A stretch of DNA of 64,000 nucleotides from Qingshengfaniella sp. (GTDB lineage: Bacteria; Pseudomonadota; Alphaproteobacteria; Rhodobacterales; Rhodobacteraceae). The notes below the pieces were generated by a model that saw only the letters and a program-made list of their open reading frames with translations, made no database searches and had not been told where the DNA came from. Location: assembly GCA_047971485.1 (NCBI GenBank), contig JBKDZR010000043.1:163-64162 (forward strand), in the 5' to 3' direction. Below are positions 1 through 64,000 of this stretch, piece after piece; positions within the stretch are counted from its first letter, which is position 1; each line of letters starts with the position of its first letter. The translations under genes and the position numbers were made by a program.

Positions 1-694
1 ACACGCGTTGTCGGGTGAAGTGGCCGGCTGCGGCGCGCCCGGGGAACAGGAAGCCCGAGGGTTTTGCCCCGGCCAGCCGCTGCCGGTCCTGCTCGGCGTC
101 CCGCGCCGTCAGCCAGGCGGCCAGGGCATCGCGGGCCGGGGGTGACAGGGGTACCAGCCGTTCCTTGCCGCCCTTGCCCTTGACCAGCAGTACTGCCGGA
201 TCGCCGCGCGCGGCGGCAGCGGGCAGGGTGACCATTTCGCTGACCCGCATGCCGGTGGCGTAAAGCAGTTCCATCAGGGCCACGTTGCGCAGCCGGTCGG
301 CCTCGGTGCGGCCATGGGTTCGGGCGCGATCCAGAAGGGCGGTGACCTGCGCCTCGCTGAGGGTTTTGGGCAGGCTTTTGGCCTTGGAGGGGCCCTTGAT
401 GCGGATGGCGGGATTATCGCCGCGCAGCCCTTCCTCAAAGGCGAAGCGATAGATCTGCCGGATCGCGGCCAGGCGGCGGGCACGGGTGGCGGGCGACAGG
501 CCGATGGCGTGGCAATGGGTCAGATAGGCCTCGATATCGGCCCGCTCGGCGGTTTCAAAGCCGATCCCGTTTCGTCCGGCCCAGCCGAGAAAATCCTTGA
601 GATCCCGGCCATAGGCCAGCTGCGTGTTCTGGGCGGCGTCCAGTTCGGCGGCCTGGGCCTCCAGAAACCGGCTGATCCAGGCGCTGCCGGTCAT
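1..694 (-). CDS. xerD: site-specific tyrosine recombinase, XerD-like (C-terminal part runs off the window)
   Basis: Own minus-strand translation from ATG 694-692: MTGSAWISRFLEAQAAELDAAQNTQLAYGRDLKDFLGW...RLRNVALMELLYATGMRVSEMVTL...LLVKGKGGKERLVPL. This is an integrase core-binding domain plus the start of the catalytic domain. It is absent from the ORF track because no stop falls in the window. Divergent from aroK-aroB. Confidence 0.8.
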   Translation of the reverse strand, partial: MTGSAWISRFLEAQAAELDAAQNTQLAYGRDLKDFLGWAGRNGIGFETAERADIEAYLTHCHAIGLSPATRARRLAAIRQIYRFAFEEGLRGDNPAIRIKGPSKAKSLPKTLSEAQVTALLDRARTHGRTEADRLRNVALMELLYATGMRVSEMVTLPAAAARGDPAVLLVKGKGGKERLVPLSPPARDALAAWLTARDAEQDRQRLAGAKPSGFLFPGRAAAGHFTRQRV

Positions 695-2184
695 GGTGCG
701 CTCAGTGACAGGTATTGCAGCGCGGCATGCCGGGCGGTGCTGTGCAGACCGGCGGCGCGGAGGACCCGCAGTGCATCGGCGACGTCATCGGCATCGGCTT
801 CGCCATCGGGTTCCAACGGGATCAGTGCGCGCAGCAGTGCTTCGCCCAGGCGGCCATCCGCCAGCGCGGCGCGATCGGCATCGGCGACACCCTTGGCGGT
901 CAGACCCGTGGCCATGGACTGGGCAATGGCCGGGGCAGCGGCAGGCAGCGGCCTGTTCTGGGCCAAGGCGGCCAGGGCCGCTTGTCGGGGCGACAGAGCA
1001 AGACCATCCGGGGGCGGGCGGAAAGCGGCAGTTTCATTGGACACAAGCGCCAGTTCATAGGCCACCAGCGCCGCATCGCCCTGCACGTCGATCCGGCCCA
1101 ACCGCGGTGCGACCATGCGTGCCAGCACCGGATAAAGGCCGGCCTGGGTCATGGCCGCACGGGTTACAGGCAGGTAGGCGCCAATGCCGGCGATACTGGC
1201 CGATGACAGGGCCACATCCAGTCGCTGCATCAGCGCCACGCGATCCCAGACTCCGCCTGATGCAGCGGGGCGGCGGGCTGTATAGATGCCCAGCAGGACA
1301 TTGGGATCCAGACTGCCGGCCCGGGCCAGGCGTTCGGCGGCTTCGATCTGGGCCTTCCAGCCGACGATATGGCGCAGGTCCGACTGGGCGTAGGACAGGG
1401 GCAGGCCGGTCAGGGGCAGGGGCTCGCCGATGGCTTCGAGCAGGCGGTAATCCAGCGGGGTGACCGGGTCCGGAACTGCGGCGGGCTGGCCGTCTTCGAA
1501 CAGGTCCGGATCGAGGAAGCGGGCCAGCCGGTCCTGGGTACCGTCATCCAGTGCATTCAGGGCCGTCGCCGTTCCCAAGGTCAGGGCCGCCGTTGTCCAG
1601 CGGCCCGTCCGGGCCAGGCAAAAGATGCGTGTGGCGTAATCGGGGGCCAGTTCCGGTTTGGCCTGAAGCGTGGCACAGCCGCGATCTTCGGATCCGGTCA
1701 ACAGCAAGGTGTCGAACCACAGACGGAACAGATCCGGCTGGTTGGGGCCGGCCCGTTCGATCAGGGATTTGGCCGCCTCGACCTCGCCCAGCCGCAGCAA
1801 CGTTCGGATTCGCGCAGTCAGCAACTGGCGGTCATGATCCGTGGCCGGCGGGGTGGCCTCGATCAGCAGAAGACGGCGGAACAGGGCTTGTCCGGCGGGC
1901 AGGATCCCGGTGGGCACACGATCCAGCAGATCGACCAGGCGCGCCGGATCGGATCGTGCCCAGAGATCGGCAGGCAAACCCGCCGCGCGGGCAGGCAGGA
2001 TCCCGGTGGCCTGGGGGTCCGGGGCCGCAAGCGGGGCAACCGCGATCGGATCCACCGGGTCGATGGGCGTTGCTTTGGGTTCCGCGGCCGCCGATGTCGG
2101 GGGCAGGCCCTGGGCCAGCCCGGCGGGGACGACCAGTAGACCGATCAGCGCCAGGCAGGCGGCGCGGGCAAGATCAGGGCCCAT
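691..2184 (-). CDS. secreted Ala/Leu/Pro-rich hypothetical protein
   Basis: ORF 691-2259 trimmed to the internal ATG, giving a signal-like N-terminus MGPDLARAACLALIGLLVVPAGLAQG. No family recognised. Its TGA overlaps the xerD ATG (ATGA at 691-694). Confidence 0.6.
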   Translation of the reverse strand: MGPDLARAACLALIGLLVVPAGLAQGLPPTSAAAEPKATPIDPVDPIAVAPLAAPDPQATGILPARAAGLPADLWARSDPARLVDLLDRVPTGILPAGQALFRRLLLIEATPPATDHDRQLLTARIRTLLRLGEVEAAKSLIERAGPNQPDLFRLWFDTLLLTGSEDRGCATLQAKPELAPDYATRIFCLARTGRWTTAALTLGTATALNALDDGTQDRLARFLDPDLFEDGQPAAVPDPVTPLDYRLLEAIGEPLPLTGLPLSYAQSDLRHIVGWKAQIEAAERLARAGSLDPNVLLGIYTARRPAASGGVWDRVALMQRLDVALSSASIAGIGAYLPVTRAAMTQAGLYPVLARMVAPRLGRIDVQGDAALVAYELALVSNETAAFRPPPDGLALSPRQAALAALAQNRPLPAAAPAIAQSMATGLTAKGVADADRAALADGRLGEALLRALIPLEPDGEADADDVADALRVLRAAGLHSTARHAALQYLSLSAP

Positions 2185-2305
2185 CGATCTGGATGGGGAT
2201 GCGAATCTCGGTCTGGTTCGGGCTGAGATCGCCCAGATAGGCAAAAGCCAGCAGCCCAAGGGCGGCCAGAACGATAAGATAGAACAGAACTTTGAAGAGT
2301 TTCAC
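2174..2305 (-). CDS. small (43 aa) single-pass membrane protein, hypothetical
   Basis: GTG at 2305 preceded by GAGG. Translation (V)KLFKVLFYLIVLAALGLLAFAYLGDLSPNQTEIRIPIQIDGP. The stop overlaps the next gene's start by 11 nt. Confidence 0.35.
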   Translation of the reverse strand: MKLFKVLFYLIVLAALGLLAFAYLGDLSPNQTEIRIPIQIDGP

Positions 2306-2426
2306 CCGGGCCCGCCTCTTTTTTCCGCCGGTGCTTTGACGGCTTGGCGGCAAGTATATATGGGATCGGAACGAAGACCACCTGTAACACTCATTTATGG
2401 ACAAAAGGCGATAGGAACCGGCGCAC

Positions 2427-2987
2427 GTGCCTCATCAACTGCAGAAGACCGTCGTTCTGGTGGGAATGATGGGGGCCGGCAAGACCGCCGTCGGCAGTAC
2501 CGTGGCGCGCAAGCTGTCGGTTCCCTTCATCGATCAGGACGAAGAAATCGAGGCTGCGGCCAACAGCACCATCGCGGAACTGTTCCGCGATTATGGCGAG
2601 GCCTTTTTCCGCGAAAAGGAGACCCAGGTTCTGGGCCGCCTGTTGCGTGAGGCGCCGATGATCCTGTCCACCGGCGGCGGGGCCTTCATGTCTGAGACGA
2701 ACCGCACCCTGATTGCCGAGCGGGGGGTTGCGGTCTGGCTGAAGGCCGATCTGGATCTTCTGTGGACGCGGGTCAGGCATCGTTCGACCCGGCCTCTCTT
2801 GCGTACGGCTAATCCGTTCGAGACGCTGAAAGGGCTGGCCGAGATCCGCAACCCGGTTTACGCGCTGGCGCCGGTTCACGTGCAGGCGCAGCCCGGGTAT
2901 TCCGTTGAACAGATGGCCAATGCGGTGATCGCGAAATTGGCCGAAACCCCCGAGATCTTGAGGATGAACCAGGATGCTGCCCGTTGA
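2427..2987 (+). CDS. aroK: shikimate kinase
   Basis: P-loop VLVGMMGAGKTAVG, IDQDEEIE, length 186 aa. Immediately followed by, and overlapping, aroB. Confidence 0.95.
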   Translation: MPHQLQKTVVLVGMMGAGKTAVGSTVARKLSVPFIDQDEEIEAAANSTIAELFRDYGEAFFREKETQVLGRLLREAPMILSTGGGAFMSETNRTLIAERGVAVWLKADLDLLWTRVRHRSTRPLLRTANPFETLKGLAEIRNPVYALAPVHVQAQPGYSVEQMANAVIAKLAETPEILRMNQDAAR

Positions 2988-4101
2988 AACCGTCCATGTG
3001 CCCCTGGGGGGGCGTGCCTATGATGTGCGGATCGGCAATGGCCTGATCGCCGGGGCGGGGGCCCATATTGCCCCGCTGCTGCGCCGGCCCCGGGTGGCTG
3101 TGATCAGCGATGAGCATGTCGCCGCGCTGCATCTGGCCCCGTTGCAGGCCGGGTTGAAGGCGGCCGGGATCGCCAGCAGCGCGCTGACCCTGCCGGCCGG
3201 CGAGGCGACCAAATCCTGGCCGCAGTTCACCCGCACGGTTGAATGGTTGCTGGCCGAAAAGGTCGAACGCCATGACATTGTTGTGGCCTTGGGCGGTGGG
3301 GTGATCGGCGATCTGGTCGGCTTCGCGGCGGCTGTGCTGCGCCGCGGCGTGCGTTTCGTTCAGATCCCGACCAGCCTGCTGGCGCAGGTGGACAGCTCGG
3401 TTGGCGGCAAGACCGGGATCAACGCCCCCCAGGGCAAGAACCTGATCGGCGCCTTTCATCAGCCCAGCCTGGTTCTGGCCGATATCGGTGTGCTTGATAC
3501 GCTGAGCGGACGGGATTTTCTGGCCGGCTATGGCGAGGTGGTGAAATACGGGCTTCTCGGCGATGAGGCCTTTTTCGACTGGCTGGAAGAGGCCGGTCCG
3601 GCCCTTGCGGCGGGGGACAAGGCGGCGCGGGCCCGTGCGGTGCGGCGCTCGGTGGAGATGAAGGCCGAAATCGTCGTGCGCGACGAGACGGAACAAGGTA
3701 ACCGTGCGTTGCTCAATCTCGGGCACACGTTTTGCCATGCGCTGGAGGCGGCGACCGGCTATTCGGATCGGCTGTTGCATGGCGAAGGCGTGGCGATCGG
3801 CTGTGCCCTGGCCTTTGACCTGTCGGCCCGGCTGGGCCTGTGCGCGCAGGAAGATCCCAGCCGGGTGCGGGCGCATCTGGTGGCCATGGGGATGAAAACC
3901 GATCTGGCCGACATTCCCGGCGAATTGCCCGGGGCCGAGGGGCTGATTGCGCTGATGGCCCAGGACAAGAAGGTGGTGGATGGGCGGTTACGCTTTATCC
4001 TGGCCCGGGGGATCGGGCGGGCCTTTGTCACCGATCAGGTCCCGGCCGACCTGCTGCATCGCGTTCTGGAGGATGCGCTGGCGATCCGCGCCCGGGCCTG
4101 A
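2974..4101 (+). CDS. aroB: 3-dehydroquinate synthase
   Basis: 375 aa. ALGGGVIGDLVGFAAA, VDSSVGGKTGIN and LNLGHTFCHALE motifs. Confidence 0.95.
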   Translation: MLPVETVHVPLGGRAYDVRIGNGLIAGAGAHIAPLLRRPRVAVISDEHVAALHLAPLQAGLKAAGIASSALTLPAGEATKSWPQFTRTVEWLLAEKVERHDIVVALGGGVIGDLVGFAAAVLRRGVRFVQIPTSLLAQVDSSVGGKTGINAPQGKNLIGAFHQPSLVLADIGVLDTLSGRDFLAGYGEVVKYGLLGDEAFFDWLEEAGPALAAGDKAARARAVRRSVEMKAEIVVRDETEQGNRALLNLGHTFCHALEAATGYSDRLLHGEGVAIGCALAFDLSARLGLCAQEDPSRVRAHLVAMGMKTDLADIPGELPGAEGLIALMAQDKKVVDGRLRFILARGIGRAFVTDQVPADLLHRVLEDALAIRARA

Positions 4102-4122
4102 AGACCGGGCGCGACCACGGAC

Positions 4123-4644
4123 TCAGAACGGAATGTCGTCGTCTTCGATGCCCGAAGACGGGGCCGGCTGACCGCCGCCGCCGCTGCGCCCGCCACCCGA
4201 GGAATACCCCCCGCCGCCCCCGCCATAGCCGCCGCGATCATCGCCGTATCCGCCGGAACTGTCCCCGCCGCCCATGCCGCCGCCGCCTTCGCCGCGGCCG
4301 CCCAGCATGGTCAGTTCGCCGCGATAAGGGCGCAGGACAACCTCGGTCGAATAGCGATCCTGACCGGATTGATCCTGCCATTTGCGGGTTTCCAGCTGGC
4401 CCTCGATATAGACTGTGGATCCCTTGCGCAGGTATTGCTCGGCGACCCGGGCGAGGGGTTCGGAAAAGATCGCCACGCTGTGCCATTCGGTGCGTTCACG
4501 GTTCTCGCCGGTATTGCGATCGCGCCAGCGTTCCGAGGTTGCGATCCGCAGGTTCACCACCTTGCCGCCGTTCTGGAAGGTGCGCACCTCGGGGTCGCGC
4601 CCGAGATTGCCCACCAGAATGACCTTGTTCACCGATCCCGCCAT
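4123..4644 (-). CDS. ssb: single-stranded DNA-binding protein
   Basis: OB-fold N-terminus [21 protein letters not shown], Gly-rich linker, acidic tail DDDIPF. Confidence 0.97.
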
Positions 4645-4775
4645 GTTCGCGTCCTTTCGAGAGTCTCTGTCCCCCTTTTACCGAAACGGTGCGCGGCTGC
4701 AACGTGCTGCGGACCCGGGGCTGTTGAAAGGCTGGATTTCAGCCGGGGCTGACGATAAGGTCGCCGCAGGTTGAC

Positions 4776-5405
4776 ATGCGACGGAGAGGCAGTGTGAAAC
4801 GGGCAGACATCGCAGCCGTGATGGCTGTGGTCATTGCGTCGATCCCGGCGTATGCGGGCGCTGCGGACAGTGCGACCAGTCGCAGCCGGGGGGCGATCTT
4901 CAGCAAGCAAACCGCCTTTCTGGATGGGCGGGCAGCGGTTCAATACGAGAACTCGGATCGTCTGAGGCCACAGAACAGTTTTGACAGCTTTCCGAACGTG
5001 CCAGATCTGGCCATCACCCGTGGTAACGCGAAGATGCGCAAGCTGTATCAGCCGATGGCCGAGGCGGCGGCGCGCAAGCATGGGGTGCCGGAACGGATTT
5101 TCGTACGGCTGGTTCAGCAGGAAAGCGCGTGGAATCCGCGTGCCGTGAGCCACAAGGGGGCGATCGGGCTGGCTCAGCTGATGCCCCAGACCGCCCGTCA
5201 TCTGGGGGTCGATCCGCAGGATCCGAAACAGAACCTGGAGGGCGGGGCGCGGTATTTGCGGCGCCAGTACGAAGCCTTCGGAAGCTGGATGCTGGCGCTG
5301 GCCGCCTATAATGCCGGGCCGGGTGCGGTGGAAAAGCACAAGGGAGTGCCCCCCTATCGCGAGACCAAGAATTACGTGAAGGTCATTCTGGGCTTGCCGG
5401 GGTGA
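4776..5405 (+). CDS. lytic transglycosylase (SLT domain), secreted
   Basis: [27 protein letters not shown]...[13 protein letters not shown] and a signal-like N-terminus. An alternative GTG start at 4794 has a better GGAG spacing. Confidence 0.85.
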
Positions 5406-5642
5406 GGCGCGTTGCATTGCATGTTGAAATCATGTCGCGACAAGGCTGATAGGGATTTTTCAATTAACAAGCGTGTTCAATCAATGCGCTATGGTGTTTG
5501 CAGAGATTTGGAATGATCTGGAAACACTAACCTCTACACCCTGTTTGTATGGCCATTCTCTCGGCATGGATTGGCGCAACAGTTTGAAAGCGCTGTGTCC
5601 TGATAGGGGGGGTGCAGCCCTTCCTTCGACCAGGTCGTGCCA

Positions 5643-5737
5643 CGTTCATTCGTATTCACACGATGCGCGCTAAGTCTTTGACAACGCATGTTCGATGAGC
5701 AGAAAGCCGGCATCCATTTTTGGGCAACATGCTCTAA
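5643..5737. repeat. copy A of a 95-nt non-coding element (second copy at 59545-59639)
   Basis: Hand alignment to 59545-59639 is gapless with 70/95 identities. Conserved blocks: CGTTCAnTCGTATTCACACGA, GTCTTTGACAnCGCnTGT, TTTTG and ATGCTCTAA. Lies in an AT-rich convergent gap. Confidence 0.7.
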
Positions 5738-5763
5738 GGTGCCGAAACAAGGGCAGGAAGAAA

Positions 5764-6876
5764 TCAGCCGGCTTTGTGGAAATCCCGGATCACCTGAATG
5801 ATCCTGTCGACATCTGCATCTTCCAGGGTTGGATAGAGCGGCAGGGTCAGCAGGCGGGGGTACTGGGCCTCGGCGACGGGCAGGACCGGACGATTTCCGT
5901 AGCAGTCATAAAGATGAATCGGCGTGTAATGCACCCCCGAAGCAATCCCGTGGCTTTCCAGTTCGCTGCTCAGGTCATCGCGCCGATCACAGCGAATACA
6001 GAACATGTGCCAACTGGACCGGAATGTTTCATCGTCGTCCGCAGGCAGATCAATCTGGTCGATATTGGCCAGTCCGGCCTGATAGCGGCGCACGATATCA
6101 TGCCGCTTGTCATTCATGTCCTTCAGTCGGCGCAACTGGACCAGGCCCAAGGCTGCGGCGATGTCGTTCATGTGACACTTGAGGCCGATTTCCTCAAGGT
6201 TGTAGTTCCAGCGGTAGCTGCGATCCAGGTCCGTGCGATCCCATGTTGACCGGTCGATCCCTAGCCAGCGCAGGGACATGGCGCGCTTGGCCCATTGATC
6301 GTTTTTTGTGGTCACCATCCCGCCATCGCCCGTGGCCAGGTTCTTGACTGCCTGAAACGAGAAGCAGCCGATATCGCCCAATCCCCCCACGGGCTGCCCG
6401 CGATAGTGGGATCCGGCGGCATGGGCGCAATCCTCAATCACCGGGATATCTTTGGCGACCGCGCGAATGCCATCCAGATCCACGGGGCGGCCGCTGTGAT
6501 GAACCACCACGATGGCCTTGGTACGCCGCGTGATCTTGCGGGCGACATCTTCGGGGTCGATGTTCAAAGTGATCGGGTCCACATCCGCGAAGACCGGCGT
6601 TCCCAGATTGTAGGCCACGACATGCGCGGTCGACACGAAGGTCATTGTGGGCACGATGACTTCGTCACCCAGACCGATATCCAGCAGGCGCACCGCGATA
6701 TCCAGAGCAGCGGTACAGGAATTCATGCCAATGGCATGGGGAACCGCCGCGAATTTTGCGAATTCCTCTTCAAACTGCTTGGTTTTCGGCCCCAGCCCAA
6801 TCCAACCGCTGCGAAGAACTTCGGCGACAGCGTCAACTTCCTCATCACCGAAAGCAGGCCTAAAAATTGGGATCAT
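5764..6876 (-). CDS. DegT/DnrJ/EryC1/StrS-family PLP aminotransferase (sugar aminotransferase type)
   Basis: 370 aa. MIPIFRPAFGDEEVDAVAEVLRSGWIG..., PLP-lysine context FSFQAVKNLATGDGGMV. Flanked on both sides by AT-rich non-coding DNA. Confidence 0.9.
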   Translation of the reverse strand: MIPIFRPAFGDEEVDAVAEVLRSGWIGLGPKTKQFEEEFAKFAAVPHAIGMNSCTAALDIAVRLLDIGLGDEVIVPTMTFVSTAHVVAYNLGTPVFADVDPITLNIDPEDVARKITRRTKAIVVVHHSGRPVDLDGIRAVAKDIPVIEDCAHAAGSHYRGQPVGGLGDIGCFSFQAVKNLATGDGGMVTTKNDQWAKRAMSLRWLGIDRSTWDRTDLDRSYRWNYNLEEIGLKCHMNDIAAALGLVQLRRLKDMNDKRHDIVRRYQAGLANIDQIDLPADDDETFRSSWHMFCIRCDRRDDLSSELESHGIASGVHYTPIHLYDCYGNRPVLPVAEAQYPRLLTLPLYPTLEDADVDRIIQVIRDFHKAG

Positions 6877-7137
6877 TTTATATTTATCTTTCAGTGTTTT
6901 CTGCCGTTTTGCGGTGCTCTTAACACTTATCTGCAGTGTCTGAAGGTTGGCTTAAAATACAGGCCTTATCAACCGCAATCCACGGGGTGATGATAAAACT
7001 TTATGATTATTTCTGTATTTTGGCACATGCCTTGATCCCGCAAACGGGTTCGGCAAAAGGGGAATACGGCCTTTTCGGGGGACCGGGCAGGCCCAAACCG
7101 TCCCCGTCCTGACAAAGGGCAGGGCGGATGGGGTGGA

Positions 7138-7707
7138 TCAGTCCTTGCCGCGGGCTAGGGCGGCAACACCGGTGCGGGCAACCTCGACCAGGCCGAGGGG
7201 GCGCATCAGGTCGGTAAAGGCATCAACCTTGTCCGGCGTGCCGGTGATTTCAAAGACAAAGCTTTCCAGTGAGGTATCGACCACCTTTGCACGAAAGATA
7301 TCGGCGATGCGCAGGGCCTCAACCCGGTGATCGCCTTCGCCGGCGACCTTGATCAACGCCAGTTCGCGTTCCACGGAACTGCCCTCGACCGTCAGGTCAT
7401 GAACCTCGTGGACGGGGACCATGCGTTCCAGCTGGGCCTTGATCTGCTGGATCACCTGGGGGGTCCCGGTAGTGACGATGGTGATCCGCGACAGATGCCC
7501 GGCATGGTCGGTCTCGGCCACGGTCAAGCTGTCGATATTGTAGCCGCGCCCGGAGAACAGGCCGATCACCCGGGCCAGAACGCCGCTTTCGTTATCCACC
7601 AGCACGGCGATGGTGTGGCGTTCCAACACTTCGCTCATATGCGACCGCAGATCATAGGCCGAATGTTTCGAGGCGCCCTTGCGGATTTTCAGTGCAGACA
7701 TGTTCAT
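7138..7707 (-). CDS. ilvH: acetolactate synthase small (regulatory) subunit (ilvH/ilvN)
   Basis: ACT domain HTIAVLVDNESGVLARVIGLFSGRGYNIDSLTV. 189 aa. Confidence 0.95.
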   Translation of the reverse strand: MNMSALKIRKGASKHSAYDLRSHMSEVLERHTIAVLVDNESGVLARVIGLFSGRGYNIDSLTVAETDHAGHLSRITIVTTGTPQVIQQIKAQLERMVPVHEVHDLTVEGSSVERELALIKVAGEGDHRVEALRIADIFRAKVVDTSLESFVFEITGTPDKVDAFTDLMRPLGLVEVARTGVAALARGKD

Positions 7708-7803
7708 CGCTCCCCACCTGTCACGTGCCGATCGCCCGGCTTTACCGTGGAGCCGGGCGGGATTGAAGTGGTTTCTGTCGCGCCGACCGGGGTCAGCGGG
7801 AAA

Positions 7804-8848
7804 TCACAGGTTCGGTTCCGAGCGCAGGCCCTGCCAGATGGCATAGGTCATCAGCAGCAGGACGGTGGTCGGGCCGACGATCAGCACGAAAAGCAGCAGC
7901 AGGAAGGCCAGCCCCATGTTGAGCTCGGACAGCACCTTGACGCCGCCATCCAGTCCGCGCAGCACGGAAATCAATGCCACCGATGTGATCAGGGTGATCA
8001 GGACGACCTCGGTGGTGGCGCTGACCGGAATGCCGAACAGTTCGTTCAATCCGGCATTGGCCTGGGTCGCGCCAAAGCCCAGCGATGTGGCCAGCCCGAA
8101 CAGGGTGGAGACACGGCCACGATGTCGGTCACATGGCCGGTCCAGCCCCAGACACGTTCACCGAAGATGGGATAAAAGGCCGAGCGGATGGTCAGGGGCA
8201 GGCCCTTGTTGAAGGAAAACAGCGCCAGCGCCAGCCCGACAATGGCGTAGATCGCCCACGGATGCAGACCCCAGTGAAAGATCGTGGCGGCCATTCCCAG
8301 CCGGGCTGCGGCATGGGTATCGCCTTCGGCCCCGCCCAGGGGCGCCCAGTCGGTACGCGCGCCGCCGCCTTCGGGGCGCACAACCCCGTCATAGGCGGTT
8401 GAGAAGTGGCTCAGGGGCTCGGCGACGCCGTAGAACATCAGCCCGATGCCCATGCCCGCGGCGAAGAGCATGGCGAACCAGCCCAGATAGGAATAGTCCG
8501 GTGTCGCATCACATCCGCCCAGACGGACCCTGCCCAAAGGGGAAACGATCAGGAACAGGCAGAACAGAACGAAGAAATCGGCCGCGCGGAAAAAGAACCA
8601 GTCGAATGTATTGGTCCGCGCTGGACGCAGCCAGCCGAAGACGGCGGTGGATTGTTCGGGCAGAAGCAGCGCGTACAGTACAAATCCGATGATCAGGGCG
8701 GCGGAGATCCCGAAAACCGGATTGTGGACGTCATAATCGATTTGGGCCACTTGCCCTTCGATATTGCTCTGTCCCAGTTCATAGTCGGTTTCAATGATTT
8801 CAGTGGGCCTTCCGGTTCCGGAATACCCAGATCGTTTTCATCTGACAC
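7804..8848 (-). pseudogene. BCCT-family (betaine/carnitine/choline) transporter remnant: two frameshifts and 3' truncation
   Basis: The BCCT sequence reads across three frames:
- (GTG 8848) SDENDLGIPEPEGP
- TEIIETDYELGQSNIEGQVAQIDYDVHNPVFG...FYPIFGERVWGWTGHVTDIVAV
- STLFGLATSLGFGATQANAGLNELFGIPVSATTEV...
The frame breaks are near 8804-8809 and 8105-8116. The reading frame ends at 7804 after about 348 codons, whereas BCCT proteins normally exceed 500 aa. Confidence 0.75.
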
Positions 8849-9165
8849 GTCTTGTCCCGTTCGTTACGTCCGGCGATGCAGCCGGCTTTGGCGGTTCGCG
8901 GCGGATCGTCCACCGTGCGCGGGGTGCATGGCCGGTTTTGTGCGCCATGCGATTTGTCGCGGTTGCGTTATGGGCACGGCCGCGATTCGTGTCATGCTAA
9001 CATGTAAGGATTCAGAGGGGAAACCGCCCCCCAGTCTGGCCAAGTCTGCTCAGCCGGGTACGGCTGGCAGAGGGCCGGGCAGATCGGTCCTGGCGGGGGA
9101 TGGACCACGATCTGCCCCTGCGCTTTTTTCTCGAAACCGGCTGTCGGTTCCCCGGGGGGCTGGCC

Positions 9166-10917
9166 TCAGACCAGAACCGCGCCGCTTGATCCGATGGCAT
9201 CCTTGGTCGAGGCATCGCCCAGCAGCATCTTGTTATGGGGTTCTCCCGAGGGGATCATCGGGAAGCAGTTTTCATGCTTCTCGACCAGACAATCGAAGAT
9301 CACCGGCCCGTCATAGTTCAGCATTTCCATGATCGCGTCATCCAGATCGGCCGGATCCTTGCACAGGATGCCCTTGGCGCCGAAGGCCTCGGCCAGTTTG
9401 ACGAAATCGGGCAACGCCTCGGACCAAGACTGGCTGTAGCGTTCGCCATGCAGCAATTGCTGCCACTGACGGACCATGCCCAGCCGTTCGTTGTTCAGGA
9501 TGAACTGCTTGACCGGCAGGCGATACTGCACGGCGGTGCCCATCTCCTGCATGTTCATCAGCCAGGAGGCCTCGCCGGCGATGTTGATCACCAGCGCTTC
9601 AGGGTGGGCGATCTGCACGCCGACAGAGGCCGGCATGCCGTAGCCCATGGTGCCCAGACCGCCCGAGGTCATCCAGCGGTGCGGATCCTCAAAGCCCAGA
9701 TACTGGGCGGCCCACATCTGGTGCTGGCCCACTTCGGTGGTGATGTAGCGGTCATGGCCCTTGGTCAGGGCCTCCAGCCGTTCCAGCGCGTATTGCGGCT
9801 TGATGGTCTTTTTCGAGTCCGTGTAGCGCAGGCAGCGGATATCGCGCCATTTCTGGATCTGGCTCCACCATTTCGGCAGGGCGGCCGCGTTGGTCTTGCT
9901 GCCGCGTTCTTTCCACAGGGCCAGGGCATCGGCCAGAACGCTGGTGACATCGCCGATGATCGGCACATCGGCGTGGATCACCTTGTTGATGGACGAGGGG
10001 TCGATGTCGATATGGACCTTCTTCGATTTAGGACTGAAATCCTGAACGCGGCCCGTAATCCGGTCGTCGAACCGGGCGCCGACATTGATCATCACATCAC
10101 AGCCATGCATGGCGAGGTTGGCCTCATACAGGCCGTGCATCCCCAGCATCCCCAGCCAGGCCTCGCCCGAGGCCGGATAGGCGCCCAGGCCCATCAGGGT
10201 CGAGGTGATGGGAAAGCCGGTGGCGGCGACGAATTCACGCAAAATCCGGCTGGCCTCAACGCCCGAGTTGATCACCCCGCCGCCGGTATAAAAGATCGGC
10301 CGCTCGGCGGTTTCGATCAGTTCGACCATGCGCAGGATCTGTTCGGGATCGCCCTTGGTGCGCGGCTGGTAATGCTTGGTTGAGGCCTTTTGCCGGGGCG
10401 TGTAGGGCGCGCTGGCAAACTGCACATCCTTGGGAATGTCGACCAGAACCGGGCCCGGGCGGCCCTTGGTGGCGACATGAAAGGCCTGATGGATGACATC
10501 GGACAGCTCGCCCGTGTCCTTCACCAGCCAGTTGTGCTTGGTGCAGGGGCGGGTGATGCCCACGGTGTCAGCCTCTTGAAAAGCGTCATTGCCGATCATG
10601 AAGGTCGGAACCTGGCCGCACAGAACGACAACGGGGATCGAATCCATCAGCGCGTCGGTCAACCCGGTCACGGCATTGGTTGCCCCGGGCCCCGAGGTCA
10701 CCAGACAGACGCCGGGCTTGCCGGTGGACCGGGCATAGCCCTCGGCGGCGTGAACGGCGCCCTGTTCATGGCGGACCAGAATGTGGCGGATGTCGTTTTG
10801 CTGGAAGATCTCGTCATAGATCGGCAGTACCGCACCGCCCGGATACCCGAAGACTACATCGACACCCTGATCCTTCAGGGCCTGAATCACCATCTTCGCA
10901 CCAGTCATCTGGGTCAT
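9166..10917 (-). CDS. ilvI: acetolactate synthase large (catalytic) subunit (ilvI/ilvB)
   Basis: TPP-enzyme motifs GAKMVIQALKDQGVDVVFGYPGGAVLPIYD and GGLGTMGYGMPASVG. Start moved to ATG 10917 (GGAG upstream) because the track start at 10980 lies inside the attenuator U-tract. Confidence 0.95.
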   Translation of the reverse strand: MTQMTGAKMVIQALKDQGVDVVFGYPGGAVLPIYDEIFQQNDIRHILVRHEQGAVHAAEGYARSTGKPGVCLVTSGPGATNAVTGLTDALMDSIPVVVLCGQVPTFMIGNDAFQEADTVGITRPCTKHNWLVKDTGELSDVIHQAFHVATKGRPGPVLVDIPKDVQFASAPYTPRQKASTKHYQPRTKGDPEQILRMVELIETAERPIFYTGGGVINSGVEASRILREFVAATGFPITSTLMGLGAYPASGEAWLGMLGMHGLYEANLAMHGCDVMINVGARFDDRITGRVQDFSPKSKKVHIDIDPSSINKVIHADVPIIGDVTSVLADALALWKERGSKTNAAALPKWWSQIQKWRDIRCLRYTDSKKTIKPQYALERLEALTKGHDRYITTEVGQHQMWAAQYLGFEDPHRWMTSGGLGTMGYGMPASVGVQIAHPEALVINIAGEASWLMNMQEMGTAVQYRLPVKQFILNNERLGMVRQWQQLLHGERYSQSWSEALPDFVKLAEAFGAKGILCKDPADLDDAIMEMLNYDGPVIFDCLVEKHENCFPMIPSGEPHNKMLLGDASTKDAIGSSGAVLV

Positions 10918-10972
10918 TGCGTTCGCTCCGTCATGTGCCTTGCGGCGCTGTGCCTGTGCGGCCCGGTCTGTT

Positions 10973-11076
10973 CCAAACAAAAAGCCCCCGGAATTACTCG
11001 GGGGCGCATGGGGAGATTATGGCAACCGTTACCGGCCCATGCGCCAAAATCCTACACCTACGACTAGATCGTTCAT
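10973..11076 (-). promoter_or_regulatory. leader-peptide transcription attenuator upstream of ilvI (leader ORF 11029-11076; terminator 10973-11005)
   Basis: On the minus strand:
- A 15-codon ORF, MNDLVVGVGFWRMGR, uses CUA/GUC/GUA/GUA codons.
- GGCGCAUGGG (11045-11036) can pair with CCCAUGCGCC (11012-11003).
- That second segment overlaps the 5' arm of the hairpin GCCCCCG-N8-CGGGGGC (11005-10984).
- The hairpin is followed by UUUUUGUUUGG. Confidence 0.55.
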
Positions 11077-11295
11077 CTCAGGAAATCCCCCTCGCGTGGG
11101 ACCGGACCTTATGCCCGCGAAAAGACCTGGTCAACATCGAATGCGGGCCCCGACGCGCGGCTTTGAACGGCGCAGGTCAAGGGCAGGGGAAAGGGGGGTG
11201 ATCTGCTGGCGTGGCACGCCGCGCCCCAAGGAACGGGGGCGCGTATCGGGGGCGCGGTTTTCAAGGGCGGCACCGGTCGGGGCCGCCCCCGATGA

Positions 11296-14034
11296 TCATT
11301 CGCTGTCGGTCTGATCGCCCTCATCTTCGCCCTGATCGGCGATATAGGCGACGGAAACCACATCTTCCCCCGGCGCAGTGTTGAACACCTTCACGCCGCC
11401 AGCCCCGCGTGAGCGGAAGGAAATGCCGTTGATCGGGCAGCGGATCGACTGACCGCTGGAGGTGGCCAGCATCACCTGATCGTCCAGCTCCACGGGGAAG
11501 CAGGCAACCAGGGGCCCACCGCGCATGGCGGCATCCATGGCGCGCACGCCCTGACCGCCCCGGCCGCGGACCGGATAGTCATGGCTGGATGACAGCTTGC
11601 CGGCGCCGTTCTGGGTGATGGTCAGCATCAGATCCTCTGCCGCTGACATCTCGGCATACCGTTCCTGGGGCAGGGCGACATCGGCGACGGTTTCTTCATC
11701 ATCGCTTTCGACCTCATCCACCATGCCCTCAATGGCCCGGCGCATGCGCAGATAGGCGGCGCGTTCCTCGGGGCTGGCCTCGAAATGGCGGATCACCGCC
11801 ATGGCCACCACCTGATCGCCATTGCCCAGCCGCACGCCGCGCACGCCGGTGGATTTGCGGCCCTTGAAGACACGCACATCGGTGCTGCGGAACCGGATCG
11901 CCCGGCCAAGGGCGGTGACCAGCATCACATCGTCGTCTTCGGAACAGATCCGGGCATTCACCATGGCCACGCCCTCGGGCAGGTCCATGGCGATCTTGCC
12001 GTTGCGCATCACGTTGGTGAAATCCGACAGCGCATTGCGCCGCACATCACCGGCCGTGGTGGCAAAGATGATCTGCAGGTCGCCCCAGTCCGCCTCATCC
12101 CGATCCACGGGCATGATCGCGGCGATGGAAACGCCGGGATTGATCGGCAGGATGTTGACGATGGCCTTGCCGCGCGAGGATCGCCCGCCCTGGGGCAGGC
12201 GCCATGTCTTCAGCTTGTAGACCATCCCGTCAGTGGTGAAGAACAAAAGCGGCGTGTGGGTGTTGGCGACGAACAGCGTGGTGACCACATCGTCATCCTT
12301 CAACCCGCCCCCCGACAGCCCCTTGCCGCCGCGCTTCTGGGAGCGGAACTCGGCCAGGGGCGTGCGCTTGATATAGCCGGACTGGGTGACCGTGACGACC
12401 ATGTCCTCACGCTCGATCAGGTCCTCGTCTTCCATATCGCCGGACCATTCGGAAATCTCGGTACGGCGCGGCACGGCGAACATGTCGCGCACGTCGCGCA
12501 GCTCGTTGCCGATGATGTCCATGATCCGGTCGCGCGACCCGAGGATATCCAGATAGTCGCGGATCTTGCCGGCCAGATCCTCCAACTCGTCGGTCACCTC
12601 CTTGACGCCCAGCTGGGTCAGGCGTTGCAGGCGCAGGTCCAGAATGGCGCGGGCCTGGGTTTCCGACAGGTTGTAGGTGCCATCGTCGTTCATCGGATGG
12701 GCCGGGTCGTCGATCAGCCGGATGTAGCTGGCGATATCGGCCGCCGGCCAGCGCCGCGACATCAGGCGGCTGCGCGCCTCGGCCGCATCGGCCGAGGATC
12801 GGATCGTGGCGACCACCTCATCGACATTGCTGACCGCGACGGCCAGACCGCACAGGATATGGCTGCGCTCGCGCGCTTTGCGCAGATCATAGGCGGTGCG
12901 GCGGGCAACCACCTCTTCGCGGAAATCAATGAAAGCGGTCAGGAACTTGCGCAGGGTCAGCTGTTCGGGCCGGCCGCCATTCAGCGCCAGCATGTTGCAG
13001 CCGAACGAGGTTTGCATGGGGGTAAAACGCCACAGCTGGTTCAGCACCACGTCGGGTGTGGCATCGCGCTTGAGCTCAATCACCACGCGCACACCGATCC
13101 GATCGGATTCGTCCTGCACATGGGCAATGCCTTCGATCCGCTTTTCGCGCACCAGATCGGCGATTTTTTCAACCATCGAGGCCTTGTTCACCTGATAGGG
13201 AACCTCATCGATGATGATCGCGTAACGGTCCTTGCGGATTTCCTCGACCCGGGTCTTGGCCCGCAGGATGACGCTGCCGCGCCCTTCCAGATAGGCCTTG
13301 CGCGCCCCGGACCGGCCCAGCATCACGCCGCCGGTGGGGAAATCGGGGCCGGGGATGTAATCCATCAGTTGCAGGCTGTCGAGATCGGGATCCTCGATCA
13401 GCGCCAGGGTCGCATCCACGACCTCGCCCAGATTGTGGGGCGGGATGTTGGTAGCCATGCCGACGGCGATCCCGCCCGCGCCATTGACCAGCATGTTCGG
13501 AAAGCGCGCCGGCAGAACCGCGGGCTCCAGATCCTTGCCGTCATAGTTGTCCTGAAAATCGACGGTTTCCTTGTCGATATCAGCCAGCAGGGATTGCGCG
13601 GGCTTGGCCATGCGCACCTCGGTGTAGCGCATGGCGGCCGCACTGTCGCCATCCATGGACCCAAAGTTGCCCTGACCGTCCAGCAACGGCAGCGACATGG
13701 AAAACGGCTGGGCCATGCGCACCAATGCGTCATAGATCGCCGCGTCCCCATGGGGGTGGTATTTCCCCATCGTATCACCCACCGGGCGGGCCGATTTGCG
13801 ATAGGGCTTGTCATGGGTGTTGCCCGTCTCATGCATCGCATAGAGGATTCTGCGGTGCACAGGTTTTAGGCCATCACGCAAATCCGGGATCGCACGGCTG
13901 ACGATCACGCTCATGGCGTAGTCGAGATAGCTGGTGCGCATCTCATCGGCGATCGAAATCGTCGAAATGCCGCTCGCCGAGGCGGGGGGCGTGGGGTCCT
14001 GAGTGTTTTCAGTATCTTCCGGGGTGTCGTTCAC
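11296..14034 (-). CDS. gyrA: DNA gyrase subunit A
   Basis: 912 aa. [31 protein letters not shown], active-site AAMRYTE, C-terminal beta-pinwheel repeats. GTG start. Confidence 0.98.
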
Positions 14035-14230
14035 GTCGATCGCCTTTGCTGCTCGGGCGTCATTCCAGCGTGCACCGGGTATATCAGACCCGCTTGCCGG
14101 GGTGCAACGCAGCTATTCCAAAACCGTCAGCAGCCAGCGAGATAGAGTGATAACACACTGTTTTCATTGTGCATTAATTTTTTCTCGGCATCGTTGTTTC
14201 AGGGTTGTCATGTTGGAGGTTGTGTTTGCG

Positions 14231-14494
14231 ATGACCGAAACGGAAATGATGCTGAAAGGATATGGCCTGACCACGGCCGAGTTTTTCTACCGGATGCCCG
14301 ATTATCAGCATGTGCTGAACACCTTTATCTGGCAGGACTACGATCTGGCGCCGGATCACCCCCGCATGTTCGGCTTTATCGAATTCTGGCAAAAGGAAAT
14401 CGACGGGCCGCTGCATTCGGTCCGCTTCACCCATCGCAAGCTGATCGCCCCGGGGCAATGGCGCAATGTGATCGGTGAATTCACCGTTCATTAA
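14231..14494 (+). CDS. Usg-family protein (small conserved alphaproteobacterial protein)
   Basis: MTETEMMLKGYGLTTAEFFYRMPDYQHVLNTFIWQDYDLAPDHPRMFGFIEFWQKEIDGPLHSV. The track's N-terminal extension overlapping the gyrA start was discarded. Confidence 0.8.
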   Translation: MTETEMMLKGYGLTTAEFFYRMPDYQHVLNTFIWQDYDLAPDHPRMFGFIEFWQKEIDGPLHSVRFTHRKLIAPGQWRNVIGEFTVH

Positions 14495-14954
14495 GACGCC
14501 GGTAGGCCATGATCCACAGGCCGGTCAGGGCGAAGGACAGAACCGCGTTCCACCCGGCCATCGACAGACCCATCAGTGACCAGGCCACCTGATCGCACAT
14601 CACGATCGGGGCCACAGTGTCCGTGCTCAGCAGGTCTGCGCCGCTTAGTCCGCCCAACCCGCCGGGGGATCCGGTGCAACTGTCGGGCCCGGGCCACCAG
14701 CCATATTCGACCCCCGCGTGGTAGGCGCCGATCCCGGCCGTGCTCAGCGTGGCCAGGGCGCCAAGCGCGGCCATCGCGGCGGGTCGGAGGACCCGGCCGA
14801 TCAGCCCGAAGACCACGGCGGCCAGATGGGGCCAACGCTGGTCGATGCACAGATCGCAGGGGGGCAGGCCACCGATATACTGAAAGGCTAGCGCCCCCAG
14901 CAACAGCGTCAGGGATCCGGCAGTGGCCAGCAGGCTGAGGACCCGGCCGCTCAC
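14481..14954 (-). CDS. disulfide bond formation protein B family (DsbB-like)
   Basis: 157 aa, four hydrophobic segments. CxxC in the first loop (PPCDLCIDQRWPH) and a second Cys pair (DSC...MC). Confidence 0.8.
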   Translation of the reverse strand: MSGRVLSLLATAGSLTLLLGALAFQYIGGLPPCDLCIDQRWPHLAAVVFGLIGRVLRPAAMAALGALATLSTAGIGAYHAGVEYGWWPGPDSCTGSPGGLGGLSGADLLSTDTVAPIVMCDQVAWSLMGLSMAGWNAVLSFALTGLWIMAYRRLNER

Positions 14955-15529
14955 AGGAACTTCACCACGGCGAAGCCGCCCAGCAGCAGCAGGACGAAAA
15001 CGGTGAAGACCAGCCCGAGACGGCGTTCGATAAAGTCACGGATCGGGGCGCCGAAGCGCCACAAAAGGGCCGCGACGATGAAAAAGCGCAGGCCCCGGGC
15101 AATGATCGAGGCGATGATGAAAACCGGCAGGGACAGCGCGGTGGATCCCGACAGGATGGTGATCACCTTGTAGGGGAACGGGGTGATCCCGGCAATCAGG
15201 ACGGCCCAGGCGCCCCAGGCGTTGTAGCGGGCGGCGAAATCGGCAAAATACTTGTCCTTGCCATAAAATTCCAAAACCGGCCTGCCGACCGAATCGAACA
15301 GCTCATATCCGATGTAATAGCCGGCCAGCCCGCCCAGAACCGATGACACCGTTGCCACCAGGGCGATCAGCCAGGCCCGCGAGGGGGCGGCCAGGATCAT
15401 CGGGATCATCAGGATGTCCGGCGGGATTGGAAAGACCGAGCTTTCGATGAAGGCCACCAGGGCGAGGGCGACCAGGGCATGACGTGTTTCGGCCAGCGCG
15501 AGGGTCCAGTCGTAGAGGCGGCGCAGCAT
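14951..15529 (-). CDS. YqaA/DedA-family membrane protein
   Basis: MLRRLYDWTLALAETRHALVALALVAFIESSVFPIPPDILMIPM.... AAGGAAG lies upstream of ATG 15529. The stop overlaps the dsbB-like start. Confidence 0.85.
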   Translation of the reverse strand: MLRRLYDWTLALAETRHALVALALVAFIESSVFPIPPDILMIPMILAAPSRAWLIALVATVSSVLGGLAGYYIGYELFDSVGRPVLEFYGKDKYFADFAARYNAWGAWAVLIAGITPFPYKVITILSGSTALSLPVFIIASIIARGLRFFIVAALLWRFGAPIRDFIERRLGLVFTVFVLLLLGGFAVVKFL

Positions 15530-15800
15530 TTTGAGGGCTTCCTTTGCGGTTGCGGCATAAAGGCGGGCAGAACCGCGGGAGGTCAAGGCCGCAACGGATG
15601 AAATTCGGGCTTGGCGGCGGCGATCCGACTCGCTAAAGCACTGACCTGTGGCCCGCGTGGCGGATTGGCCATGGGGTTGCAGGATAGATGCCCGGATCAC
15701 TCCGGGAAATCATTGCGATTTCATTGATTTTCCACGCATCCGGCCAGGATCTTTCCGACCTGCACCTTATCGGTCATCGGTTCGGAACAGCTGAGCGTCG

Positions 15801-15884
15801 CCCCCGGTGGCGGAATTGGTAGACGCGGCAGATTCAAAATCTGCTTCCCGAAAGGGAGTACCCGTTCGATTCGGGTCCGGGGGA
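15801..15884 (+). tRNA. tRNA-Leu (anticodon CAA), class II with long variable arm
   Basis: Folded by hand:
- Acceptor CCCCCGG/CCGGGGG.
- D-arm GCG-GAATTGGTAGA-CGC.
- Anticodon stem GCAGA/TCTGC with loop TTCAAAA.
- Variable arm TTCCCGAAAGGGAGT.
- T-arm ACCCG-TTCGATT-CGGGT, discriminator A.
CCA is not encoded. Confidence 0.9.
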
Positions 15885-16264
15885 CGCTTCAGCCGTTAGA
15901 TCGTTCACAGCAAAAGCCTGTATCTTGACCGGTTTTTGCGTGTCACAAGTTCCGTTTGTACGACGGCTACGTCAAGTTTGCGCGTTATGATGTTGTTTTT
16001 CCTTGTGGGTTGCGGGAAAAACCTGCGCCGCCCAAATCGAAGAACGCGGGTATCACAGACATGTCGGAGGGCCTCGGATCAGGGGCTGGGCGCGCATGAC
16101 GCAGATGTGTCGCCGCCAGACCGCTTATTCAAAATTGTAAACAATTATATAATTTACGTACGGTAATATCTAAAAAATGATAAGATTTGTTGATTTTTAT
16201 CGTAAACACTGACAATTATGTGAACACTTTCCCCAAAATTTGTTCTGAAAGGAGGAGTACTTCC

Positions 16265-16936
16265 ATGTCTCAAAAGTACCTTGGCGCGCTTTGCGCCGCG
16301 CTGGCGTTTGCAGCATTTGTTCCCGTTGCTCAGGCGACCAGCATCGACGACTTCAGCCTGAGCCAGGGACCGTTGGTATCCACCGGCAATGTTCTGGTGT
16401 CCCACACGATCGCCAATGATGGGTCGTTCTATGGCGGGGCCGGGGCAACCCGGACCGTTTCGGTGCGCGGGGATGGCACGGGTTCGCCGACATCCCAGAG
16501 CACCCGGGTCGAGATCGACAGCGGCGTGTTCGAGTTCGCCAGTGGTGTCGGTGTCGCCGGTGTCGGGACGATCACCTATGATCTGCCCGGAGGGGTCGAC
16601 CTGTCCTGGCTGGATGCCTTCCGGTTCGTGGATCTGACTGCCGATCACAGCTTTGATTATACGGTCACCCTTGAAGATACCATGGCCGGATCAAGGATGA
16701 TCGCCGGCACCCTTGTCGGGCCACTGACGAATTCGCTGCGCAGGTTGCCGATTGCGGATTTCATCGGCGGGGCTGATATGACGGCGATCGACAGGATGAT
16801 CTTTAGCCTGGGGACCGGTGGTCAGTCGCTGGACTTTTCGCTATCGGCGATCTCTGGTGTGCCGGTTCCTGTCGGTGGACTGCTGCTTGTGACCGCCCTG
16901 GGTGGTCTGGGCCTGTACCGGATGCGCCGCATCTGA
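16265..16936 (+). CDS. secreted protein with VPLPA/PEP-CTERM-like C-terminal sorting tail
   Basis: AGGAGG lies before ATG 16265. Signal peptide MSQKYLGALCAALAFAAFVPVAQA. C-terminus ...SGVPVPVGGLLLVTALGGLGLYRMRRI (VPxP motif, hydrophobic helix, basic end). Confidence 0.75.
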   Translation: MSQKYLGALCAALAFAAFVPVAQATSIDDFSLSQGPLVSTGNVLVSHTIANDGSFYGGAGATRTVSVRGDGTGSPTSQSTRVEIDSGVFEFASGVGVAGVGTITYDLPGGVDLSWLDAFRFVDLTADHSFDYTVTLEDTMAGSRMIAGTLVGPLTNSLRRLPIADFIGGADMTAIDRMIFSLGTGGQSLDFSLSAISGVPVPVGGLLLVTALGGLGLYRMRRI

Positions 16937-17069
16937 CGCATCCCGCGCGCGCCGGTCATGTTCACCGGTTCCGTGCATCTTCACAAGTATCCGACATCGA
17001 TGGGTTGAGACGTTGGGCGCGGCTGCGACTGACGGGTGTGACCTTGCGCGGACCGATCGGGTCGGGGCG

Positions 17070-17096
17070 CAAGAGGGCGCGATCGGCGCCCTCTTG
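17070..17096. other. perfect 11-bp-stem hairpin, no U-tract
   Basis: CAAGAGGGCGC-gatcg-GCGCCCTCTTG, about 130 nt downstream of the 16265-16936 gene. Confidence 0.3.
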
Positions 17097-17163
17097 TGGC
17101 TAAACCTCTGGACAAACAGGGCCTGAGCGGCAAGGCTCGGCGTGTCACTGAGCGGAGAAGACA

Positions 17164-17601
17164 ATGGCCGATCACAATCCTGCGCCCTGGCATCACGGCA
17201 TTGTTGTTGGCCTGAGCCTGCTTTTCTACCTGATCGGATCTGTGGACTTCGTGGTCGGCGCAAGCGGTCTCGGGGTCTATCTGGATTGGTTCAGTGCTTC
17301 GCAGCGCGCGTTTGTCACTGGTCTGCCGGGCTGGATTCTGGCGGTCTGGGCAGTGGCGACGCTGGGTGGTCTGTTTGGCAGCTGGCTGTTACGGGGGCGC
17401 CATCGGTCCGCGGTCCTGTTCCTGTTCCTGCCCGTCGCCGCGATCCTCTTTCTGATCTTATGGCTGTCGATCTTTTCCCGTCCGGGATTGATCGCCGTGC
17501 TGGGCTTCAGCGGCCTGTATATCTTGGCGGGGACCACGGCGATCACGTTCCTGATCTACAGCTATGCGCGCTGGGAACGAACCCACCATTATTTGACCTG
17601 A
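17164..17601 (+). CDS. integral membrane protein, hypothetical (4 predicted helices)
   Basis: GGAG lies 7 nt before the ATG. Translation MADHNPAPWHHGIVVGLSLLFYLIGSVDFVVG...; no family recognised. Confidence 0.6.
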   Translation: MADHNPAPWHHGIVVGLSLLFYLIGSVDFVVGASGLGVYLDWFSASQRAFVTGLPGWILAVWAVATLGGLFGSWLLRGRHRSAVLFLFLPVAAILFLILWLSIFSRPGLIAVLGFSGLYILAGTTAITFLIYSYARWERTHHYLT

Positions 17602-17688
17602 GCGGTCTTCTGTTTTCAAATTAAGAGCAGTTTTTATGAATGTAGCTCACTGTTGATAGCGGTGCCGTGATTGTCCGCGGTTCGGGAC

Positions 17689-17730
17689 GTTTCACCAAAA
17701 CGTCACATAAAAGTTTAATTTTTGTCTCAT
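17689..17730 (+). promoter_or_regulatory. Pho-box-like array (four heptads at about 11-bp spacing) upstream of the alkaline phosphatase
   Basis: GTTTCAC caaa ACGTCAC ataa AAGTTTA attt TTGTCTC. Resembles CTGTCAT-N4 direct repeats bound by PhoB. About 90 nt upstream of ATG 17819. Confidence 0.35.
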
Positions 17731-17818
17731 GAATCTCGTAGCCCGGGCCTCGTCCAGTCCCACCCGTGGGGCATGACGGAAACACCAAACACAAATGTTT
17801 CTCAGGAACGAGGCCCTA

Positions 17819-19354
17819 ATGTCCTTCTCGATCTCGCGTCGCGCTGTGTATGCCGCGACTGCTTCTCTGCTGTGTCTGGCGCCCGTCGCCGGTCAGGCTG
17901 ACACCGCCAAGAACGTCATGCTGTTCATTGCCGACGGCTCCTCCTGGGGGACGTGGGATCTGGCCAGCTATTACGAATACGGTGCCAAGGATAGCCAGCC
18001 TTATGCCGATTGGTCGGTCAAGATGGGTATGACGACCCTGCCGGCCTATGCGAACAGCGATGTGAACTATGGCAAAACCTATGGTGCCGATCCCGCCTGG
18101 GACGACACGCCGATGACCGGTTCGGATACGGGCATCTACGGCAGCGACTATCCCAACTATTTTGCCGGTTACCATTATAACCGTCAGGGCTATACCGACA
18201 GTGCCGCCGCCGCGACTGCCCTGTCCGCCGGGGAAAAGACCATTAATGGTCGCGTCAACTATGACGTTGACGGCAACCCCATGGGCTTTATCAGCCAGGA
18301 CATGAAAGATGCCGGCAAGGCCGTTGGCGTCGTGTCCAGCGTTCCGTTCAGCCACGCGACGCCGGCGGGGTTCTCTGCCCAGAACATCAGCCGCAACAAC
18401 TATCATGAGATCGCGGCCCAGATCATCGCCGAGGACACCGTTGATGTGGCGTTCGGGGCCGGTAACCCGATGTACGACGACAACGGCAATATCCGCCCGA
18501 TGGACAACCCGGCCTATTACTTCATGGGTGAAACCGAGTGGAACCTGGTCAACAGTGCCGCGTCGCCGATGACCCTGATCCAGACCAAGGCCGATTTCGA
18601 AGCGATCGCCGATGGCACTCTGGATATCGAGGGCCGTGTTCTGGGGTTGCCGCAGATCAACTCGACCCTCCAGCAGGCGCGTTCGGGGGACGTCAAGGCC
18701 GCCGATGGTGCCACGCCTACCGGTCTGGCCTATAATGACAACGTGCCGACCCTGGAAACCATGACCAAGGCCGCGCTGAACCTGCTGGCGGGGGATGATG
18801 ATGGCCTGTTCATGATGGTCGAAGGCGGCGCTGTCGACTGGGCGGCCCATGCCAACCAGACCGATCGCATCATCGAGGAAATGGTGGACTTCAACCATTC
18901 GATCACTGCGGCGATGGACTGGGTTGAGGCGAATTCGTCCTGGGACGAAACGCTGATGATCGTTCTGACGGATCACGGCAACTCGATGCCTATGGGCATG
19001 GCGTCGGATATCAACGCGTTTGACCCGATCCCGAATGAGGGCGCCGGTGTGGTGCCGCAGGTGCGCTGGCATTTTGACAGCCACACCACCGAGAACACCC
19101 TGATGTGGACCCGGGGTGCCGGTTCGGATCTGATCGCCAACTATGTTGTCGGCAACGATCCCTACCTGACCTCGATCCTGGGCTTCAACGGTGGGGATTA
19201 CTTCGAGAACCAGTCGATCCCGGCTTTCATGGCTGCGGCTGCCGGTCTGAATGCCTCGGTCGCGCCGGTTCCGGTTCCGGCTGGTGTCTGGCTGCTGGGC
19301 TCGGCCCTGGTTGGGGTTGCGGGGCTGCGCCGCCGCGCCAAGCGCGCCGCCTGA
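17819..19354 (+). CDS. alkaline phosphatase (PhoA family) with VPLPA-CTERM-like tail
   Basis: Signal peptide MSFSISRRAVYAATASLLCLAPVAGQA. Metal/active-site motifs FIADGSSWG, YTDSAAAATALSAGEKT, FSHATPA, EGGAVDWAAHAN and LTDHGN. C-terminus SVAPVPVPAGVWLLGSALVGVAGLRRRAKRAA. Confidence 0.9.
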   Translation: MSFSISRRAVYAATASLLCLAPVAGQADTAKNVMLFIADGSSWGTWDLASYYEYGAKDSQPYADWSVKMGMTTLPAYANSDVNYGKTYGADPAWDDTPMTGSDTGIYGSDYPNYFAGYHYNRQGYTDSAAAATALSAGEKTINGRVNYDVDGNPMGFISQDMKDAGKAVGVVSSVPFSHATPAGFSAQNISRNNYHEIAAQIIAEDTVDVAFGAGNPMYDDNGNIRPMDNPAYYFMGETEWNLVNSAASPMTLIQTKADFEAIADGTLDIEGRVLGLPQINSTLQQARSGDVKAADGATPTGLAYNDNVPTLETMTKAALNLLAGDDDGLFMMVEGGAVDWAAHANQTDRIIEEMVDFNHSITAAMDWVEANSSWDETLMIVLTDHGNSMPMGMASDINAFDPIPNEGAGVVPQVRWHFDSHTTENTLMWTRGAGSDLIANYVVGNDPYLTSILGFNGGDYFENQSIPAFMAAAAGLNASVAPVPVPAGVWLLGSALVGVAGLRRRAKRAA

Positions 19355-19395
19355 GGGCACGGATTGCAGAGCGTTTGCTCTGCCCCTATGGAACG

Positions 19396-19427
19396 AAAGG
19401 CGCCGCAGCGGATGCGGCGCCTTTTTC
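19396..19427 (+). terminator. rho-independent terminator after the alkaline phosphatase gene
   Basis: AAAGGCGCCGC-agcggat-GCGGCGCCTTT followed by TTTTT. Preceded by a second small hairpin GCAGAGC-gttt-GCTCTGC (19366-19383). Confidence 0.75.
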
Positions 19428-19600
19428 GTGTCGGGGGTGTGGCTGCGGCGCTGGGAACGGGGCAATCCGCAGATCAGGGGGTGGACATGTCGGATATGAC
19501 GAAAAACCGACCATTAAGGGTTGCTTCACGGCCAGTTTTTCGAGCATCTTCACGAATGCTTTACTAAAAAACAACCGTTGGGGGGAGGACAGCACGCATT

Positions 19601-21487
19601 ATGGACGCAGTGCAATTTACAACCGAAATGGGCGTGGTGCTGGGCCTTTTGGGCTTTACCGTCTTTCTCTTCGTCTCGGAAATCGTGCGTGTTGATTTGG
19701 CCGCGATCCTCGTGTTGGTTATTATCGGGATCCTCAGCTATGTGCCCGGGCTTGAGAACCTGGCCGATGTCAGCAACCTCTTTACCGGGTTTTCCTCGAA
19801 TGCGGTGATTTCCATCATCGCGGTCATGATCGTGGGGGCCGGGCTGGACAAGACCGGACTGATGAACAAGGTCGCCGCCGTCATCCTGAAAAAGGGCGGA
19901 TCGACCGAGGCGCGGATCATCCCCATCGTTTCGGGCACGGTCGCGTTCATTTCCAGTTTTCTGCAGAATGTCGGGGCCGCCGCGTTGTTCCTGCCGGTTG
20001 TCAGCCGCATTTCGGCGCGCGCGCATATTCCGCTCAGCCGGTTGCTGATGCCCATGGGGTTCTGTGCCATCCTGGGCGGCACGATGACCATGGTCGGCTC
20101 GTCGCCGCTGATCCTGCTGAACGATCTGATCGAGACGGTGAATGTGGGGCTGCCGGCCGAGGCCCGGATCCCCGCCTTCAGCCTGTTTTCGGTCACGCCC
20201 ATCGGCCTGGCGCTGGTGCTGTCGGGGATCGGCTATTTCCTGATCGCCGGTCGCTGGGTTCTGCCTGAGATCAGCGGCGATGACAGTGCTTCGGGCAAGG
20301 GGCAGGGGACCTCGGCCTATCTGTCGCGGGTCTATGGTCTGAAGACCGATGTCTTCGAGATCATGATTCCGGAAGGCTGCGACCTGGTTGGCAAGACCCT
20401 GGCCGAAATCAACAATGAGAACCACCTGACCATCGTATCGACCTTTTACAAGGGCAAGGCGTCGATGATGCAGGTGTTGCTGGCCGAACTGGCCGCCCCC
20501 TGCCGGTTGGCGGTGATTGGTGATGCTTCGGCGGTGGAACTGTTCGCTGAGCGCTATGGGCTGCGGATCCTGCCGGCGCTGGAGATCTTCGCTGAGGAAT
20601 TCGCGCCTACCAATGCCGGCATCGCCGAGATTGTCGTGCCGCCGGATTCCGACATGATCGGAAAATCCTCGCGCGATATCCTGATGCGCAAGACCTATGG
20701 GCTGAGCCTGCTGGCCATTCGCCGCGGTGATGAAACCATGAGCCTGGTGGAAAGCGAGGATCACCCCGCCACCCGGATCGGCGAGGTGCAGTTCACGGCC
20801 GGGGACATGCTGGTTGCCCATACCCGCTGGGAGAACCTGACCCGGCTGAAGGGTGAACGCGATATGGTGATCGTCACATCCGATTTCCCGCAAGAGGAAA
20901 TGCGCCCGCAAAAGGTGGTGCCGGCGCTGATCTTTTTCCTCATCGCGCTGTCGATGATCTTGTTTACCGATGTGCGCCTCTCCCTGTGTTTGCTGACCGG
21001 GGCGGTGGGCATGATGCTGACCCGGGTGTTGACCATCGACGAGGCCTATAACGCCGTCGGCTGGAATACGGTTTTCCTTCTGGCCAGTCTGATCCCCTTG
21101 GGGCAGGCGGTGCAATCCACCGGGACGGCGGAATGGATCGCGTTACAGATCACCCAGGCGTTGGAGGGCTGGCCGGTCTGGACCCTGCAGGCCGGTGTTG
21201 CGGTGCTGGCCACTGCCTTTTCGCTGATGATGTCGAATGTGGGGGCGACCGTTCTGCTGGTGCCGCTGGCGGTGTCGATCGCGGTGGCGGCGGGGGCCAA
21301 CCCGGCGGTCTTTGCGCTGACCGTGGCGATCTCGACCTCGAATTCCTTCATCATTCCCACCCATCAGGTGAACGCCCTGATCATGGGGCCGGCGGGCTAC
21401 AAGGTCACCCATTTCGTCCGGGCCGGGGGGCCGATGACGCTGATCTTCCTGGTCGTGTCCCTGCTGATGATCAACCTCTTCTTCTGA
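19601..21487 (+). CDS. SLC13/DASS-family anion permease with two central TrkA-C (RCK_C) domains
   Basis: 628 aa. Hydrophobic N- and C-terminal halves flank a soluble insert (...DVFEIMIPEGCDLVGKTLAEI... and ...IAEIVVPPDSDMIGKSSRDI...). Confidence 0.85.
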   Translation: MDAVQFTTEMGVVLGLLGFTVFLFVSEIVRVDLAAILVLVIIGILSYVPGLENLADVSNLFTGFSSNAVISIIAVMIVGAGLDKTGLMNKVAAVILKKGGSTEARIIPIVSGTVAFISSFLQNVGAAALFLPVVSRISARAHIPLSRLLMPMGFCAILGGTMTMVGSSPLILLNDLIETVNVGLPAEARIPAFSLFSVTPIGLALVLSGIGYFLIAGRWVLPEISGDDSASGKGQGTSAYLSRVYGLKTDVFEIMIPEGCDLVGKTLAEINNENHLTIVSTFYKGKASMMQVLLAELAAPCRLAVIGDASAVELFAERYGLRILPALEIFAEEFAPTNAGIAEIVVPPDSDMIGKSSRDILMRKTYGLSLLAIRRGDETMSLVESEDHPATRIGEVQFTAGDMLVAHTRWENLTRLKGERDMVIVTSDFPQEEMRPQKVVPALIFFLIALSMILFTDVRLSLCLLTGAVGMMLTRVLTIDEAYNAVGWNTVFLLASLIPLGQAVQSTGTAEWIALQITQALEGWPVWTLQAGVAVLATAFSLMMSNVGATVLLVPLAVSIAVAAGANPAVFALTVAISTSNSFIIPTHQVNALIMGPAGYKVTHFVRAGGPMTLIFLVVSLLMINLFF

Positions 21488-21684
21488 CCTGTCGTGCTGA
21501 TGCGGGGCCGTTGGGCCCTGCATCGGTGGCGCGGATAACATCTCATTAAGGACCGTGTTCGGATGAGCACGGGTTACCGGCGCCTCAACCCTGAATGGTG
21601 CGCAAGATTGCCAGCCCGGGGATCGGCGGCTATCACCAGCCGGTCCACGTGTTGGCGTTAGCACTGTTTCGTGAGGTTCGGGCC

Positions 21685-24102
21685 ATGTCCGTAGATGGGT
21701 TCAAGGAAGCGCTTGTTCACAACTTGAAATACCGTTTGGGCAAGGACCCGGATACGGCCCAGCTGCGCGACTGGCGTCTGGCCTTGTCCCATGTGGTTCG
21801 CGACCGGATCACCGACCGCTGGTTCGATGCGACCCGCCAGACCTATCGCAGTCAGCACAAGCGCGTCTATTACCTGTCGATGGAATTCCTGATCGGCCGC
21901 CTGCTGGAGGATGCCATCGTCAACCTGCGGCTGGAGGATCAGGCCAAGGCTGCGCTGACGGATCTGGGTCTGTCGCTGCATGAGGTGTGGATGGACGAAC
22001 CCGATGCCGCGCTTGGCAATGGCGGGTTGGGGCGGTTGGCGGCCTGTTTTCTGGAAAGCCTGTCAACCCTGGGCGTACCGGCCTTCGGCTATGGGATCCG
22101 CTATGAACATGGCCTGTTCCGCCAGCGGTTTGAGGATGGTCGCCAGATCGAGGACCCCGAGGACTGGCTGAGCCAGCCGGATGCCTGGGCATTTGAGCGG
22201 GCCGAGGCTGCCTATGGTGTCGGATTTGGCGGTGATGTGCGGGATGGCGGCCTGTGGATGCCGGCAGAAACCGTGGTGGCCGAGGCCTTCGATACCCCCA
22301 TGGTGGGCTGGAAAGGAACCTGGGCCAACACGCTTCGCCTGTGGTCGGCCCGTCCTGTCCATGTCTTCGATCTGGATCGGTTCAATCGCGGCGAATATGC
22401 CGGCGCGGCCGAGGCCGAGGCGGCGGCCCGCACGATCAGCCGGGTGCTCTACCCCGATGACACGACCGAACCGGGCAAGGAGTTGCGGCTGAAGCAGGAA
22501 TACTTCTTCACCGCCGCCTCGTTGCATGACATCCTGCGCCGGTTCCGCTCGGAATATGATGACCTGTCGAAGCTGCCCGCCAAGGTTGCCATTCAGCTGA
22601 ACGATACTCATCCTGCCATCGCCGGTCCGGAACTGGTGCGGCTGTTGCATGACGAACAGGGCATGGGCTTTGATGACGCCATGGATACCGCACGGGCCTG
22701 TCTGAACTACACCAACCACACGTTGTTGCCCGAAGCGCTGGAGCGCTGGTCCGAGGGGTTGATGGGCCGGATTTTGCCGCGTCACATGCAGATTATCGCC
22801 CGCATCGACGATCGCCACGCGGCGCGCAACCCATCGCGCAAGCTGTCGATCCTTGGCGAGGGCGAGGTGCGGATGGGGGCCCTGTCCTTCATCATGGCGA
22901 ACCGGGTCAATGGCGTTTCGGCCCTGCATACCGATCTGATGAAAACCACGGTGTTTGCCGAGCTGAACCGCCTGCATCCCCAACGGATCGTCAATCAAAC
23001 CAACGGGGTCACGCCGCGCCGCTGGCTGCTGTCGGCCAACCCGGCGCTGTCGGGCCTGATCACCGACGCGATCGGGGACAGTTGGGTTGGTGATCTGGAG
23101 CATCTGAAGGGTCTGGAGGGCCATGTTGAAGATGCGGGGTTCCGCGATGCCTTTGCCGGTGCCAAGCGGGCCAACAAGGTGGCCCTGTCCAACTGGTTGC
23201 GCGAGACGATGGAAATTCCGGTCGATCCGGACATGATGTTCGATGTGCAGATCAAGCGTATCCATGAATACAAACGCCAGCACATGAACATCCTGGAAAC
23301 CATCGCATTGTGGCAGGAGATCCATGACAATCCCACTGCCGACTGGACGCCCCGGTTGAAAATCTTCGGTGGCAAGGCCGCGCCGGGATACTATTTCGCC
23401 AAAGATATCATTCGCCTTATCAATGATGTGGGTGCCGTTCTTAATTCAGATCCGGTAACCAGCCCTTATTTGAAGCTGGTCTATCCGCCCAATTACAACG
23501 TCACCCTTGCTGAACGTCTGATCCCGGCTGCCGATTTGTCCGAACAGATCTCGACCGCTGGCAAGGAGGCGTCGGGCACGGGCAACATGAAGTTTGCCCT
23601 GAACGGGGCGCTGACCGTGGGAACGCTGGATGGCGCCAATGTCGAGATCAGGGATCTGGTCGGGGCGGAGAACTTTTTCCTGTTTGGCATGACCGCCGAT
23701 CAGGTCGTGGCCTGTCGCGAACGCCCGCATCATGCCGCAGAGGCGGTCCAGCGCGACCCGCGTCTGGCGCGGGCGCTTGAAGCGCTGCGCAGCGGGATTT
23801 TTGCCGACGGTGATCCTGATCGCCATCGCGGCATTGCCGATAATCTGACCCATGCCGATTATTTCTGCGTCTGTTCCGATTTCGCTGACTATTGGCGGGC
23901 CCAACGTGCGGTTGACAGCGCCTTTGTCGATCAGGCGGAATGGATGCGACGGGCAGCGCTGAATACCGCGCGCTCCGGGTGGCTGTCGTCGGACCGGACT
24001 ATTCGTGGCTATATGACAGATATCTGGGATGTTACCCCGGCGCTGCTTAGTGCCGATGCGGGGGCAGCGGGCAGAAAGGATAGCGAAAGACACGCGGGAT
24101 AA
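21685..24102 (+). CDS. glgP: glycogen/maltodextrin phosphorylase
   Basis: [28 protein letters not shown] and the PLP-Lys region [36 protein letters not shown]. Confidence 0.95.
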
Positions 24103-24128
24103 ACGACGCGGGTAGACAAGGGACCGAC

Positions 24129-26357
24129 ATGACGCGACCGCCAGCATCCTCTGGGACCACCGAGACGGGGCCGACCGATGGCGCGGTGGCACGGCGGATT
24201 GCCGAGGGCCGGTGCGGCGATCCCTTTGCCTGGCTTGGGCCGCATGAGGTTGCGGGGGCGATCCTGTTGCGCGTTTTTCAGCCCGATGCGATCCGTGTTG
24301 CGGCGCTGATCGCTGGGGGGACCCATCCGTTGGGGTGCCTGGACGACGTGGCGGGGATGTTCTGTGGGCCGATCCCGGCGGCCGCGTCCTATCGGCTGCG
24401 CGCGGAAGGGGCCGATGGTACGGTCTGGGAGTGGGACGATCCCTATCGCTTTGCCCCGGTTCTGGGCGAGATGGATGAATATCTGTTGGCCGAGGGCAGC
24501 CATCAGCGCCTCTGGCAGGTTCTGGGCGCCCATCCGCGGGTCCATCAGGGTGTGCAGGGCACGTCTTTCGCGGTGTGGGCCCCGAATGCCAGCAGGGTTT
24601 CGGTGGTTGGGGATTTCAACGGGTGGGACGGTCGCCGTACCCCGATGCGCCGCCGTGGTAGCGTCGGGATCTGGGAGATCTTTCTGCCGGGTCTGGGCGA
24701 GGGGACGGTCTATAAGTACGAGTTGCGGGACCGGGACGGGGGGCTTTTGCCGCTCAAGGCTGATCCGGTCGGCTTCGGGTCTGAACATCCGCCGGCCAAT
24801 GCCAGCGTGGTGCGCGATATTTCAGGGTATGGCTGGTCGGATGCGGACTGGCGGACGGCACGGGCCGCGCGCAACGGGCGCCAGGCCCCGATCTCGATCT
24901 ACGAGGTCCATTTGCCATCCTGGAAACGCCGTGTGGCCGAGGGCAACCGCCCGATTTCCTATCGCGAGGCGGCCGATGAACTGGTGACTTATGTCCGCGA
25001 CATGGGCTTTACCCATATCGAGCTGCTGCCGATCAGCGAATATCCGTTCGACGGGTCCTGGGGCTATCAGCCGGTTGGTCTGTTCGCGCCGACCATCCGC
25101 CACGGCCCCCCCCATGAATTCCGCGATCTTGTCGATGCGGCCCATCGTGCCGGGATCGGCCTGATCCTGGATTGGGTGCCCGGGCACTTTCCAACCGATG
25201 CCCATGGTCTGGGGCGGTTCGATGGCACGGCGCTTTATGAACATGCCGATCCGCGCGAGGGGTTTCATCAGGACTGGAACACGCTGATCTATAATTTCGG
25301 CCGGACCGAGGTGCGGAATTTCCTGGTCTCGAATGCTCTGTACTGGCTGGAGGAATATCATGCCGATGGGCTGCGGGTAGATGCGGTGGCCTCGATGCTG
25401 TATCGCGATTATTCGCGCGGGCCCGGCGAATGGGTGCCCAATATCGATGGCGAGCGCGAAAATTACGAAGCTATTGATCTGTTGAGGCGGATGAATACGC
25501 TTGTCTATGGGCAACAGCCGGGGATCCTGACAGTTGCCGAGGAATCGACCGCCTTTCCCGGTGTGTCGCGGCCGGTGGAAAACGATGGCCTGGGGTTCGG
25601 CTTTAAGTGGAACATGGGCTGGATGCATGACACGCTGGCCTATATCGGGCGTGATCCATTGTACCGACGCCATCATCACCACCAGATGACCTTTGGTTTG
25701 CATTATGCCTTCAGTGAAAATTTCATCCTGCCGATCAGCCATGACGAGGTGGTTCACGGCAAGGGATCCATGCTGGCGCGCATGCCGGGGCAGGGGGCTG
25801 AACGCTTCGCCAACCTGCGGGCCTATTACGGGTTCATGTGGGGCCATCCGGGCAAGAAGTTGTTGTTCATGGGGCAGGAATTCGCCCAGGCGGCGGAATG
25901 GGATTTTGATGGATCCCTGGATTGGGCAGCGGCCGATAGGGCGCCCCATGCCGGGGTGCAGGCGCTTGTTCGAGATCTTAACCGGCTGTATGCGGCCTGC
26001 CCGGCCCTGCACCATCACGATTGCGATCCCGCCGGTTTCCAGTGGATCGAGGCCAGCGACGCCGAGCGTTCGATCTTTGCCTGGATCCGTTGGGCCGAGG
26101 CGGGTGAGGTGCCGGTTGTCGTACTGTGCAACTTTACCCCGATCGAGCGGCCCGGGCTGCGGATCGGGTTGCCGGCGGCGGGGGCCTGGCGTGAGATCCT
26201 CAACACCGATGCCAGGACTTATGGCGGTGAAGGGCGCGGTAATATGGGCCAGATTCTGGCGCAGGATCAGCCCAGCCACGGTCAGCCGGCCAGTGCCACG
26301 CTGTATTTGCCGCCGCTGTCCTGCATCATGCTGACGCCGGCGGATACGGCTTGCTAA
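24129..26357 (+). CDS. glgB: 1,4-alpha-glucan branching enzyme
   Basis: 742 aa. GH13 motifs [27 protein letters not shown] and [12 protein letters not shown]. Confidence 0.97.
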
Positions 26358-26398
26358 CGAAGACGGGATAGGACGGACACACCACGGGGGGAGGAACC

Positions 26399-27664
26399 AT
26401 GCCACGACCTAGAACACGGCTGACCGGACGAAGCATGGCCTTTGTTCTGGCCGGGGGGCGGGGGGCGCGCCTGCGGGAATTGACCGATCGCCGGGCCAAG
26501 CCGGCGGTCTATTTCGGCGGCAAGGCGCGGATCATTGATTTCGCCCTGTCGAACACCATGAATTCAGGGATCCGCAAGATGGCAATCGCGACCCAGTACA
26601 AGGCCCACAGCCTGATCCGGCATTGCCAGCGCGGATGGAATTTCTTCCGGGCCGAGCGCAACGAATATCTCGATATTCTGCCGGCCAGCCAGCGCGCGGG
26701 CGAGGATCGTTGGTATCGCGGCACGACCGATGCGGTGACCCAGAATATCGATATCGTCGACAGTTACGATGTGGATTATATCGTCATCCTGGCCGGCGAT
26801 CATATCTACAAGATGGATTATGAACCGATGCTGCGCCAGCATGTGGACAGTGGGGCGGATGTGACCATCGGCTGTCTGACCGTGCCGCGTCATGAGGCCA
26901 GCGCCTTCGGTGTGATGGCCGTTGATGAAACCGATCGGATCGTCAGTTTTTTGGAAAAGCCTGCCGATCCCCCCGGAACGGCGACGGATCCTTCGGTTTC
27001 GCTGGCATCCATGGGGATCTATGTGTTTTCATGGCCATTTCTGCGCGCGCTTTTGCTGGAGGATGCCGACGATCCGGGATCGAGTCATGATTTCGGTACG
27101 GATCTGATCCCCAAGATCGTGGCCGGGGGGAAGGCCCAGGCCCATCGCTTTTCCGACAGCTGTGTCAAGCGCGATGCCAGCGCCCCGGCCTATTGGCGTG
27201 ATGTGGGCACATTGGATGCGTTCTGGAAGGCGAATATCGACCTGACGGATTTTGAACCGGAACTGGACCTGTGGGACAGGGATTGGCCGATCTGGACCTA
27301 TTCGGAACAGACGCCGCCGGCAAAATTCATCCACGATGCGCCGGATCGGCGCGGGTCGGCCGTGTCCTCGCTGGTGGCCGGGGGCTGTATCGTCTCGGGG
27401 ACGACGATTCGAAAATCGCTGTTGTTCACCAATGTGCACACCAACAGTTATGCCGTGCTCGACCAGGCGGTGGTGATGCCCAATGTTGTTGTCGAGCGTT
27501 CGGCGCGGCTGTCGCGGGTGGTGATCGACCGCGGTGTGCGGATCCCGGCCGGGCTGGTTGTGGGCGAGGACCCGTCTGAGGACGCGGCTTGGTTCCGGGT
27601 TTCCGACGGCGGTGTGACCTTGATCACCCAGGACATGTTGGACAGAAGGGCAGCGCATCAGTGA
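26399..27664 (+). CDS. glgC: glucose-1-phosphate adenylyltransferase
   Basis: [36 protein letters not shown]-type motif. 421 aa. Confidence 0.97.
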
Positions 27665-29100
27665 TCAGGGTTTTGTCGATTGCTTCGGAATGTGCGCCCT
27701 TGGTCAAGACCGGGGGGCTGGCCGATGTGGCAGGGGCCTTGCCTGCTGCGCTTGGCGCCATCGGGGTTGAGATGGTCACACTTCTGCCGGGGTATCCCCA
27801 GGTGCTGGCGGCCTGCGAGGGGACAGGCACCGGTGTTCTGGAAGAGGACGATCTTTGGGGCGGTCCGGCCCGGGTGTTGCGCTGTCGGGCGGCCGGGCTG
27901 GATCTGTTGGTGCTGGATGCGCCCCATCTGTTCGATCGGCCGGGCAATATCTATCTGGGTCCGGATGGGCGCGACTGGCCGGATAACCCGATGCGTTTCG
28001 CTGCCCTGTGCCGGGTGGCTGCCCGTATCGGGGCCGAAGGCGCTGGAGGATGGATGCCACATATCCTGCATCTGCATGACTGGCAGGCCGGTCTGACGCC
28101 TCTGTATCTGGGGGCGCGATCGGCGCGTGCATCGGTTGGGACCGTTCTGACCATCCACAATATCGCCTTTCAGGGGCTTGCCCCGGCCGCATTGCGTGCC
28201 GATCTGGGATTGCCGGAGGCGGGGTTCGATGTTGAGGGGTATGAATATTTCGGCCAGATCAGTGCGCTGAAGGCCGGGATCGTCTATGCCGACCGCTTGA
28301 CCACGGTCAGCCCGACCTATGCGCGCGAATTGACCACACCGGAATTCGGGATGGGGCTGGATGGCGTGTTGCGGTCGCGGGCCCAGAAATTGCGCGGGAT
28401 CCTCAATGGGATTGACACGGGCAGTTGGAATCCGGCCACTGATCCGGCCCTGGTTGCGCCTTACAAGACGCCGCGTGGCAAGGGGCGCAACAAGGCTGCG
28501 CTCCGGGCCGAGTTCGCCCTGCCCGCCGCCAGCGGACCCCTTTGTGTGCTGATTTCGCGTCTGACGGAACAGAAGGGGATCGACCTGCTGTTGCAGGCCG
28601 TGCCCCGGCTGCTGGCGCGGGGGGGACAGCTGGCGCTGTTGGGCAGTGGCGGTGCCGAGATCGAAACGGTGGTCCGCGACGCGGCCGCAGTGATGCCCGG
28701 GTTCGCTGCGCGGATCGGCTATGACGAGGCGCTGTCGCATCGGATGGTCGCCGGCGCAGATGCCATTCTGGTGCCGTCACGCTTTGAACCCTGTGGCCTG
28801 ACCCAGATGTTCGGCCTGCGTTACGGGGCGCTGCCGCTGGTGGCGCTGACCGGTGGGCTGGCCGATACGGTGATCGATGCCAACCCGGCGGCGCTGCGGG
28901 CCGGGGTGGCAACGGGGGTGCAGGTTCATCCGTTGACGGTGGGGGCGCTGGCCGATGCTTTCGACCGGCTGTGCGATCTCTATGCTTCGGATCATTGGCC
29001 GGTGTTGCAGCGCAATGCCATGCGCCAGGAGGTCGGCTGGCAGGCTTCTGCGCGGGACTATGCTGAACTTTATGCAGAGTGCCTGCCTGACCATGGGTGA
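27661..29100 (+). CDS. glgA: glycogen synthase (ADP-glucose type)
   Basis: GTG 27661 overlaps the glgC TGA (GTGA). N-terminus (V)[23 protein letters not shown]-terminal GT-B motif [12 protein letters not shown]. Confidence 0.95.
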
Positions 29101-29110
29101 CGATCTGAAA

Positions 29111-31177
29111 ATGACTGCGGGGCGCGCCTATCCGCTGGGCGCGACATTCGATGGCGAAGGAGTGAATTTTGCCATCTTTTCGCAGCATGCCACGCGGCTG
29201 ACGCTGTGTCTCTTTTCCGATGAGGACGACCGGGAATGTCAGGTCGATTTGCCGGAACGTGACGGCGACGTCTGGCATGGGTATCTGACAGGTATCCGTC
29301 CTGGCCAGCGCTATGGCTATCGCGCCCACGGCCCCTATCGACCGGATCAAGGGCACCGCTTCAATCCCAACAAGCTGTTGGTCGATCCCTATGCCAAACG
29401 GCTGACCGGCCATCTGCGCTGGCATGATGCGTTGATGGGCTATACTCCCGGCGCGGCGCGGCTGGACCTGAGCTTTGATCCCCGCGACAGTGCGCCCTAT
29501 ATGGCGAAAAGCGTGGTGGTCGATCCCAGCTTTTGCTGGGGTGAGGATCATCCCCCCCGCCATCCGATCGCGGAAACGGTGATCTACGAGGCCCATGTGA
29601 AGGGCCTGACCCAACTGCATCCAACGGCGGCCCCCCAAGGACGTTTTCTGGGGCTGGCCTCGGATCCAATGCTTGAGCACCTGACGCGCCTGGGGATCAC
29701 GGCGATCGAATTGCTGCCGGTTCAGGCCTTTCTGAATGACCGGTTTCTCGTCGAGAAAAGCCTGACCAATTACTGGGGCTATCAGACCCTGGGCTATTTC
29801 GCCCCTGATCCGCGCTATCTGGAGCGCGGCGGGATTGAGGAATTCCAGCAGATGGTGGCCCGGCTGCACAGCGCCGGGATCGAGGTGATCCTGGATGTGG
29901 TCTACAACCATACCTGCGAAGGCAACGAAATGGGCCCGACACTGGCCTTTCGCGGGCTGGACAATCGCAGCTATTACCGGCTGGCCGAGGATCCGCGCTT
30001 TTACATCAATGACACGGGCACCGGGAACACGATTAATATCCAGCATCCGATGGTGCTGCGCATGGTCATGGATTCCCTGCGCTACTGGGTCGAGGTGATG
30101 CATGTCGACGGGTTTCGTTTCGATCTGTGTTCCACCCTGGGGCGGACGGCGCGGGGCTTTGAGCCGGGCGCGGCCTTTTTCGATGCGATCCGCCAGGATC
30201 CGGTGTTGACGCAGTTCATGCTGATTGCCGAGCCTTGGGATATCGGCCCGGGGGGCTATCAGTTGGGCGGCTATCCGGCACCGTTTCTGGAATGGAATGA
30301 CAGGTTCCGTGATGGTGTGCGGCGGTTCTGGCGCGGCGATCCGGGGCGTGCACCGGATCTGGCCGACCGGCTGACTGGATCGGCGATGCAATTCGATCAC
30401 TCCGGGCGCCCGGCGACGGCCTCGGTCAATTTCCTGACTGCCCATGACGGGTTCACCCTGACCGATGTGGTCACCTACAATCATAAGCACAACGCGGCCA
30501 ATGGCGAAGACAACCGCGATGGCCATGGCGAGAACTTTTCCGACAATATGGGCGTGGAGGGGGCGGCCGAGGATCCGGATATCGCGGCGGCGCGGGCCGG
30601 GCGGCGGCGCGCGATGATGGCGACGTTGCTGATGTCGCAAGGGACGCCGATGATCTTGGCGGGCGATGAGATCGGCAACAGCCAGCAGGGCAACAACAAC
30701 GCCTATTGTCAGGATAATGCCATCAGCTGGATCGACTGGGCGCAGGCCGATGAGGCCTTTCTGGCGTTTGCCGCGCGGCTGATCGCCTTCCGCAAGGCGC
30801 ATCCGATCCTGCGCCAGAAACGTTTCATGCATGCCCGCGAGCGGATGCTCGACGGGATCGAGGATCTGTTCTGGTGGCGCGCCGATGGCACCGAGATGCA
30901 GGCCGATGACTGGCACGATCCGGAAGGGACGCTGGTATGTGCGGAAATGCGCACGGCCTCGGGGACGCCGGCCTATGCGGCGCTGAATGCGGCGGTTTTC
31001 GCGGTGTTCAATGCCGGCGAGGCGGTTGCGGTCAAGGTGCCTGCCTGTCCGGAGGGGATGGTCTGGATGCGTCGGATCGACAGTGCCGATCCGGCCGCGC
31101 CGGCCACCGCCGTTGCCGACACGATCGAGGTTGCGGCCCAATCGGTGGTTGCCCTGTCACTGGACCCCGCGCCGTGA
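29111..31177 (+). CDS. glgX: glycogen debranching enzyme
   Basis: MTAGRAYPLGATFDGEGVNFAIFS. GH13 motifs LDVVYNHT, GFRFDLCS, LIAEPWD and FLTAHDGFTL. An alternative ATG at 29093 overlaps the glgA stop. Confidence 0.93.
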   Translation: MTAGRAYPLGATFDGEGVNFAIFSQHATRLTLCLFSDEDDRECQVDLPERDGDVWHGYLTGIRPGQRYGYRAHGPYRPDQGHRFNPNKLLVDPYAKRLTGHLRWHDALMGYTPGAARLDLSFDPRDSAPYMAKSVVVDPSFCWGEDHPPRHPIAETVIYEAHVKGLTQLHPTAAPQGRFLGLASDPMLEHLTRLGITAIELLPVQAFLNDRFLVEKSLTNYWGYQTLGYFAPDPRYLERGGIEEFQQMVARLHSAGIEVILDVVYNHTCEGNEMGPTLAFRGLDNRSYYRLAEDPRFYINDTGTGNTINIQHPMVLRMVMDSLRYWVEVMHVDGFRFDLCSTLGRTARGFEPGAAFFDAIRQDPVLTQFMLIAEPWDIGPGGYQLGGYPAPFLEWNDRFRDGVRRFWRGDPGRAPDLADRLTGSAMQFDHSGRPATASVNFLTAHDGFTLTDVVTYNHKHNAANGEDNRDGHGENFSDNMGVEGAAEDPDIAAARAGRRRAMMATLLMSQGTPMILAGDEIGNSQQGNNNAYCQDNAISWIDWAQADEAFLAFAARLIAFRKAHPILRQKRFMHARERMLDGIEDLFWWRADGTEMQADDWHDPEGTLVCAEMRTASGTPAYAALNAAVFAVFNAGEAVAVKVPACPEGMVWMRRIDSADPAAPATAVADTIEVAAQSVVALSLDPAP

Positions 31178-33063
31178 CTGGGCCTGTCGCGGAACTGGCG
31201 CGTCGGGCCGGTATCCTGTCACGTTATCGCGGAACCGATCAGCGTTGGGTTGACGTTCCGCCCGAGACAATCGTGGCGGTGCTGTCGGCCATGGGGCTTC
31301 CGGCGGATGGGGCCGGTGCGGCGGCCTTTCTGTCCGAGACCGGCACAAGCCATCGGCTGCTGCCGCATTGGCATGTTGCCGGGCTTGGCCGCGCGCCTGA
31401 CCTGTCATTGCCAGAGGATGCGGTCTGGGCGCTGTGTCTGGAGGACGGGACCCAAACCGAGGGCCGTGGTCCGACAGTGCCGCCACTGCCCCTGGGGCGT
31501 CACAACTTGACCTGCGGTGCCGAGACCTGCTGGGTGTTGGTCGCGCCCCCCGCCTTGTCGGATCTGGGCCGGGGATGGGGGCTGACCGTGCCGCTTTACG
31601 GACTGCGCGCGCCGGCCATGGGGGGGCTGGGCGATTTCGGCGATCTTGGGCTTGTCATGGCGGGGCTTGCGGCTGTCGGCGCAGGCTTTGTCGGGATCAA
31701 TCCAATCCATGCCGGCTTTCCCACCGCACCGGAGATGTTCAGCCCCTATGCCCCATCAAGCCGACGGCGGCTGAACCCGCTGCATCTGAGATGTGGGGCC
31801 GATGATCAGGGCCGGGGGAGCGATCTGGTCGATTATCCGGCCAGCACGGGGACGCGGCTGGCCAGCTTTCGTGCGGCGTTTCAAGGGGCTGCGCTGGATC
31901 CGGCCTTCCAGGCTTGGCGCGCTCAGGAAGGCCCCGATCTGCAGCGTTTTGCCACACATCAGGCGATCAGCGGGGTCCATGGGCCGCTCTGGCACCGCTG
32001 GCCTGCGGCGTTGCAGGATCCTGACGCCGCCGAAGTGGCGGCTTTTGCCGGAACACATGGCGAAGACATCGGCTTCCACGCCTGGCTGCAATGGCAAGCC
32101 GAGGGCCAGCTGGGCCTGTTGGCCGAACAGGCGCGGGCCCTGTCCTGCGGGCTGTATCTGGACCTGGCCGTTGGCACCCATCCGTATGGTGCGGAAACCT
32201 GGGCGGCACCGGCGCAGTTCGTTCGGGGGGTGTCACTGGGGGCGCCGCCGGACGGGTTCGCCCCCGAGGGCCAGACCTGGGGGTTGGCCCCGTTCAACCC
32301 GCTGACGCTGGCAGCGCAGGGCTTCGCGCCTCTGGCCGAAACCCTGCGCTGCCAGTTGCGCTTTGCCCGTTTGCTGCGGATCGACCATGTGCTGGGCTTT
32401 GAGCGGGCCTTCTGGGTGCCTGAAGGCGGGGGGCTGCCGGGGACCTATGTCACCATGCCGCGCGCCGCGATGCTGGCCGTCGCCCGGATTGAGGCCACCC
32501 GCGCCGGCGCCACGCTGATCGGTGAGGATCTGGGTAATATCCCCGAGGGCCTGCAAGAGGCTCTGGCCAACAGTGGGATCCTGGGCTGCCGTGTGGCCCA
32601 GTTCGAACGTCACTGGCAAGAGGATGGTCGTTTTCGCGCCGCCGCCGATTATCCCGCCGATACGCTGGCCTCTTTCGGGACCCATGATTTGCCGACCTGG
32701 GCAGGCTGGCGCGCGGGGCGGGATATCGGTGTGGGCCGTGATCTTGGGCGGATCGGCGCCGAACAGGCCGAGATCGCAACAGCGGCGCGGATGCGGGACG
32801 TTGCGGCCTTTGATCGGGTTGCAGGCACGGGCACGGACGGCGATGATGCGCTGAACAGTTTTCTCGCCCGGACCGGATCACGGCTGGTTGCGTTACAAAT
32901 CGAGGATATCCTGGGGCTTGCGGATCAGCCTAACCTGCCGGGAACGGTGGATGAATACCCCAACTGGCGTCGCCGGCTGCCCCTGGGTCCGGCCGAATTT
33001 GTACAAGATCCCCGCCTTCTGCGGGCGGCGGACATCATGGCCCGAAACGGGCGGAGGACCTGA
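31174..33063 (+). CDS. malQ: 4-alpha-glucanotransferase (amylomaltase)
   Basis: GTG 31174 overlaps the glgX TGA (GTGA). GH77 motifs LRIDHVLGFERAFWVP, IGEDLGNIPEGL and FGTHDLPT. Confidence 0.9.
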   Translation: MTGPVAELARRAGILSRYRGTDQRWVDVPPETIVAVLSAMGLPADGAGAAAFLSETGTSHRLLPHWHVAGLGRAPDLSLPEDAVWALCLEDGTQTEGRGPTVPPLPLGRHNLTCGAETCWVLVAPPALSDLGRGWGLTVPLYGLRAPAMGGLGDFGDLGLVMAGLAAVGAGFVGINPIHAGFPTAPEMFSPYAPSSRRRLNPLHLRCGADDQGRGSDLVDYPASTGTRLASFRAAFQGAALDPAFQAWRAQEGPDLQRFATHQAISGVHGPLWHRWPAALQDPDAAEVAAFAGTHGEDIGFHAWLQWQAEGQLGLLAEQARALSCGLYLDLAVGTHPYGAETWAAPAQFVRGVSLGAPPDGFAPEGQTWGLAPFNPLTLAAQGFAPLAETLRCQLRFARLLRIDHVLGFERAFWVPEGGGLPGTYVTMPRAAMLAVARIEATRAGATLIGEDLGNIPEGLQEALANSGILGCRVAQFERHWQEDGRFRAAADYPADTLASFGTHDLPTWAGWRAGRDIGVGRDLGRIGAEQAEIATAARMRDVAAFDRVAGTGTDGDDALNSFLARTGSRLVALQIEDILGLADQPNLPGTVDEYPNWRRRLPLGPAEFVQDPRLLRAADIMARNGRRT

Positions 33064-33067
33064 AAGA

Positions 33068-34699
33068 ATGCAGCGTTTGACCATAGCCACGCACCCGATC
33101 GACGGGCAGAAACCCGGAACCTCGGGGTTGCGCAAAAAGACCCGTGTGTTCATGGGCCCCCATTACCTGGAAAACTTTATTCAGGCGATCTGGCAGGGGA
33201 TTGGTGGCATTGCCGGCAAGACCCTGGTTTTGGGGGGCGACGGGCGGTATTTCAACGATCGGGCGGCGCAGTTGATCCTGCGCATGGCGGCGGCCTCGGG
33301 GGCGAAGAAGATCATCGTCGGGCGCGATGCCCTGTTGTCGACCCCGGCAGCCTCCAACCTGATCCGCAAGCGCGCCACCGATGGCGGTATCATCCTGTCG
33401 GCCAGCCACAATCCTGGCGGCATGGATGAGGATTTTGGCATCAAGTTCAACATGCCCAATGGCGGTCCGGCCCCTGCCGAGGTGACCGACCGGATCTTTG
33501 CTGCCACCACCAGCCTGACCTCCTATGACATCATCGAAGCACAGGATGTGGATCTCTCCGCCCCTGGAAAGACGGTTCTGGCCGGGATGGAAATCGAGGT
33601 GGTCGATCCGGTTGTGGATTACGTTGCGCTGATGGAAGAGATATTCGATTTCAAGGCGTTGCGAGCCCTTTTCGCCAACGGGTTTACCATGAAATTCGAT
33701 GCCATGCACGCAATCACCGGCCCCTATGCGGCGGCGATTTTCGAAGATGCCCTGGGGGCGGCGCCGGGCAGTGTGATCAATGCAACGCCCAGCCCGGATT
33801 TCGGCGGCGGGCACCCCGACCCGAACCCGATCTGGGCCAGGGATCTGGTGGATCTGATGATGGGGCCCGAGGCGCCGGATTTCGGCGCCGCCTCGGACGG
33901 AGATGGGGACCGTAACATGATCGTCGGCCGGGCGGCCTATGTGACCCCGTCGGACAGTCTGGCAGTGCTGGCGGCCAACGCCCATCACGCCCCGGCCTAT
34001 GCCGGTGGGTTGAAGGGGGTGGCGCGTTCCATGCCGACATCAAAGGCGCTGGACCGGGTGGCCGCAGCCCGGGGGCTGGCCTGTTATGAGACGCCGACGG
34101 GCTGGAAATTCTTCGGCAACCTGCTGGATGACGGGCGCATCACGCTGTGCGGTGAGGAAAGCGCGGGGACCGGATCGGATCATGTGCGCGAAAAGGATGG
34201 GGTCTGGGCCGTGCTGCTGTGGTTGTCGGTTCTGGCTGGAACGGGCAAGTCCGTGGGCGCGATCCTGGCCGATCACTGGGCCGAATTCGGGCGCAACTAC
34301 TATTCCCGCCATGATTACGAGGCGGTGGACAGTGCAGCGGCTAATGGGCTGATGGACGGGCTGCGGGCGCGGCTGGGCGATCTGCCTGGGCAGGCGGTTG
34401 CCGGGTTGACGGTCGAAACGGCTGATGAGTTCGCCTATGACGATCCGGTCGATGGCAGCCGGGCCGAGGGGCAGGGCATTCGCATCGGCTTTGCCGGGGG
34501 GGCGCGGGCCGTGTTCCGGCTGTCCGGCACCGGGACCGAGGGTGCGACCTTGCGTGTTTATCTGGAAAGCCTGGAAACCGATCCAGCCGCCCAGGCCAGG
34601 GATCCGCAGGCGGCGCTGGCGCCGGTGATCGCTGCCGCCGATGCCATTGCCGGGATCGCGGAGCGGACGGGACGACAGGCGCCCGACGTGCGCACCTGA
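33068..34699 (+). CDS. pgm: phosphoglucomutase (alpha-D-glucose phosphate-specific)
   Basis: GQKPGTSGLRKK, phosphoserine loop ILSASHNPGG, Mg loop AASDGDGDRNMI, and CGEESAG. Confidence 0.95.
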   Translation: MQRLTIATHPIDGQKPGTSGLRKKTRVFMGPHYLENFIQAIWQGIGGIAGKTLVLGGDGRYFNDRAAQLILRMAAASGAKKIIVGRDALLSTPAASNLIRKRATDGGIILSASHNPGGMDEDFGIKFNMPNGGPAPAEVTDRIFAATTSLTSYDIIEAQDVDLSAPGKTVLAGMEIEVVDPVVDYVALMEEIFDFKALRALFANGFTMKFDAMHAITGPYAAAIFEDALGAAPGSVINATPSPDFGGGHPDPNPIWARDLVDLMMGPEAPDFGAASDGDGDRNMIVGRAAYVTPSDSLAVLAANAHHAPAYAGGLKGVARSMPTSKALDRVAAARGLACYETPTGWKFFGNLLDDGRITLCGEESAGTGSDHVREKDGVWAVLLWLSVLAGTGKSVGAILADHWAEFGRNYYSRHDYEAVDSAAANGLMDGLRARLGDLPGQAVAGLTVETADEFAYDDPVDGSRAEGQGIRIGFAGGARAVFRLSGTGTEGATLRVYLESLETDPAAQARDPQAALAPVIAAADAIAGIAERTGRQAPDVRT

Positions 34700-34718
34700 G
34701 ATTGAAGAGAAGACTTGC

Positions 34719-37103
34719 ATGACGTCGGACACGGGGACGATCAGGGCCGAGATGGACAAGGCAGAGGGGCTGGCCGATTGGTGCCGGGCCCTGCTGACCA
34801 CCCGTGAAACGGCGTTTGAGGCGCATCAGGCGATTGCCCGGCGGCTTGGCGCGCATCTGAAGGATGGGGTGGCGTTGTTCGGGTTCTGGACGCCGGAACT
34901 TCTGGATCATCGCGTGCCTGATGGCGATGTCTTTCTTGAAATCCTCCGCCCCGAAGACATGCCGGACCTGACCGTTGCCCATCAGGAGATTCGCTTTTCT
35001 CGGGTCTGTCTGCCGGTGGTGCGCTGCGATGCCCACAGCTTTGCCGCGGTCAGCGGTCTCCGGGCGGGGCGCCGTGTCGGGTAGGCGATTTCTACGCGCT
35101 GGTCTGGCGCGATGCCGAGGATGTGTGGCACCGCATCCTGGATCCGATGGCGGCGTCGCTGCCCTTTGGTGCCTTCGCTCCGGCCGAGTTTTACGACACC
35201 GGTGCGATGCAGCAGGGGCGTGCGGATGCCGCCTATTATGCGGCGCTGAAAGGTGCGGCGCCGCATAAATTTGGCCCGCCCGCAAATATCCTGCAAATCC
35301 ATGTGCCGACCGCCACCGCCGGGGGCACCCTGGCCAGTCTAACCCGGCTTTATGAGCGGTTGGGGGAACGGGTGCGGCAGGGGTTGCAACTGGAACCGGT
35401 GGATGAACTGTTTCTGGGCTATGACGCGGTTCAGCTGTTACCGGTAGAGCCGGCAACCGTCTATGAAACGGGCCATCCCTTCTGGGCTGAAACCGCCCAT
35501 GACGGGGATGGCGTGACGGTGCACTTGACCCGGCCCGACACCACCAACTGGGGCTATGACGTGGTGATCTCGGGGATGGCGACGGTCAACCCGGTGCTTC
35601 TGGAAAGCGGGCGCCCGGATGAATTGGTCGATCTGGCCGCAGTTTTGCATAACTTTCCGGTCAAGCCCAAGATGTTGGTCCTTGATGTGGTGTTTGGCCA
35701 TTCCGACAATCAGGGATTGGGCGCGCTCAACCATCATTTCTTTGCCGGTCCGAACATGTATGGCCAGAATCTCGATTACCGGGATCCGGCCGTGCGGGCG
35801 ATCTTGCTGGAAATGCAACGTCGCAAGGTCAATTTCGGCGCGGACGGGGTGCGGGTCGACGGGGCGCAGGATTTCAAGTTCTGGGACATGCGCGATCAGG
35901 TGCTGTTGCATGATGATGATTACCTGCAGGCCATGGCCGATATCGGGCAAGAGGTGGCCGGCACGCGATACCGCCCCTGGTTCGTGTTCGAGGATGGCCG
36001 GTCCTGGCCACAGGAGGACTGGGAACTCAGTTCCACCTATCGCGCGGTGATCGATGGGCAGCGCGACGATGATGTGTTTCAGTGGGGACCTTTAACTTTC
36101 GCCCATAACACACCGTTTTTATACACACTTTGGCTGTCAAAATTCTGGCGCATCCAGGAGATTCTGGATTGGGGTGCGAACTGGATCTCCGGCACGGCCA
36201 ACCATGATACCCTGCACCGGGGCACCCAGGTGAACCCGGAACTGAACATCAACACGCGCCTCGGCGATACCCATATGGAGATCCTCGACAAGACCTATGA
36301 CAACCCGGCCGTGGCGATGCTGACCTATGGGGCCCTGCCCGGGGTGCCGATGGATTTCCTGAACGCCACGGCGCGGGCCTCGTGGGGGTTCATTCGCAAT
36401 CAGGATGACCGGTATGGGGTCAAGGTCGTGGCGGAAGAGGCGATCAGCCTGAAATGGCAGGTGGATGAATACAGCTATTCGGTGCATCGCAATTTTCGCC
36501 GGATGAAGGATCTGGGCTTTGGCACACGGCCCGAATTGGCGCGGTTCTTCGAATTTCTGCCCGCGCTGGTCGATGTGACGGGCTATGATCTGGGGGAAAT
36601 CGCGCGGTTGCTGAATGCGGCCGAACCGGCGCTGGCCGGGCCGGGCGCCTTCACCGAGGCCAATCTCAAGGCGATTGCCCGGGCCTGGATGGATGACATG
36701 CATGATTATTGCAATGTCGCCAATTCACTGACCGGGTTGGATCCGCAGCAGACCAGCTTCATGTTCGCGCTGCGCCGGTTCCGGCGGAAAAAACGTCTGG
36801 TTGCGGCATGATCTGGGGCCAAGGGACCGTTTCGATTATCTACGTCCGATCGAGAGGCGGGTGGTCTTCGCCTCGTTGCGCCACGGACCGGCAGGCGAGC
36901 AGGTGTTCACCCTGATCCATATGGAGGGCGGGCAGACCGCCGAGATCGACCCACTGCGCCTGCCAATCGACGGGTTGGACGGCGAGGGCTGGCGGCTGGC
37001 GCTGAAAACGCCGGGCATTGGCGATGACTATCTGGGCGGCCCGATTGTCCTGCGTGACAGCATGGGGGTGATCTTTACCCGCCCAGCGGGGGGCAGGGGG
37101 TGA
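34719..37103 (+). pseudogene. divergent GH13 (alpha-amylase superfamily) enzyme with TreZ/E-set-like N-domain, interrupted by two frameshifts
   Basis: One protein reads across three track ORFs (34641-35084, 35123-36811, 36801-37103).
- Frame breaks lie in GGGCGGGG (about 35061-35080) and in an A6 run (36788-36793).
- All four GH13 regions are present: LDVVFGHSD, GADGVRVDGAQDF, WFVFEDGRSW and GTANHDTL.
- The C-terminal beta-domain continues in the third ORF. Confidence 0.7.
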
Positions 37104-37302
37104 CAGGGCAGATGAGAACCGGGACAGTGCCGGGCTGGCGGGGATATCCGGCGCGGGGTGGGGTAGTTCGCGGCGGCACTGGTCCCATTGCCGGCATGAT
37201 CCGCGAAAATTCAACGGATCGTTGGACGGCCTGCCCTTGCAGCCCCCCCCCGCGGCGACTAGAACCTTGGCGAACGGGCAGTCCGGGCAGAGGCAGAGCA
37301 CA

Positions 37303-37935
37303 ATGAACGATCCGCGCGAATTTTACATGAATACCCTTGTTCCCATGGTGGTCGAGCAGACCTCGCGCGGGGAACGGGCCTATGATATCTTTTCGCGCCT
37401 GTTGAAGGAGCGGATCATTTTCGTCTCTGGTCCGGTGCATGACGGCATGTCGCAGCTGATCGTCGCCCAGCTTCTTCACCTGGAAGCCGAAAACCCGGCC
37501 AAGGAAATTTCCATGTATATCAACAGCCCCGGCGGTGTCGTCACCTCGGGTCTGTCGATTTATGACACGATGCAATACATCAAACCGGCGGTCTCGACGC
37601 TGGTGGTTGGGCAGGCGGCCTCGATGGGGTCGCTGCTGCTGACCGCCGGGGAAAAGGGCATGCGCTTTTCCCTGCCCAACAGCCGGATCATGGTCCACCA
37701 GCCCTCGGGCGGCTATCAGGGCCAGGCGACCGATATCATGATCCATGCCCAGGAAACCCAGAAATTGAAGGACCGGCTGAATCAGATCTACGTGAAACAC
37801 ACCGGTCAGGATTTCGAGACTGTCGTTCAGGCGCTGGAACGCGACAATTTCATGGATGCGGAACAGGCCAAGGCATGGGGCCTGATTGATGAGATTGTCG
37901 AAAACCGGGATGCTGCAAAAAGCGGCGACAGCTGA
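37303..37935 (+). CDS. clpP: ATP-dependent Clp protease proteolytic subunit
   Basis: [28 protein letters not shown], catalytic [11 protein letters not shown] and IMVHQPSGG. Confidence 0.97.
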
Positions 37936-38068
37936 TATGGGCCGCGCGATATGGCTGGCGCGGCGGAATTTGACATTGTGGATGCCCGGAGGCTGGCCTA
38001 GTCTTTGCAGTCAATGGGGCCATCGTGGTCCGGGCGGACATCAAGGCCGCGCGCCTTGGAGGTGACCT

Positions 38069-39331
38069 ATGGCGAATAATACTGGCGGTGACAGCAAGAA
38101 CACCCTTTATTGCAGCTTTTGCGGCAAAAGCCAGCATGAGGTGCGCAAACTGATTGCCGGTCCGACGGTGTTCATCTGCGATGAATGCGTCGAGTTGTGC
38201 ATGGATATCATCCGTGAGGAAACCAAATCCGCCGGGTTGAAAGCCTCGGAAGGGGTGCCAGCCCCCAAGGAAATCTGCGACGTTCTTGACGATTACGTGA
38301 TCGGCCAGGCTCATGCCAAGCGGGTCTTGTCGGTGGCGGTGCACAACCACTACAAGCGTTTGAACCACGCTGGAAAGACCGAGGTTGAACTGGCCAAGTC
38401 GAACATCCTGCTGATCGGGCCCACCGGCTGTGGCAAGACCCTGCTGGCCCAGACGCTGGCGCGGATCCTGGATGTGCCCTTCACAATGGCCGATGCCACG
38501 ACCCTGACCGAGGCGGGCTATGTCGGTGAGGATGTGGAAAACATCATCCTCAAGCTGTTGCAGGCCAGCGAATACAATGTCGAACGGGCGCAGCGCGGTA
38601 TTGTCTATATCGACGAGGTCGACAAGATTACCCGCAAGTCCGACAACCCGTCCATCACCCGCGATGTTTCGGGCGAGGGGGTACAACAGGCGCTGCTGAA
38701 AATCATGGAAGGCACGGTGGCCTCGGTGCCGCCCCAGGGTGGGCGCAAGCATCCGCAGCAGGAATTCCTTCAGGTCGACACCACCAATATCCTGTTCATC
38801 TGTGGCGGGGCCTTTGCCGGGTTGGAAAAGATCATCGCGCAGCGTGGCAAGGGGTCGGCCATTGGGTTTGGTGCGGATGTCAAAGAGAACGATACCCGCG
38901 GCGTTGGCGAGATGTTCAACGAGCTGGAACCCGAGGATCTGCTGAAATTCGGTCTGATCCCGGAATTTGTCGGTCGCTTGCCGGTGATTGCGACGCTGCA
39001 GGATCTGGACGAGGACGCGCTGGTCACCATCCTGACCGAGCCGAAGAACGCCTTGGTCAAGCAATATCAGCGGCTGTTCGAGTTGGAGGACACCAAGCTG
39101 ACCTTCACCGATGATGCGCTCAAGGCGATCGCCAAGCGTGCCATTGCCCGCAAGACCGGGGCGCGCGGGCTGCGCTCGATCATGGAGGATATCCTGCTGG
39201 ATACCATGTTCGACCTGCCCACGGCCCAGGGGGTTGAAGAAGTGGTGGTCAACGAAGAGGCCGTGAACGCGGCTGCGGCCCCGCTGCTGATTTACGCAGA
39301 CCGCAAGGGTGAGCCGGCCACCGCCGGCTGA
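38069..39331 (+). CDS. clpX: ATP-dependent Clp protease ATP-binding subunit ClpX
   Basis: Zinc finger [26 protein letters not shown], Walker [12 protein letters not shown], Walker [10 protein letters not shown]. Confidence 0.98.
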
Positions 39332-39354
39332 TCCCTGCCCGAAGGACCCGTTTC

Positions 39355-39729
39355 ATGGATCGTTTGACGACATCATCGCCCTATGAGGCGAAAATCGGTT
39401 ATGCCCGTGTAGTCAATGATGGGCTTTATGCCCATGTCGCCGGGACAACCGGTCTGGATCCCGATGGGCCTGCGGATCAGTCTGCGGTCGATCAATGCGC
39501 CTTGACCCTGACCCGGCTGGCCGCAGCGCTGGACATGGTCGGGCTGGATTTCTCGGATCTGGTCCGGGTGACGTATTATCTGCCCAATGGGGGCGATTTC
39601 GAGGCGTGCTGGCCGGTTCTGAGTGCCGCATTCGGGGATCATCCGCCGGCGGCGACGATGGTCGTGGCCGGGCTGATTGATCCGCGCATGAAGATCGAGA
39701 TCGAAGCGACCGCGCGGATGCGCGCCTGA
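39355..39729 (+). CDS. RidA/YjgF-family protein
   Basis: 124 aa. ...VRVTYYL...[25 protein letters not shown] typical of the endoribonuclease L-PSP fold. Confidence 0.8.
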
Positions 39730-39808
39730 TCGTGGCCCAGCGACGCTGTGTCACTGGACGTGGCGGGGTGTCTGGGTCATATGGAACAGGACTGAAACGG
39801 AGGCGGGC

Positions 39809-40192
39809 ATGGCATTCCTCTACACCCTGAAGCGGGCATTTACCTGGTGGAACAGTGAAACCATCGGTACGCAGATTTTCACCGCGCGTCATGGCATCAA
39901 GGTTGGCCAGGACGATCAGGGCAATGTCTATTACAAGAACAAGGACGATAGCCGCCGCTGGGTGATCTATAACGGCGATATCGAGGCAAGCCGTGTGCCA
40001 ACTGACTGGCATGGCTGGTTGCACCGGACCTGGGACACGCCGCCGACCGAGGCCCCGCTGCCCCACAAAAGCTGGGAAAAGCCGCATCAGGAAAACCTGA
40101 CCGGCAGTGCGCGGGCCTATGCACCCGCCGGGTCGATGTATCGCGCCCATCCGGCAGAGCGCCGCGATTACGAGGCTTGGCAGCCCGAATGA
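39809..40192 (+). CDS. NADH:ubiquinone oxidoreductase subunit NDUFA12-family protein
   Basis: [44 protein letters not shown]...PTDWHGWLH. Confidence 0.85.
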
Positions 40193-40329
40193 CGATGGGG
40201 CCCGATCCCCGTGCGGCCTTGGGGCGCGTGATTTGGCGCGTGAAGAAATGATGACACATCTCAGAAATTCGGAAATCCGTTTTCCAGGGTTTCCAATGGA
40301 CATGAGAGACATAAGGCAAGGTTTCGACT

Positions 40330-40776
40330 ATGGCTGAAAATCGCACAGAACTTCTTGTGGGCGCTGCCGTACTGGCGGTTGCGGCCGGGTTTCTGGTGTT
40401 CGCCAACGGGTCCATCGGAGCGGTGAGTAACAGCGCCAGCTATGAGGTGACGGCCAGTTTCCGTTCGGCTGAGGGGATCACGGCGGGCACCGATATTCGT
40501 CTGGCCGGGGTCAAGGTCGGGTCGGTCCGGGACCTCAAGCTCAACCCTGACACTTTCCGCGCCGATGCCCGTCTGGCAATTGACGAAGGCATCGCGGTGC
40601 CGGATGACAGTTCGATCGTGGTCGCCTCGGAAGGGCTGTTGGGCGGTAACTTCGTTGAGATCCTGCCCGGTGGATCAATGACCAATTTCGAGAACGGCGC
40701 CGAAGTGACCGATACCCAGGGCGCGGTCAGCCTGATCCAGTTACTGTCCAAGTTCGTCGGTTCCGCCGCCCAATGA
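40330..40776 (+). CDS. mlaD: MlaD-family (MCE domain) outer-membrane lipid asymmetry protein
   Basis: N-terminal anchor ELLVGAAVLAVAAGFLVF and MCE core GTDIRLAGVKVGSVRDLKL. 148 aa. Confidence 0.85.
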   Translation: MAENRTELLVGAAVLAVAAGFLVFANGSIGAVSNSASYEVTASFRSAEGITAGTDIRLAGVKVGSVRDLKLNPDTFRADARLAIDEGIAVPDDSSIVVASEGLLGGNFVEILPGGSMTNFENGAEVTDTQGAVSLIQLLSKFVGSAAQ

Positions 40777-41132
40777 AGGGGGCTGTCGCCGGGTTGGCTC
40801 TGGCCCTGACCGTGGGCTCGGCCAGTGCGGTCGATGTCGCCTTGGGGACCGGGGCGGAACTGCGCGGGCTTGACCGGCTGACCGGTGCGCTGAGCGTGAT
40901 TGATTTGCCGGTGGGCAGCAGCGCATCCTTGGGGTCGTTGCGGATCAGTCTGGTTGAATGCCGCTACCCGACAGACAACCCGGCCGGCGATGCCTATGCC
41001 TACATGCTGATCGACAGCCAGGACACGGGCACCAAGCAGTTCGAGGGGTGGATGATCGCCTCGTCTCCGGCGCTGAATGCGCTGGATCACATGCGTTACG
41101 ATGTCTGGGTCATTCGCTGTAACAGGGCCTGA
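40773..41132 (+). CDS. DUF2155-family secreted protein
   Basis: Signal peptide. ELRGLDRLTGALSVIDLPVG...LVECRYPTDNPAGDAYAYMLI. Start overlaps the mlaD stop. This is the usual alphaproteobacterial partner of NDUFA12-like and MlaD genes. Confidence 0.75.
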   Translation: MKGAVAGLALALTVGSASAVDVALGTGAELRGLDRLTGALSVIDLPVGSSASLGSLRISLVECRYPTDNPAGDAYAYMLIDSQDTGTKQFEGWMIASSPALNALDHMRYDVWVIRCNRA

Positions 41133-41740
41133 CCGTCGCGTGGCAAAGAGGGCGCGGTGAAATCCGCCGGTTGGCCCAGGGCCTGGTGCAGAAGGGCATG
41201 GTATTGATCGCGGTCCACCTCAATGGCGCCGAGACTGGCCAGATGCGCGGTCAGGAACTGGGTGTCAAACAGCCGAAAGCCTGCCTGACATAGCCGGTCG
41301 GCCAGATAGGCGAGGGCGATCTTGGAGGCATCGGTGCGGGTGGAGAACATGCTTTCGCCGAAAAATGCAGCCCCCAGGCAGACGCCATAGACCCCGCCGA
41401 TCAGCCCGCTGTTATCGCGCACTTCCAGGGAATGGGCGAAACCGGCGGCGTGAAGATCCATGTAAAGCGCAAAGATCCGATCGCTGATCCAGGTCTCGTC
41501 GCGATTGGCGCAGGCGCGGACGGTGGCGGAGAAATCGACATCCACCGCCACCTCGTAATCCATACGTCGGATGCTGCGGCGCAGGCTGCGCGAGATGTGG
41601 AACCCGTCCAGCGGAAAGATGCCGCGGCGGCGCGGATCGACCCAGAACAGATCCGGATCGTCGCGGCCCTCGGCCATGGGGAAGACGCCCATCGCATAGG
41701 CGCGCAGCAGGATTTCGGGGGTCAGCGCATCGTCAGCCAT
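41096..41740 (-). CDS. aat: leucyl/phenylalanyl-tRNA--protein transferase
   Basis: LLRAYAMGVFPMAEGRDDPDLFWVDPRRRGIFPLDGFHISRSL...GGVYGVCLGAAFFGESMFS. Confidence 0.93.
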   Translation of the reverse strand: MADDALTPEILLRAYAMGVFPMAEGRDDPDLFWVDPRRRGIFPLDGFHISRSLRRSIRRMDYEVAVDVDFSATVRACANRDETWISDRIFALYMDLHAAGFAHSLEVRDNSGLIGGVYGVCLGAAFFGESMFSTRTDASKIALAYLADRLCQAGFRLFDTQFLTAHLASLGAIEVDRDQYHALLHQALGQPADFTAPSLPRDGQALLQRMTQTS

Positions 41741-41767
41741 GCCGCGATCCGTGGCCGGCGGGGGATG

Positions 41768-43114
41768 TCATTCCCCCTGCCGGGCCAGCCAGTCTTCGAG
41801 CCAGTGGATATTATAAGATCCCTGCAGGATGGCCGGTTCCTGCAGCAGCGCATCGAACAGCGGGGCGGTGGTGTCGATCCCGTCGACGATCAACTCGCCC
41901 AGGGCGCGATGCAGACGGGACAGGGCCTCGGGGCGATCGCGTCCATGGACGATCAGCTTGAGGATCAGGCTGTCGTAATAGGGCGGGATCGCATAGCCGT
42001 CATAAAGCGCGGAATCCAGGCGCACCCCCAGACCGCCGGGCGCGTGGTAGGCGCTGACCCGTCCGGGGCAGGGGATGAAATCGGGCAGACGTTCGGCGTT
42101 AACCCGGACCTCGATGGCATGGCCCTGGGGGATCAGCGCGGCCTGTTCAAAAGACAGGGGCAGGCCGGCGGCCACCCGGATCTGTTCGCGCACCAGATCG
42201 ACGCCGAAGATTTCTTCGGTCACCGGGTGTTCCACCTGCAGGCGGGTGTTCATCTCGATGAAGTAGAACTCGCCGTTTTCATACAGGAACTCGATGGTGC
42301 CGGCGCCGGCATAGCCGATTTCAGCCACGGCATCGGCGCAGACCTTGCCGATCCGGGCGCGGGTTTCAGAATCGATCACCGGGCCGGGGGCTTCTTCCAG
42401 AACCTTCTGGTGGCGGCGCTGAAGCGAACAGTCGCGTTCGCCCAGATGCACGGCTTTGCCCTTGCCGTCACCGAAAACCTGGATCTCGATATGCCGCGGC
42501 GCGCCGAGGTATTTCTCGATATAGACCTCGTCATTGCCGAAGGCGGATTTCGCCTCACTGCGCGCAGTGCGGAAGGCGGTTTCCAGATCAGCGGCCGTCC
42601 GGGCCAGTTTCATGCCGCGCCCGCCACCGCCAGCCGTGGCCTTGACGATGACCGGAAAGCCGATTTCGGCGGCGACTGTGCGGGCGGTGTCCAAATCGGG
42701 AACGCCCCCATCCGAGCCAGGGACACAAGGCACGCCCAAGGCCTTCATGGTTTCCTTGGCGGTGATCTTGTCGCCCATGATGCGGATGTGTTCGGCGGTC
42801 GGGCCGATGAAGGTCAGCCCGTGATCCTCGACCACCTGCACGAAGGCGGCGTTTTCCGACAGAAAACCATAGCCCGGGTGGATCGCCTCGGCGCCGGTGA
42901 TTTCACAGGCCGAGATGATCGAGGGCACATGCAGATAGCTTTGGCCGCCGGCGGGCGGGCCGATGCACACCGCTTCGTCGGCCATGCGTACATGCATCGC
43001 ATCGGCATCTGCGGTGGAATGGACGGCCACGCTGGCGATGCCCATTTCCCGGCAGGCGCGGATGACGCGAAGGGCGATTTCGCCGCGATTGGCGATGAGG
43101 ATTTTCTTGAACAT
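41768..43114 (-). CDS. accC: acetyl-CoA carboxylase biotin carboxylase subunit
   Basis: MFKKILIANRGEIALRVIRACREMGI..., ATP-grasp motifs, EMNTRLQVEHPVTE. Confidence 0.97.
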   Translation of the reverse strand: MFKKILIANRGEIALRVIRACREMGIASVAVHSTADADAMHVRMADEAVCIGPPAGGQSYLHVPSIISACEITGAEAIHPGYGFLSENAAFVQVVEDHGLTFIGPTAEHIRIMGDKITAKETMKALGVPCVPGSDGGVPDLDTARTVAAEIGFPVIVKATAGGGGRGMKLARTAADLETAFRTARSEAKSAFGNDEVYIEKYLGAPRHIEIQVFGDGKGKAVHLGERDCSLQRRHQKVLEEAPGPVIDSETRARIGKVCADAVAEIGYAGAGTIEFLYENGEFYFIEMNTRLQVEHPVTEEIFGVDLVREQIRVAAGLPLSFEQAALIPQGHAIEVRVNAERLPDFIPCPGRVSAYHAPGGLGVRLDSALYDGYAIPPYYDSLILKLIVHGRDRPEALSRLHRALGELIVDGIDTTAPLFDALLQEPAILQGSYNIHWLEDWLARQGE

Positions 43115-43121
43115 CGCCGGT

Positions 43122-43613
43122 TTACTCGATGATGACGAGTGGCGCGCCATATTCGACGGGGGTGCCGTCATCGACCAGGATCCGCGTCACCGTCCCGGCG
43201 CGGGGTGAAGGGATCTGGTTCATGGTTTTCATCGCCTCGACGATCAGCAGGGTTTGCCCCTCCTTGACCGTGGCGCCCACCGAGATGAACGGATCGGCGC
43301 CGGGTTCGGATTGCAGATAGACGGTGCCCACCATCGGTGAGGCGACGGCGCCGGGATGGCTGGCCGGGTCGTCCACTGCCTTTGGCGCGGGGGCGGCGAT
43401 CATGCTGTCGGGCTGGGCCGCCACGGGGGCGGGCAGGGCGACAGGGGCGTCGGGCACGTGCCTGGGCTGGGCATAGCGGCTGAGCCGGACATTCAGCGTC
43501 GAATCTTCGCCATAGTCACGTTTGACCTGCAATTCGGACAGGTCGTTCTGCCGCAGAAGCTCGGCCAGGGCCCTGATGAATTCAACGTCTTCGGAATGGG
43601 GCGTTTCTTTCAT
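43122..43613 (-). CDS. accB: acetyl-CoA carboxylase biotin carboxyl carrier protein
   Basis: Biotinyl-lysine motif LLIVEAMKTMNQI, Ala/Pro linker. 163 aa. Confidence 0.95.
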   Translation of the reverse strand: MKETPHSEDVEFIRALAELLRQNDLSELQVKRDYGEDSTLNVRLSRYAQPRHVPDAPVALPAPVAAQPDSMIAAPAPKAVDDPASHPGAVASPMVGTVYLQSEPGADPFISVGATVKEGQTLLIVEAMKTMNQIPSPRAGTVTRILVDDGTPVEYGAPLVIIE

Positions 43614-43760
43614 GGCCTCTCACTTCGTTGGTGCGCAGTCTGATGCGGCCGGGCCGCTTGAGAGGTCTCTACACACTATCTTCGATGGTGAAAAGCGGAT
43701 CGCGACGCCTGATCCGGTGGAAAAATGGTGAAAGGCCGGGGCCGGAACGGGTTGCCGGCC

Positions 43761-44135
43761 TCAGACTCGACGGTCCAGCAGCAGCGGTGCCATGGGATCC
43801 AGGCGTTCGGTGCCCTTGCTGGCGATGGGGCCGAAATCCTCGGCGGCCTGTTCCGCGATGTTGGCAAAGATTTCGCGCAGATGTTCGAACCCTTCAATGA
43901 CCCGTTCCATCCGGTCAAAGGAGGTCACGGTTTCGGTCGGGCCGGTCATCCGCGGGTCATAGATCGCGCGGGCGGCCAGGGCGGCGGCTATCATGGCGTC
44001 GCGGGTGCCGAGGCGAACATCGCGGTGGTCTTCGGGGAGCGGGCGGTCGGCGATCGCGGCAGGGGCTGCGATGGCGGGTGCGCGGCGCGCGACGGGGACA
44101 GCGTGGAGCGGGGCGAGGGAGCCAGTCACATACAT
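43761..44135 (-). CDS. hypothetical protein (124 aa)
   Basis: ATG 44135 sits 6 nt after GGAGAA. The C-terminal half looks protein-like (ERVIEGFEHLREIFANIAEQAAEDFGPIASKG). No family recognised; the overlapping plus-strand ORF looks like a shadow frame. Confidence 0.45.
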   Translation of the reverse strand: MYVTGSLAPLHAVPVARRAPAIAAPAAIADRPLPEDHRDVRLGTRDAMIAAALAARAIYDPRMTGPTETVTSFDRMERVIEGFEHLREIFANIAEQAAEDFGPIASKGTERLDPMAPLLLDRRV

Positions 44136-44338
44136 CTGAAATTCTCCATGCATTCGTTTCTATTTTTAGACGAATGCAGGAACAATCCGGCTAAATTGTG
44201 GCAAAACGTCAACTGTATGCAAGTTTGGTAAAATTTTAGCGCAATGCCCGGGATTACCCCCGGGAAGGGATCCGGCGCTTGACTGTCCCGGTCCGGATGC
44301 TAGCGTTCAGGGGTCTCACAGCAGTGGAAAACCGTGCC

Positions 44339-45667
44339 ATGGCCCTTGATCGTCACGCCATTCCCAATGACCTATCCGCTTTCTGGATGCCCTTCACCGC
44401 GAATCGCCAGTTCAAGGCCAATCCGCGGATGCTGGTCGATGCCGAAGGCATGTACTACACCGCCGCCGATGGCCGGCGCATTCTGGATGGCACGGCAGGG
44501 CTTTGGTGTTGCAATGCCGGGCACAAGCGGCCCCGGATCAGCGCGGCGATCAAGGCCCAGGCCGATGGGCTGGATTATGCGCCGGCTTTCCAGATGGGCC
44601 ATCCGCAGGCATTTGAACTGGCCAACCGGTTGCGCGATCTGGCCCCGGACCCTTTCGAACATGTGTTTTTCACCAATTCCGGATCTGAAAGCGTCGAGAC
44701 CGCCCTGAAATTTGCCATCGCCTATCAAAGGGCCCGGGGCGAAGGGGCGCGGACCCGGCTGATCGGGCGCGAACGGGGCTATCACGGGGTGAATTTCGGC
44801 GGGATCTCGGTGGGGGGGATCGTGTCGAACCGGCGCCAGTTCGGCACGCTTCTGACCGGGGTTGACCATCTGCCCCACACCCATCTGCCCGATCTGAACG
44901 CCTTTAGCCGGGGGCAGCCGGAGCATGGCGCAGATCTGGCTGACCGGCTGGAAGACATTGTCGCGCTGCATGGGGCCGATACCATCGCGGCTGTGATCGT
45001 CGAACCGGTGGCCGGATCGACCGGGGTGCTGATCCCGCCCAAGGGCTATCTGGAAAAGCTGCGGGCCATCACCCGCAAACATGGGATCGTGCTGATCTTT
45101 GATGAGGTCATCACCGGGTTCGGCCGGGTTGGCACGCCTTTTGCGGCCGAGCATTTCGGGGTGATGCCCGACCTGATCGCCTGTGCCAAGGGGCTGACCA
45201 ACGGGGTGATCCCCATGGGCGCGGTTCTGGCCACTGCCGAGATCCATGACGCCTTCATGCAGGGTCCGGAGCATATGATCGAACTTTTCCATGGCTACAC
45301 CTATTCCGGCAATCCGATGGCTTCGGCGACAGGACTGGCGACACTGGAAACCTATCGCGAAGAGGGCTTGCTGACCCGGGCGGCGGATCTGTCGGACTAT
45401 TGGGCCGAAGCGCTGCACAGCCTGCGCGATCTGCCCCATGTCATCGATATCCGCAATCTGGGCCTGATCGGTGCGATTGAACTGGCGCCGATCCCGGGCA
45501 AGCCTACCGCCCGTGCATTCCAGGCCTTTCTCGATGCGTTCGAGGCGGGGCTGCTGATCCGGACAACGGGGGATATCATCGCGCTCAGCCCGCCATTGAT
45601 CATCGACAAACCCGAGATCGACCGCTTGTTCGACACCCTGTCGGGCGTGCTGCGCAAGCTGGCCTGA
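44339..45667 (+). CDS. class-III (omega) aminotransferase, beta-alanine/omega-amino acid--pyruvate type
   Basis: AFWMPFTANRQFKANPRML, GLWCCNAGH, FTNSGSESVETALK, FDEVITGFGRVG and PLP-Lys context ACAKGLTNG. Confidence 0.9.
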   Translation: MALDRHAIPNDLSAFWMPFTANRQFKANPRMLVDAEGMYYTAADGRRILDGTAGLWCCNAGHKRPRISAAIKAQADGLDYAPAFQMGHPQAFELANRLRDLAPDPFEHVFFTNSGSESVETALKFAIAYQRARGEGARTRLIGRERGYHGVNFGGISVGGIVSNRRQFGTLLTGVDHLPHTHLPDLNAFSRGQPEHGADLADRLEDIVALHGADTIAAVIVEPVAGSTGVLIPPKGYLEKLRAITRKHGIVLIFDEVITGFGRVGTPFAAEHFGVMPDLIACAKGLTNGVIPMGAVLATAEIHDAFMQGPEHMIELFHGYTYSGNPMASATGLATLETYREEGLLTRAADLSDYWAEALHSLRDLPHVIDIRNLGLIGAIELAPIPGKPTARAFQAFLDAFEAGLLIRTTGDIIALSPPLIIDKPEIDRLFDTLSGVLRKLA

Positions 45668-45911
45668 CCTTGAGGCGTGTCTTTGGCTCGGCGCTGCTTG
45701 GCTAAATTTGGCCTGGCCCCGCCGGGCTGTGTTTCGCGCCCCGGGGCGTTCGTTCAGACAGAGACAGCGCGCCCTTCTGTCGTTTGAGGGGCAGGATCCC
45801 CGGATGCTGACGGCGCCAACTGCACCGTCATGAAAATCGTTGAAATTTGGTTGATTCCCATGATCAGGCCTGCCACAAATTTTCTATTGATCGGTAAAAG
45901 GATGTCATTTT

Positions 45912-46598
45912 ATGGGGCTAAGAAGTTTTTTTGGCGCGGCAATACTGATTTTTCTGGGGGGCGGCGCCTCGGCCTCGACCATTTTCAGTTTCGAGGGGCC
46001 GGCTTATCAACCCCGAATCATGCTTGGGGTGGAGTCCCTGGCAAGCCGGGCCCGCATCTCGTTTGAACTGGACGGCGACAGACTGATCGCCGGCAGTTAT
46101 GAGGTTCATGGCTATACCGGAAAATTTGTCGATCTGCGTGTCAGCGAATTCGTCACTTATGTCCGCCCTGGCGTGTCTTTCGGCTTGGATATTTCGTTTA
46201 CCATCGACCCGAATACGCCGGAATGGGTGTGCAGCCCGTATCCGTATTGCGGGGCCGTGGACAGCCACATGATGGACGGGATGCCGCTGGAACCGGATCT
46301 GAATGCGCTTAGCCTCAAGGTCAGTGGCTTTTCGGCGCGCTCGGCCGGGGCGGGTGTGCGCGAGGCGGATCTGATCGCCTGGATGGATGGCCAAAGCGGC
46401 ACGCGTGTTGCGCTGGATTACGTCTTTGTCAGCCTGGCGAAAACCGTGCGTCATCTGGGGGGCTTTGAAGAGGGCGGTGCCTTTGACTATCGTGCAGCGC
46501 CGCCACCAGCCCCCAAGATCTCCCCCGTGCCGTTGCCGGCCAGCGCCTTGCTGCTGTTGGCTGGTTTGGGGCTGTTGCGCTTGCGGGGCCGAGCCTGA
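45912..46598 (+). CDS. secreted protein with canonical VPLPA-CTERM tail
   Basis: Signal peptide MGLRSFFGAAILIFLGGGASA. C-terminus PKISPVPLPASALLLLAGLGLLRLRGRA. AT-rich upstream region. Confidence 0.7.
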   Translation: MGLRSFFGAAILIFLGGGASASTIFSFEGPAYQPRIMLGVESLASRARISFELDGDRLIAGSYEVHGYTGKFVDLRVSEFVTYVRPGVSFGLDISFTIDPNTPEWVCSPYPYCGAVDSHMMDGMPLEPDLNALSLKVSGFSARSAGAGVREADLIAWMDGQSGTRVALDYVFVSLAKTVRHLGGFEEGGAFDYRAAPPPAPKISPVPLPASALLLLAGLGLLRLRGRA

Positions 46599-46691
46599 CC
46601 ATGAACTTGATTTGTGGGCGACCTCCTGGGCGCCGGCTTGGAACGGACCCGGATGGGTCCGTTTGTCCTTTTCGGGACGCGTAGGGCCCGT

Positions 46692-46976
46692 TCAAATGTC
46701 GGTTGCGCCGCAGGTGCGAATCTCGACCTCCTCGCCGTTGCCAGTGTAATAGGCGCAGCGGTTGGTCTGTTCGTGATGACGGGCCAGGACGCCGGCCCCC
46801 CCGGCGGCAAGGGCGGCGGCGGCTGTCCAGCCCGAATCGGCGCCAAGCATCTGGGCGGTGATGGCGCCGATCGCCCCCGCCGCAACCCCTGTGCCCACCT
46901 GTTCGCGTGTGTTGGGATCCATCTGGCAGGCTGTCAGCAGCACCGTGGCGGACAGGGCGAATACCGTGGTTTTCAT
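46692..46976 (-). CDS. small lipoprotein with glycine-zipper segment
   Basis: Lipobox LLTAC, GTGVAAGAIGAITAQMLGA...AAGGAGVLA, and a C-terminal Cys pair. GGAG upstream of the ATG. Confidence 0.7.
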   Translation of the reverse strand: MKTTVFALSATVLLTACQMDPNTREQVGTGVAAGAIGAITAQMLGADSGWTAAAALAAGGAGVLARHHEQTNRCAYYTGNGEEVEIRTCGATDI

Positions 46977-47272
46977 CTGGTTCTCCGTTTTTCGATGGGG
47001 GCACTATCGGGTGTTCGCCGGCCTCTGACCAGACCCGGGTGCGAGAAACACATTCGCCGTTCCACTGAGGCTTGTGACAGGATCAACGATTTATTTCTTT
47101 AATCTGTAAATTTGTTTTCTTGCGCCGCCCGCGTGTCATTGGCATTGTTTCCAAAGTCCCGTCGATTAACGAATGGGAAGCGAGACCGGGAAGATGTTTG
47201 GATTGGAAAGATGACCCGCAGATCGCTCTTTCGCGATCAGGGCGGGTGCCGTGCCGGGGGGGCGGGCAGGTA

Positions 47273-48586
47273 ATGCCGCGCGTCACAGATACCGGGGCGC
47301 GCATTCGCGAACGGCGCGGGGTTTTGGGAATCCGGCAGGCGGATCTGGCCCGAACTGTTGAGATTTCTCCATCCTACCTCAATTTGATCGAACACAACCG
47401 GCGCCGTGTTGGCGGCAAGTTGCTGGTGCGGATCGCGCGTGCATTGTCGATGGAGGTCGCCGCGCTGACCCAGGGGGCCGAGGCAGAGATGCTGGACCGG
47501 CTGAGCGTGGCGGCACTGGCCCAGCCGTCCGCCGGGGCCGAGCTTGACCGGATCGACGAGTTGGTCAGCCGGTTTCCGGGGTGGGCGCAGCTGGCCATGG
47601 GACAGCAGCGCCAGATTGCGGCGCTGGAGGAAAAGGTTGCGGCGCTGACCGACAGGCTGACCCATGACCCGTTCCTGTCGGCGACATTTCACGATTTGCT
47701 CTCCAAGGTGGCCTCTATCCGGTCGACTGCGGCGATTCTGGCGGAGACCGAGGATCTGGATGTGGTCTGGCAACGGCGTTTCCGGCGGAACCTGGCCGAG
47801 GACAGTCTGGCCCTGTCGGACGGGGCGGCGGCAATGGTGGCCTATCTGGAAGCCAAGGATCCCTCGGATCTGGGCATCGCCACGCCGCAGGAGGAACTGG
47901 AAGCCTATCTGGCGGCCGGGGCTTATCATGTCCCGGCGCTGGAATGCGAGGATGGCGCGGCACCTGAGGATCTTGTGGGGCAAGCCGATCTTCTGCGCTC
48001 GGACGAGGCCCGGCGGCGTGCGCGCCTGTATCTGGATCAGTACCGCTGCGATGCGCGGACCATGCCGCTGGGAGAATTTGGTGCGGCCGCCGCCGAAGAA
48101 CGGTTTGATCCGGCCCGCTTGGCCCGCCGTTTCGCGGTGGACATTCCGGCGGTCTTCCGGCGCCTGGCCAGCCTGCCCCGTCAGGCGTTGGGGGTTGAAC
48201 TGGGGCTGGTGATCTGCGACGGGGCCGGGGCGTTGATCTTTCGCAAACCGGCCGAGGGCTTTCCGCTGCCACGCTTTGGGGCGTCTTGTCCCCTGTGGCC
48301 GTTGTTTCAGGCGCTGAGCCATCCGATGACCCCGATCCGGACGGTCCTCGAACATGTGTCGAGCCCGGATGAAGGGTTCGTCACCTTCGCCTTCTGCCAG
48401 CCGGAGATGATCGGGGGGTTCGGTGATGCGGCGGTTCAGCAGTCGATGATGCTGATCGCGCCGGCAGGCATGGTGCCCGGGGCGTGGCCGGCGGATGCCG
48501 AACTGGTGGGCAGTTCGTGCCGGATCTGTCACCGGCTGTCCTGCCCGGCGCGGCGCGAGGATTGTGTTCTGGCGGACGGGATCTGA
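47273..48586 (+). CDS. XRE-family HTH regulator with large C-terminal domain (ScfR/DUF2083-like Cys motif)
   Basis: HTH IRERRGVLGIRQADLARTVEISPSYLNLIEHNRR. C-terminal ...GASCPLWPLF...SSCRICHRLSCPARRE. No HExxH seen. An H-box-like string FLSATFHDLLSKVASIRS lies mid-protein. Confidence 0.75.
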   Translation: MPRVTDTGARIRERRGVLGIRQADLARTVEISPSYLNLIEHNRRRVGGKLLVRIARALSMEVAALTQGAEAEMLDRLSVAALAQPSAGAELDRIDELVSRFPGWAQLAMGQQRQIAALEEKVAALTDRLTHDPFLSATFHDLLSKVASIRSTAAILAETEDLDVVWQRRFRRNLAEDSLALSDGAAAMVAYLEAKDPSDLGIATPQEELEAYLAAGAYHVPALECEDGAAPEDLVGQADLLRSDEARRRARLYLDQYRCDARTMPLGEFGAAAAEERFDPARLARRFAVDIPAVFRRLASLPRQALGVELGLVICDGAGALIFRKPAEGFPLPRFGASCPLWPLFQALSHPMTPIRTVLEHVSSPDEGFVTFAFCQPEMIGGFGDAAVQQSMMLIAPAGMVPGAWPADAELVGSSCRICHRLSCPARREDCVLADGI

Positions 48587-48653
48587 CCGGCCGGTGGGCG
48601 AAACGGTTGCGGTGGGCCCGGTGCCGCCGAAGCCAAGTGGAAGGTACGGGATC

Positions 48654-49022
48654 ATGACACGGCATGTCCTGCTGATCGAGGATGAACCGAATATCGTCGA
48701 GGCGATGCGTTTCATCCTGTCGCGGGATGGCTGGCAAGTCTCGTGCCATGTGGACGGGGCCACGGCGCTGGGGGCCATTGCGCGGATCCGGCCGGATGTC
48801 GTGGTTCTTGACGTGATGTTGCCCAATCGCAGCGGCTTTGACATTCTGCGCGACATTCGTTCGGATATCGACATGATGGCCCTGCCGGTTCTGATGCTGA
48901 CGGCGAAGGGGCAGGCCAAGGACCGGGAACGGGCCGAGGTTCTGGGGGTCAGCCGGTTCATGACCAAACCGTTCTCGAACAGCGAGTTGATCGAGATCCT
49001 GCATGAAATGGTTATCGCGTGA
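48654..49022 (+). CDS. stand-alone response-regulator receiver (CheY-like)
   Basis: 122 aa. LLIEDEP, phospho-acceptor context VVVLDVMLP, MLTAKG, TKPF. No output domain. Confidence 0.9.
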   Translation: MTRHVLLIEDEPNIVEAMRFILSRDGWQVSCHVDGATALGAIARIRPDVVVLDVMLPNRSGFDILRDIRSDIDMMALPVLMLTAKGQAKDRERAEVLGVSRFMTKPFSNSELIEILHEMVIA

Positions 49023-49315
49023 TGCGCCGGGATGAGCGCCTGTTCCTGGCATATCGCCCCTATCGGCAGCGCCGGGTGGCAGATGCGTCCCGGGCCTTGC
49101 CGGCGATTGGCCTGTTCCTGTTTCTGGTGCCCGTCCTGTGGAATCGCCCGGGGGCCGAGTCTGGCGCCGGGCCCGGGTTGGCGGTGCAATGGCTTTATGC
49201 CATCGGCGTGATCGTGTTTCTGGCCGCGCTGGCCGGACTGATCGCCTGGGGCTTGTCCCATGCCGGCGAGAACGGCGCAGAACGCCCGCCAGAGGCGGAG
49301 AAGGAGAGGGGCTGA
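49019..49315 (+). CDS. small (98 aa) two-helix membrane protein, translationally coupled to the kinase
   Basis: GTG/ATG at 49019/49022 overlaps the receiver TGA. Its own TGA overlaps the kinase ATG (TGATG at 49313-49317). Hydrophobic segments LPAIGLFLFLVPVLW and WLYAIGVIVFLAALAGLIAWGL. Confidence 0.55.
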   Translation: MMRRDERLFLAYRPYRQRRVADASRALPAIGLFLFLVPVLWNRPGAESGAGPGLAVQWLYAIGVIVFLAALAGLIAWGLSHAGENGAERPPEAEKERG

Positions 49316-52008
49316 TGCTGCCCTTCAACCTGCTTGTCGTGGTGTGCCTGGCCTATGCGGTGCTGTTGTTCGGCATCGCCTTTGCGGTTGAACGCCGGGC
49401 GCAGCGCGGGGCGGCAGGCTGGCTGTGCTCGCCCTGGATCTACACCCTGTCCCTGTCGATCTATTGCACGGCCTGGACCTTTTATGGCGCGGTTGGCTAT
49501 GCGGCGCGGTCTGGCCTGGAATATCTGACGATCTATATCGGGCCTGTTCTGGTCCTGGTCGGCTGGATCTGGATCGTGCGCAAGCTGGTGCATGTGGGAC
49601 GGGCGCAGCGCATCACCTCGGTCGCCGATCTGATTTCGGCGCGCTATGGGAAATCGGCCGTTCTGGGCGGGTTGGTGACCCTGATGGCGGTGGTTGGCAT
49701 GACCCCCTATATTGCCCTGCAGTTGCAATCCGTCACCCTGTCCTTCGGGGCCTTTGCCCATGGGCCGGTCGAACCCGGGCCGGAAACCATCCCGGGCAAT
49801 ACGGCGTTGTGGGTTGCGATCGGGCTGGCGATCTTCAGCATCCTGTTCGGGACGCGCAATCTGGATGCCAATGAACGGCATCATGGGGTGGTCATTGCCA
49901 TTGCGATCGAAGCCCTGGTCAAGCTGGCTGCGCTTGTTGCCGTTGGTGTCTTCGTCGTCTGGGGGCTGGGCCAGGGGCCGGCGGCCATGCTGGCGCGGAT
50001 CGACGCCTCGCCCATTGCCGCAATTCCCAGTGACAGCAGCCGCTGGATGACGCTGATCTTCGTGTCGGCGGCGGCCTTTCTGTGCCTGCCGCGGATGTTT
50101 CAGGTACTGGTCGTCGAGAATGACGATCAGCGGCATCTGATGACCGCCTCCTGGGCGTTTCCGCTGTACCTTGCCGCGATGAGCCTGTTTGTCGTGCCGA
50201 TTGCCGTCATCGGTCTGGATCTTTTGCCCGAGGGCAGCAACCCGGATCTGTTCGTGCTGAGCCTGCCTTTGGCCATGGATCGCGATGCGCTGGCCATGCT
50301 GGTGTTTCTGGGCGGGTTTTCCTCGGCCACCTCCATGGTGGTGGTTGCGGCCATTGCCCTGTCGACGATGATGTCGAACCATATCGTGATGCCGGTTTGG
50401 CTGGCGGCACAGGGCCGGGGCCGCCGCATGTCCGGCGATGTCCGCCATGTGGTGATCGTTTCGCGCCGCCTGTCGATCGCGGCGGTCATGGCGTTTGGCT
50501 ATGTCTATTATGACTTTTCCAGCGAAGGGACCGCGCTGTCCGCCATCGGGACGATCAGCTTCGTCGCGGTGGCCCAGGCCTTGCCCGCGCTGATGGGGGC
50601 GATCTTTTGGCGGGGGGCGACACGGGTCGGGGCCGGGCTGGGGCTGTCGATCGGGTTCGGCCTGTGGCTGTACACGTTATTCCTGCCCAGTTTCGGTGCA
50701 GATGTCCTGATCCCCCGGGAGATCCTGACCGAAGGCCCCTGGGGGCTGGGCTGGTTGCGCCCCCATGCCCTGTTCGGGTTGAGCGGGATCGACCCGGTGG
50801 TGCATTCGGTTCTGTGGAGCCTGAGCACCAACACCCTGGCCTTCGTGGTCGGGTCCATTTTCAGCCTGCCGACGCCCCTGGAACGCTTGCAGGGAGCGCA
50901 GTTCGTGAATGTCACCGATTACAGTGCCAGCCGGCGCGACTGGCGCGGGGGCGCGGCGGAAACCGAGGATCTGCTGGTCATGGCGCAGCGCATCCTTGGT
51001 CCGGCCGAAGCCCAGGCGCTGTTTCGCAAACAGGCCGAGGCCCAGGGGATTGCCGGGTATCTGCCGGATGCGACCCCCGGCTTTGTCGATCATCTGGAAC
51101 GACGCCTGGCCGGCTCGGTGGGCGCGGCGGCGGCCCATGCGATGGTTGGCCAGATCATGCGCGGGGCCGGGGTGACGGTTCAGGAACTTCTGGCAGTTGC
51201 CGATGAGACCGCGCAGATCATGGAATATTCCAGTCAACTCAAGGCGAAAGGCGATGAACTGGCCCGCACTGCCCGACAACTGCGTGAAGCGAATGAAAAA
51301 CTGACGGCGCTGTCTGTGCAAAAAGACGTGTTCCTGAACCAGATCAGTCATGAATTGCGCACGCCGATGACCTCGATCCGGGCCTTTTCCGAGATCCTGA
51401 TGGGGCAGGTGCCGGTCCCGGTTGCGGACCGGGTCCGCTATACCCGGATCATCCATGACGAGGCCTTGCGCCTGACCCGGCTGTTGGATGCCTTGCTGGA
51501 TCTGAGCGTTCTCGAACATGGCCATGTCCGCCCCGAGGTGGCGTGCGTGCCACTTTGCCAGGTGATCGACCGGGCGGTTGATGCCTCTTATGCGCAGGCG
51601 GGCCCGGCACGGTTGCGGATTCTGCGCGACAGGCCCTCCGAAGAGATCACCATCCTGACCGATTTCGACCGTTTGAGCCAGGTTTTCATCAATCTGATCG
51701 CCAACGCGCGCAAGTATTGTGACGCCGCCGATCCACGCCTCGATATCCGGGTCGAATCCGGGGTGCAGGGCGTAACAGTCGATTTCATTGACAATGGCAG
51801 TGGTATTGCCCTGAGCCAACATAACCTGATCTTCGAAAAATTTTCCCGGCTCAATGAGAACAGCCGGGCTGGGGGGGCCGGGCTGGGCTTGGCAATCTGC
51901 CGTGAAATCATGGAAAAACTGGGGGGAACGGTCAGCTATCTGCCTGGCCAGTCGGGCGGGGCCTTTCGTGTCAGCCTGCCGGCAGACGCGGTGCAGGATC
52001 TGGTATGA
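49315..52008 (+). CDS. sensor histidine kinase with N-terminal sodium:solute symporter (SLC5/SSS) domain (CbrA/CrbS architecture, no PAS, no receiver)
   Basis: AAGGAGAGG lies before the ATG. Roughly 13 hydrophobic segments, then a STAC-like linker (EDLLVMAQRILGPAEAQALF), a coiled coil, H-box ISHELRTPMTSIRAFSEIL, N-box INLIANARKY, and G-boxes DNGSGI and GAGLGLAICREI. Confidence 0.9.
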   Translation: MLPFNLLVVVCLAYAVLLFGIAFAVERRAQRGAAGWLCSPWIYTLSLSIYCTAWTFYGAVGYAARSGLEYLTIYIGPVLVLVGWIWIVRKLVHVGRAQRITSVADLISARYGKSAVLGGLVTLMAVVGMTPYIALQLQSVTLSFGAFAHGPVEPGPETIPGNTALWVAIGLAIFSILFGTRNLDANERHHGVVIAIAIEALVKLAALVAVGVFVVWGLGQGPAAMLARIDASPIAAIPSDSSRWMTLIFVSAAAFLCLPRMFQVLVVENDDQRHLMTASWAFPLYLAAMSLFVVPIAVIGLDLLPEGSNPDLFVLSLPLAMDRDALAMLVFLGGFSSATSMVVVAAIALSTMMSNHIVMPVWLAAQGRGRRMSGDVRHVVIVSRRLSIAAVMAFGYVYYDFSSEGTALSAIGTISFVAVAQALPALMGAIFWRGATRVGAGLGLSIGFGLWLYTLFLPSFGADVLIPREILTEGPWGLGWLRPHALFGLSGIDPVVHSVLWSLSTNTLAFVVGSIFSLPTPLERLQGAQFVNVTDYSASRRDWRGGAAETEDLLVMAQRILGPAEAQALFRKQAEAQGIAGYLPDATPGFVDHLERRLAGSVGAAAAHAMVGQIMRGAGVTVQELLAVADETAQIMEYSSQLKAKGDELARTARQLREANEKLTALSVQKDVFLNQISHELRTPMTSIRAFSEILMGQVPVPVADRVRYTRIIHDEALRLTRLLDALLDLSVLEHGHVRPEVACVPLCQVIDRAVDASYAQAGPARLRILRDRPSEEITILTDFDRLSQVFINLIANARKYCDAADPRLDIRVESGVQGVTVDFIDNGSGIALSQHNLIFEKFSRLNENSRAGGAGLGLAICREIMEKLGGTVSYLPGQSGGAFRVSLPADAVQDLV

Positions 52009-52064
52009 TGTTCAGGACTTCGTAACCCTGATCAGCCAAAGTCGGGGGATCCGAGAGCAGGCGA

Positions 52065-53057
52065 ATGGCGATCATGGCGCATTTGGAAAACACAGTTCTA
52101 CGCCGCAAGCTGGCGCATGACCGGCCCGATGATCCGGCGCGGCCAACGCCCGGTCGGGCCTTTCGTCAGGCGGTCACCCAGGCTGCCTTGCGCAACCTGA
52201 AACTGACGGTTTCAGCCGCGAAATTGGCCGAGACGCCACTGGCGGTGGAACAAATCCCGCCATTGCTGCCAGATAATGCCCTGTGTTTCGTCCTCGATGG
52301 GCCGGGGGACCGGCGGGGCGTGGTGATGCTTGATTCGGAAGGGTTGGCCAGTGTCGTGCAGGCCCTGACCACAGGTTTTGAGGGGGCCGAGCCGCCAGTG
52401 CGCGCACCGACCGCAACGGATGCAGAACTTTGCCGGCGCTTTCTGGCCGAATTCGTGTCCGGTTTTTCCAAGCGCCTGATCGGACATCCGGCCGAACCTC
52501 TGGTGCGGGGGCTTGTGCCGGGGCGTGCGCTGCGGATGATGCGGATGGTGACCAATGCGCTGACCGAAGGCCGCTATCGCGGGTTCACCGCAAAGCTGAA
52601 TTTCGCTGACGGGGCGGCATCGGGGCAGTTGTTTCTGGCCGTGCCTTGGGAAACCCCCGCACCGACCGGCAGCCTTGATGGGGCTGATGACGTGACGGGA
52701 TGGGACCAGCGGCTGGAAGCGCGGGTTCTGGCCAGTCATGTGGATCTGGATGCGGTTCTTGGCCGGCTGGTCTTGCCCTTGTCGAAGGTCGCCGGGTTGA
52801 AGGTCGGTGATCTGGTGACCTTGCCCTATCGCGCGCTGTCCGAACTGGTACTGGAGGCGCCCGATGGCACCACGGCGGGGCTGTGGCGGCTTGGCCAGGC
52901 CGAAGGCTGCCGCGCGATCAGGCTGTTGGCCGAGACGGCGGTCCCCGAGGATCTGGATGATGATGTCCAGGTGGATCCGGCAACGGGCGAGGCCCGGACC
53001 ACAGCCGCGCCGGAGGACATGGCGATGACGGCCCGGGTGTTGCCCGCTGCTGAATAG
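52065..53057 (+). CDS. FliM/FliN (SpoA) C-terminal-domain protein, FliM-like, orphan
   Basis: 330 aa. The C-terminal LDAVLGRLVLPLSKVAGLKVGDLVTLPYRALSELVLEAPDGTTAGLWRLGQAEGCRAIRL fits the SpoA/FliMN_C pattern. No other flagellar gene is in the window. Confidence 0.65.
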   Translation: MAIMAHLENTVLRRKLAHDRPDDPARPTPGRAFRQAVTQAALRNLKLTVSAAKLAETPLAVEQIPPLLPDNALCFVLDGPGDRRGVVMLDSEGLASVVQALTTGFEGAEPPVRAPTATDAELCRRFLAEFVSGFSKRLIGHPAEPLVRGLVPGRALRMMRMVTNALTEGRYRGFTAKLNFADGAASGQLFLAVPWETPAPTGSLDGADDVTGWDQRLEARVLASHVDLDAVLGRLVLPLSKVAGLKVGDLVTLPYRALSELVLEAPDGTTAGLWRLGQAEGCRAIRLLAETAVPEDLDDDVQVDPATGEARTTAAPEDMAMTARVLPAAE

Positions 53058-53150
53058 CGCATACTTGCGTGGAAAGCGGATCCTGGCTTTGGGTGTCGAC
53101 AAAAACGCCCAACCCGGAACAAGAGCCATAGACCCGTTGTGGCAGTTGTG

Positions 53151-53579
53151 TCAGCCGGCGGCGGCGAAAGATTCAAACTGCGGTCGCAGCGGTTCGTGAT
53201 GATAACCGGCGGCGGTGGTTGCCGCCAGCACGGCATCCACGCCCAATGTGCCGGCCATCAGAAACGACCATACGATTGAGGATCGGTTTCCCGAGGCACA
53301 ATAGGCGAGAACCGGTCCGCTTGATGCAGAGACCGCTTCGGCCTGAACGTGCAGATTTGCTTCGGACAAGGCGCCGGGCTGAACCGGATTTTCGATGAAG
53401 GTTAGGTCCGCCGCCTCGGCCGCCATGCGCAGGGCCTGGGCATGAAGGGCGGCCGGAATCTCGTTGTCCGGCCGGTTGCAGATGACCGTGGTAAAGCCGG
53501 CAGCCTTCAGCGCGGCCATGTCCTGTGGCGCGATCTGGGGCGAAACGGCATAGTCTGGAGAAAGCGGTTTGATATCCAT
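53151..53579 (-). CDS. TIGR01244/DUF442-family phosphatase-fold protein (sulfur-metabolism associated)
   Basis: MDIKPLSPDYAVSPQIAPQDMAALKAAGFTTVICNRPDNE...VLAYCASGNRSS (Cys-X5-R/S-like loop). Confidence 0.75.
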   Translation of the reverse strand: MDIKPLSPDYAVSPQIAPQDMAALKAAGFTTVICNRPDNEIPAALHAQALRMAAEAADLTFIENPVQPGALSEANLHVQAEAVSASSGPVLAYCASGNRSSIVWSFLMAGTLGVDAVLAATTAAGYHHEPLRPQFESFAAAG

Positions 53580-53640
53580 AGGTCCCGCAGTAGGCCTTTT
53601 GCGCCGTGCCGTCCAGATCCCACTGGGCAGGCACGGGCGG

Positions 53641-53856
53641 CTATCCCAACATGATCCCTGCAACCACGCCCATCAGCCCCAGCGCCGAGACCAGCAGGGC
53701 CACCAGGTTCAGCGTGATCACCCGTCTCAGCCGTTCGCGCAGTTCCGCATCGCCGAGCCCGGCGCGCTTGGCCCGGGCCGCGATGATGATACAGGCGATC
53801 AATCCCGCTACCCCGATCAGGGACAGCCCTGCGCCACTGAAGATCAATACATCCAT
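53641..53856 (-). CDS. small (71 aa) two-helix membrane protein, hypothetical
   Basis: GAAGGG upstream of ATG 53856. MDVLIFSGAGLSLIGVAGLIACIIIAARAKRAG...LNLVALLVSALGLMGVVAGIMLG. Confidence 0.4.
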   Translation of the reverse strand: MDVLIFSGAGLSLIGVAGLIACIIIAARAKRAGLGDAELRERLRRVITLNLVALLVSALGLMGVVAGIMLG

Positions 53857-54073
53857 TTTCGGCCCTTCGTCGGGAACGGCCCAGGCAGATATCCGTGAGA
53901 TTTCCATGAACACGCCTGGGGGCGTTTGGTTTAGGCTGGGGGATCCGAAAGCCGGCATTCCCGTTTCGGAGGCCGTGCTTAGTCCGTGCCCTGGGCTTGG
54001 GCAAGGGGGAACACGGCTTGCCCGCGCCTTCGGGTCTTTGTAGACCCTCCGGGTTGTCAGAGCAGGAGAGACC

Positions 54074-54343
54074 ATGCAGGACATGACCGGCGCGTCCGCC
54101 CCCAACAGTTATCACGTCACCGCCGATGAACTGCGCCAGTTCGTTGAACGCTTTGAACGTCTGGAGGCCGAAAAGCAGGAAATCGCGGGCCAGCAGAAAG
54201 AGGTCATGGCCGAAGCCAAGGGCCGTGGCTATGACGTCAAGGTGATGCGCAAGATCATCGCGCTGCGCAAACGTGACCGCGACGATCTGGCCGAGGAAGA
54301 GGCGATCCTCGAACTTTACAAGGAAGCGCTGAACATGACGTGA
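54074..54343 (+). CDS. gapR: GapR-family nucleoid-associated protein (DUF2312/UPF0335)
   Basis: LRQFVERFERLEAEKQEIAGQQKEVMAEAKGRGYDVKVMRKIIALRKRDRDDLAEEEAILELY closely parallels Caulobacter GapR. Confidence 0.9.
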   Translation: MQDMTGASAPNSYHVTADELRQFVERFERLEAEKQEIAGQQKEVMAEAKGRGYDVKVMRKIIALRKRDRDDLAEEEAILELYKEALNMT

Positions 54344-54462
54344 CCCGGTGGCCCCGATCTGCGCCTCGGATGGGGGCCGCAGGCGGGCGTCGCATCCGGG
54401 GTCGGCCCACCACCGGCCTGCCGCTTGTCGCGACACCCTGTGAAAGCAAGGCGATGTTGGGA

Positions 54463-54539
54463 TGGTAGGCCCGGAGGGACTCGAACCCCCAACCAAAGCG
54501 TTATGAGCGCTCTGCTCTAACCAATTGAGCTACAGGCCC
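54463..54539 (-). tRNA. tRNA with CAU anticodon (elongator Met or, more likely, Ile2/lysidine type); CCA encoded
   Basis: Reverse complement: GGGCCTGTAGCTCAATTGGTTAGAGCAGAGCGCTCATAACGCTTTGGTTGGGGGTTCGAGTCCCTCCGGGCCTACCA. It gives a cloverleaf with anticodon loop CTCATAA. It lacks initiator features (no GGG/CCC anticodon stem, no C1xA72). Confidence 0.9.
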
Positions 54540-54660
54540 GCCGTCCTTGGCATTAGCAGAACCAAAAGGGGGGTCAAGGGTGCGGCATGGGCCGTTGCCC
54601 TGCGCATCCAGATCGACTAGGCACCTGCCAACCCTTACTCCCCGCGAAGGACCAGATAAG

Positions 54661-55704
54661 ATGGCCGAGAAGACCAAGCTGACCTATGCCGACAGCGGTG
54701 TTGATATCGATGCTGGCAATGCGCTGGTTGAACGGATCAAGCCGGCCGCCCGGGCAACGAACCGTCCGGGGGTCATGGCCGGTCTTGGCGGGTTTGGTGC
54801 GTTGTTCGATCTCAAGGCGGCGGGTTATGTCGATCCGGTTTTGGTTGCGGCCACGGATGGGGTGGGCACCAAGCTGCGCATTGCCATTGATACCGGGCAG
54901 TTGGACGGGATCGGGATTGATCTGGTCGCCATGTGCGTCAACGATCTGGTCTGTCAGGGGGCTGAGCCGCTGTTTTTCCTGGATTACTTCGCTACCGGTA
55001 AGCTGTCTGTTGATGAAGGCGCCCGGGTGGTCGAGGGCATCGCCGAAGGCTGCGCCCGGGCCGGGGCTGCCCTGATCGGCGGGGAGACAGCGGAAATGCC
55101 GGGCATGTACGGCCCCGGGGATTTCGATCTGGCGGGATTTGCCGTGGGGGCGATGGAACGCGGACGGGCGTTGCCCGCGGATGTGGCTGCGGGGGATGTT
55201 CTGCTGGGGCTGGCCTCGGATGGGGTGCATTCCAACGGCTATTCGCTGGTGCGCAAGGTGGCCGATCTGGCCGGTCTTGGCTGGGAGGCGCCGGCCCCGT
55301 TTGCCGATGACACGTTGGGGGCGGCCCTGCTGACCCCGACACGCCTTTATGTCAAACCTGCGCTGGCCGCGATCCGGGCCGGGGGCGTCCACGCCCTGGC
55401 CCATATCACCGGGGGCGGGCTGACGGAAAACCTGCCCCGGGTTTTGCCCGACGAACTGGGCGCAGAGATCGACCTGAACGCCTGGGTCCTGCCGCCGGTC
55501 TTTCGCTGGCTGGCCGAAACCGCGGGGATTGAGACGGCAGAGATGCTCAAGACCTTCAATTCCGGGATCGGCATGATCCTGGTGTGCGCCGCTGACCGGG
55601 CCGATGCGCTGGCCGCGATCCTGACCGAGGCCGGTGAAACGGTACATCGGATCGGACAGGTGGTTCCGGGGCAGGGGGTACGCTATCGCGGCACGTTGTC
55701 GTGA
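54661..55704 (+). CDS. purM: phosphoribosylformylglycinamidine cyclo-ligase (AIR synthetase)
   Basis: [40 protein letters not shown]. Confidence 0.97.
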
Positions 55705-56291
55705 AACGGGTCGCGATCCTTGTTTCGGGGGGCGGATCGAACATGGTCGCCTTGGCCGACAGCATGATCGGGGACCATCCGGCCCGCCCCGCGCTGGTCC
55801 TGTCGAATCGCGCCGATGCGGGAGGATTGGCGCGGGCGGCCGAGCGGGGCATCGCGACAGCGGTGGTCGATCATCGGGGCTTTGGCGGCGACCGGGCGGG
55901 CTTTGAGACGGCGCTGTCTGCGGAACTGGAAAAGGCGGCTGCCGACATCGTCTGTCTGGCCGGTTTCATGCGGATCCTGACCCAAGGCTTTGTCGGGCGC
56001 TGGCAGGGGAGGATGCTGAACATTCACCCCTCCTTGTTGCCCGCCTATCGCGGGCTGGAGACCCATGCCCGGGCGCTGGCCGCGGGCGAGCAGATCCATG
56101 GCTGCACCGTGCACGAAGTGACCGCCGCGCTGGATGACGGCCCGATTCTGGGGCAGGCGCGGGTGCCAGTCCGGCCCGGGGATACGCCGGCGATCCTGGC
56201 CGCGCGGGTGCTGGAGATGGAACACCGGCTTTACCCGGCGGTCCTGCGCCGATTTGCAACAGGTGACCGGCGTCCTGTTCTGCTGGGCTGA
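55701..56291 (+). CDS. purN: phosphoribosylglycinamide formyltransferase
   Basis: GTG overlaps the pur[36 protein letters not shown]. Confidence 0.95.
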
Positions 56292-56381
56292 GCAGCCTAT
56301 CAATTGCCGGGGAAAGCCGATAGACCGTCCTGATAATGCCCTCCGGGCGAGAAGATGTGACTATCAGGCCGATCCGATTAC

Positions 56382-57545
56382 ATGCGAACACTGACGACGA
56401 CCGAGGCGCTGGCCGAGTTCTGTGAAATGGCGCGGGCACATTCCTATGTGACGCTGGACACCGAGTTTTTGCGCGAACGGACCTATTACTCGAAACTCTG
56501 CCTGATCCAGATGGCCTTTCCCGGCGGAGATGAGGACAGTGCCGTTCTGATTGATCCTCTGGCCGGGGACATGTCCTTGGCGCCGCTGTATGATCTGTTC
56601 CGCGACACATCGGTGGTCAAGGTGTTTCATGCGGCCCGGCAGGATCTGGAAATCTTCTGGTTTGATGGCCAGGTCTTTCCCCAACCACTGTTCGATACCC
56701 AGGTCGCGGCCATGGTCTGCGGGTTCGGCGAACAGGTTGGCTATGAAACCCTGGTCAAGAAACTGGTTGGGCAGCCGCTGGACAAGTCGTCACGCTTCAC
56801 GGATTGGAGCCGCCGGCCCCTGTCCGAGGCGCAAAAGACCTATGCCCTGGCCGATGTGACCCATTTGCGCCAGATTTATGAGACGCTGTCCGAAAGGATC
56901 GTGCAAACCGGGCGCCGCAAGTGGGTCGAAGAGGAAATCGAGGTGCTGACCACACCCGAAACCTACGAAGTACACCCGGAAGAGGCCTGGCGCCGGGTCA
57001 AGACCCGTACGAATTCGGGCAAGTTTCTGGCACAAGTGCAGGCGCTGGCCGAATTCCGCGAACGCTATGCCCGCGAAAAGGATGTGCCGCGTAGCCGGGT
57101 GTTCAAGGATGATGCGCTGATTGAACTGGCCTCGACCCGTCCGGGCAGCCCAGCCGATCTATCCCGATCGCGCTTGTTGCTGCGCGAGGCCCGCAAGGGC
57201 GAGATCGCCGAGGGGATTCTTGCGGCTGTGGCCAAGGCTGCGGCAATGGCACCCGAAGACATGCCGCGCGCGGAGAAGAAACGAGACAATGTAAACATAA
57301 ACAGTGCATTATCAGACCTTCTTCGTGTTCTTTTGAAGGCCAAGTCGGAAGCTGCCGGTGTTGCGCCGCGGTTGATTGCCAGTTCAGCCGATCTGGATCA
57401 TCTGGCTGCTGGCGGGCGCGATGTGCCGGCCCTGCGCGGTTGGCGCCACGAGGTGTTCGGTGCAGATGCGCTGCGGCTGTGTGCCGGTGAAATCGGGCTG
57501 GGGGCCCGGGACGGCCGGGTCAACATTATCCCGCTTGTCGCCTGA
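56382..57545 (+). CDS. rnd: ribonuclease D
   Basis: DEDD exonuclease motifs VTLDTEF, VKVFHAARQDLE and YALADVTHL, plus an HRDC region. Confidence 0.93.
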   Translation: MRTLTTTEALAEFCEMARAHSYVTLDTEFLRERTYYSKLCLIQMAFPGGDEDSAVLIDPLAGDMSLAPLYDLFRDTSVVKVFHAARQDLEIFWFDGQVFPQPLFDTQVAAMVCGFGEQVGYETLVKKLVGQPLDKSSRFTDWSRRPLSEAQKTYALADVTHLRQIYETLSERIVQTGRRKWVEEEIEVLTTPETYEVHPEEAWRRVKTRTNSGKFLAQVQALAEFRERYAREKDVPRSRVFKDDALIELASTRPGSPADLSRSRLLLREARKGEIAEGILAAVAKAAAMAPEDMPRAEKKRDNVNINSALSDLLRVLLKAKSEAAGVAPRLIASSADLDHLAAGGRDVPALRGWRHEVFGADALRLCAGEIGLGARDGRVNIIPLVA

Positions 57546-57572
57546 TCCTAGCGGCGTTTCAGGGAGATCACA

Positions 57573-58217
57573 GTGACGAAACCGGTTTCGGAAAGTCGCC
57601 GTATAGATATCATTCGCGGCGCCATGGCGGCATTGCGCAAGCAGGGGCTGGCCTACCCGTCCTATGATGCGATCGCCGATGAGGCGAACATGTCGCGCCA
57701 GTTGATCCGCCACTACTTTCCAGATGCCGAGGCGCTGATGGAAATGACCGGCCAGGCCCTTGCGATGGCCTATAAAGAGATCTTCGCCCAAGCCATTCTG
57801 GATACGGATGAAACGGAGCGTCTGCCGATGTTCCTGGATTTCTACTTTGATTTTCTGTCCGAGAAGGGGCTGCCAAAGCCCGCCGACGATGCGGTGTATG
57901 ATGCGTTGTTTGCCCTGGCCGCGCGGTCCGAAAAGGTCCGGGCGGAGCTGAAGGGGCAATACAGCCTTTTGCGCATGATCCTGGCCCATGAAATCCAGAT
58001 CAGCACGCGCTTGCCCCAACGTGCCTGTGAAGATCTGGCCTTTCTGGTGGTCAGCCTTATGTATGGCCACTGGAAGATGGTGGCGACGCTTGGCTTTGAC
58101 CGGGGGCTGAACCGTGTGTCACGCGATGCGGTGGATCGGCTGATCGCCTCTTACCGCGATCGTTATGAAGATCCGGATGAAGAGCCTGATGGACTGCCGC
58201 CCGAGGATGGGGCCTGA
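57573..58217 (+). CDS. TetR-family transcriptional regulator
   Basis: N-terminal HTH IIRGAMAALRKQGLAYPSYDAIADEANMSRQLIRHYF. GTG start after AGGGAG. Confidence 0.85.
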   Translation: MTKPVSESRRIDIIRGAMAALRKQGLAYPSYDAIADEANMSRQLIRHYFPDAEALMEMTGQALAMAYKEIFAQAILDTDETERLPMFLDFYFDFLSEKGLPKPADDAVYDALFALAARSEKVRAELKGQYSLLRMILAHEIQISTRLPQRACEDLAFLVVSLMYGHWKMVATLGFDRGLNRVSRDAVDRLIASYRDRYEDPDEEPDGLPPEDGA

Positions 58218-58283
58218 TCCTGAGGGTGCGGCCCACGGGGATTTACATGCATTTTGGCCGGCAATCCTTTGATAATGTATGTT

Positions 58284-58751
58284 TTATCGGCTGCGAGTCA
58301 GGCTGTTTCCGGCGCCTTCCACCGTGATCCGGCGGACACCATCCAGACGGATGGTCGAGACGAAACTGGCCACCTCGATCTCGCGCGATCTGGCTGGCCC
58401 GCGCAGGGTGGGGGTCAGTGGATCGTTCAGGCGGAAGGCGAAGCGCATGGTTCGGGGATCTGTTCCGTCCACGGGTACAAGCGCGGCGTCCCAGTAGCCC
58501 TGAAACGGTGGCACCCCCACGGCGCGGATGATCACCCCGCCCGAGACCGGTTCAATGGTCAGCCGGGTGACCTGGGCGACCAGGGGGCGGGTATCTTCGG
58601 CGGCGGGGGCATAGCCGCCCTCGGGTTCCAGGGTGGCCGCCGGCGCGGCCTCGCCGAACCAGGTAAAGGGATTGACGCGGCTATCGGACAGGCCCGAACA
58701 GCCGGCAAGGGGCAGGGCGATCAGAAGCAGAAGTGCCGGAAACGGGATCAT
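58284..58751 (-). CDS. lipoprotein, hypothetical
   Basis: Lipobox MIPFPALLLLIALPLAGC. 155 aa; no family recognised. Confidence 0.7.
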   Translation of the reverse strand: MIPFPALLLLIALPLAGCSGLSDSRVNPFTWFGEAAPAATLEPEGGYAPAAEDTRPLVAQVTRLTIEPVSGGVIIRAVGVPPFQGYWDAALVPVDGTDPRTMRFAFRLNDPLTPTLRGPARSREIEVASFVSTIRLDGVRRITVEGAGNSLTRSR

Positions 58752-59066
58752 GGGTGCGCTCAGGGCCTTGGTTGGGTCGTTGCAACCGGCTTATCCGATC
58801 CTGCCGGCGCAGGAAAGCGGTAGAGGGGCTGGATCTTTCGGGACCCAGGACCTAGAGGATATCGCGTCCATTCGCCGACACACGAGGCATTCAGACCTTT
58901 TAAGACCGCATGGTCGGGCACAAAACCGGCTCTCCTTTTGCGCGGGCAGGCGGGCCGCCTCTTGTCCGGACACGGCCCCCGGTTTTCGGAAAAACCCCGC
59001 AAGGGGGGGCAGGGCCCATCTGCGTACAGGGACGATGAAAACGCTGACGATAGGGAGTGCGGCGAC

Positions 59067-59486
59067 ATGGCAACCGAAGCCTTTGAAGACATAGCCGAAA
59101 CCTTTGATTTTCTCGATGATTGGGAAGACCGTTATCGGCACGTGATCGAACTGGGCAAGGCGATGCCGCCCCTGGAGGATGCCTTTCGCGTCCCGGCGAC
59201 CAAGGTCGATGGCTGTGCCAGTCAGGTGTGGATCCGGCCGGTGATTGACGGGGCGGGGCCGCAGGCGCGGTTCGATTTTCAGGGTGACAGCGATGCGATG
59301 ATCGTGCGTGGACTGATCGCCGTTTTGCACGCGCTCTATTCCGGTCTGTCGCTGGCCGAAGTGGCACAGGTGGATGCCCAGGCGGAACTGGCCCGTCTGG
59401 GATTGCATGATCACCTGTCGGCGCAGCGCTCGAACGGGGTGCGGGCGATGGTCGAGCGGATCCATACGGTGGCCGCCGCCGGCTGA
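59067..59486 (+). CDS. sufE: cysteine desulfuration (sulfur acceptor) protein SufE
   Basis: FDFLDDWEDRYRHVIELGK...KVDGCASQVWI...DSDAMIVRGLIAVL. Confidence 0.9.
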   Translation: MATEAFEDIAETFDFLDDWEDRYRHVIELGKAMPPLEDAFRVPATKVDGCASQVWIRPVIDGAGPQARFDFQGDSDAMIVRGLIAVLHALYSGLSLAEVAQVDAQAELARLGLHDHLSAQRSNGVRAMVERIHTVAAAG

Positions 59487-59544
59487 TCGCCTGATGCGCG
59501 GGATTGGGGTATGCGGTGTCACGAGACAGGGCTAAAGCGTGTCG

Positions 59545-59639
59545 CGTTCAGTCGTATTCACACGACATGCTTCATGTCTTTGACACCGCCTGTGCAAGGG
59601 GCACAAAACCAGTGCCCAGTTTTGTGAACTATGCTCTAA
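59545..59639. repeat. copy B of the 95-nt non-coding element (first copy at 5643-5737)
   Basis: Same orientation as copy A, 70/95 identical without gaps. Contains the internal hairpins GGGCAC-aaaacca-GTGCCC and CACAAAAC...GTTTTGTG. Lies in the AT-rich convergent gap between sufE and the homocysteine methyltransferase gene. Confidence 0.7.
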
Positions 59640-59743
59640 CCCATTGATTGGGAAGGTGTGAGGTCGTCAAATCGGGGCCTGCTTTATGTTGATTGCACGC
59701 ATTTCTTAACCGCAAAAGTCTACCGCCTTTTTCTCGAAATGCT

Positions 59744-60736
59744 TCAGCGGTGGGGCTTGGCGGATTTGCCCGGATCGCCGTCGCTTGCCGAGGAAAACGC
59801 CCCCAGTTTGCGGGCGATATCATCCAGCGCGGGCCTTTTCCCAACCGCCCGCGTTTCCAGTGCGGCCCGCATGGCGCGCAGATGATTGGTGGTGGCCCCA
59901 CAGCAGCCGCCAATGATCCGCGCCCCGCAGGCCCGTGCCAGCACAGCATAATCGGCCATCAGATCGGGGGTGCCGTCATAGTGGATGTGGCCATCCAGAT
60001 ATTTCGGAACCCCGGCATTGCCCTTGGCGATGATCGGCCGATCCGGCGCCTGGGCGGTCAGGCCCAGGATCGTGCGCAACAGATCCGAGGCCCCGACACC
60101 GCAATTTGCCCCGAAGGCCAGGGGCTGATTCGACAGCCGGGCGACCAGCGCGACCAGATCGCCCGGCGTCAGGCCCATCATTGTGCGGCCAGCGGTATCG
60201 AAGCTCATCGTCAGGGCCCAGGGCATGTCGGTTCTGGCGGCGGCCTCGGCGGCAGCCAGAACCTCTTCGCGGGCGGACAGGGTTTCCACCCACAGGATAT
60301 CGGCGCCGCCGGCTTTCAAACCCTCGGCCTGTTCGTGAAAGATCTCGACGGCCTCGGCATGGGGCAGCGTGCCCATGGGCGCCATGATCTCGCCGGTTGG
60401 GCCCATGGATCCGGCGACGATGATCGGGCGTCCGGCGCTGTCGGCCACCTCGCGGCCCAGTTCGGCTGCGATGCGTGACAGGGAACCGGCGCGCCCGGAC
60501 GCGCCGATCAGCCGCAGACGGGCGGCGTTGCTGCCGAAGCTGTTGGTCAGGAACAGATCGCTGCCGGCCTCGACCGCGCCCCGGTGGAGGGCACGGATCT
60601 TGTCGGGGGCGCTGTCGTTCCACAGTTCCGGGGGATCGCCCGAGGCCAGCCCCATGTTGAACAGGGTCGTGCCCGTGGCCCCATCGGCCAGGATCCAGTC
60701 GCGATCGGACAGCATGGTGGAAAGGGCATCGGTCAT
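59744..60736 (-). CDS. homocysteine S-methyltransferase-family protein (BHMT/MetH-N-like)
   Basis: ILADGATGTTLF, FLTNSFGSN, GANCGVG and the Zn-binding IIGGCCGAT. 330 aa. Confidence 0.9.
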   Translation of the reverse strand: MTDALSTMLSDRDWILADGATGTTLFNMGLASGDPPELWNDSAPDKIRALHRGAVEAGSDLFLTNSFGSNAARLRLIGASGRAGSLSRIAAELGREVADSAGRPIIVAGSMGPTGEIMAPMGTLPHAEAVEIFHEQAEGLKAGGADILWVETLSAREEVLAAAEAAARTDMPWALTMSFDTAGRTMMGLTPGDLVALVARLSNQPLAFGANCGVGASDLLRTILGLTAQAPDRPIIAKGNAGVPKYLDGHIHYDGTPDLMADYAVLARACGARIIGGCCGATTNHLRAMRAALETRAVGKRPALDDIARKLGAFSSASDGDPGKSAKPHR

Positions 60737-60772
60737 AAGCGGCTCTGTCCCCGGGGGCGATCGCGCCGGATG

Positions 60773-61087
60773 TCAGGATTCCTTGAGGATCTGACTGCGC
60801 GCCTCGGTCAGAAGCTCGGTCATCTTGGCGCGGATCGTGGCCTTGTCGGCCGCATTGCTCAGATCCCCTGCCACTTTGCGCAGGACATCGTCGTCGCCGG
60901 CTTCCTCGAAATCCGATTTGATGACCTCGCGGGCATAGCTGTTGGCATCCTCGCCGGTCTTGCCCAGCAATTCGGCCGCCCACAGCCCAAGCAGCTTGTT
61001 GCGCCGTGCCATGACCCGGAACTGCATTTCCTCATCATGGGCGAACTTGTTCTCAAAGGCGGTTTCGCGGTCGTCGAATGTCGTCAT
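60773..61087 (-). CDS. DUF1476 protein: F1-ATPase inhibitor zeta subunit homologue
   Basis: 104 aa. MTTFDDRETAFENKFAHDEEMQFRVMARRNKLLGLWAAELLGKTGEDA... aligns closely, from memory, with the Paracoccus denitrificans zeta subunit. Confidence 0.85.
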   Translation of the reverse strand: MTTFDDRETAFENKFAHDEEMQFRVMARRNKLLGLWAAELLGKTGEDANSYAREVIKSDFEEAGDDDVLRKVAGDLSNAADKATIRAKMTELLTEARSQILKES

Positions 61088-61251
61088 TGCCAGATCTCCA
61101 GTGGCGAGGTTTCAGCAAAGGTTATGGGGATTGGAACGGGCAGCGGCAAGACCCGAGCAGTGCGCCGCTTGCGGCAGATCGGTCATTAGCCTATATCGCG
61201 CCTGATCAAGGGTGCGCAGTGACCGCGCCCCTCTAGGCATTTGGAGATCCC

Positions 61252-62013
61252 ATGGCACGGCGCAAGAAGGTTTACGAGGGCAAGGCCAAGATTCTCTATG
61301 AAGGGCCGGAACCGGGCACTTTGGTTCAGTATTTCAAGGATGATGCGACCGCCTTCAACGCGCAGAAGCATGATGTGATCGATGGCAAGGGCGTGCTGAA
61401 CAACCGCCTGTCCGAGTTCTTCATGGAAGGGCTGGAGAATGTCGGCATCCCGACACATTTCATCCGCCGCCTGAACATGCGCGAGCAATTGATCCGGTCG
61501 GTCGAGATCATTCCGCTGGAGGTGATCGTACGAAACACCGCCGCCGGATCTCTGTCCAAGCGGTTGGGCATTGCCGAGGGTACGCCGCTGCCGCGCCCGA
61601 TCATCGAGTTCTGCTACAAGGATGACAAGCTGGGCGATCCGCTTGTCACCGAGGAACATATCATCGCTTTCGGCTGGGCCACGCAGCAGGATCTCGATGA
61701 CATGATCGCGCTGTCGCTGCGGGTGAACGATTTCCTGTCCGGGGTTTTTCTGGCTGTGGGGATCCGTCTGGTCGACTTCAAGATCGAGATCGGCCGCATC
61801 TGGGATGGCGAGTTCCAGCGCCTGGTGATCGCCGATGAGATCAGCCCCGACAGCTGCCGTCTGTGGGATGTGAAAAGCGGCAGCAAGCTGGACAAGGATG
61901 TGTTCCGCCAGGATCTGGGCAGTCTCGTCGATGCTTATACCGAGGTCGCGCGGCGCCTGGGGGTGTTGCCGAAAAACTCGGCCCAGGTCGTCAAACCGAC
62001 GCTGATCAACTGA
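61252..62013 (+). CDS. purC: phosphoribosylaminoimidazole-succinocarboxamide synthase
   Basis: [11 protein letters not shown]...[13 protein letters not shown]...LVDFKIEFG-type motifs. 253 aa. Confidence 0.97.
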
Positions 62014-62023
62014 GGATACGGGC

Positions 62024-62263
62024 ATGAAGGCAACGGTTTATGTGATGCTCAAGGACGGGGTTCTCGATCCTCAGGGTGAAGCGGTGCGCCACGCACTGGG
62101 TGTGCTGGGGTTCGATGGGGTTGGCGGTGTCCGTCAGGGCAAGGTGATCGAGATCGAGCTGGCCGATCAGGATCAGGCTGCCGCCCGGGCCCGGGTCTCG
62201 GAAATGTGTGAAAAGCTGTTGGCCAACACGGTGATCGAAAGCTACCGGGTGGAGATCGCCTGA
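62024..62263 (+). CDS. purS: phosphoribosylformylglycinamidine synthase subunit PurS
   Basis: 79 aa. [24 protein letters not shown]. Lies between purC and purQ. Confidence 0.93.
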
Positions 62264-62934
62264 TGCGCGCTGCCGTCATCGTGTTCCCCGGATCGAATTG
62301 CGACCGGGATATGGCTGTCGCCTTCCGTCAGGCCGGTGGGGTGGATCCGGTGATGGTCTGGCACAAAGAAACCAGCCTGCCCGACGGGATCGACATCGTG
62401 GGCCTGCCGGGCGGGTTTTCCTATGGCGATTACCTGCGCTGCGGGGCGATCGCCGCCCGCTCGCCCATCTGCCGGGCAGTGGTGGAGTTCGCCGGGCGGG
62501 GCGGGCCGGTACTGGGGATTTGCAACGGCTTTCAGGTGCTGACCGAAACCGGCCTGCTGCCCGGGGCGCTGATGCGCAATGCGGGGCTGAAATTCGTTTG
62601 CCGGCCGGTGGGGCTGCGGGTTGGAACAACCGACAGCCTGTTTACCTCGGGCTATGGGGCCGGGGCCGAGATTACGGTTCCGGTGGCGCATCACGACGGC
62701 AATTATACCGCCGATGGCGCCACCCTGGACCGGCTGGAGGCAGAGGATCGGGTTGCCTTCCGCTATCTCGACAATCCTAACGGATCGGCGCGGGATATCG
62801 CGGGGATCTTGTCTGACAATCGCCGGGTGTTGGGCATGATGCCCCATCCCGAACGCGCGGTTGATGTCCGGCATGGCGGGGGTGACGGAACGGCCCTGTT
62901 CGCGGCGCTAGCCGGGGCGCTGACGGCGGCCTGA
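62263..62934 (+). CDS. purQ: phosphoribosylformylglycinamidine synthase subunit PurQ (glutaminase)
   Basis: [12 protein letters not shown], catalytic GICNGFQ, MMPHPER. The ATG overlaps the purS TGA. Confidence 0.96.
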
Positions 62935-63001
62935 CGCCGACGCGGGGGCGTGGTGCCAAAGGCTGGTGGTTCGTGTCCGGCAGGACGGGTAGTCTGACGC
63001 C

Positions 63002-64000
63002 ATGAAACGCTTTCTCAGATCGGCCTTTCGGGTTTCGACGGACCAGCATTGGCGGCTGCGGTTGTCCCTGGTCGCGCTGAGCCTTGGCGCGCTGGCCGTT
63101 CTGTGGATCACCAATGCCGTTCTGAGCGAACGCTATTCGACGGCAAACCGGGCCCAGTCCGAGCTGCGCCTGGCGCTGTTTTCCGGCGGCCTGATGAGCG
63201 AGCTGCGCCGGAATTCGATCGTGCCACAGCTTTTGTCGCGCGATCCAATCCTGATCAGTGCCTTGGCCGCTTCGGACTTTTCGCAGAGCAGCCAACGCCT
63301 TATCGAATATCGCGATGAAATCACCGTGGCCCAGCTGATGCTGCTGGACGCATCGGGCCGGTCGGTGGCATCCAGTGACCGGGCGCTGCTGGGCGGCAAT
63401 CACCGCACGGCGACCTATATGGTCGAGGCCCTGCGCTCCAACGCCACGGTCTTTTCCACTGTGGTCAACGAGGCCGGGCTGGCGCGGTTCTACTATTCGC
63501 GCAAGATCGAACAGGCGGGCACGTTGCTGGGGGTGATCGTGATCGAGGTTGACCTGCGCCGATTCGAGCGCAGCTGGGCCGGGATCACCGATGCGGTGAT
63601 GGTGACAGACAGCACCAACCGGGTGTTGTTGACCACCGAACAGGGGTGGCGTGGCCGGACCGAGGAACAGATTTTCGCGCCCCGGCCCCCCGAAACCCTG
63701 GTCGAACGGATCCGGGACATGATCGCCACGTTGCGCAGTGCCGGCGATGTGACGTTGCAGGGCGAAGCGCTGATGCGCACCGAGGCGCGGATCCCGTTTC
63801 AGGGGTGGCGCATTGTCGGACTGTCCAGTTTTGCCTCGGTGCGGGGCAATGTGAATGCGGTGCTGGCGGTGGAACTGATGGTTTTTGCCATCGCGGCGGC
63901 GGGGCTGTTTTACCTGTCCACGCTGGCTGCGGATCGGCGGTCGGCCGTGCTCAAGCGGGAATCGGCCCAGTTGAAACGGCTCAACACCCTGTTGCAGCGT
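63002..64000 (+). CDS. sensor histidine kinase, DctB-like periplasmic sensor region (C-terminus beyond window)
   Basis: Own translation from ATG 63002 is open to the window end: MKRFLRSAFRVSTDQHWRLRLSLVALSLGALAVLWI...LMSELRRNSIVPQLLSRDPILISAL...FYYSRKI...GVIVIEVDL.... It has two TM segments flanking a Cache-like domain. Confidence 0.7.
   Translation, partial: MKRFLRSAFRVSTDQHWRLRLSLVALSLGALAVLWITNAVLSERYSTANRAQSELRLALFSGGLMSELRRNSIVPQLLSRDPILISALAASDFSQSSQRLIEYRDEITVAQLMLLDASGRSVASSDRALLGGNHRTATYMVEALRSNATVFSTVVNEAGLARFYYSRKIEQAGTLLGVIVIEVDLRRFERSWAGITDAVMVTDSTNRVLLTTEQGWRGRTEEQIFAPRPPETLVERIRDMIATLRSAGDVTLQGEALMRTEARIPFQGWRIVGLSSFASVRGNVNAVLAVELMVFAIAAAGLFYLSTLAADRRSAVLKRESAQLKRLNTLLQR

Follow-up and report, generated by a model that had tools for sequence, protein, structure and literature searches.

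Among the described systems closest to the gene treated here, GghA (Slr1670) of Synechocystis sp. PCC 6803 is an experimentally studied protein of Pfam family PF14872 (GHL5) and is needed for the breakdown of glucosylglycerol (GG) (PMC5002435; PMC6753628). In those parts of the literature drawn on here, its hydrolysis of GG to glucose and glycerol is based on genetics and biochemistry (PMC5002435; Kirsch et al. 2017, via PMC6753628), and GG-hydrolase activity is on record for the cyanobacterial enzyme only (PMC5002435; PMC6753628). The other way in which heterotrophic bacteria are known to break down GG employs the glucosylglycerol phosphorylase GGP of Marinobacter, a member of GH13_18. Like gghA, GGP is genetically tied to GG synthesis, but it belongs to another family, shares 13% identity with GghA and acts by phosphorolysis, whereas GghA acts by hydrolysis (PMC10873239). 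With respect to fold, TreZ (e.g., PDB 2bhu and 3vgb) as well as pullulanase and isoamylase share with GHL5 an E-set-like N-domain, a (beta/alpha)8 barrel and motifs of the Asp/Glu/Asp type. These enzymes act on alpha-glucan, while the presumed substrate of GHL5 is a small glucoside.

The GHL5 gene described here originates from Qingshengfaniella sp. (Rhodobacteraceae) and is located in the window, a stretch of 64,000 nucleotides from a draft assembly of 156 contigs that is 90.5% complete. Positions 34719-37103 constitute one gene of about 794 codons, the frame order of which was confirmed as 0 -> 2 -> 0, with pieces at 34719-35084 (frame 0), 35087-36811 (frame 2) and 36801-37103 (frame 0). With a probability of roughly 70%, its disruption, as read from the draft assembly, is genuine and belongs to a recent loss of the GG cycle under relaxed selection on osmoadaptation. 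The features concerned are:

7804-8837, minus strand: BCCT osmolyte transporter remnant, flanked by ilvH and ilvI; PF02028 positions 1-185 (8046-8837) and 185-272 (7804-8157) of 485
21595-34699 (outer ORF limits), plus strand: glgP, glgB, glgC, glgA, glgX, malQ and pgm, assigned by Pfam, all single open frames
34719-35084, plus strand: N-terminal piece of the gghA-like (GHL5) gene, translated in frame 0; PF14872 positions 2-104, E 6.7e-18
35076-35080, plus strand: break 1, GTCGG, 5 nt against 6 nt in the orthologues, by comparison of DNA and codons with those of L008, L007 and L001
35081-36811, plus strand: central catalytic piece, translated in frame 2 and ending with TGA at 36809-36811; PF14872 positions 110-637, E 8.6e-192
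36788-36793, plus strand: break 2, an AAAAAA run, from comparison with orthologous DNA
36789-37103, plus strand: C-terminal piece in frame 0, the region of the beta-sandwich "domain C"; PF14872 positions 670-716 and 713-789; natural stop TGA at 37101-37103

The N-terminal piece starts with an ATG 19 nt past the pgm stop, runs into a premature TAG at 35082-35084 and aligns with residues 4-118 of the intact orthologue from G017, and the C-terminal piece aligns with residues 692-788 of the same protein. Taken together, the three pieces are consecutive stretches of the one 809-position model PF14872 (2-104, 110-637 and 670-789), which they match along its full length, and in alignments they cover intact orthologues of 787-793 aa from one end to the other. 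Both results agree with the original prediction of one reading frame split over three frames. GHL5 proteins are single polypeptides of ~770-900 aa comprising N-domain, barrel and C-domain, but the present gene is distributed over three frames; by descent it belongs to GHL5, albeit in disrupted form.

Both shifts were located by comparison with the DNA of three orthologues and with 119 proteins. At the first one, the conserved residues G117 and R119, the latter kept in 118 of 119 orthologues, are readable in frame 0 through base 35075, and VGDFY is read in frame 2 from base 35081. Hence, the missing base lies within GTCGG at 35076-35080, where the orthologues carry two codons (D/E, then Q/R/E), and this one-base deficit moves the reading from frame 0 to frame 2. 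The site is outside GGGCGGGG (35062-35069) and outside any long homopolymer. The second break, in or adjoining AAAAAA, is a one-base surplus leading from frame 2 back to frame 0, with ten nt between the conserved RR and W codons versus nine in the orthologues (FRR-x-N/R-P-WLR). Two homopolymer frameshifts had been proposed, one in GGGCGGGG and one in AAAAAA. The second placement holds, in the run or next to it, while the first has to be moved to 35076-35080, which leaves the A6 run as the only homopolymer involved.

Programmed recoding, by which ribosomal frameshifting or transcriptional slippage would still deliver a full-length protein of about 88 kDa, is barely plausible. It would be in line with the zero net shift (0, 2, 0), and A6 could permit rare transcriptional slippage at site 2. 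Yet two different events, -1 and +1, would be required, site 1 (CGT GTC GGG TAG) is devoid of a slippery heptamer, and A6 is below the length of efficiently slipping runs, as efficient slippage takes place on runs longer than this. Moreover, nothing is conserved, since neither site displays a shift in 15 other genera or in more than 100 orthologues. It is likewise very unlikely that the gene is naturally split and that a working enzyme is formed by its three ORFs together or by the central one of 562 aa (GTG 35123) on its own. This central ORF does contain the whole catalytic barrel, all invariant residues and a possible GTG start, but the orthologues all consist of one ORF, the C-terminal piece lacks an own start close to the junction, and the first strands of the modelled fold set in exactly at the junction. 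In addition, GH13-type enzymes require their flanking domains for stability.

This gene is an orthologue of gghA in the GG hydrolase family PF14872. The central piece scores 640 bits against PF14872 (cut-off 23.7), which is the sole Pfam match at E <= 0.01. The homologues number more than 1,700; over the central piece, the best 120 share 76-83% identity with it, most being 768-812 aa long, and many of those listed carry the NCBI name "glucosylglycerol hydrolase". More than 100 orthologues from Rhodobacteraceae are single ORFs of about 790 aa, and a cyanobacterial (Limnospira/Lyngbya) protein named glucosylglycerol hydrolase is 52% identical to the central piece. A scan of the three pieces against NCBIfam matched no family; therefore, the NCBI name of the relatives does not stem from a model in that library. 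Searching 1.84 billion representatives yielded 173 nameless proteins at E <= 0.001, either full-length (~750-1,050 aa) or short fragments, which we read as probable GHL5 members. According to the original prediction, the signature regions matched no GH13 subfamily that could be named, and an uncharacterised or novel specificity was considered. What emerged instead is a plain PF14872/GHL5 orthologue. The accompanying guess "glucosylglycerol-hydrolase-like" proved correct, and the protein is indeed none of GlgB, GlgX, TreY, TreZ, TreS or GlgE.

Compared with GghA of Synechocystis, the gene of the window belongs to the same Pfam family with a match to the whole model, and identity of the central piece is ~50% as measured on the cyanobacterial protein of that name, not on the Slr1670 sequence. 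As with cyanobacterial gghA, the gene co-occurs with ggpS (PMC5002435; PMC6753628). Differences concern the length (885 aa for Slr1670 versus about 790 aa for the alphaproteobacterial enzyme) and the genomic position, which is behind malQ-pgm in the glycogen cluster for the window gene and next to ggpS/glpK for the Slr1670 type. Furthermore, the copy in the window is broken, unlike Slr1670, and GG hydrolysis in its clade is a predicted function. The intact ~790-aa protein of the relatives would be expected to split GG into glucose and glycerol when salinity drops.

All four signature regions (LDVVFGHSD, VRVDGAQDF, FEDG and ANHDT) are present in the translated central piece. Across 33 diverse members including the window gene, D200, H205, R256, D258, E302, D303, H373 and D374 (numbering of the central piece) are invariant, and the window gene retains every family-invariant residue. 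A family profile detected the GH13 chains of pullulanase, TreZ and isoamylase with E values of 6e-8 to 1e-6 through regions I-II, regions III and IV being recognised by motif only. The GH13 catalytic domain PF00128 was not matched in Pfam at E <= 0.01, and phmmer found no PDB chain with the central piece; hence, only a family profile reaches GH13. The AlphaFold (AF2) model of the central catalytic piece has a pLDDT of 91, and its best PDB match is TreZ (E 1.2e-13, TM about 0.49, probability 1.0, identity 15-17%), nearly all of the best 50 Foldseek matches being GH13 enzymes. GHL5 is a remote GH13 relative and clan-mate with TreZ as the closest solved fold. It differs by a long helical region predicted after the barrel (model residues about 440-574), for which no TreZ counterpart is stated. 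Family profile and TreZ fold match thus support the E-set/TreZ-like N-domain and the GH13-type signature that had been proposed for this locus.

The genomic context points to GG as well. In a survey of 201 genomes, each representing a different genus of the Rhodobacteraceae, with GgpS scored by the TIGR02398 cut-off, GHL5 was present in 16, all of which (16/16) possess GgpS above this cut-off, versus 0 of the 172 GgpS-negative genomes. This distribution provides independent genomic support for a role in GG metabolism in the alphaproteobacterial branch. Within the window, the GHL5 gene is the last one after glgP-glgB-glgC-glgA-glgX-malQ-pgm and is followed downstream by clpP-clpX, each of these two being one open frame. 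The same order of the glycogen cluster with an intact terminal GHL5 gene occurs in L008, L007 and 6-7 of the 15 other GHL5-positive genera, and malQ-pgm-GHL5 is arranged in this way in L008, L007, G073, G101, G166, G181, G190 and G099. In the 15 other genera, GHL5 is encoded by single open frames throughout. The check suggested along with the original prediction, whether orthologues in relatives are intact and also follow pgm, was answered in the affirmative, as more than 100 are single ORFs and several also follow malQ-pgm. The recurrent malQ-pgm-gghA order suggests a genetic tie of glycogen to the GG pool, and placement behind pgm is consistent with the pools of GG and of ADP-glucose/glycogen being connected. 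Exchange of labelled carbon between glycogen and GG is reported for a cyanobacterium (Baran et al. 2017, in the account given by PMC6753628).

The window genome also contains ggpS, coding for GG-phosphate synthase, on another contig (TIGR02398, 651 bits, cut-off 569). This gene is interrupted by an in-frame TAG (G000 contig C40, base 9838) where the G017 orthologue has Glu, and among the 29 ggpS genes from 29 genera no other has such a stop. Reassignment or suppression of TAG was considered and dismissed: there is no suppressor tRNA, 260 long ORFs end in TAG, and the residue aligned to the in-frame TAG is Glu in ggpS but Tyr in an AddA-like helicase. This helicase gene, an unrelated third one with an in-frame TAG, therefore indicates some background of disruptions or base errors.

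For a genome-wide frameshift baseline, the ORFs encoded in 1.2 Mb of a relative served as tblastn queries and gave 446 orthologue pairs with 153,194 aligned residues. Frameshifts were present in the GHL5 gene only, two within 2.4 kb, and in 0 of the 445 other genes (about 450 kb of coding DNA); in the reverse control, the genes of the relative displayed no credible frameshift. On contig C69, what looked like another frameshifted gene was traced to a query ORF of the relative that was over-extended upstream of prs, and several other "stops" of the tblastn screen were natural gene ends, regions upstream of the start or antisense ORFs.

Against this background, the GG-cycle loss has to be weighed against a sequencing or assembly artefact, i.e. 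an intact gghA in the organism with both indels, and perhaps also the TAG of ggpS, as errors of the draft. This is unlikely, though likelier than the other alternatives; in its favour are the facts that the assembly is a draft in 156 contigs, that break 2 falls in an A6 homopolymer, a classic site of indel errors, and that the gene is otherwise fully conserved with all invariant residues and no raised evolutionary rate relative to its three closest orthologues. However, the two frameshifts in a 2.4-kb gene are opposed by none in 445 orthologous genes, break 1 is not homopolymeric, and the seven upstream glycogen-cluster genes as well as clpP and clpX are each one open frame. Additionally, the lesion in ggpS, to which gghA is coupled in function, is of another type, namely a base substitution to TAG. 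If three of 446 genes were hit at random, simple arithmetic gives a chance of about 3e-5 that both members of the pair are among them. Real decay is favoured over error because of the genome-wide frameshift baseline and the nonsense codon in ggpS, and we infer both that the lesions are present in the DNA of the cell, not merely in the assembly, and that the loss of the GG cycle has an ecological cause.

As to signs of relaxed constraint, the read-through protein deviates at 7 of 333 columns that are >= 97% conserved (orthologues: mean 2.0, maximum 7), and apart from the two shifts the gene is free of internal stops. Relative-rate tests against the three closest orthologues were not significant, and one of six sisters tested gave p = 0.002. 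With the nearest orthologue being 77% identical in protein, synonymous sites are saturated. Since the gene is otherwise healthy, the loss, if real, must be very recent. Exact DNA pattern scans around break 2 in genome and metagenome contig collections returned no match and no same-species copy.

The BCCT remnant, 27 kb upstream of the GHL5 gene, is spread over two frames and has lost the last ~210 model positions, and no other BCCT match exists in the whole assembly. Being truncated as well as frameshifted, it is beyond what sequencing error can produce and speaks for real loss. It lies outside gghA, yet belongs to the same picture of erosion among osmoadaptation genes. Under a real loss of the GG cycle, the one-base deficit at 35076-35080 would stop translation of gghA after 121 codons, the surplus in the A6 run at 36788-36793 would act as a second lesion, the synthesis partner ggpS would be inactivated by its nonsense TAG, and the sole BCCT osmolyte importer would persist as a remnant.

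Taken alone, the gghA locus is an ordinary pseudogene from an already named family, for which "glucosylglycerol hydrolase, frameshifted" would be a fitting annotation. With synthase, hydrolase and osmolyte importer all disrupted in one genome, it becomes a natural case of pathway-level gene loss, and this joint loss could hint at the habitat of the organism. A speculative and rather doubtful extension would be that GHL5 of Rhodobacteraceae is more than a counterpart of cyanobacterial GghA, namely a glycogen-operon enzyme moving glucose between GG and the glycogen/ADP-glucose pools, possibly as a transglycosylase or on a broader range of alpha-glucosides, and that the common inactivation of ggpS, gghA and the sole BCCT gene here reflects a marine-type lineage shedding osmoadaptation after a shift to a niche of low or constant salinity. 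Concerning the remaining step of GG synthesis, TIGR02399, the model for the cyanobacterial-type GG-phosphate phosphatase, gave no match in this genome, though the control was equally silent, and an intact S6PP-like HAD phosphatase gene is located directly upstream of ggpS.

Starting at an ATG that lies 19 nt past the pgm stop codon, the gghA-like gene of the window is distributed over three stretches of open reading frame, which match consecutive parts of one Pfam model, PF14872 (GHL5; 809 positions).

34719-35084, + strand, frame 0: N-terminal piece, ATG 34719 to TAG 35082-35084; PF14872 positions 2-104 (E 6.7e-18)
before 35087 to 36811, + strand, frame 2: central piece, open up to TGA 36809-36811; PF14872 positions 110-637 (E 8.6e-192)
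up to 37103, + strand, frame 0 again: C-terminal piece, ending at TGA 37101-37103; PF14872 positions 670-789

Hence, the original prediction of a single gene split over three frames is borne out, and all motifs quoted there are present in the translation. The N- and C-terminal pieces share a common frame, with the middle 1.7 kb shifted by one base. Both breaks were mapped by comparing the DNA with three loci carrying orthologues (L008, L007 and L001) and the protein with 119 orthologues. At break 1, the conserved G117 and R119 (R in 118/119 orthologues) are read by frame 0 up to base 35075 and the invariant VGDFY by frame 2 from base 35081; the interval in between comprises 5 nt (GTCGG) vs 6 nt in orthologues, resulting in a one-base deficit at 35076-35080. 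At break 2, ten nt (AAAAAACGTC) separate the invariant RR and W codons vs nine in orthologues, corresponding to a one-base surplus in or beside the A6 run 36788-36793. Of the two break sites originally proposed, the A6 run was thus confirmed, whereas break 1 does not fall in GGGCGGGG but just 3' of it, outside any long homopolymer. Comparison with orthologue DNA and protein revealed no further lesion in the gene, and its read-through translation (frames rejoined in silico; 794 residues, X at break 1) aligns end-to-end with the orthologues.

Among 5.8 billion proteins, 1,723 homologues were matched, the best 120 of which all carry PF14872, share 76-83% identity over the central piece and mostly comprise 768-812 aa. 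Organism-named relatives among these 120 belong nearly all to Rhodobacteraceae genera (e.g. Roseibacterium, Tranquillimonas, Jannaschia, Palleronia, Rhodovulum and Rubricella), many being named 'glucosylglycerol hydrolase' by NCBI. With only 173 proteins matched when HMMER was run exhaustively against 1.84 billion cluster representatives, the family is compact; among its members are a cyanobacterial cluster (Limnospira/Lyngbya 'glucosylglycerol hydrolase'; identity 52%) and a cluster from haloarchaea (Halobellus, 44%). Breakdown of glucosylglycerol (GG) in Synechocystis requires the GHL5 protein Slr1670, homologues of which occur in alpha-proteobacteria and archaea (PMC5002435). Slr1670 was later renamed GghA (PMC6753628) and, according to a passage therein citing Kirsch et al. 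2017, splits GG by hydrolysis into glucose and glycerol when salinity drops. Given the PF14872 match and the naming of its relatives, the novel specificity once considered was not borne out; by sequence assignment, the gene is a new, broken member of the known family GHL5/GghA and no novel enzyme.

In the Pfam scan, none of the three pieces matched a GH13 model, and phmmer found no chain in the PDB. A family profile built from 33 diverse GHL5 members matches GH13 pullulanases, TreZ, isoamylases and GlgB at E 6e-8 to 1e-6, with matches spanning conserved regions I and II. For the central piece, modelled with AlphaFold2 (pLDDT 91, pTM 0.92), the best PDB match is TreZ 2bhu (E 1.2e-13, TM 0.49, 17% identity), and further matches are nearly all other GH13 enzymes. 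At the four GH13-like motifs, the residues do not vary across the family, and the window copy keeps them all. The earlier description as a divergent, TreZ-like GH13 enzyme is therefore structurally sound, while the formal family is GHL5/GghA.

In a survey of 201 Rhodobacteraceae genomes, one per genus, GHL5 is present in 16, and each of the remaining 15 has it within one stop-free frame that spans at least 791 aa; only the window genome has it split, which refutes three naturally separate genes. Upstream of the window copy lie glgP, glgB, glgC, glgA, glgX, malQ and pgm, downstream clpP and clpX, each a single open frame. The two closest orthologues share this context: L008, a JGI metagenome contig, reads glgB-glgC-glgA-glgX-malQ-pgm-GHL5 with clpP-clpX ~3 kb further downstream, and L007 is ordered similarly, so that intact orthologues following pgm were indeed found. 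In six genomes (G073, G101, G166, G181, G190 and G099), malQ is encoded on the same strand as GHL5, 1.6-1.9 kb upstream of it; in G106 both genes are adjacent yet convergent, and in G017 (Rubricella aquisinus per protein search) the context differs. The recurring malQ/pgm neighbourhood makes the end-of-glycogen-cluster position a recurrent, conserved arrangement. On L007, an ENA metagenome-assembly contig carrying the orthologue P0005, glgX (450+187 aa), malQ (337 aa) and pgm (150+269+115 aa) are called as several short genes at 4126-9829 beside an intact GHL5; this assembly seems rich in frame breaks, unlike the window genome.

Since no feature of either break recurs in an orthologue, a split yet still functional gene is very improbable and programmed recoding more so still. 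No same-species DNA was found in the collections searched. As a baseline, ORFs from 1.2 Mb of the relative G017 were aligned to the window genome by tblastn, giving 446 non-overlapping orthologue pairs (153,194 aligned residues). Only the gghA-like gene is frameshifted, twice; an apparent second case was rejected due to an over-extended query ORF, and the reverse control gave no credible frameshift in G017. Confinement to one of 446 genes indicates that indel errors are not widespread in the assembly, and the presence of two within a single 2.4-kb gene represents strong clustering; that an assembly error conceals an intact gene is considered rather unlikely. Instead, we favor, with a probability of roughly 0.7, a gghA orthologue that was inactivated recently and lost along with ggpS, the GG-phosphate synthase gene, in an erosion of osmoadaptation functions. 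All family-invariant residues are kept, relative-rate tests show no significant difference from the three closest orthologues, and changes at highly conserved columns show a modest excess (7 vs an orthologue mean of 2.0, maximum 7), which argues against a long-standing pseudogene; the loss, if real, is recent.

Further eroded osmoadaptation genes were located in the window and on contig C40 (segment L029) of the same assembly, G000.

C40:9352-10974 (= L029:1366-2988), + strand: ggpS, TIGR02398 at 651 bits vs cut-off 569
C40:9838-9840 (L029:1852-1854), + strand: in-frame TAG in ggpS, Glu in the G017 orthologue
window 7804-8837, - strand: BCCT osmolyte-transporter remnant between ilvH and ilvI

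The ggpS stop context is DWSTFREVNWAFAEAA in the G017 orthologue vs DWPTLR*VNWAFAEAA in the window genome, and among 29 ggpS genes only this copy is interrupted. TAG is a normal stop codon in the window genome, in which no suppressor tRNA was found. Credible disruptions among the 446 genes affect only gghA, ggpS and an AddA-like helicase; by our own arithmetic, three random losses would include both gghA and ggpS with a chance of ~3e-5. The BCCT remnant, the assembly's sole BCCT match, covers model positions 1-185 and 185-272 of 485 in two frames and lacks the C-terminal ~210 positions; being truncated, it cannot be a sequencing error. Ectoine synthase (PF06339) was not found in the whole assembly, which is weak evidence at 90.5% completeness and with a silent EctC control, and OpuAC (PF04069) has only a marginal match (E 1e-3). 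Taken with the lesions in gghA, ggpS and the BCCT gene, these results suggest that the genome has few osmoprotectant systems.

GgpS exceeds the curated TIGR02398 cut-off in 29/201 genomes, including 16/16 GHL5-positive ones, and GHL5 occurs in 0/172 GgpS-negative genomes. According to a figure legend in PMC6753628, the substrate of GgpS is ADP-glucose, which GlgC produces; the same paper cites Baran et al. 2017 for a cyanobacterium in which carbon exchange between glycogen and GG was reported. Both points make a glycogen-cluster location plausible. The main interest lies in the pathway-level loss pattern, in the strict co-occurrence of GHL5 with ggpS and, for Rhodobacteraceae, in the linkage to the glycogen cluster. 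Three genera have GHL5 and ggpS on one contig with only 3.5-15 kb between them, which links GG synthesis and breakdown physically in part, as is seen in cyanobacteria.

G112:C1:700251-707406: GHL5-ggpS pair
G166:C34:143411-160369: GHL5-ggpS pair
G073:C24:49444-68633: GHL5-ggpS pair

Just upstream of the window genome's ggpS, an intact S6PP-like HAD phosphatase gene is present (L029:696-1490). In the AddA-like (UvrD-type) helicase-nuclease gene, which is unrelated to osmolytes and lies on the - strand of G000 contig C19, the in-frame TAG (near base 58047) falls on the conserved Tyr of motif VGDxKQSIYxFxGA; like the ggpS TAG, it is part of a CTAG tetranucleotide, which with n=2 may be chance. 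In a different genus, a weak TIGR02398 match below cut-off, in two pieces with an internal TGA (G072:C16:160158-160783), may represent another decayed GT20 (GgpS/OtsA-like) gene.

Follow-up and report, generated by a model that had tools for sequence, protein, structure and literature searches.

A CbrA-like transceptor kinase operon beside a probably ordinary fliM gene on a conserved stretch of Rhodobacterales DNA

The segment 47273-53057 of the window (the whole 64-kb stretch of DNA that was analyzed, with housekeeping genes only around this segment) probably consists of two functionally separate units which lie side by side on a conserved Rhodobacterales stretch, namely a transceptor kinase operon (47273-52008) and an ordinary fliM gene (52065-53057). 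This reading builds on domain identities and folds as well as on the statistics of co-occurrence and separability of the genes across genomes. The five packed, co-directional genes of the original prediction are borne out by the coordinates of the open reading frames, which all lie on the forward strand and are joined with +67, -4, -1 and +56 nt (Table 1); GC3 is 0.72-0.80 across all five genes. Dozens of other Rhodobacterales genomes and of metagenome contigs show the same gene order, which is thus widely conserved and, given this recurrence, not due to chance.

Table 1. Features of the segment 47273-53057, in positions of the window
Feature	Position	Strand	Description
XRE/ScfR-family regulator	47273..48586	+	437 aa; predicted N-terminal HTH_3 and C-terminal PrpR/RamB-type acyl-CoA/[4Fe-4S] sensor domain
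Single-domain response regulator	48654..49022	+	122 aa; Pfam Response_reg
Predicted two-helix membrane hairpin	49019..49315	+	98 aa; positional analogue of CbrX
Transporter-domain kinase, whole gene	49315-52008	+	897 aa; stop codon 52006-52008
Kinase, SLC5 (LeuT-fold) transporter domain	49315..50865	+	aa 1-517; 13 predicted TM helices
Kinase, predicted four-helix STAC-like bundle	50959..51159	+	aa 549-615; preceded by amphipathic linker helix, aa 521-535
Kinase, transmitter (HisKA + HATPase_c)	51322..51984	+	HisKA aa 670-736 (phospho-acceptor H679); HATPase_c aa 783-890
Putative CtrA-box-like element	52011..52025	+	TTCA-N7-GTAA; right after kinase stop, 39 nt 5' of fliM ATG
fliM	52065..53057	+	330 aa; NCBI start is the second ATG, 52074

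The kinase had been predicted to show the SLC5-STAC-kinase architecture of CbrA and CrbS without PAS or receiver domains, and this was found, the STAC part being a predicted bundle. Its residues 6-461 match the cryo-EM chain of the SLC5-STAC part of CbrA (10ED_A) with E=2.7e-63 (profile: E=4.2e-88), and in the alignment with 10ED, the pocket and Na2-site residues of CbrA have retained counterparts in the kinase (Y50, T52, W54, Y74, and K203). The AF2 model contains 13 helices in the SLC5 domain, and Foldseek searches with it yielded SGLT2 (8hb0_A, E=3.3e-9, 634 columns), SGLT1, NIS, and CHT1 as well as, for the transmitter, HK853 and YycG. For the STAC-like bundle, four helices are predicted (H549-561, H563-576, H588-602, and H604-615; pLDDT ~70-80), a modeled topology which agrees with the published description of the CbrA STAC domain (PMC13488458); the HMMER alignment with 10ED ends at residue 468, and a match confined to STAC was seen neither in sequence nor in fold. 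In the AF2 model, the bundle is joined to the DHp domain by one long helix (aa 622-696). HisKA and HATPase_c were detected by Pfam with 52.7 and 77.9 bits, respectively, and H679 is invariant in the kinase alignment. Neither Pfam nor the AF2 model revealed a PAS domain, and the kinase carries no receiver domain, its HATPase_c ending seven residues before the C-terminus. Among the profiles named together with the original prediction, HisKA/HATPase_c, Response_reg, HTH_3, ScfRs, and FliMN_C gave matches, whereas the Pfam models SSF (PF00474) for the kinase and FliM (PF02154) for the 52065-53057 product did not. More than 7,800 sequence clusters match the kinase at E<=1e-10. The kinase module is an uncharacterized CbrA-like variant of the SLC5/STAC transceptor kinases, which is widespread and, as to the kinase variant, nearly universal in Rhodobacterales.

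As predicted, the receiver encoded upstream has no output domain, Response_reg (85.8 bits) being the only Pfam match within its 122 aa. The residues E9/D10, D53, T83, F102, and K105, read from the translation, are intact. The protein had also been described as CheY-like and is indeed single-domain, but its closest solved relatives are the receivers of YycF, PhoB, MtrA, and RR468, with CheY scoring ~30 bits lower. It is hence nearer to OmpR/PhoB-type and RR468-type receivers, and an identification as CheY was rejected; che genes are absent from the locus.

The small membrane protein encoded between receiver and kinase was confirmed in that two hydrophobic segments (~aa 26-42 and 55-78) and charged termini are present. 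Pfam and NCBIfam searches yielded no family match for it, and it is weakly conserved among relatives (30-54% identity). Judging from the overlapping stop and start codons (GTGA or TGATG at the junction with the receiver gene, TGATG at the junction with the kinase gene), it is translationally coupled to both neighbors. The original prediction had held the gene combination to be without known description, which does not apply to this protein, as published precedent exists in Pseudomonas CbrX, which binds the SLC5 domain of CbrA (PMC13488458).

The regulator is matched by both HTH_3 and ScfRs (PF09856) of Pfam, and its residues 238-427 match Mycobacterium tuberculosis PrpR (6CYY) with E=2.9e-16. 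By its sequence, it is a member of the PrpR/RamB (ScfR) family, which upholds the earlier comparison with short-chain acyl-CoA regulators; with the NCBIfam model of the RamB equivalog (NF038139), it reached 114.5 bits and stays below the 700-bit cut-off.

These genes travel together. In the sampled loci, which were the 80 best-scoring of 382 and the 80 best-scoring of at least 569 matches and not a random selection, the receiver was present in 59/59 kinase-anchored loci and the regulator in 57/59 of those with enough upstream flank. A small carboxylate-bearing solute may bind in, or pass through, the SLC5 domain, which would be proton-coupled; the nature of the solute, its carboxylate contact and the coupling to protons are all inferred from the conservation of the CbrA pocket residues in the kinase. 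The SLC5 domain would carry the 98-aa protein as a CbrX-like hairpin subunit, and its conformational change might be relayed via the STAC bundle and the long helix to the DHp domain, where H679 would autophosphorylate and pass the phosphate to D53 of the receiver. As to the output, our best guess is that genes of nutrient uptake or catabolism are controlled at the transcriptional level, jointly with the co-inherited acyl-CoA-sensing regulator. The ABC transporters which flank the module in 91% of relatives (directly preceding the regulator gene in 79/87 loci) are candidate targets. The characterized members of the family, CrbS/R, CbrA/B, and RpuS/R, all have genes of nutrient uptake or assimilation as their targets (PMC9100948).

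The assignment of the last gene to the FliM/SpoA type proved right. FliMN_C of Pfam matches its product with 24.5 bits, barely over the cut-off of 23.8, and a profile of the protein matches the FliM-FliN fusion 4YXB (E=3e-5) and FliN (E=0.012). The AF2 model (pLDDT 81.4, and >93 in the middle domain) was matched by Foldseek to full-length Salmonella FliM (8umd_C, E=5.6e-15, 296 columns), and FliM_M structures of Thermotoga maritima, Helicobacter pylori, and Vibrio gave TM values of 0.66-0.72. Going by this model, the product is a complete FliM, with an N-terminal helix (aa 4-17) bearing a VLRRK motif, a middle, CheC-like domain (~aa 29-200) and a SpoA/FliN domain (~aa 221-287). The CheY-P-binding peptide of enteric FliM (LSQxEIDALL) is not found in its N-terminus, which instead carries a different conserved helix (VLRRK and variants) on a disordered tether. 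Relatives of this FliM are carried by 382 Rhodobacterales genomes.

The native flagellum of Rhodobacterales is the fla1 type of Frank and Petersen, which corresponds to Fla2 in Cereibacter sphaeroides, and the comparison table of fla1-type clusters contains no counterpart of fliM. Its cluster lacks fliM, which is encoded elsewhere on the chromosome; in Rhodobacter sphaeroides, two genes of the native system, fliM and fliG, are located apart from the flagellar cluster and are activated by CtrA (PMC7277832). Because of this, the 52065-53057 gene is regarded as an ordinary fliM. The original prediction had itself named a flagellar cluster merely lacking fliM as an observation that would speak against it, and in substance this is what the literature on Rhodobacterales describes (PMC7277832). 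The same arrangement of kinase and fliM genes is present in Cereibacter ovatus.

In line with separate expression, TAA[AC]C was found in 75% of the 131 unique regions preceding fliM vs 8.6% of background windows; the values are 73% for the regions with and 86% for those without a kinase upstream. The box of the window is a degenerate one (TTCA-N7-GTAA) when set against the CtrA consensus TTAA-N7-TTAA (PMC6180460); a TAA-N7-TTAA element is located 54 bp upstream of osp (PMC9430884). It thus appears plausible that the 56-nt spacer contains a CtrA-type promoter from which fliM is expressed on its own, and that FliM would build the C-ring and receive its input from chemotaxis CheY proteins and not from the receiver of the kinase operon.

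The kinase gene is followed by fliM on the same strand in ~80% of the sampled loci, in many genera and with a median spacer of 75 nt, and no terminator-like hairpin was predicted between the two genes; short spacer, common strand and lack of a predicted terminator therefore leave room for read-through or a functional tie. Read-through would co-transcribe fliM with the kinase operon and so tie the C-ring stoichiometry to nutrient signaling without any protein-protein link. However, the promoter-like CtrA motif in the spacer is conserved also where other genes are located upstream, the R. sphaeroides fliM is reported to be CtrA-activated (PMC7277832), and some genomes have fliM in other contexts, e.g., downstream of RNase J, all of which makes this explanation highly improbable.

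Linkage in many genomes is accompanied by clean separation in others. Among kinase-anchored sampled loci, fliM is missing in 12/61, and in 10 of these 12 a distance of 2-104 nt separates the kinase stop from the gene of a BLH phosphatase. Conversely, the kinase module is absent from 14/64 sampled fliM-anchored genomes; L036, L057, and L080 contain no four-gene module between the NMT1 gene and fliM, at the place where L003 has it. The unrelated, downstream BLH phosphatase gene adjoins fliM in 73/102 loci (72%), about as often as the kinase gene does. Hence, regulator, receiver and kinase stay together, whereas the loss or retention of fliM is independent of that of the four-gene module.

These data bear on the central idea of the original prediction, in which a transport-coupled kinase acts through a CheY-like protein on an orphan switch protein and thereby bypasses CheA. 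The SLC5/STAC kinase would phosphorylate the receiver, which would dock on FliM, e.g., on its N-terminal helix, and bias or brake the motor according to solute transport. The lack of an output domain in the receiver would fit such a role, as would the tethered N-terminal helix of FliM, which resembles the CheY-binding peptide of canonical FliM, and the same-strand adjacency of kinase and fliM in ~80% of sampled loci despite a deep divergence (in the loci sharing this adjacency, FliM has an identity of only 28-39% with the protein of the window). However, receiver and kinase persist at loci from which fliM is cleanly missing, fliM persists without the module, and the strict N-terminal motif of FliM is about equally common without (11/23) and with the module (70/124). 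In addition, the linkage of kinase and fliM is no tighter than that of fliM and the BLH phosphatase gene, fliM has a promoter-like motif of its own, and the receiver is nearer to OmpR/PhoB-type and RR468-type proteins than to CheY. Moreover, according to work of del Campo et al. from 2007, the native flagellum of R. sphaeroides is reportedly controlled by CheY1, CheY2, and CheY5. Nothing in the present results points to a direct contact between receiver and FliM, and docking of this kind is considered very unlikely. Together with the native cluster without fliM (PMC7277832), the separability, the CtrA-like motif, the equal BLH linkage and the un-CheY-like receiver leave the proposed bypass of CheA unsupported.

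A link to motility could also exist at the level of gene expression, with the receiver modulating the CckA-ChpT-CtrA relay like DivK or Osp, so that nutrients would tune CtrA-dependent genes including fliM. Single-domain receivers controlling CckA are known in Alphaproteobacteria, among them Osp of R. sphaeroides (PMC9430884), organic acids or amino acids are the signals of SLC5/STAC kinases (PMC9100948), and a CtrA-like box is present at fliM. In addition, a paper by Vega-Baray et al. (2015), cited in PMC9430884, states in its title that organic acids repress Fla2 expression. Osp differs, however, from the receiver described here in its gene context and in having neither the lysine nor the acidic pocket residues (PMC9430884), the module persists in lineages without fliM at the locus, and in motility screens of Phaeobacter inhibens no such kinase was among the eight essential non-cluster genes. 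This possibility is therefore judged quite unlikely. Taken together, a tie of the transceptor kinase to motility via its output-less receiver, either on the N-terminal helix of FliM or on the relay driving fliM, appears unlikely. If true, it would account for the lasting adjacency of operon and fliM in most lineages and represent a transport-coupled, CheA-independent connection between nutrient uptake and swimming in Rhodobacterales.

For the favored reading of two neighboring units, the interest of the kinase variant lies in its wiring, which is the simplest in the SLC5/STAC family, as the predicted STAC-like bundle leads straight to DHp without PAS, and in an unusual set of partners, i.e., a receiver-only protein and an acyl-CoA-sensing regulator. 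The variant might serve as a clean model for turning transporter motion into kinase activity and could give insight into the sensing of organic acids or amino acids by marine roseobacters. As for the archetypal Rhodobacterales flagellum, its fliM is missed by the FliM Pfam model and absent from recent cluster-based inventories, and the conserved address downstream of the kinase offers a practical route to locating it.

To our knowledge, only three SLC5/STAC transceptor kinase systems have been studied so far, namely those of CbrA, CrbS, and RpuS. With Pseudomonas CbrA (PDB 10ED; PMC13488458, PMC6591292, PMC7096432), the kinase shares a homologous 13-TM SLC5 domain including pocket residues and Na2-site lysine, and a (predicted) four-helix bundle after TM13 followed by HisKA/HATPase, whereas a PAS domain is missing between this bundle and DHp. 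Its partner is a 122-aa output-less receiver encoded upstream of the kinase, while CbrB is of the NtrC type (REC-AAA+-HTH) and encoded downstream, and a PrpR/RamB-type regulator is co-inherited only here. Like CbrX, the 98-aa protein is a small, in its case predicted, two-helix hairpin encoded directly upstream of the kinase with overlapping stop and start codons; it is longer, however, and similar in sequence to nothing detected. A transporter-domain kinase is also shared with CrbS/CrbR of Vibrio and Pseudomonas and RpuS/RpuR of Sinorhizobium fredii, which control the use of short-chain carboxylates such as acetate and pyruvate (PMC5715377, PMC9100948), RpuS placing the family in Alphaproteobacteria (PMC9100948). 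CrbS has been described as a hybrid kinase, with CrbR and RpuR acting as transcriptional activators of acs and mctP (PMC5715377, PMC9100948); compared to these descriptions, the present kinase lacks a receiver and its partner a DNA-binding domain.

Similar to PrpR, RamB, and PccR of the ScfR family (PMC6765138, PMC10370305), the regulator combines an N-terminal HTH_3 with a C-terminal ScfRs domain, has a Cys-rich C-terminus and is homologous to PrpR in the part that binds CoA/[4Fe-4S]. It is not an equivalog of RamB (114 vs 700 bits) and, in contrast to all three, adjoins a two-component system and not acyl-CoA assimilation genes. A comparable clustering was noted for the ScfR-like gene Pden_1785 of Paracoccus denitrificans but left unstudied (PMC10370305). 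Finally, FliM differs from its enteric counterpart by the VLRRK motif in place of the CheY-binding LSQxEIDALL peptide, while it shares with FliM of the native Fla2/fla1-type flagellum of C. sphaeroides and other Rhodobacterales (PMC7277832) the stand-alone position outside the flagellar cluster, the two-domain FliM fold and the CtrA-type upstream motif.

All five plus-strand open reading frames (ORFs) of the original prediction were recovered at the positions it had given, with junctions of +67, -4, -1 and +56 nt. The overlap between the receiver gene and the gene for the 98-aa protein reads GTGA or TGATG and the one between the latter and the kinase gene TGATG; GC3 lies at 0.72-0.80 across the five genes. 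The remaining window consists of housekeeping genes, namely gyrA, an acetolactate-synthase-like gene, a glycogen operon, purMN and rnd, and no flagellar or chemotaxis genes were found among them. By Pfam, the glycogen run comprises glycogen phosphorylase, branching enzyme, a glucose-1-phosphate adenylyltransferase-like protein, an isoamylase-type debranching enzyme and phosphoglucomutase, and the ORF at 27589-29100 within it is possibly glgA. A sigma-70-type promoter was predicted nowhere within 46500-54600, an Rfam scan of 44000-56000 yielded a tRNA-Met as sole match, and a search for a repeated operator upstream of the regulator gene gave nothing convincing. Of the other ORFs, a 228-aa protein (45912-46598, plus strand) ends in ...VPLPASALLLLAGLGLLRLRGRA, which to the eye looks like a VPLPA-CTERM sorting signal in the translation, and a 522-aa ORF (691-2259, minus strand; GC3 0.75) matched no Pfam family at E<=1e-5.

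Coordinates of the features discussed, in the window unless a locus of a relative (L-number) is named
Feature	Position	Strand	Remark
Glycogen-metabolism gene run	21595-34699	+	Pfam-checked members
XRE-type regulator	47273-48586	+	ORF
Receiver	48654-49022	+	ORF
98-aa protein	49019-49315	+	ORF
Kinase	49315-52008	+	ORF
Putative CtrA-like element TTCA-GGACTTC-GTAA	52011-52025		39 nt before fliM ATG; sequence reading
FliM-like protein	52065-53057	+	ORF; homology and structure
BLH-type phosphatase	53151-53582	-	downstream block syntenic with fliM
154-aa membrane protein	53641-54105	-	downstream block syntenic with fliM
GapR-type DNA-binding protein	54074-54343	+	downstream block syntenic with fliM
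tRNA-Met	54463-54539	-	downstream block syntenic with fliM
Example Peripla_BP_6 binding protein	L170:3425-4771	-	divergent Liv-type, as in 52/87
Example NMT1 binding protein	L003:4071-5063	+	co-directional, as in 27/87

The modelled fold indicates that the last of the five genes encodes a genuine FliM. At the sequence level, the SpoA domain is all of the product that can be detected, and barely so (24.5 bits at a cut-off of 23.8 bits in Pfam; likewise with a profile against the PDB). An AlphaFold2 (AF2) model built from a 53-sequence alignment reached a pLDDT of 81, with values >93 across the middle domain, and its top Foldseek hit was full-length Salmonella FliM (E=5.6e-15, 296 columns), followed by crystal structures of FliM middle domains (TM about 0.70) and then by CheC and CheX. 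The predicted FliM/SpoA assignment is hence borne out by the SpoA match and the fold, while the Pfam FliM model PF02154 itself gave no match. AF2 places an N-terminal helix (aa 4-17, window 52074-52115) with the motif VLRRK on a disordered tether, a layout like that of the canonical CheY-binding peptide of FliM, although the sequence differs. Across the Rhodobacterales FliM alignments this helix is conserved and basic, with variants including VLQRK, VIRRM and ALxxMAxRxR, and stands in place of the acidic CheY-binding motif LSQxEIDALL of enteric FliM. A 305-aa shadow ORF antisense to fliM (52212-53129, minus strand) was rejected, as the plus strand is backed by homology and structure; with GC3 values of 0.73 for the shadow ORF vs 0.72 for fliM, gene calling by composition chooses the wrong strand at this place. 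This, together with the failing Pfam model, may account for the frequent annotation of this fliM as hypothetical. In one relative (L160:4394-5361), the fliM 3' of the kinase is split over two frames (4394-5098 and 5023-5361), either as a frameshifted pseudogene or through an assembly error.

Conservation of the gene order across Rhodobacterales had been proposed as a check, and the order does recur: among the best-scoring 80 loci of each scan (for fliM, the best 80 of 382 genomes), for which percentages are indicative only, the regulator-receiver-(hairpin)-kinase series lay directly 5' of fliM in 50/64 fliM-anchored genome loci with enough upstream sequence, and fliM lay 3' of the kinase in 49/61 kinase-anchored metagenome loci with enough downstream sequence. 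The latter count combines 44 genes found by tblastn with the window FliM and five divergent ones found by profile HMM; the tblastn count alone (44/61) misses these five and is superseded. At kinase-anchored loci with enough upstream flank, the receiver was present in 59/59 and the regulator in 57/59. Named genomes in which the same order was seen include those of Q. alkalisoli, Profundibacter amoris, Maritimibacter alkaliphilus, Cereibacter ovatus, Thioclava, Celeribacter and Tabrizicola.

Nevertheless, the four-gene module and fliM separate cleanly. In 10 kinase loci fliM is absent and the kinase stop lies 2-104 nt from a convergent BLH-type phosphatase gene, and 14 genomes carry fliM without the kinase module upstream. 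In three of these (L036, L057 and L080) fliM directly follows an NMT1 transporter gene that in another locus, L003, precedes the regulator, and the module therefore behaves as a single insertion/deletion unit. As a synteny control, the unrelated BLH phosphatase gene was found no more than 2 kb from fliM in 73/102 loci, and gapR no more than 7 kb away in 35/54, so that the adjacency of kinase and fliM (78-80%) does not exceed the ordinary synteny of this region. The block from the BLH phosphatase to the tRNA-Met keeps its synteny with fliM in many genera; persulfide-dioxygenase-like and sulfur-transport genes, both missing from the window, accompany the phosphatase in relatives. The neighbourhood of kinase and fliM has the appearance of conserved synteny, with two autonomous units side by side, and the proposed CheA-bypassing path from kinase via receiver to the switch protein finds no support.

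The switch protein had also been regarded as an orphan. Instead, it is the ordinary fliM of Rhodobacterales, displaced as is characteristic of this order: a recent study of the Rhodobacterales flagellum lists the archetypal fla1-type cluster without a fliM counterpart. In our scan with one genome per species, relatives of the window FliM occurred in 382 genomes; all those with an order- or family-level name belong to Rhodobacterales, the remainder being a few MAG records with no more than a class or phylum label. In R. sphaeroides, the stand-alone gene was reportedly identified by del Campo et al. 2007 as that of the Fla2 FliM, under control of CheY1, CheY2 and CheY5.

The spacers between kinase stop and fliM start are short (median 75 nt), and no terminator was predicted between kinase and fliM in the window. 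The spacers share an element [GCT]TAACC, often inside T[TC]AA-N7-[GCT]TAA, which resembles the CtrA site TTAA-N7-TTAA (PMC6180460); a TAA-N7-TTAA site is also described 54 bp upstream of osp (PMC9430884). The strict TTAA-N7-TTAA occurs in only 1/43; the conserved element is a degenerate full site or the [GCT]TAACC half site. TAA[AC]C was found in 75% of 131 unique fliM-upstream regions vs 8.6% of windows drawn at random from these loci, the rate being 73% where the kinase precedes fliM and 86% where another gene does. It appears to be a putative CtrA-type promoter that would provide fliM with a promoter of its own. A functional link between module and fliM, be it by direct docking or by action through CckA and CtrA, could account for the recurring gene order, yet we regard it as improbable.

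For the kinase, Pfam matched HisKA and HATPase_c only. Because neither SSF (kinase) nor PF02154 (FliM) gave a match and family-model searches returned no STAC-type family, homology of both proteins was shown via PDB sequence search and predicted structures. Kinase residues 6-461 match chain A of 10ED (E=2.7e-63, or 4.2e-88 when a 12-sequence profile is used), in which the CbrX-CbrA SLC5-STAC fragment of Pseudomonas was solved by cryo-EM (PMC13488458). In the AF2 model (pLDDT 70.6), 13 membrane helices are followed by an amphipathic linker helix (aa 521-535), then by a disordered stretch, a set of four short helices (aa 549-615) and a single long helix (aa 622-696) that enters the DHp domain. 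Foldseek paired the membrane part with human SGLT2, SGLT1, NIS and CHT1, and the C-terminus with HK853. The modelled layout of aa 549-615 matches the STAC topology described for CbrA, whereas a PAS domain is missing from the window kinase. The predicted architecture accordingly stands with respect to SLC5 fold, HisKA/HATPase_c and lack of PAS, with a STAC-like bundle predicted by AF2 and without a Pfam SSF match. In a HMMER alignment, the pocket residues and the Na2-site lysine singled out in the CbrA paper are kept (CbrA Y51, S53, W55, Y75 and K196 as Y50, T52, W54, Y74 and K203), which suggests a proton-coupled site holding a carboxylate-bearing solute.

The 98-aa product matched no family model, but, as predicted for a micro-membrane protein, consists of two hydrophobic helices with charged ends; its start and stop overlap both neighbours, and position and shape are like those of CbrX. 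At 122 aa, the receiver is a full REC domain, with D10, D53, T83 and K105 in its translation and without an output domain in Pfam. Its nearest relatives are receivers of the PhoB, YycF, MtrA and RR468 type; CheY scores lower. Osp, a CckA-inhibiting single-domain receiver, was rejected as its identity, since Osp has neither the acidic pocket residues nor the lysine and adjoins a TetR gene. The regulator combines HTH_3 with a ScfRs domain (Pfam) and shares homology with the part of M. tuberculosis PrpR that binds CoA/[4Fe-4S] (E=3e-16), in agreement with the short-chain acyl-CoA type foreseen for it; it did not qualify as a RamB equivalog. Overall, the earlier domain calls were largely right (HisKA/HATPase, REC, ScfR, FliM/SpoA). 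Receiver, hairpin and kinase genes are always contiguous, whereas some genomes carry extra genes between regulator and receiver (L171:2891-3298; L172:1727-2641, minus strand; L016, between about 4400 and 6349), which makes the regulator a transcription unit of its own.

The best reading of the four-gene module is that of a transport-coupled nutrient sensor, in which the receiver-only partner of the kinase would act jointly with, or in parallel to, the acyl-CoA-sensing regulator. In 79/87 related loci the regulator is directly preceded by an ABC transporter (divergent Liv-type in 52, co-directional NMT1-type in 27), the adjacent gene being that of the binding protein, Peripla_BP_6 or NMT1; the window is one of the 8/87 exceptions with neither type there. 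These flanking transporters are candidate targets of the module. A Paracoccus study mentions in passing the ScfR-like Pden_1785, clustered with a two-component system and left unstudied (PMC10370305). The SLC5/STAC kinases studied so far all control how small organic nutrients are taken up or assimilated (histidine and carbon balance for CbrA, acetate for CrbS, pyruvate for RpuS; PMC9100948). What is new here is a transceptor kinase of the SLC5/STAC type that lacks PAS, is widespread yet unstudied, and has a single-domain receiver and a ScfR-family regulator as partners.
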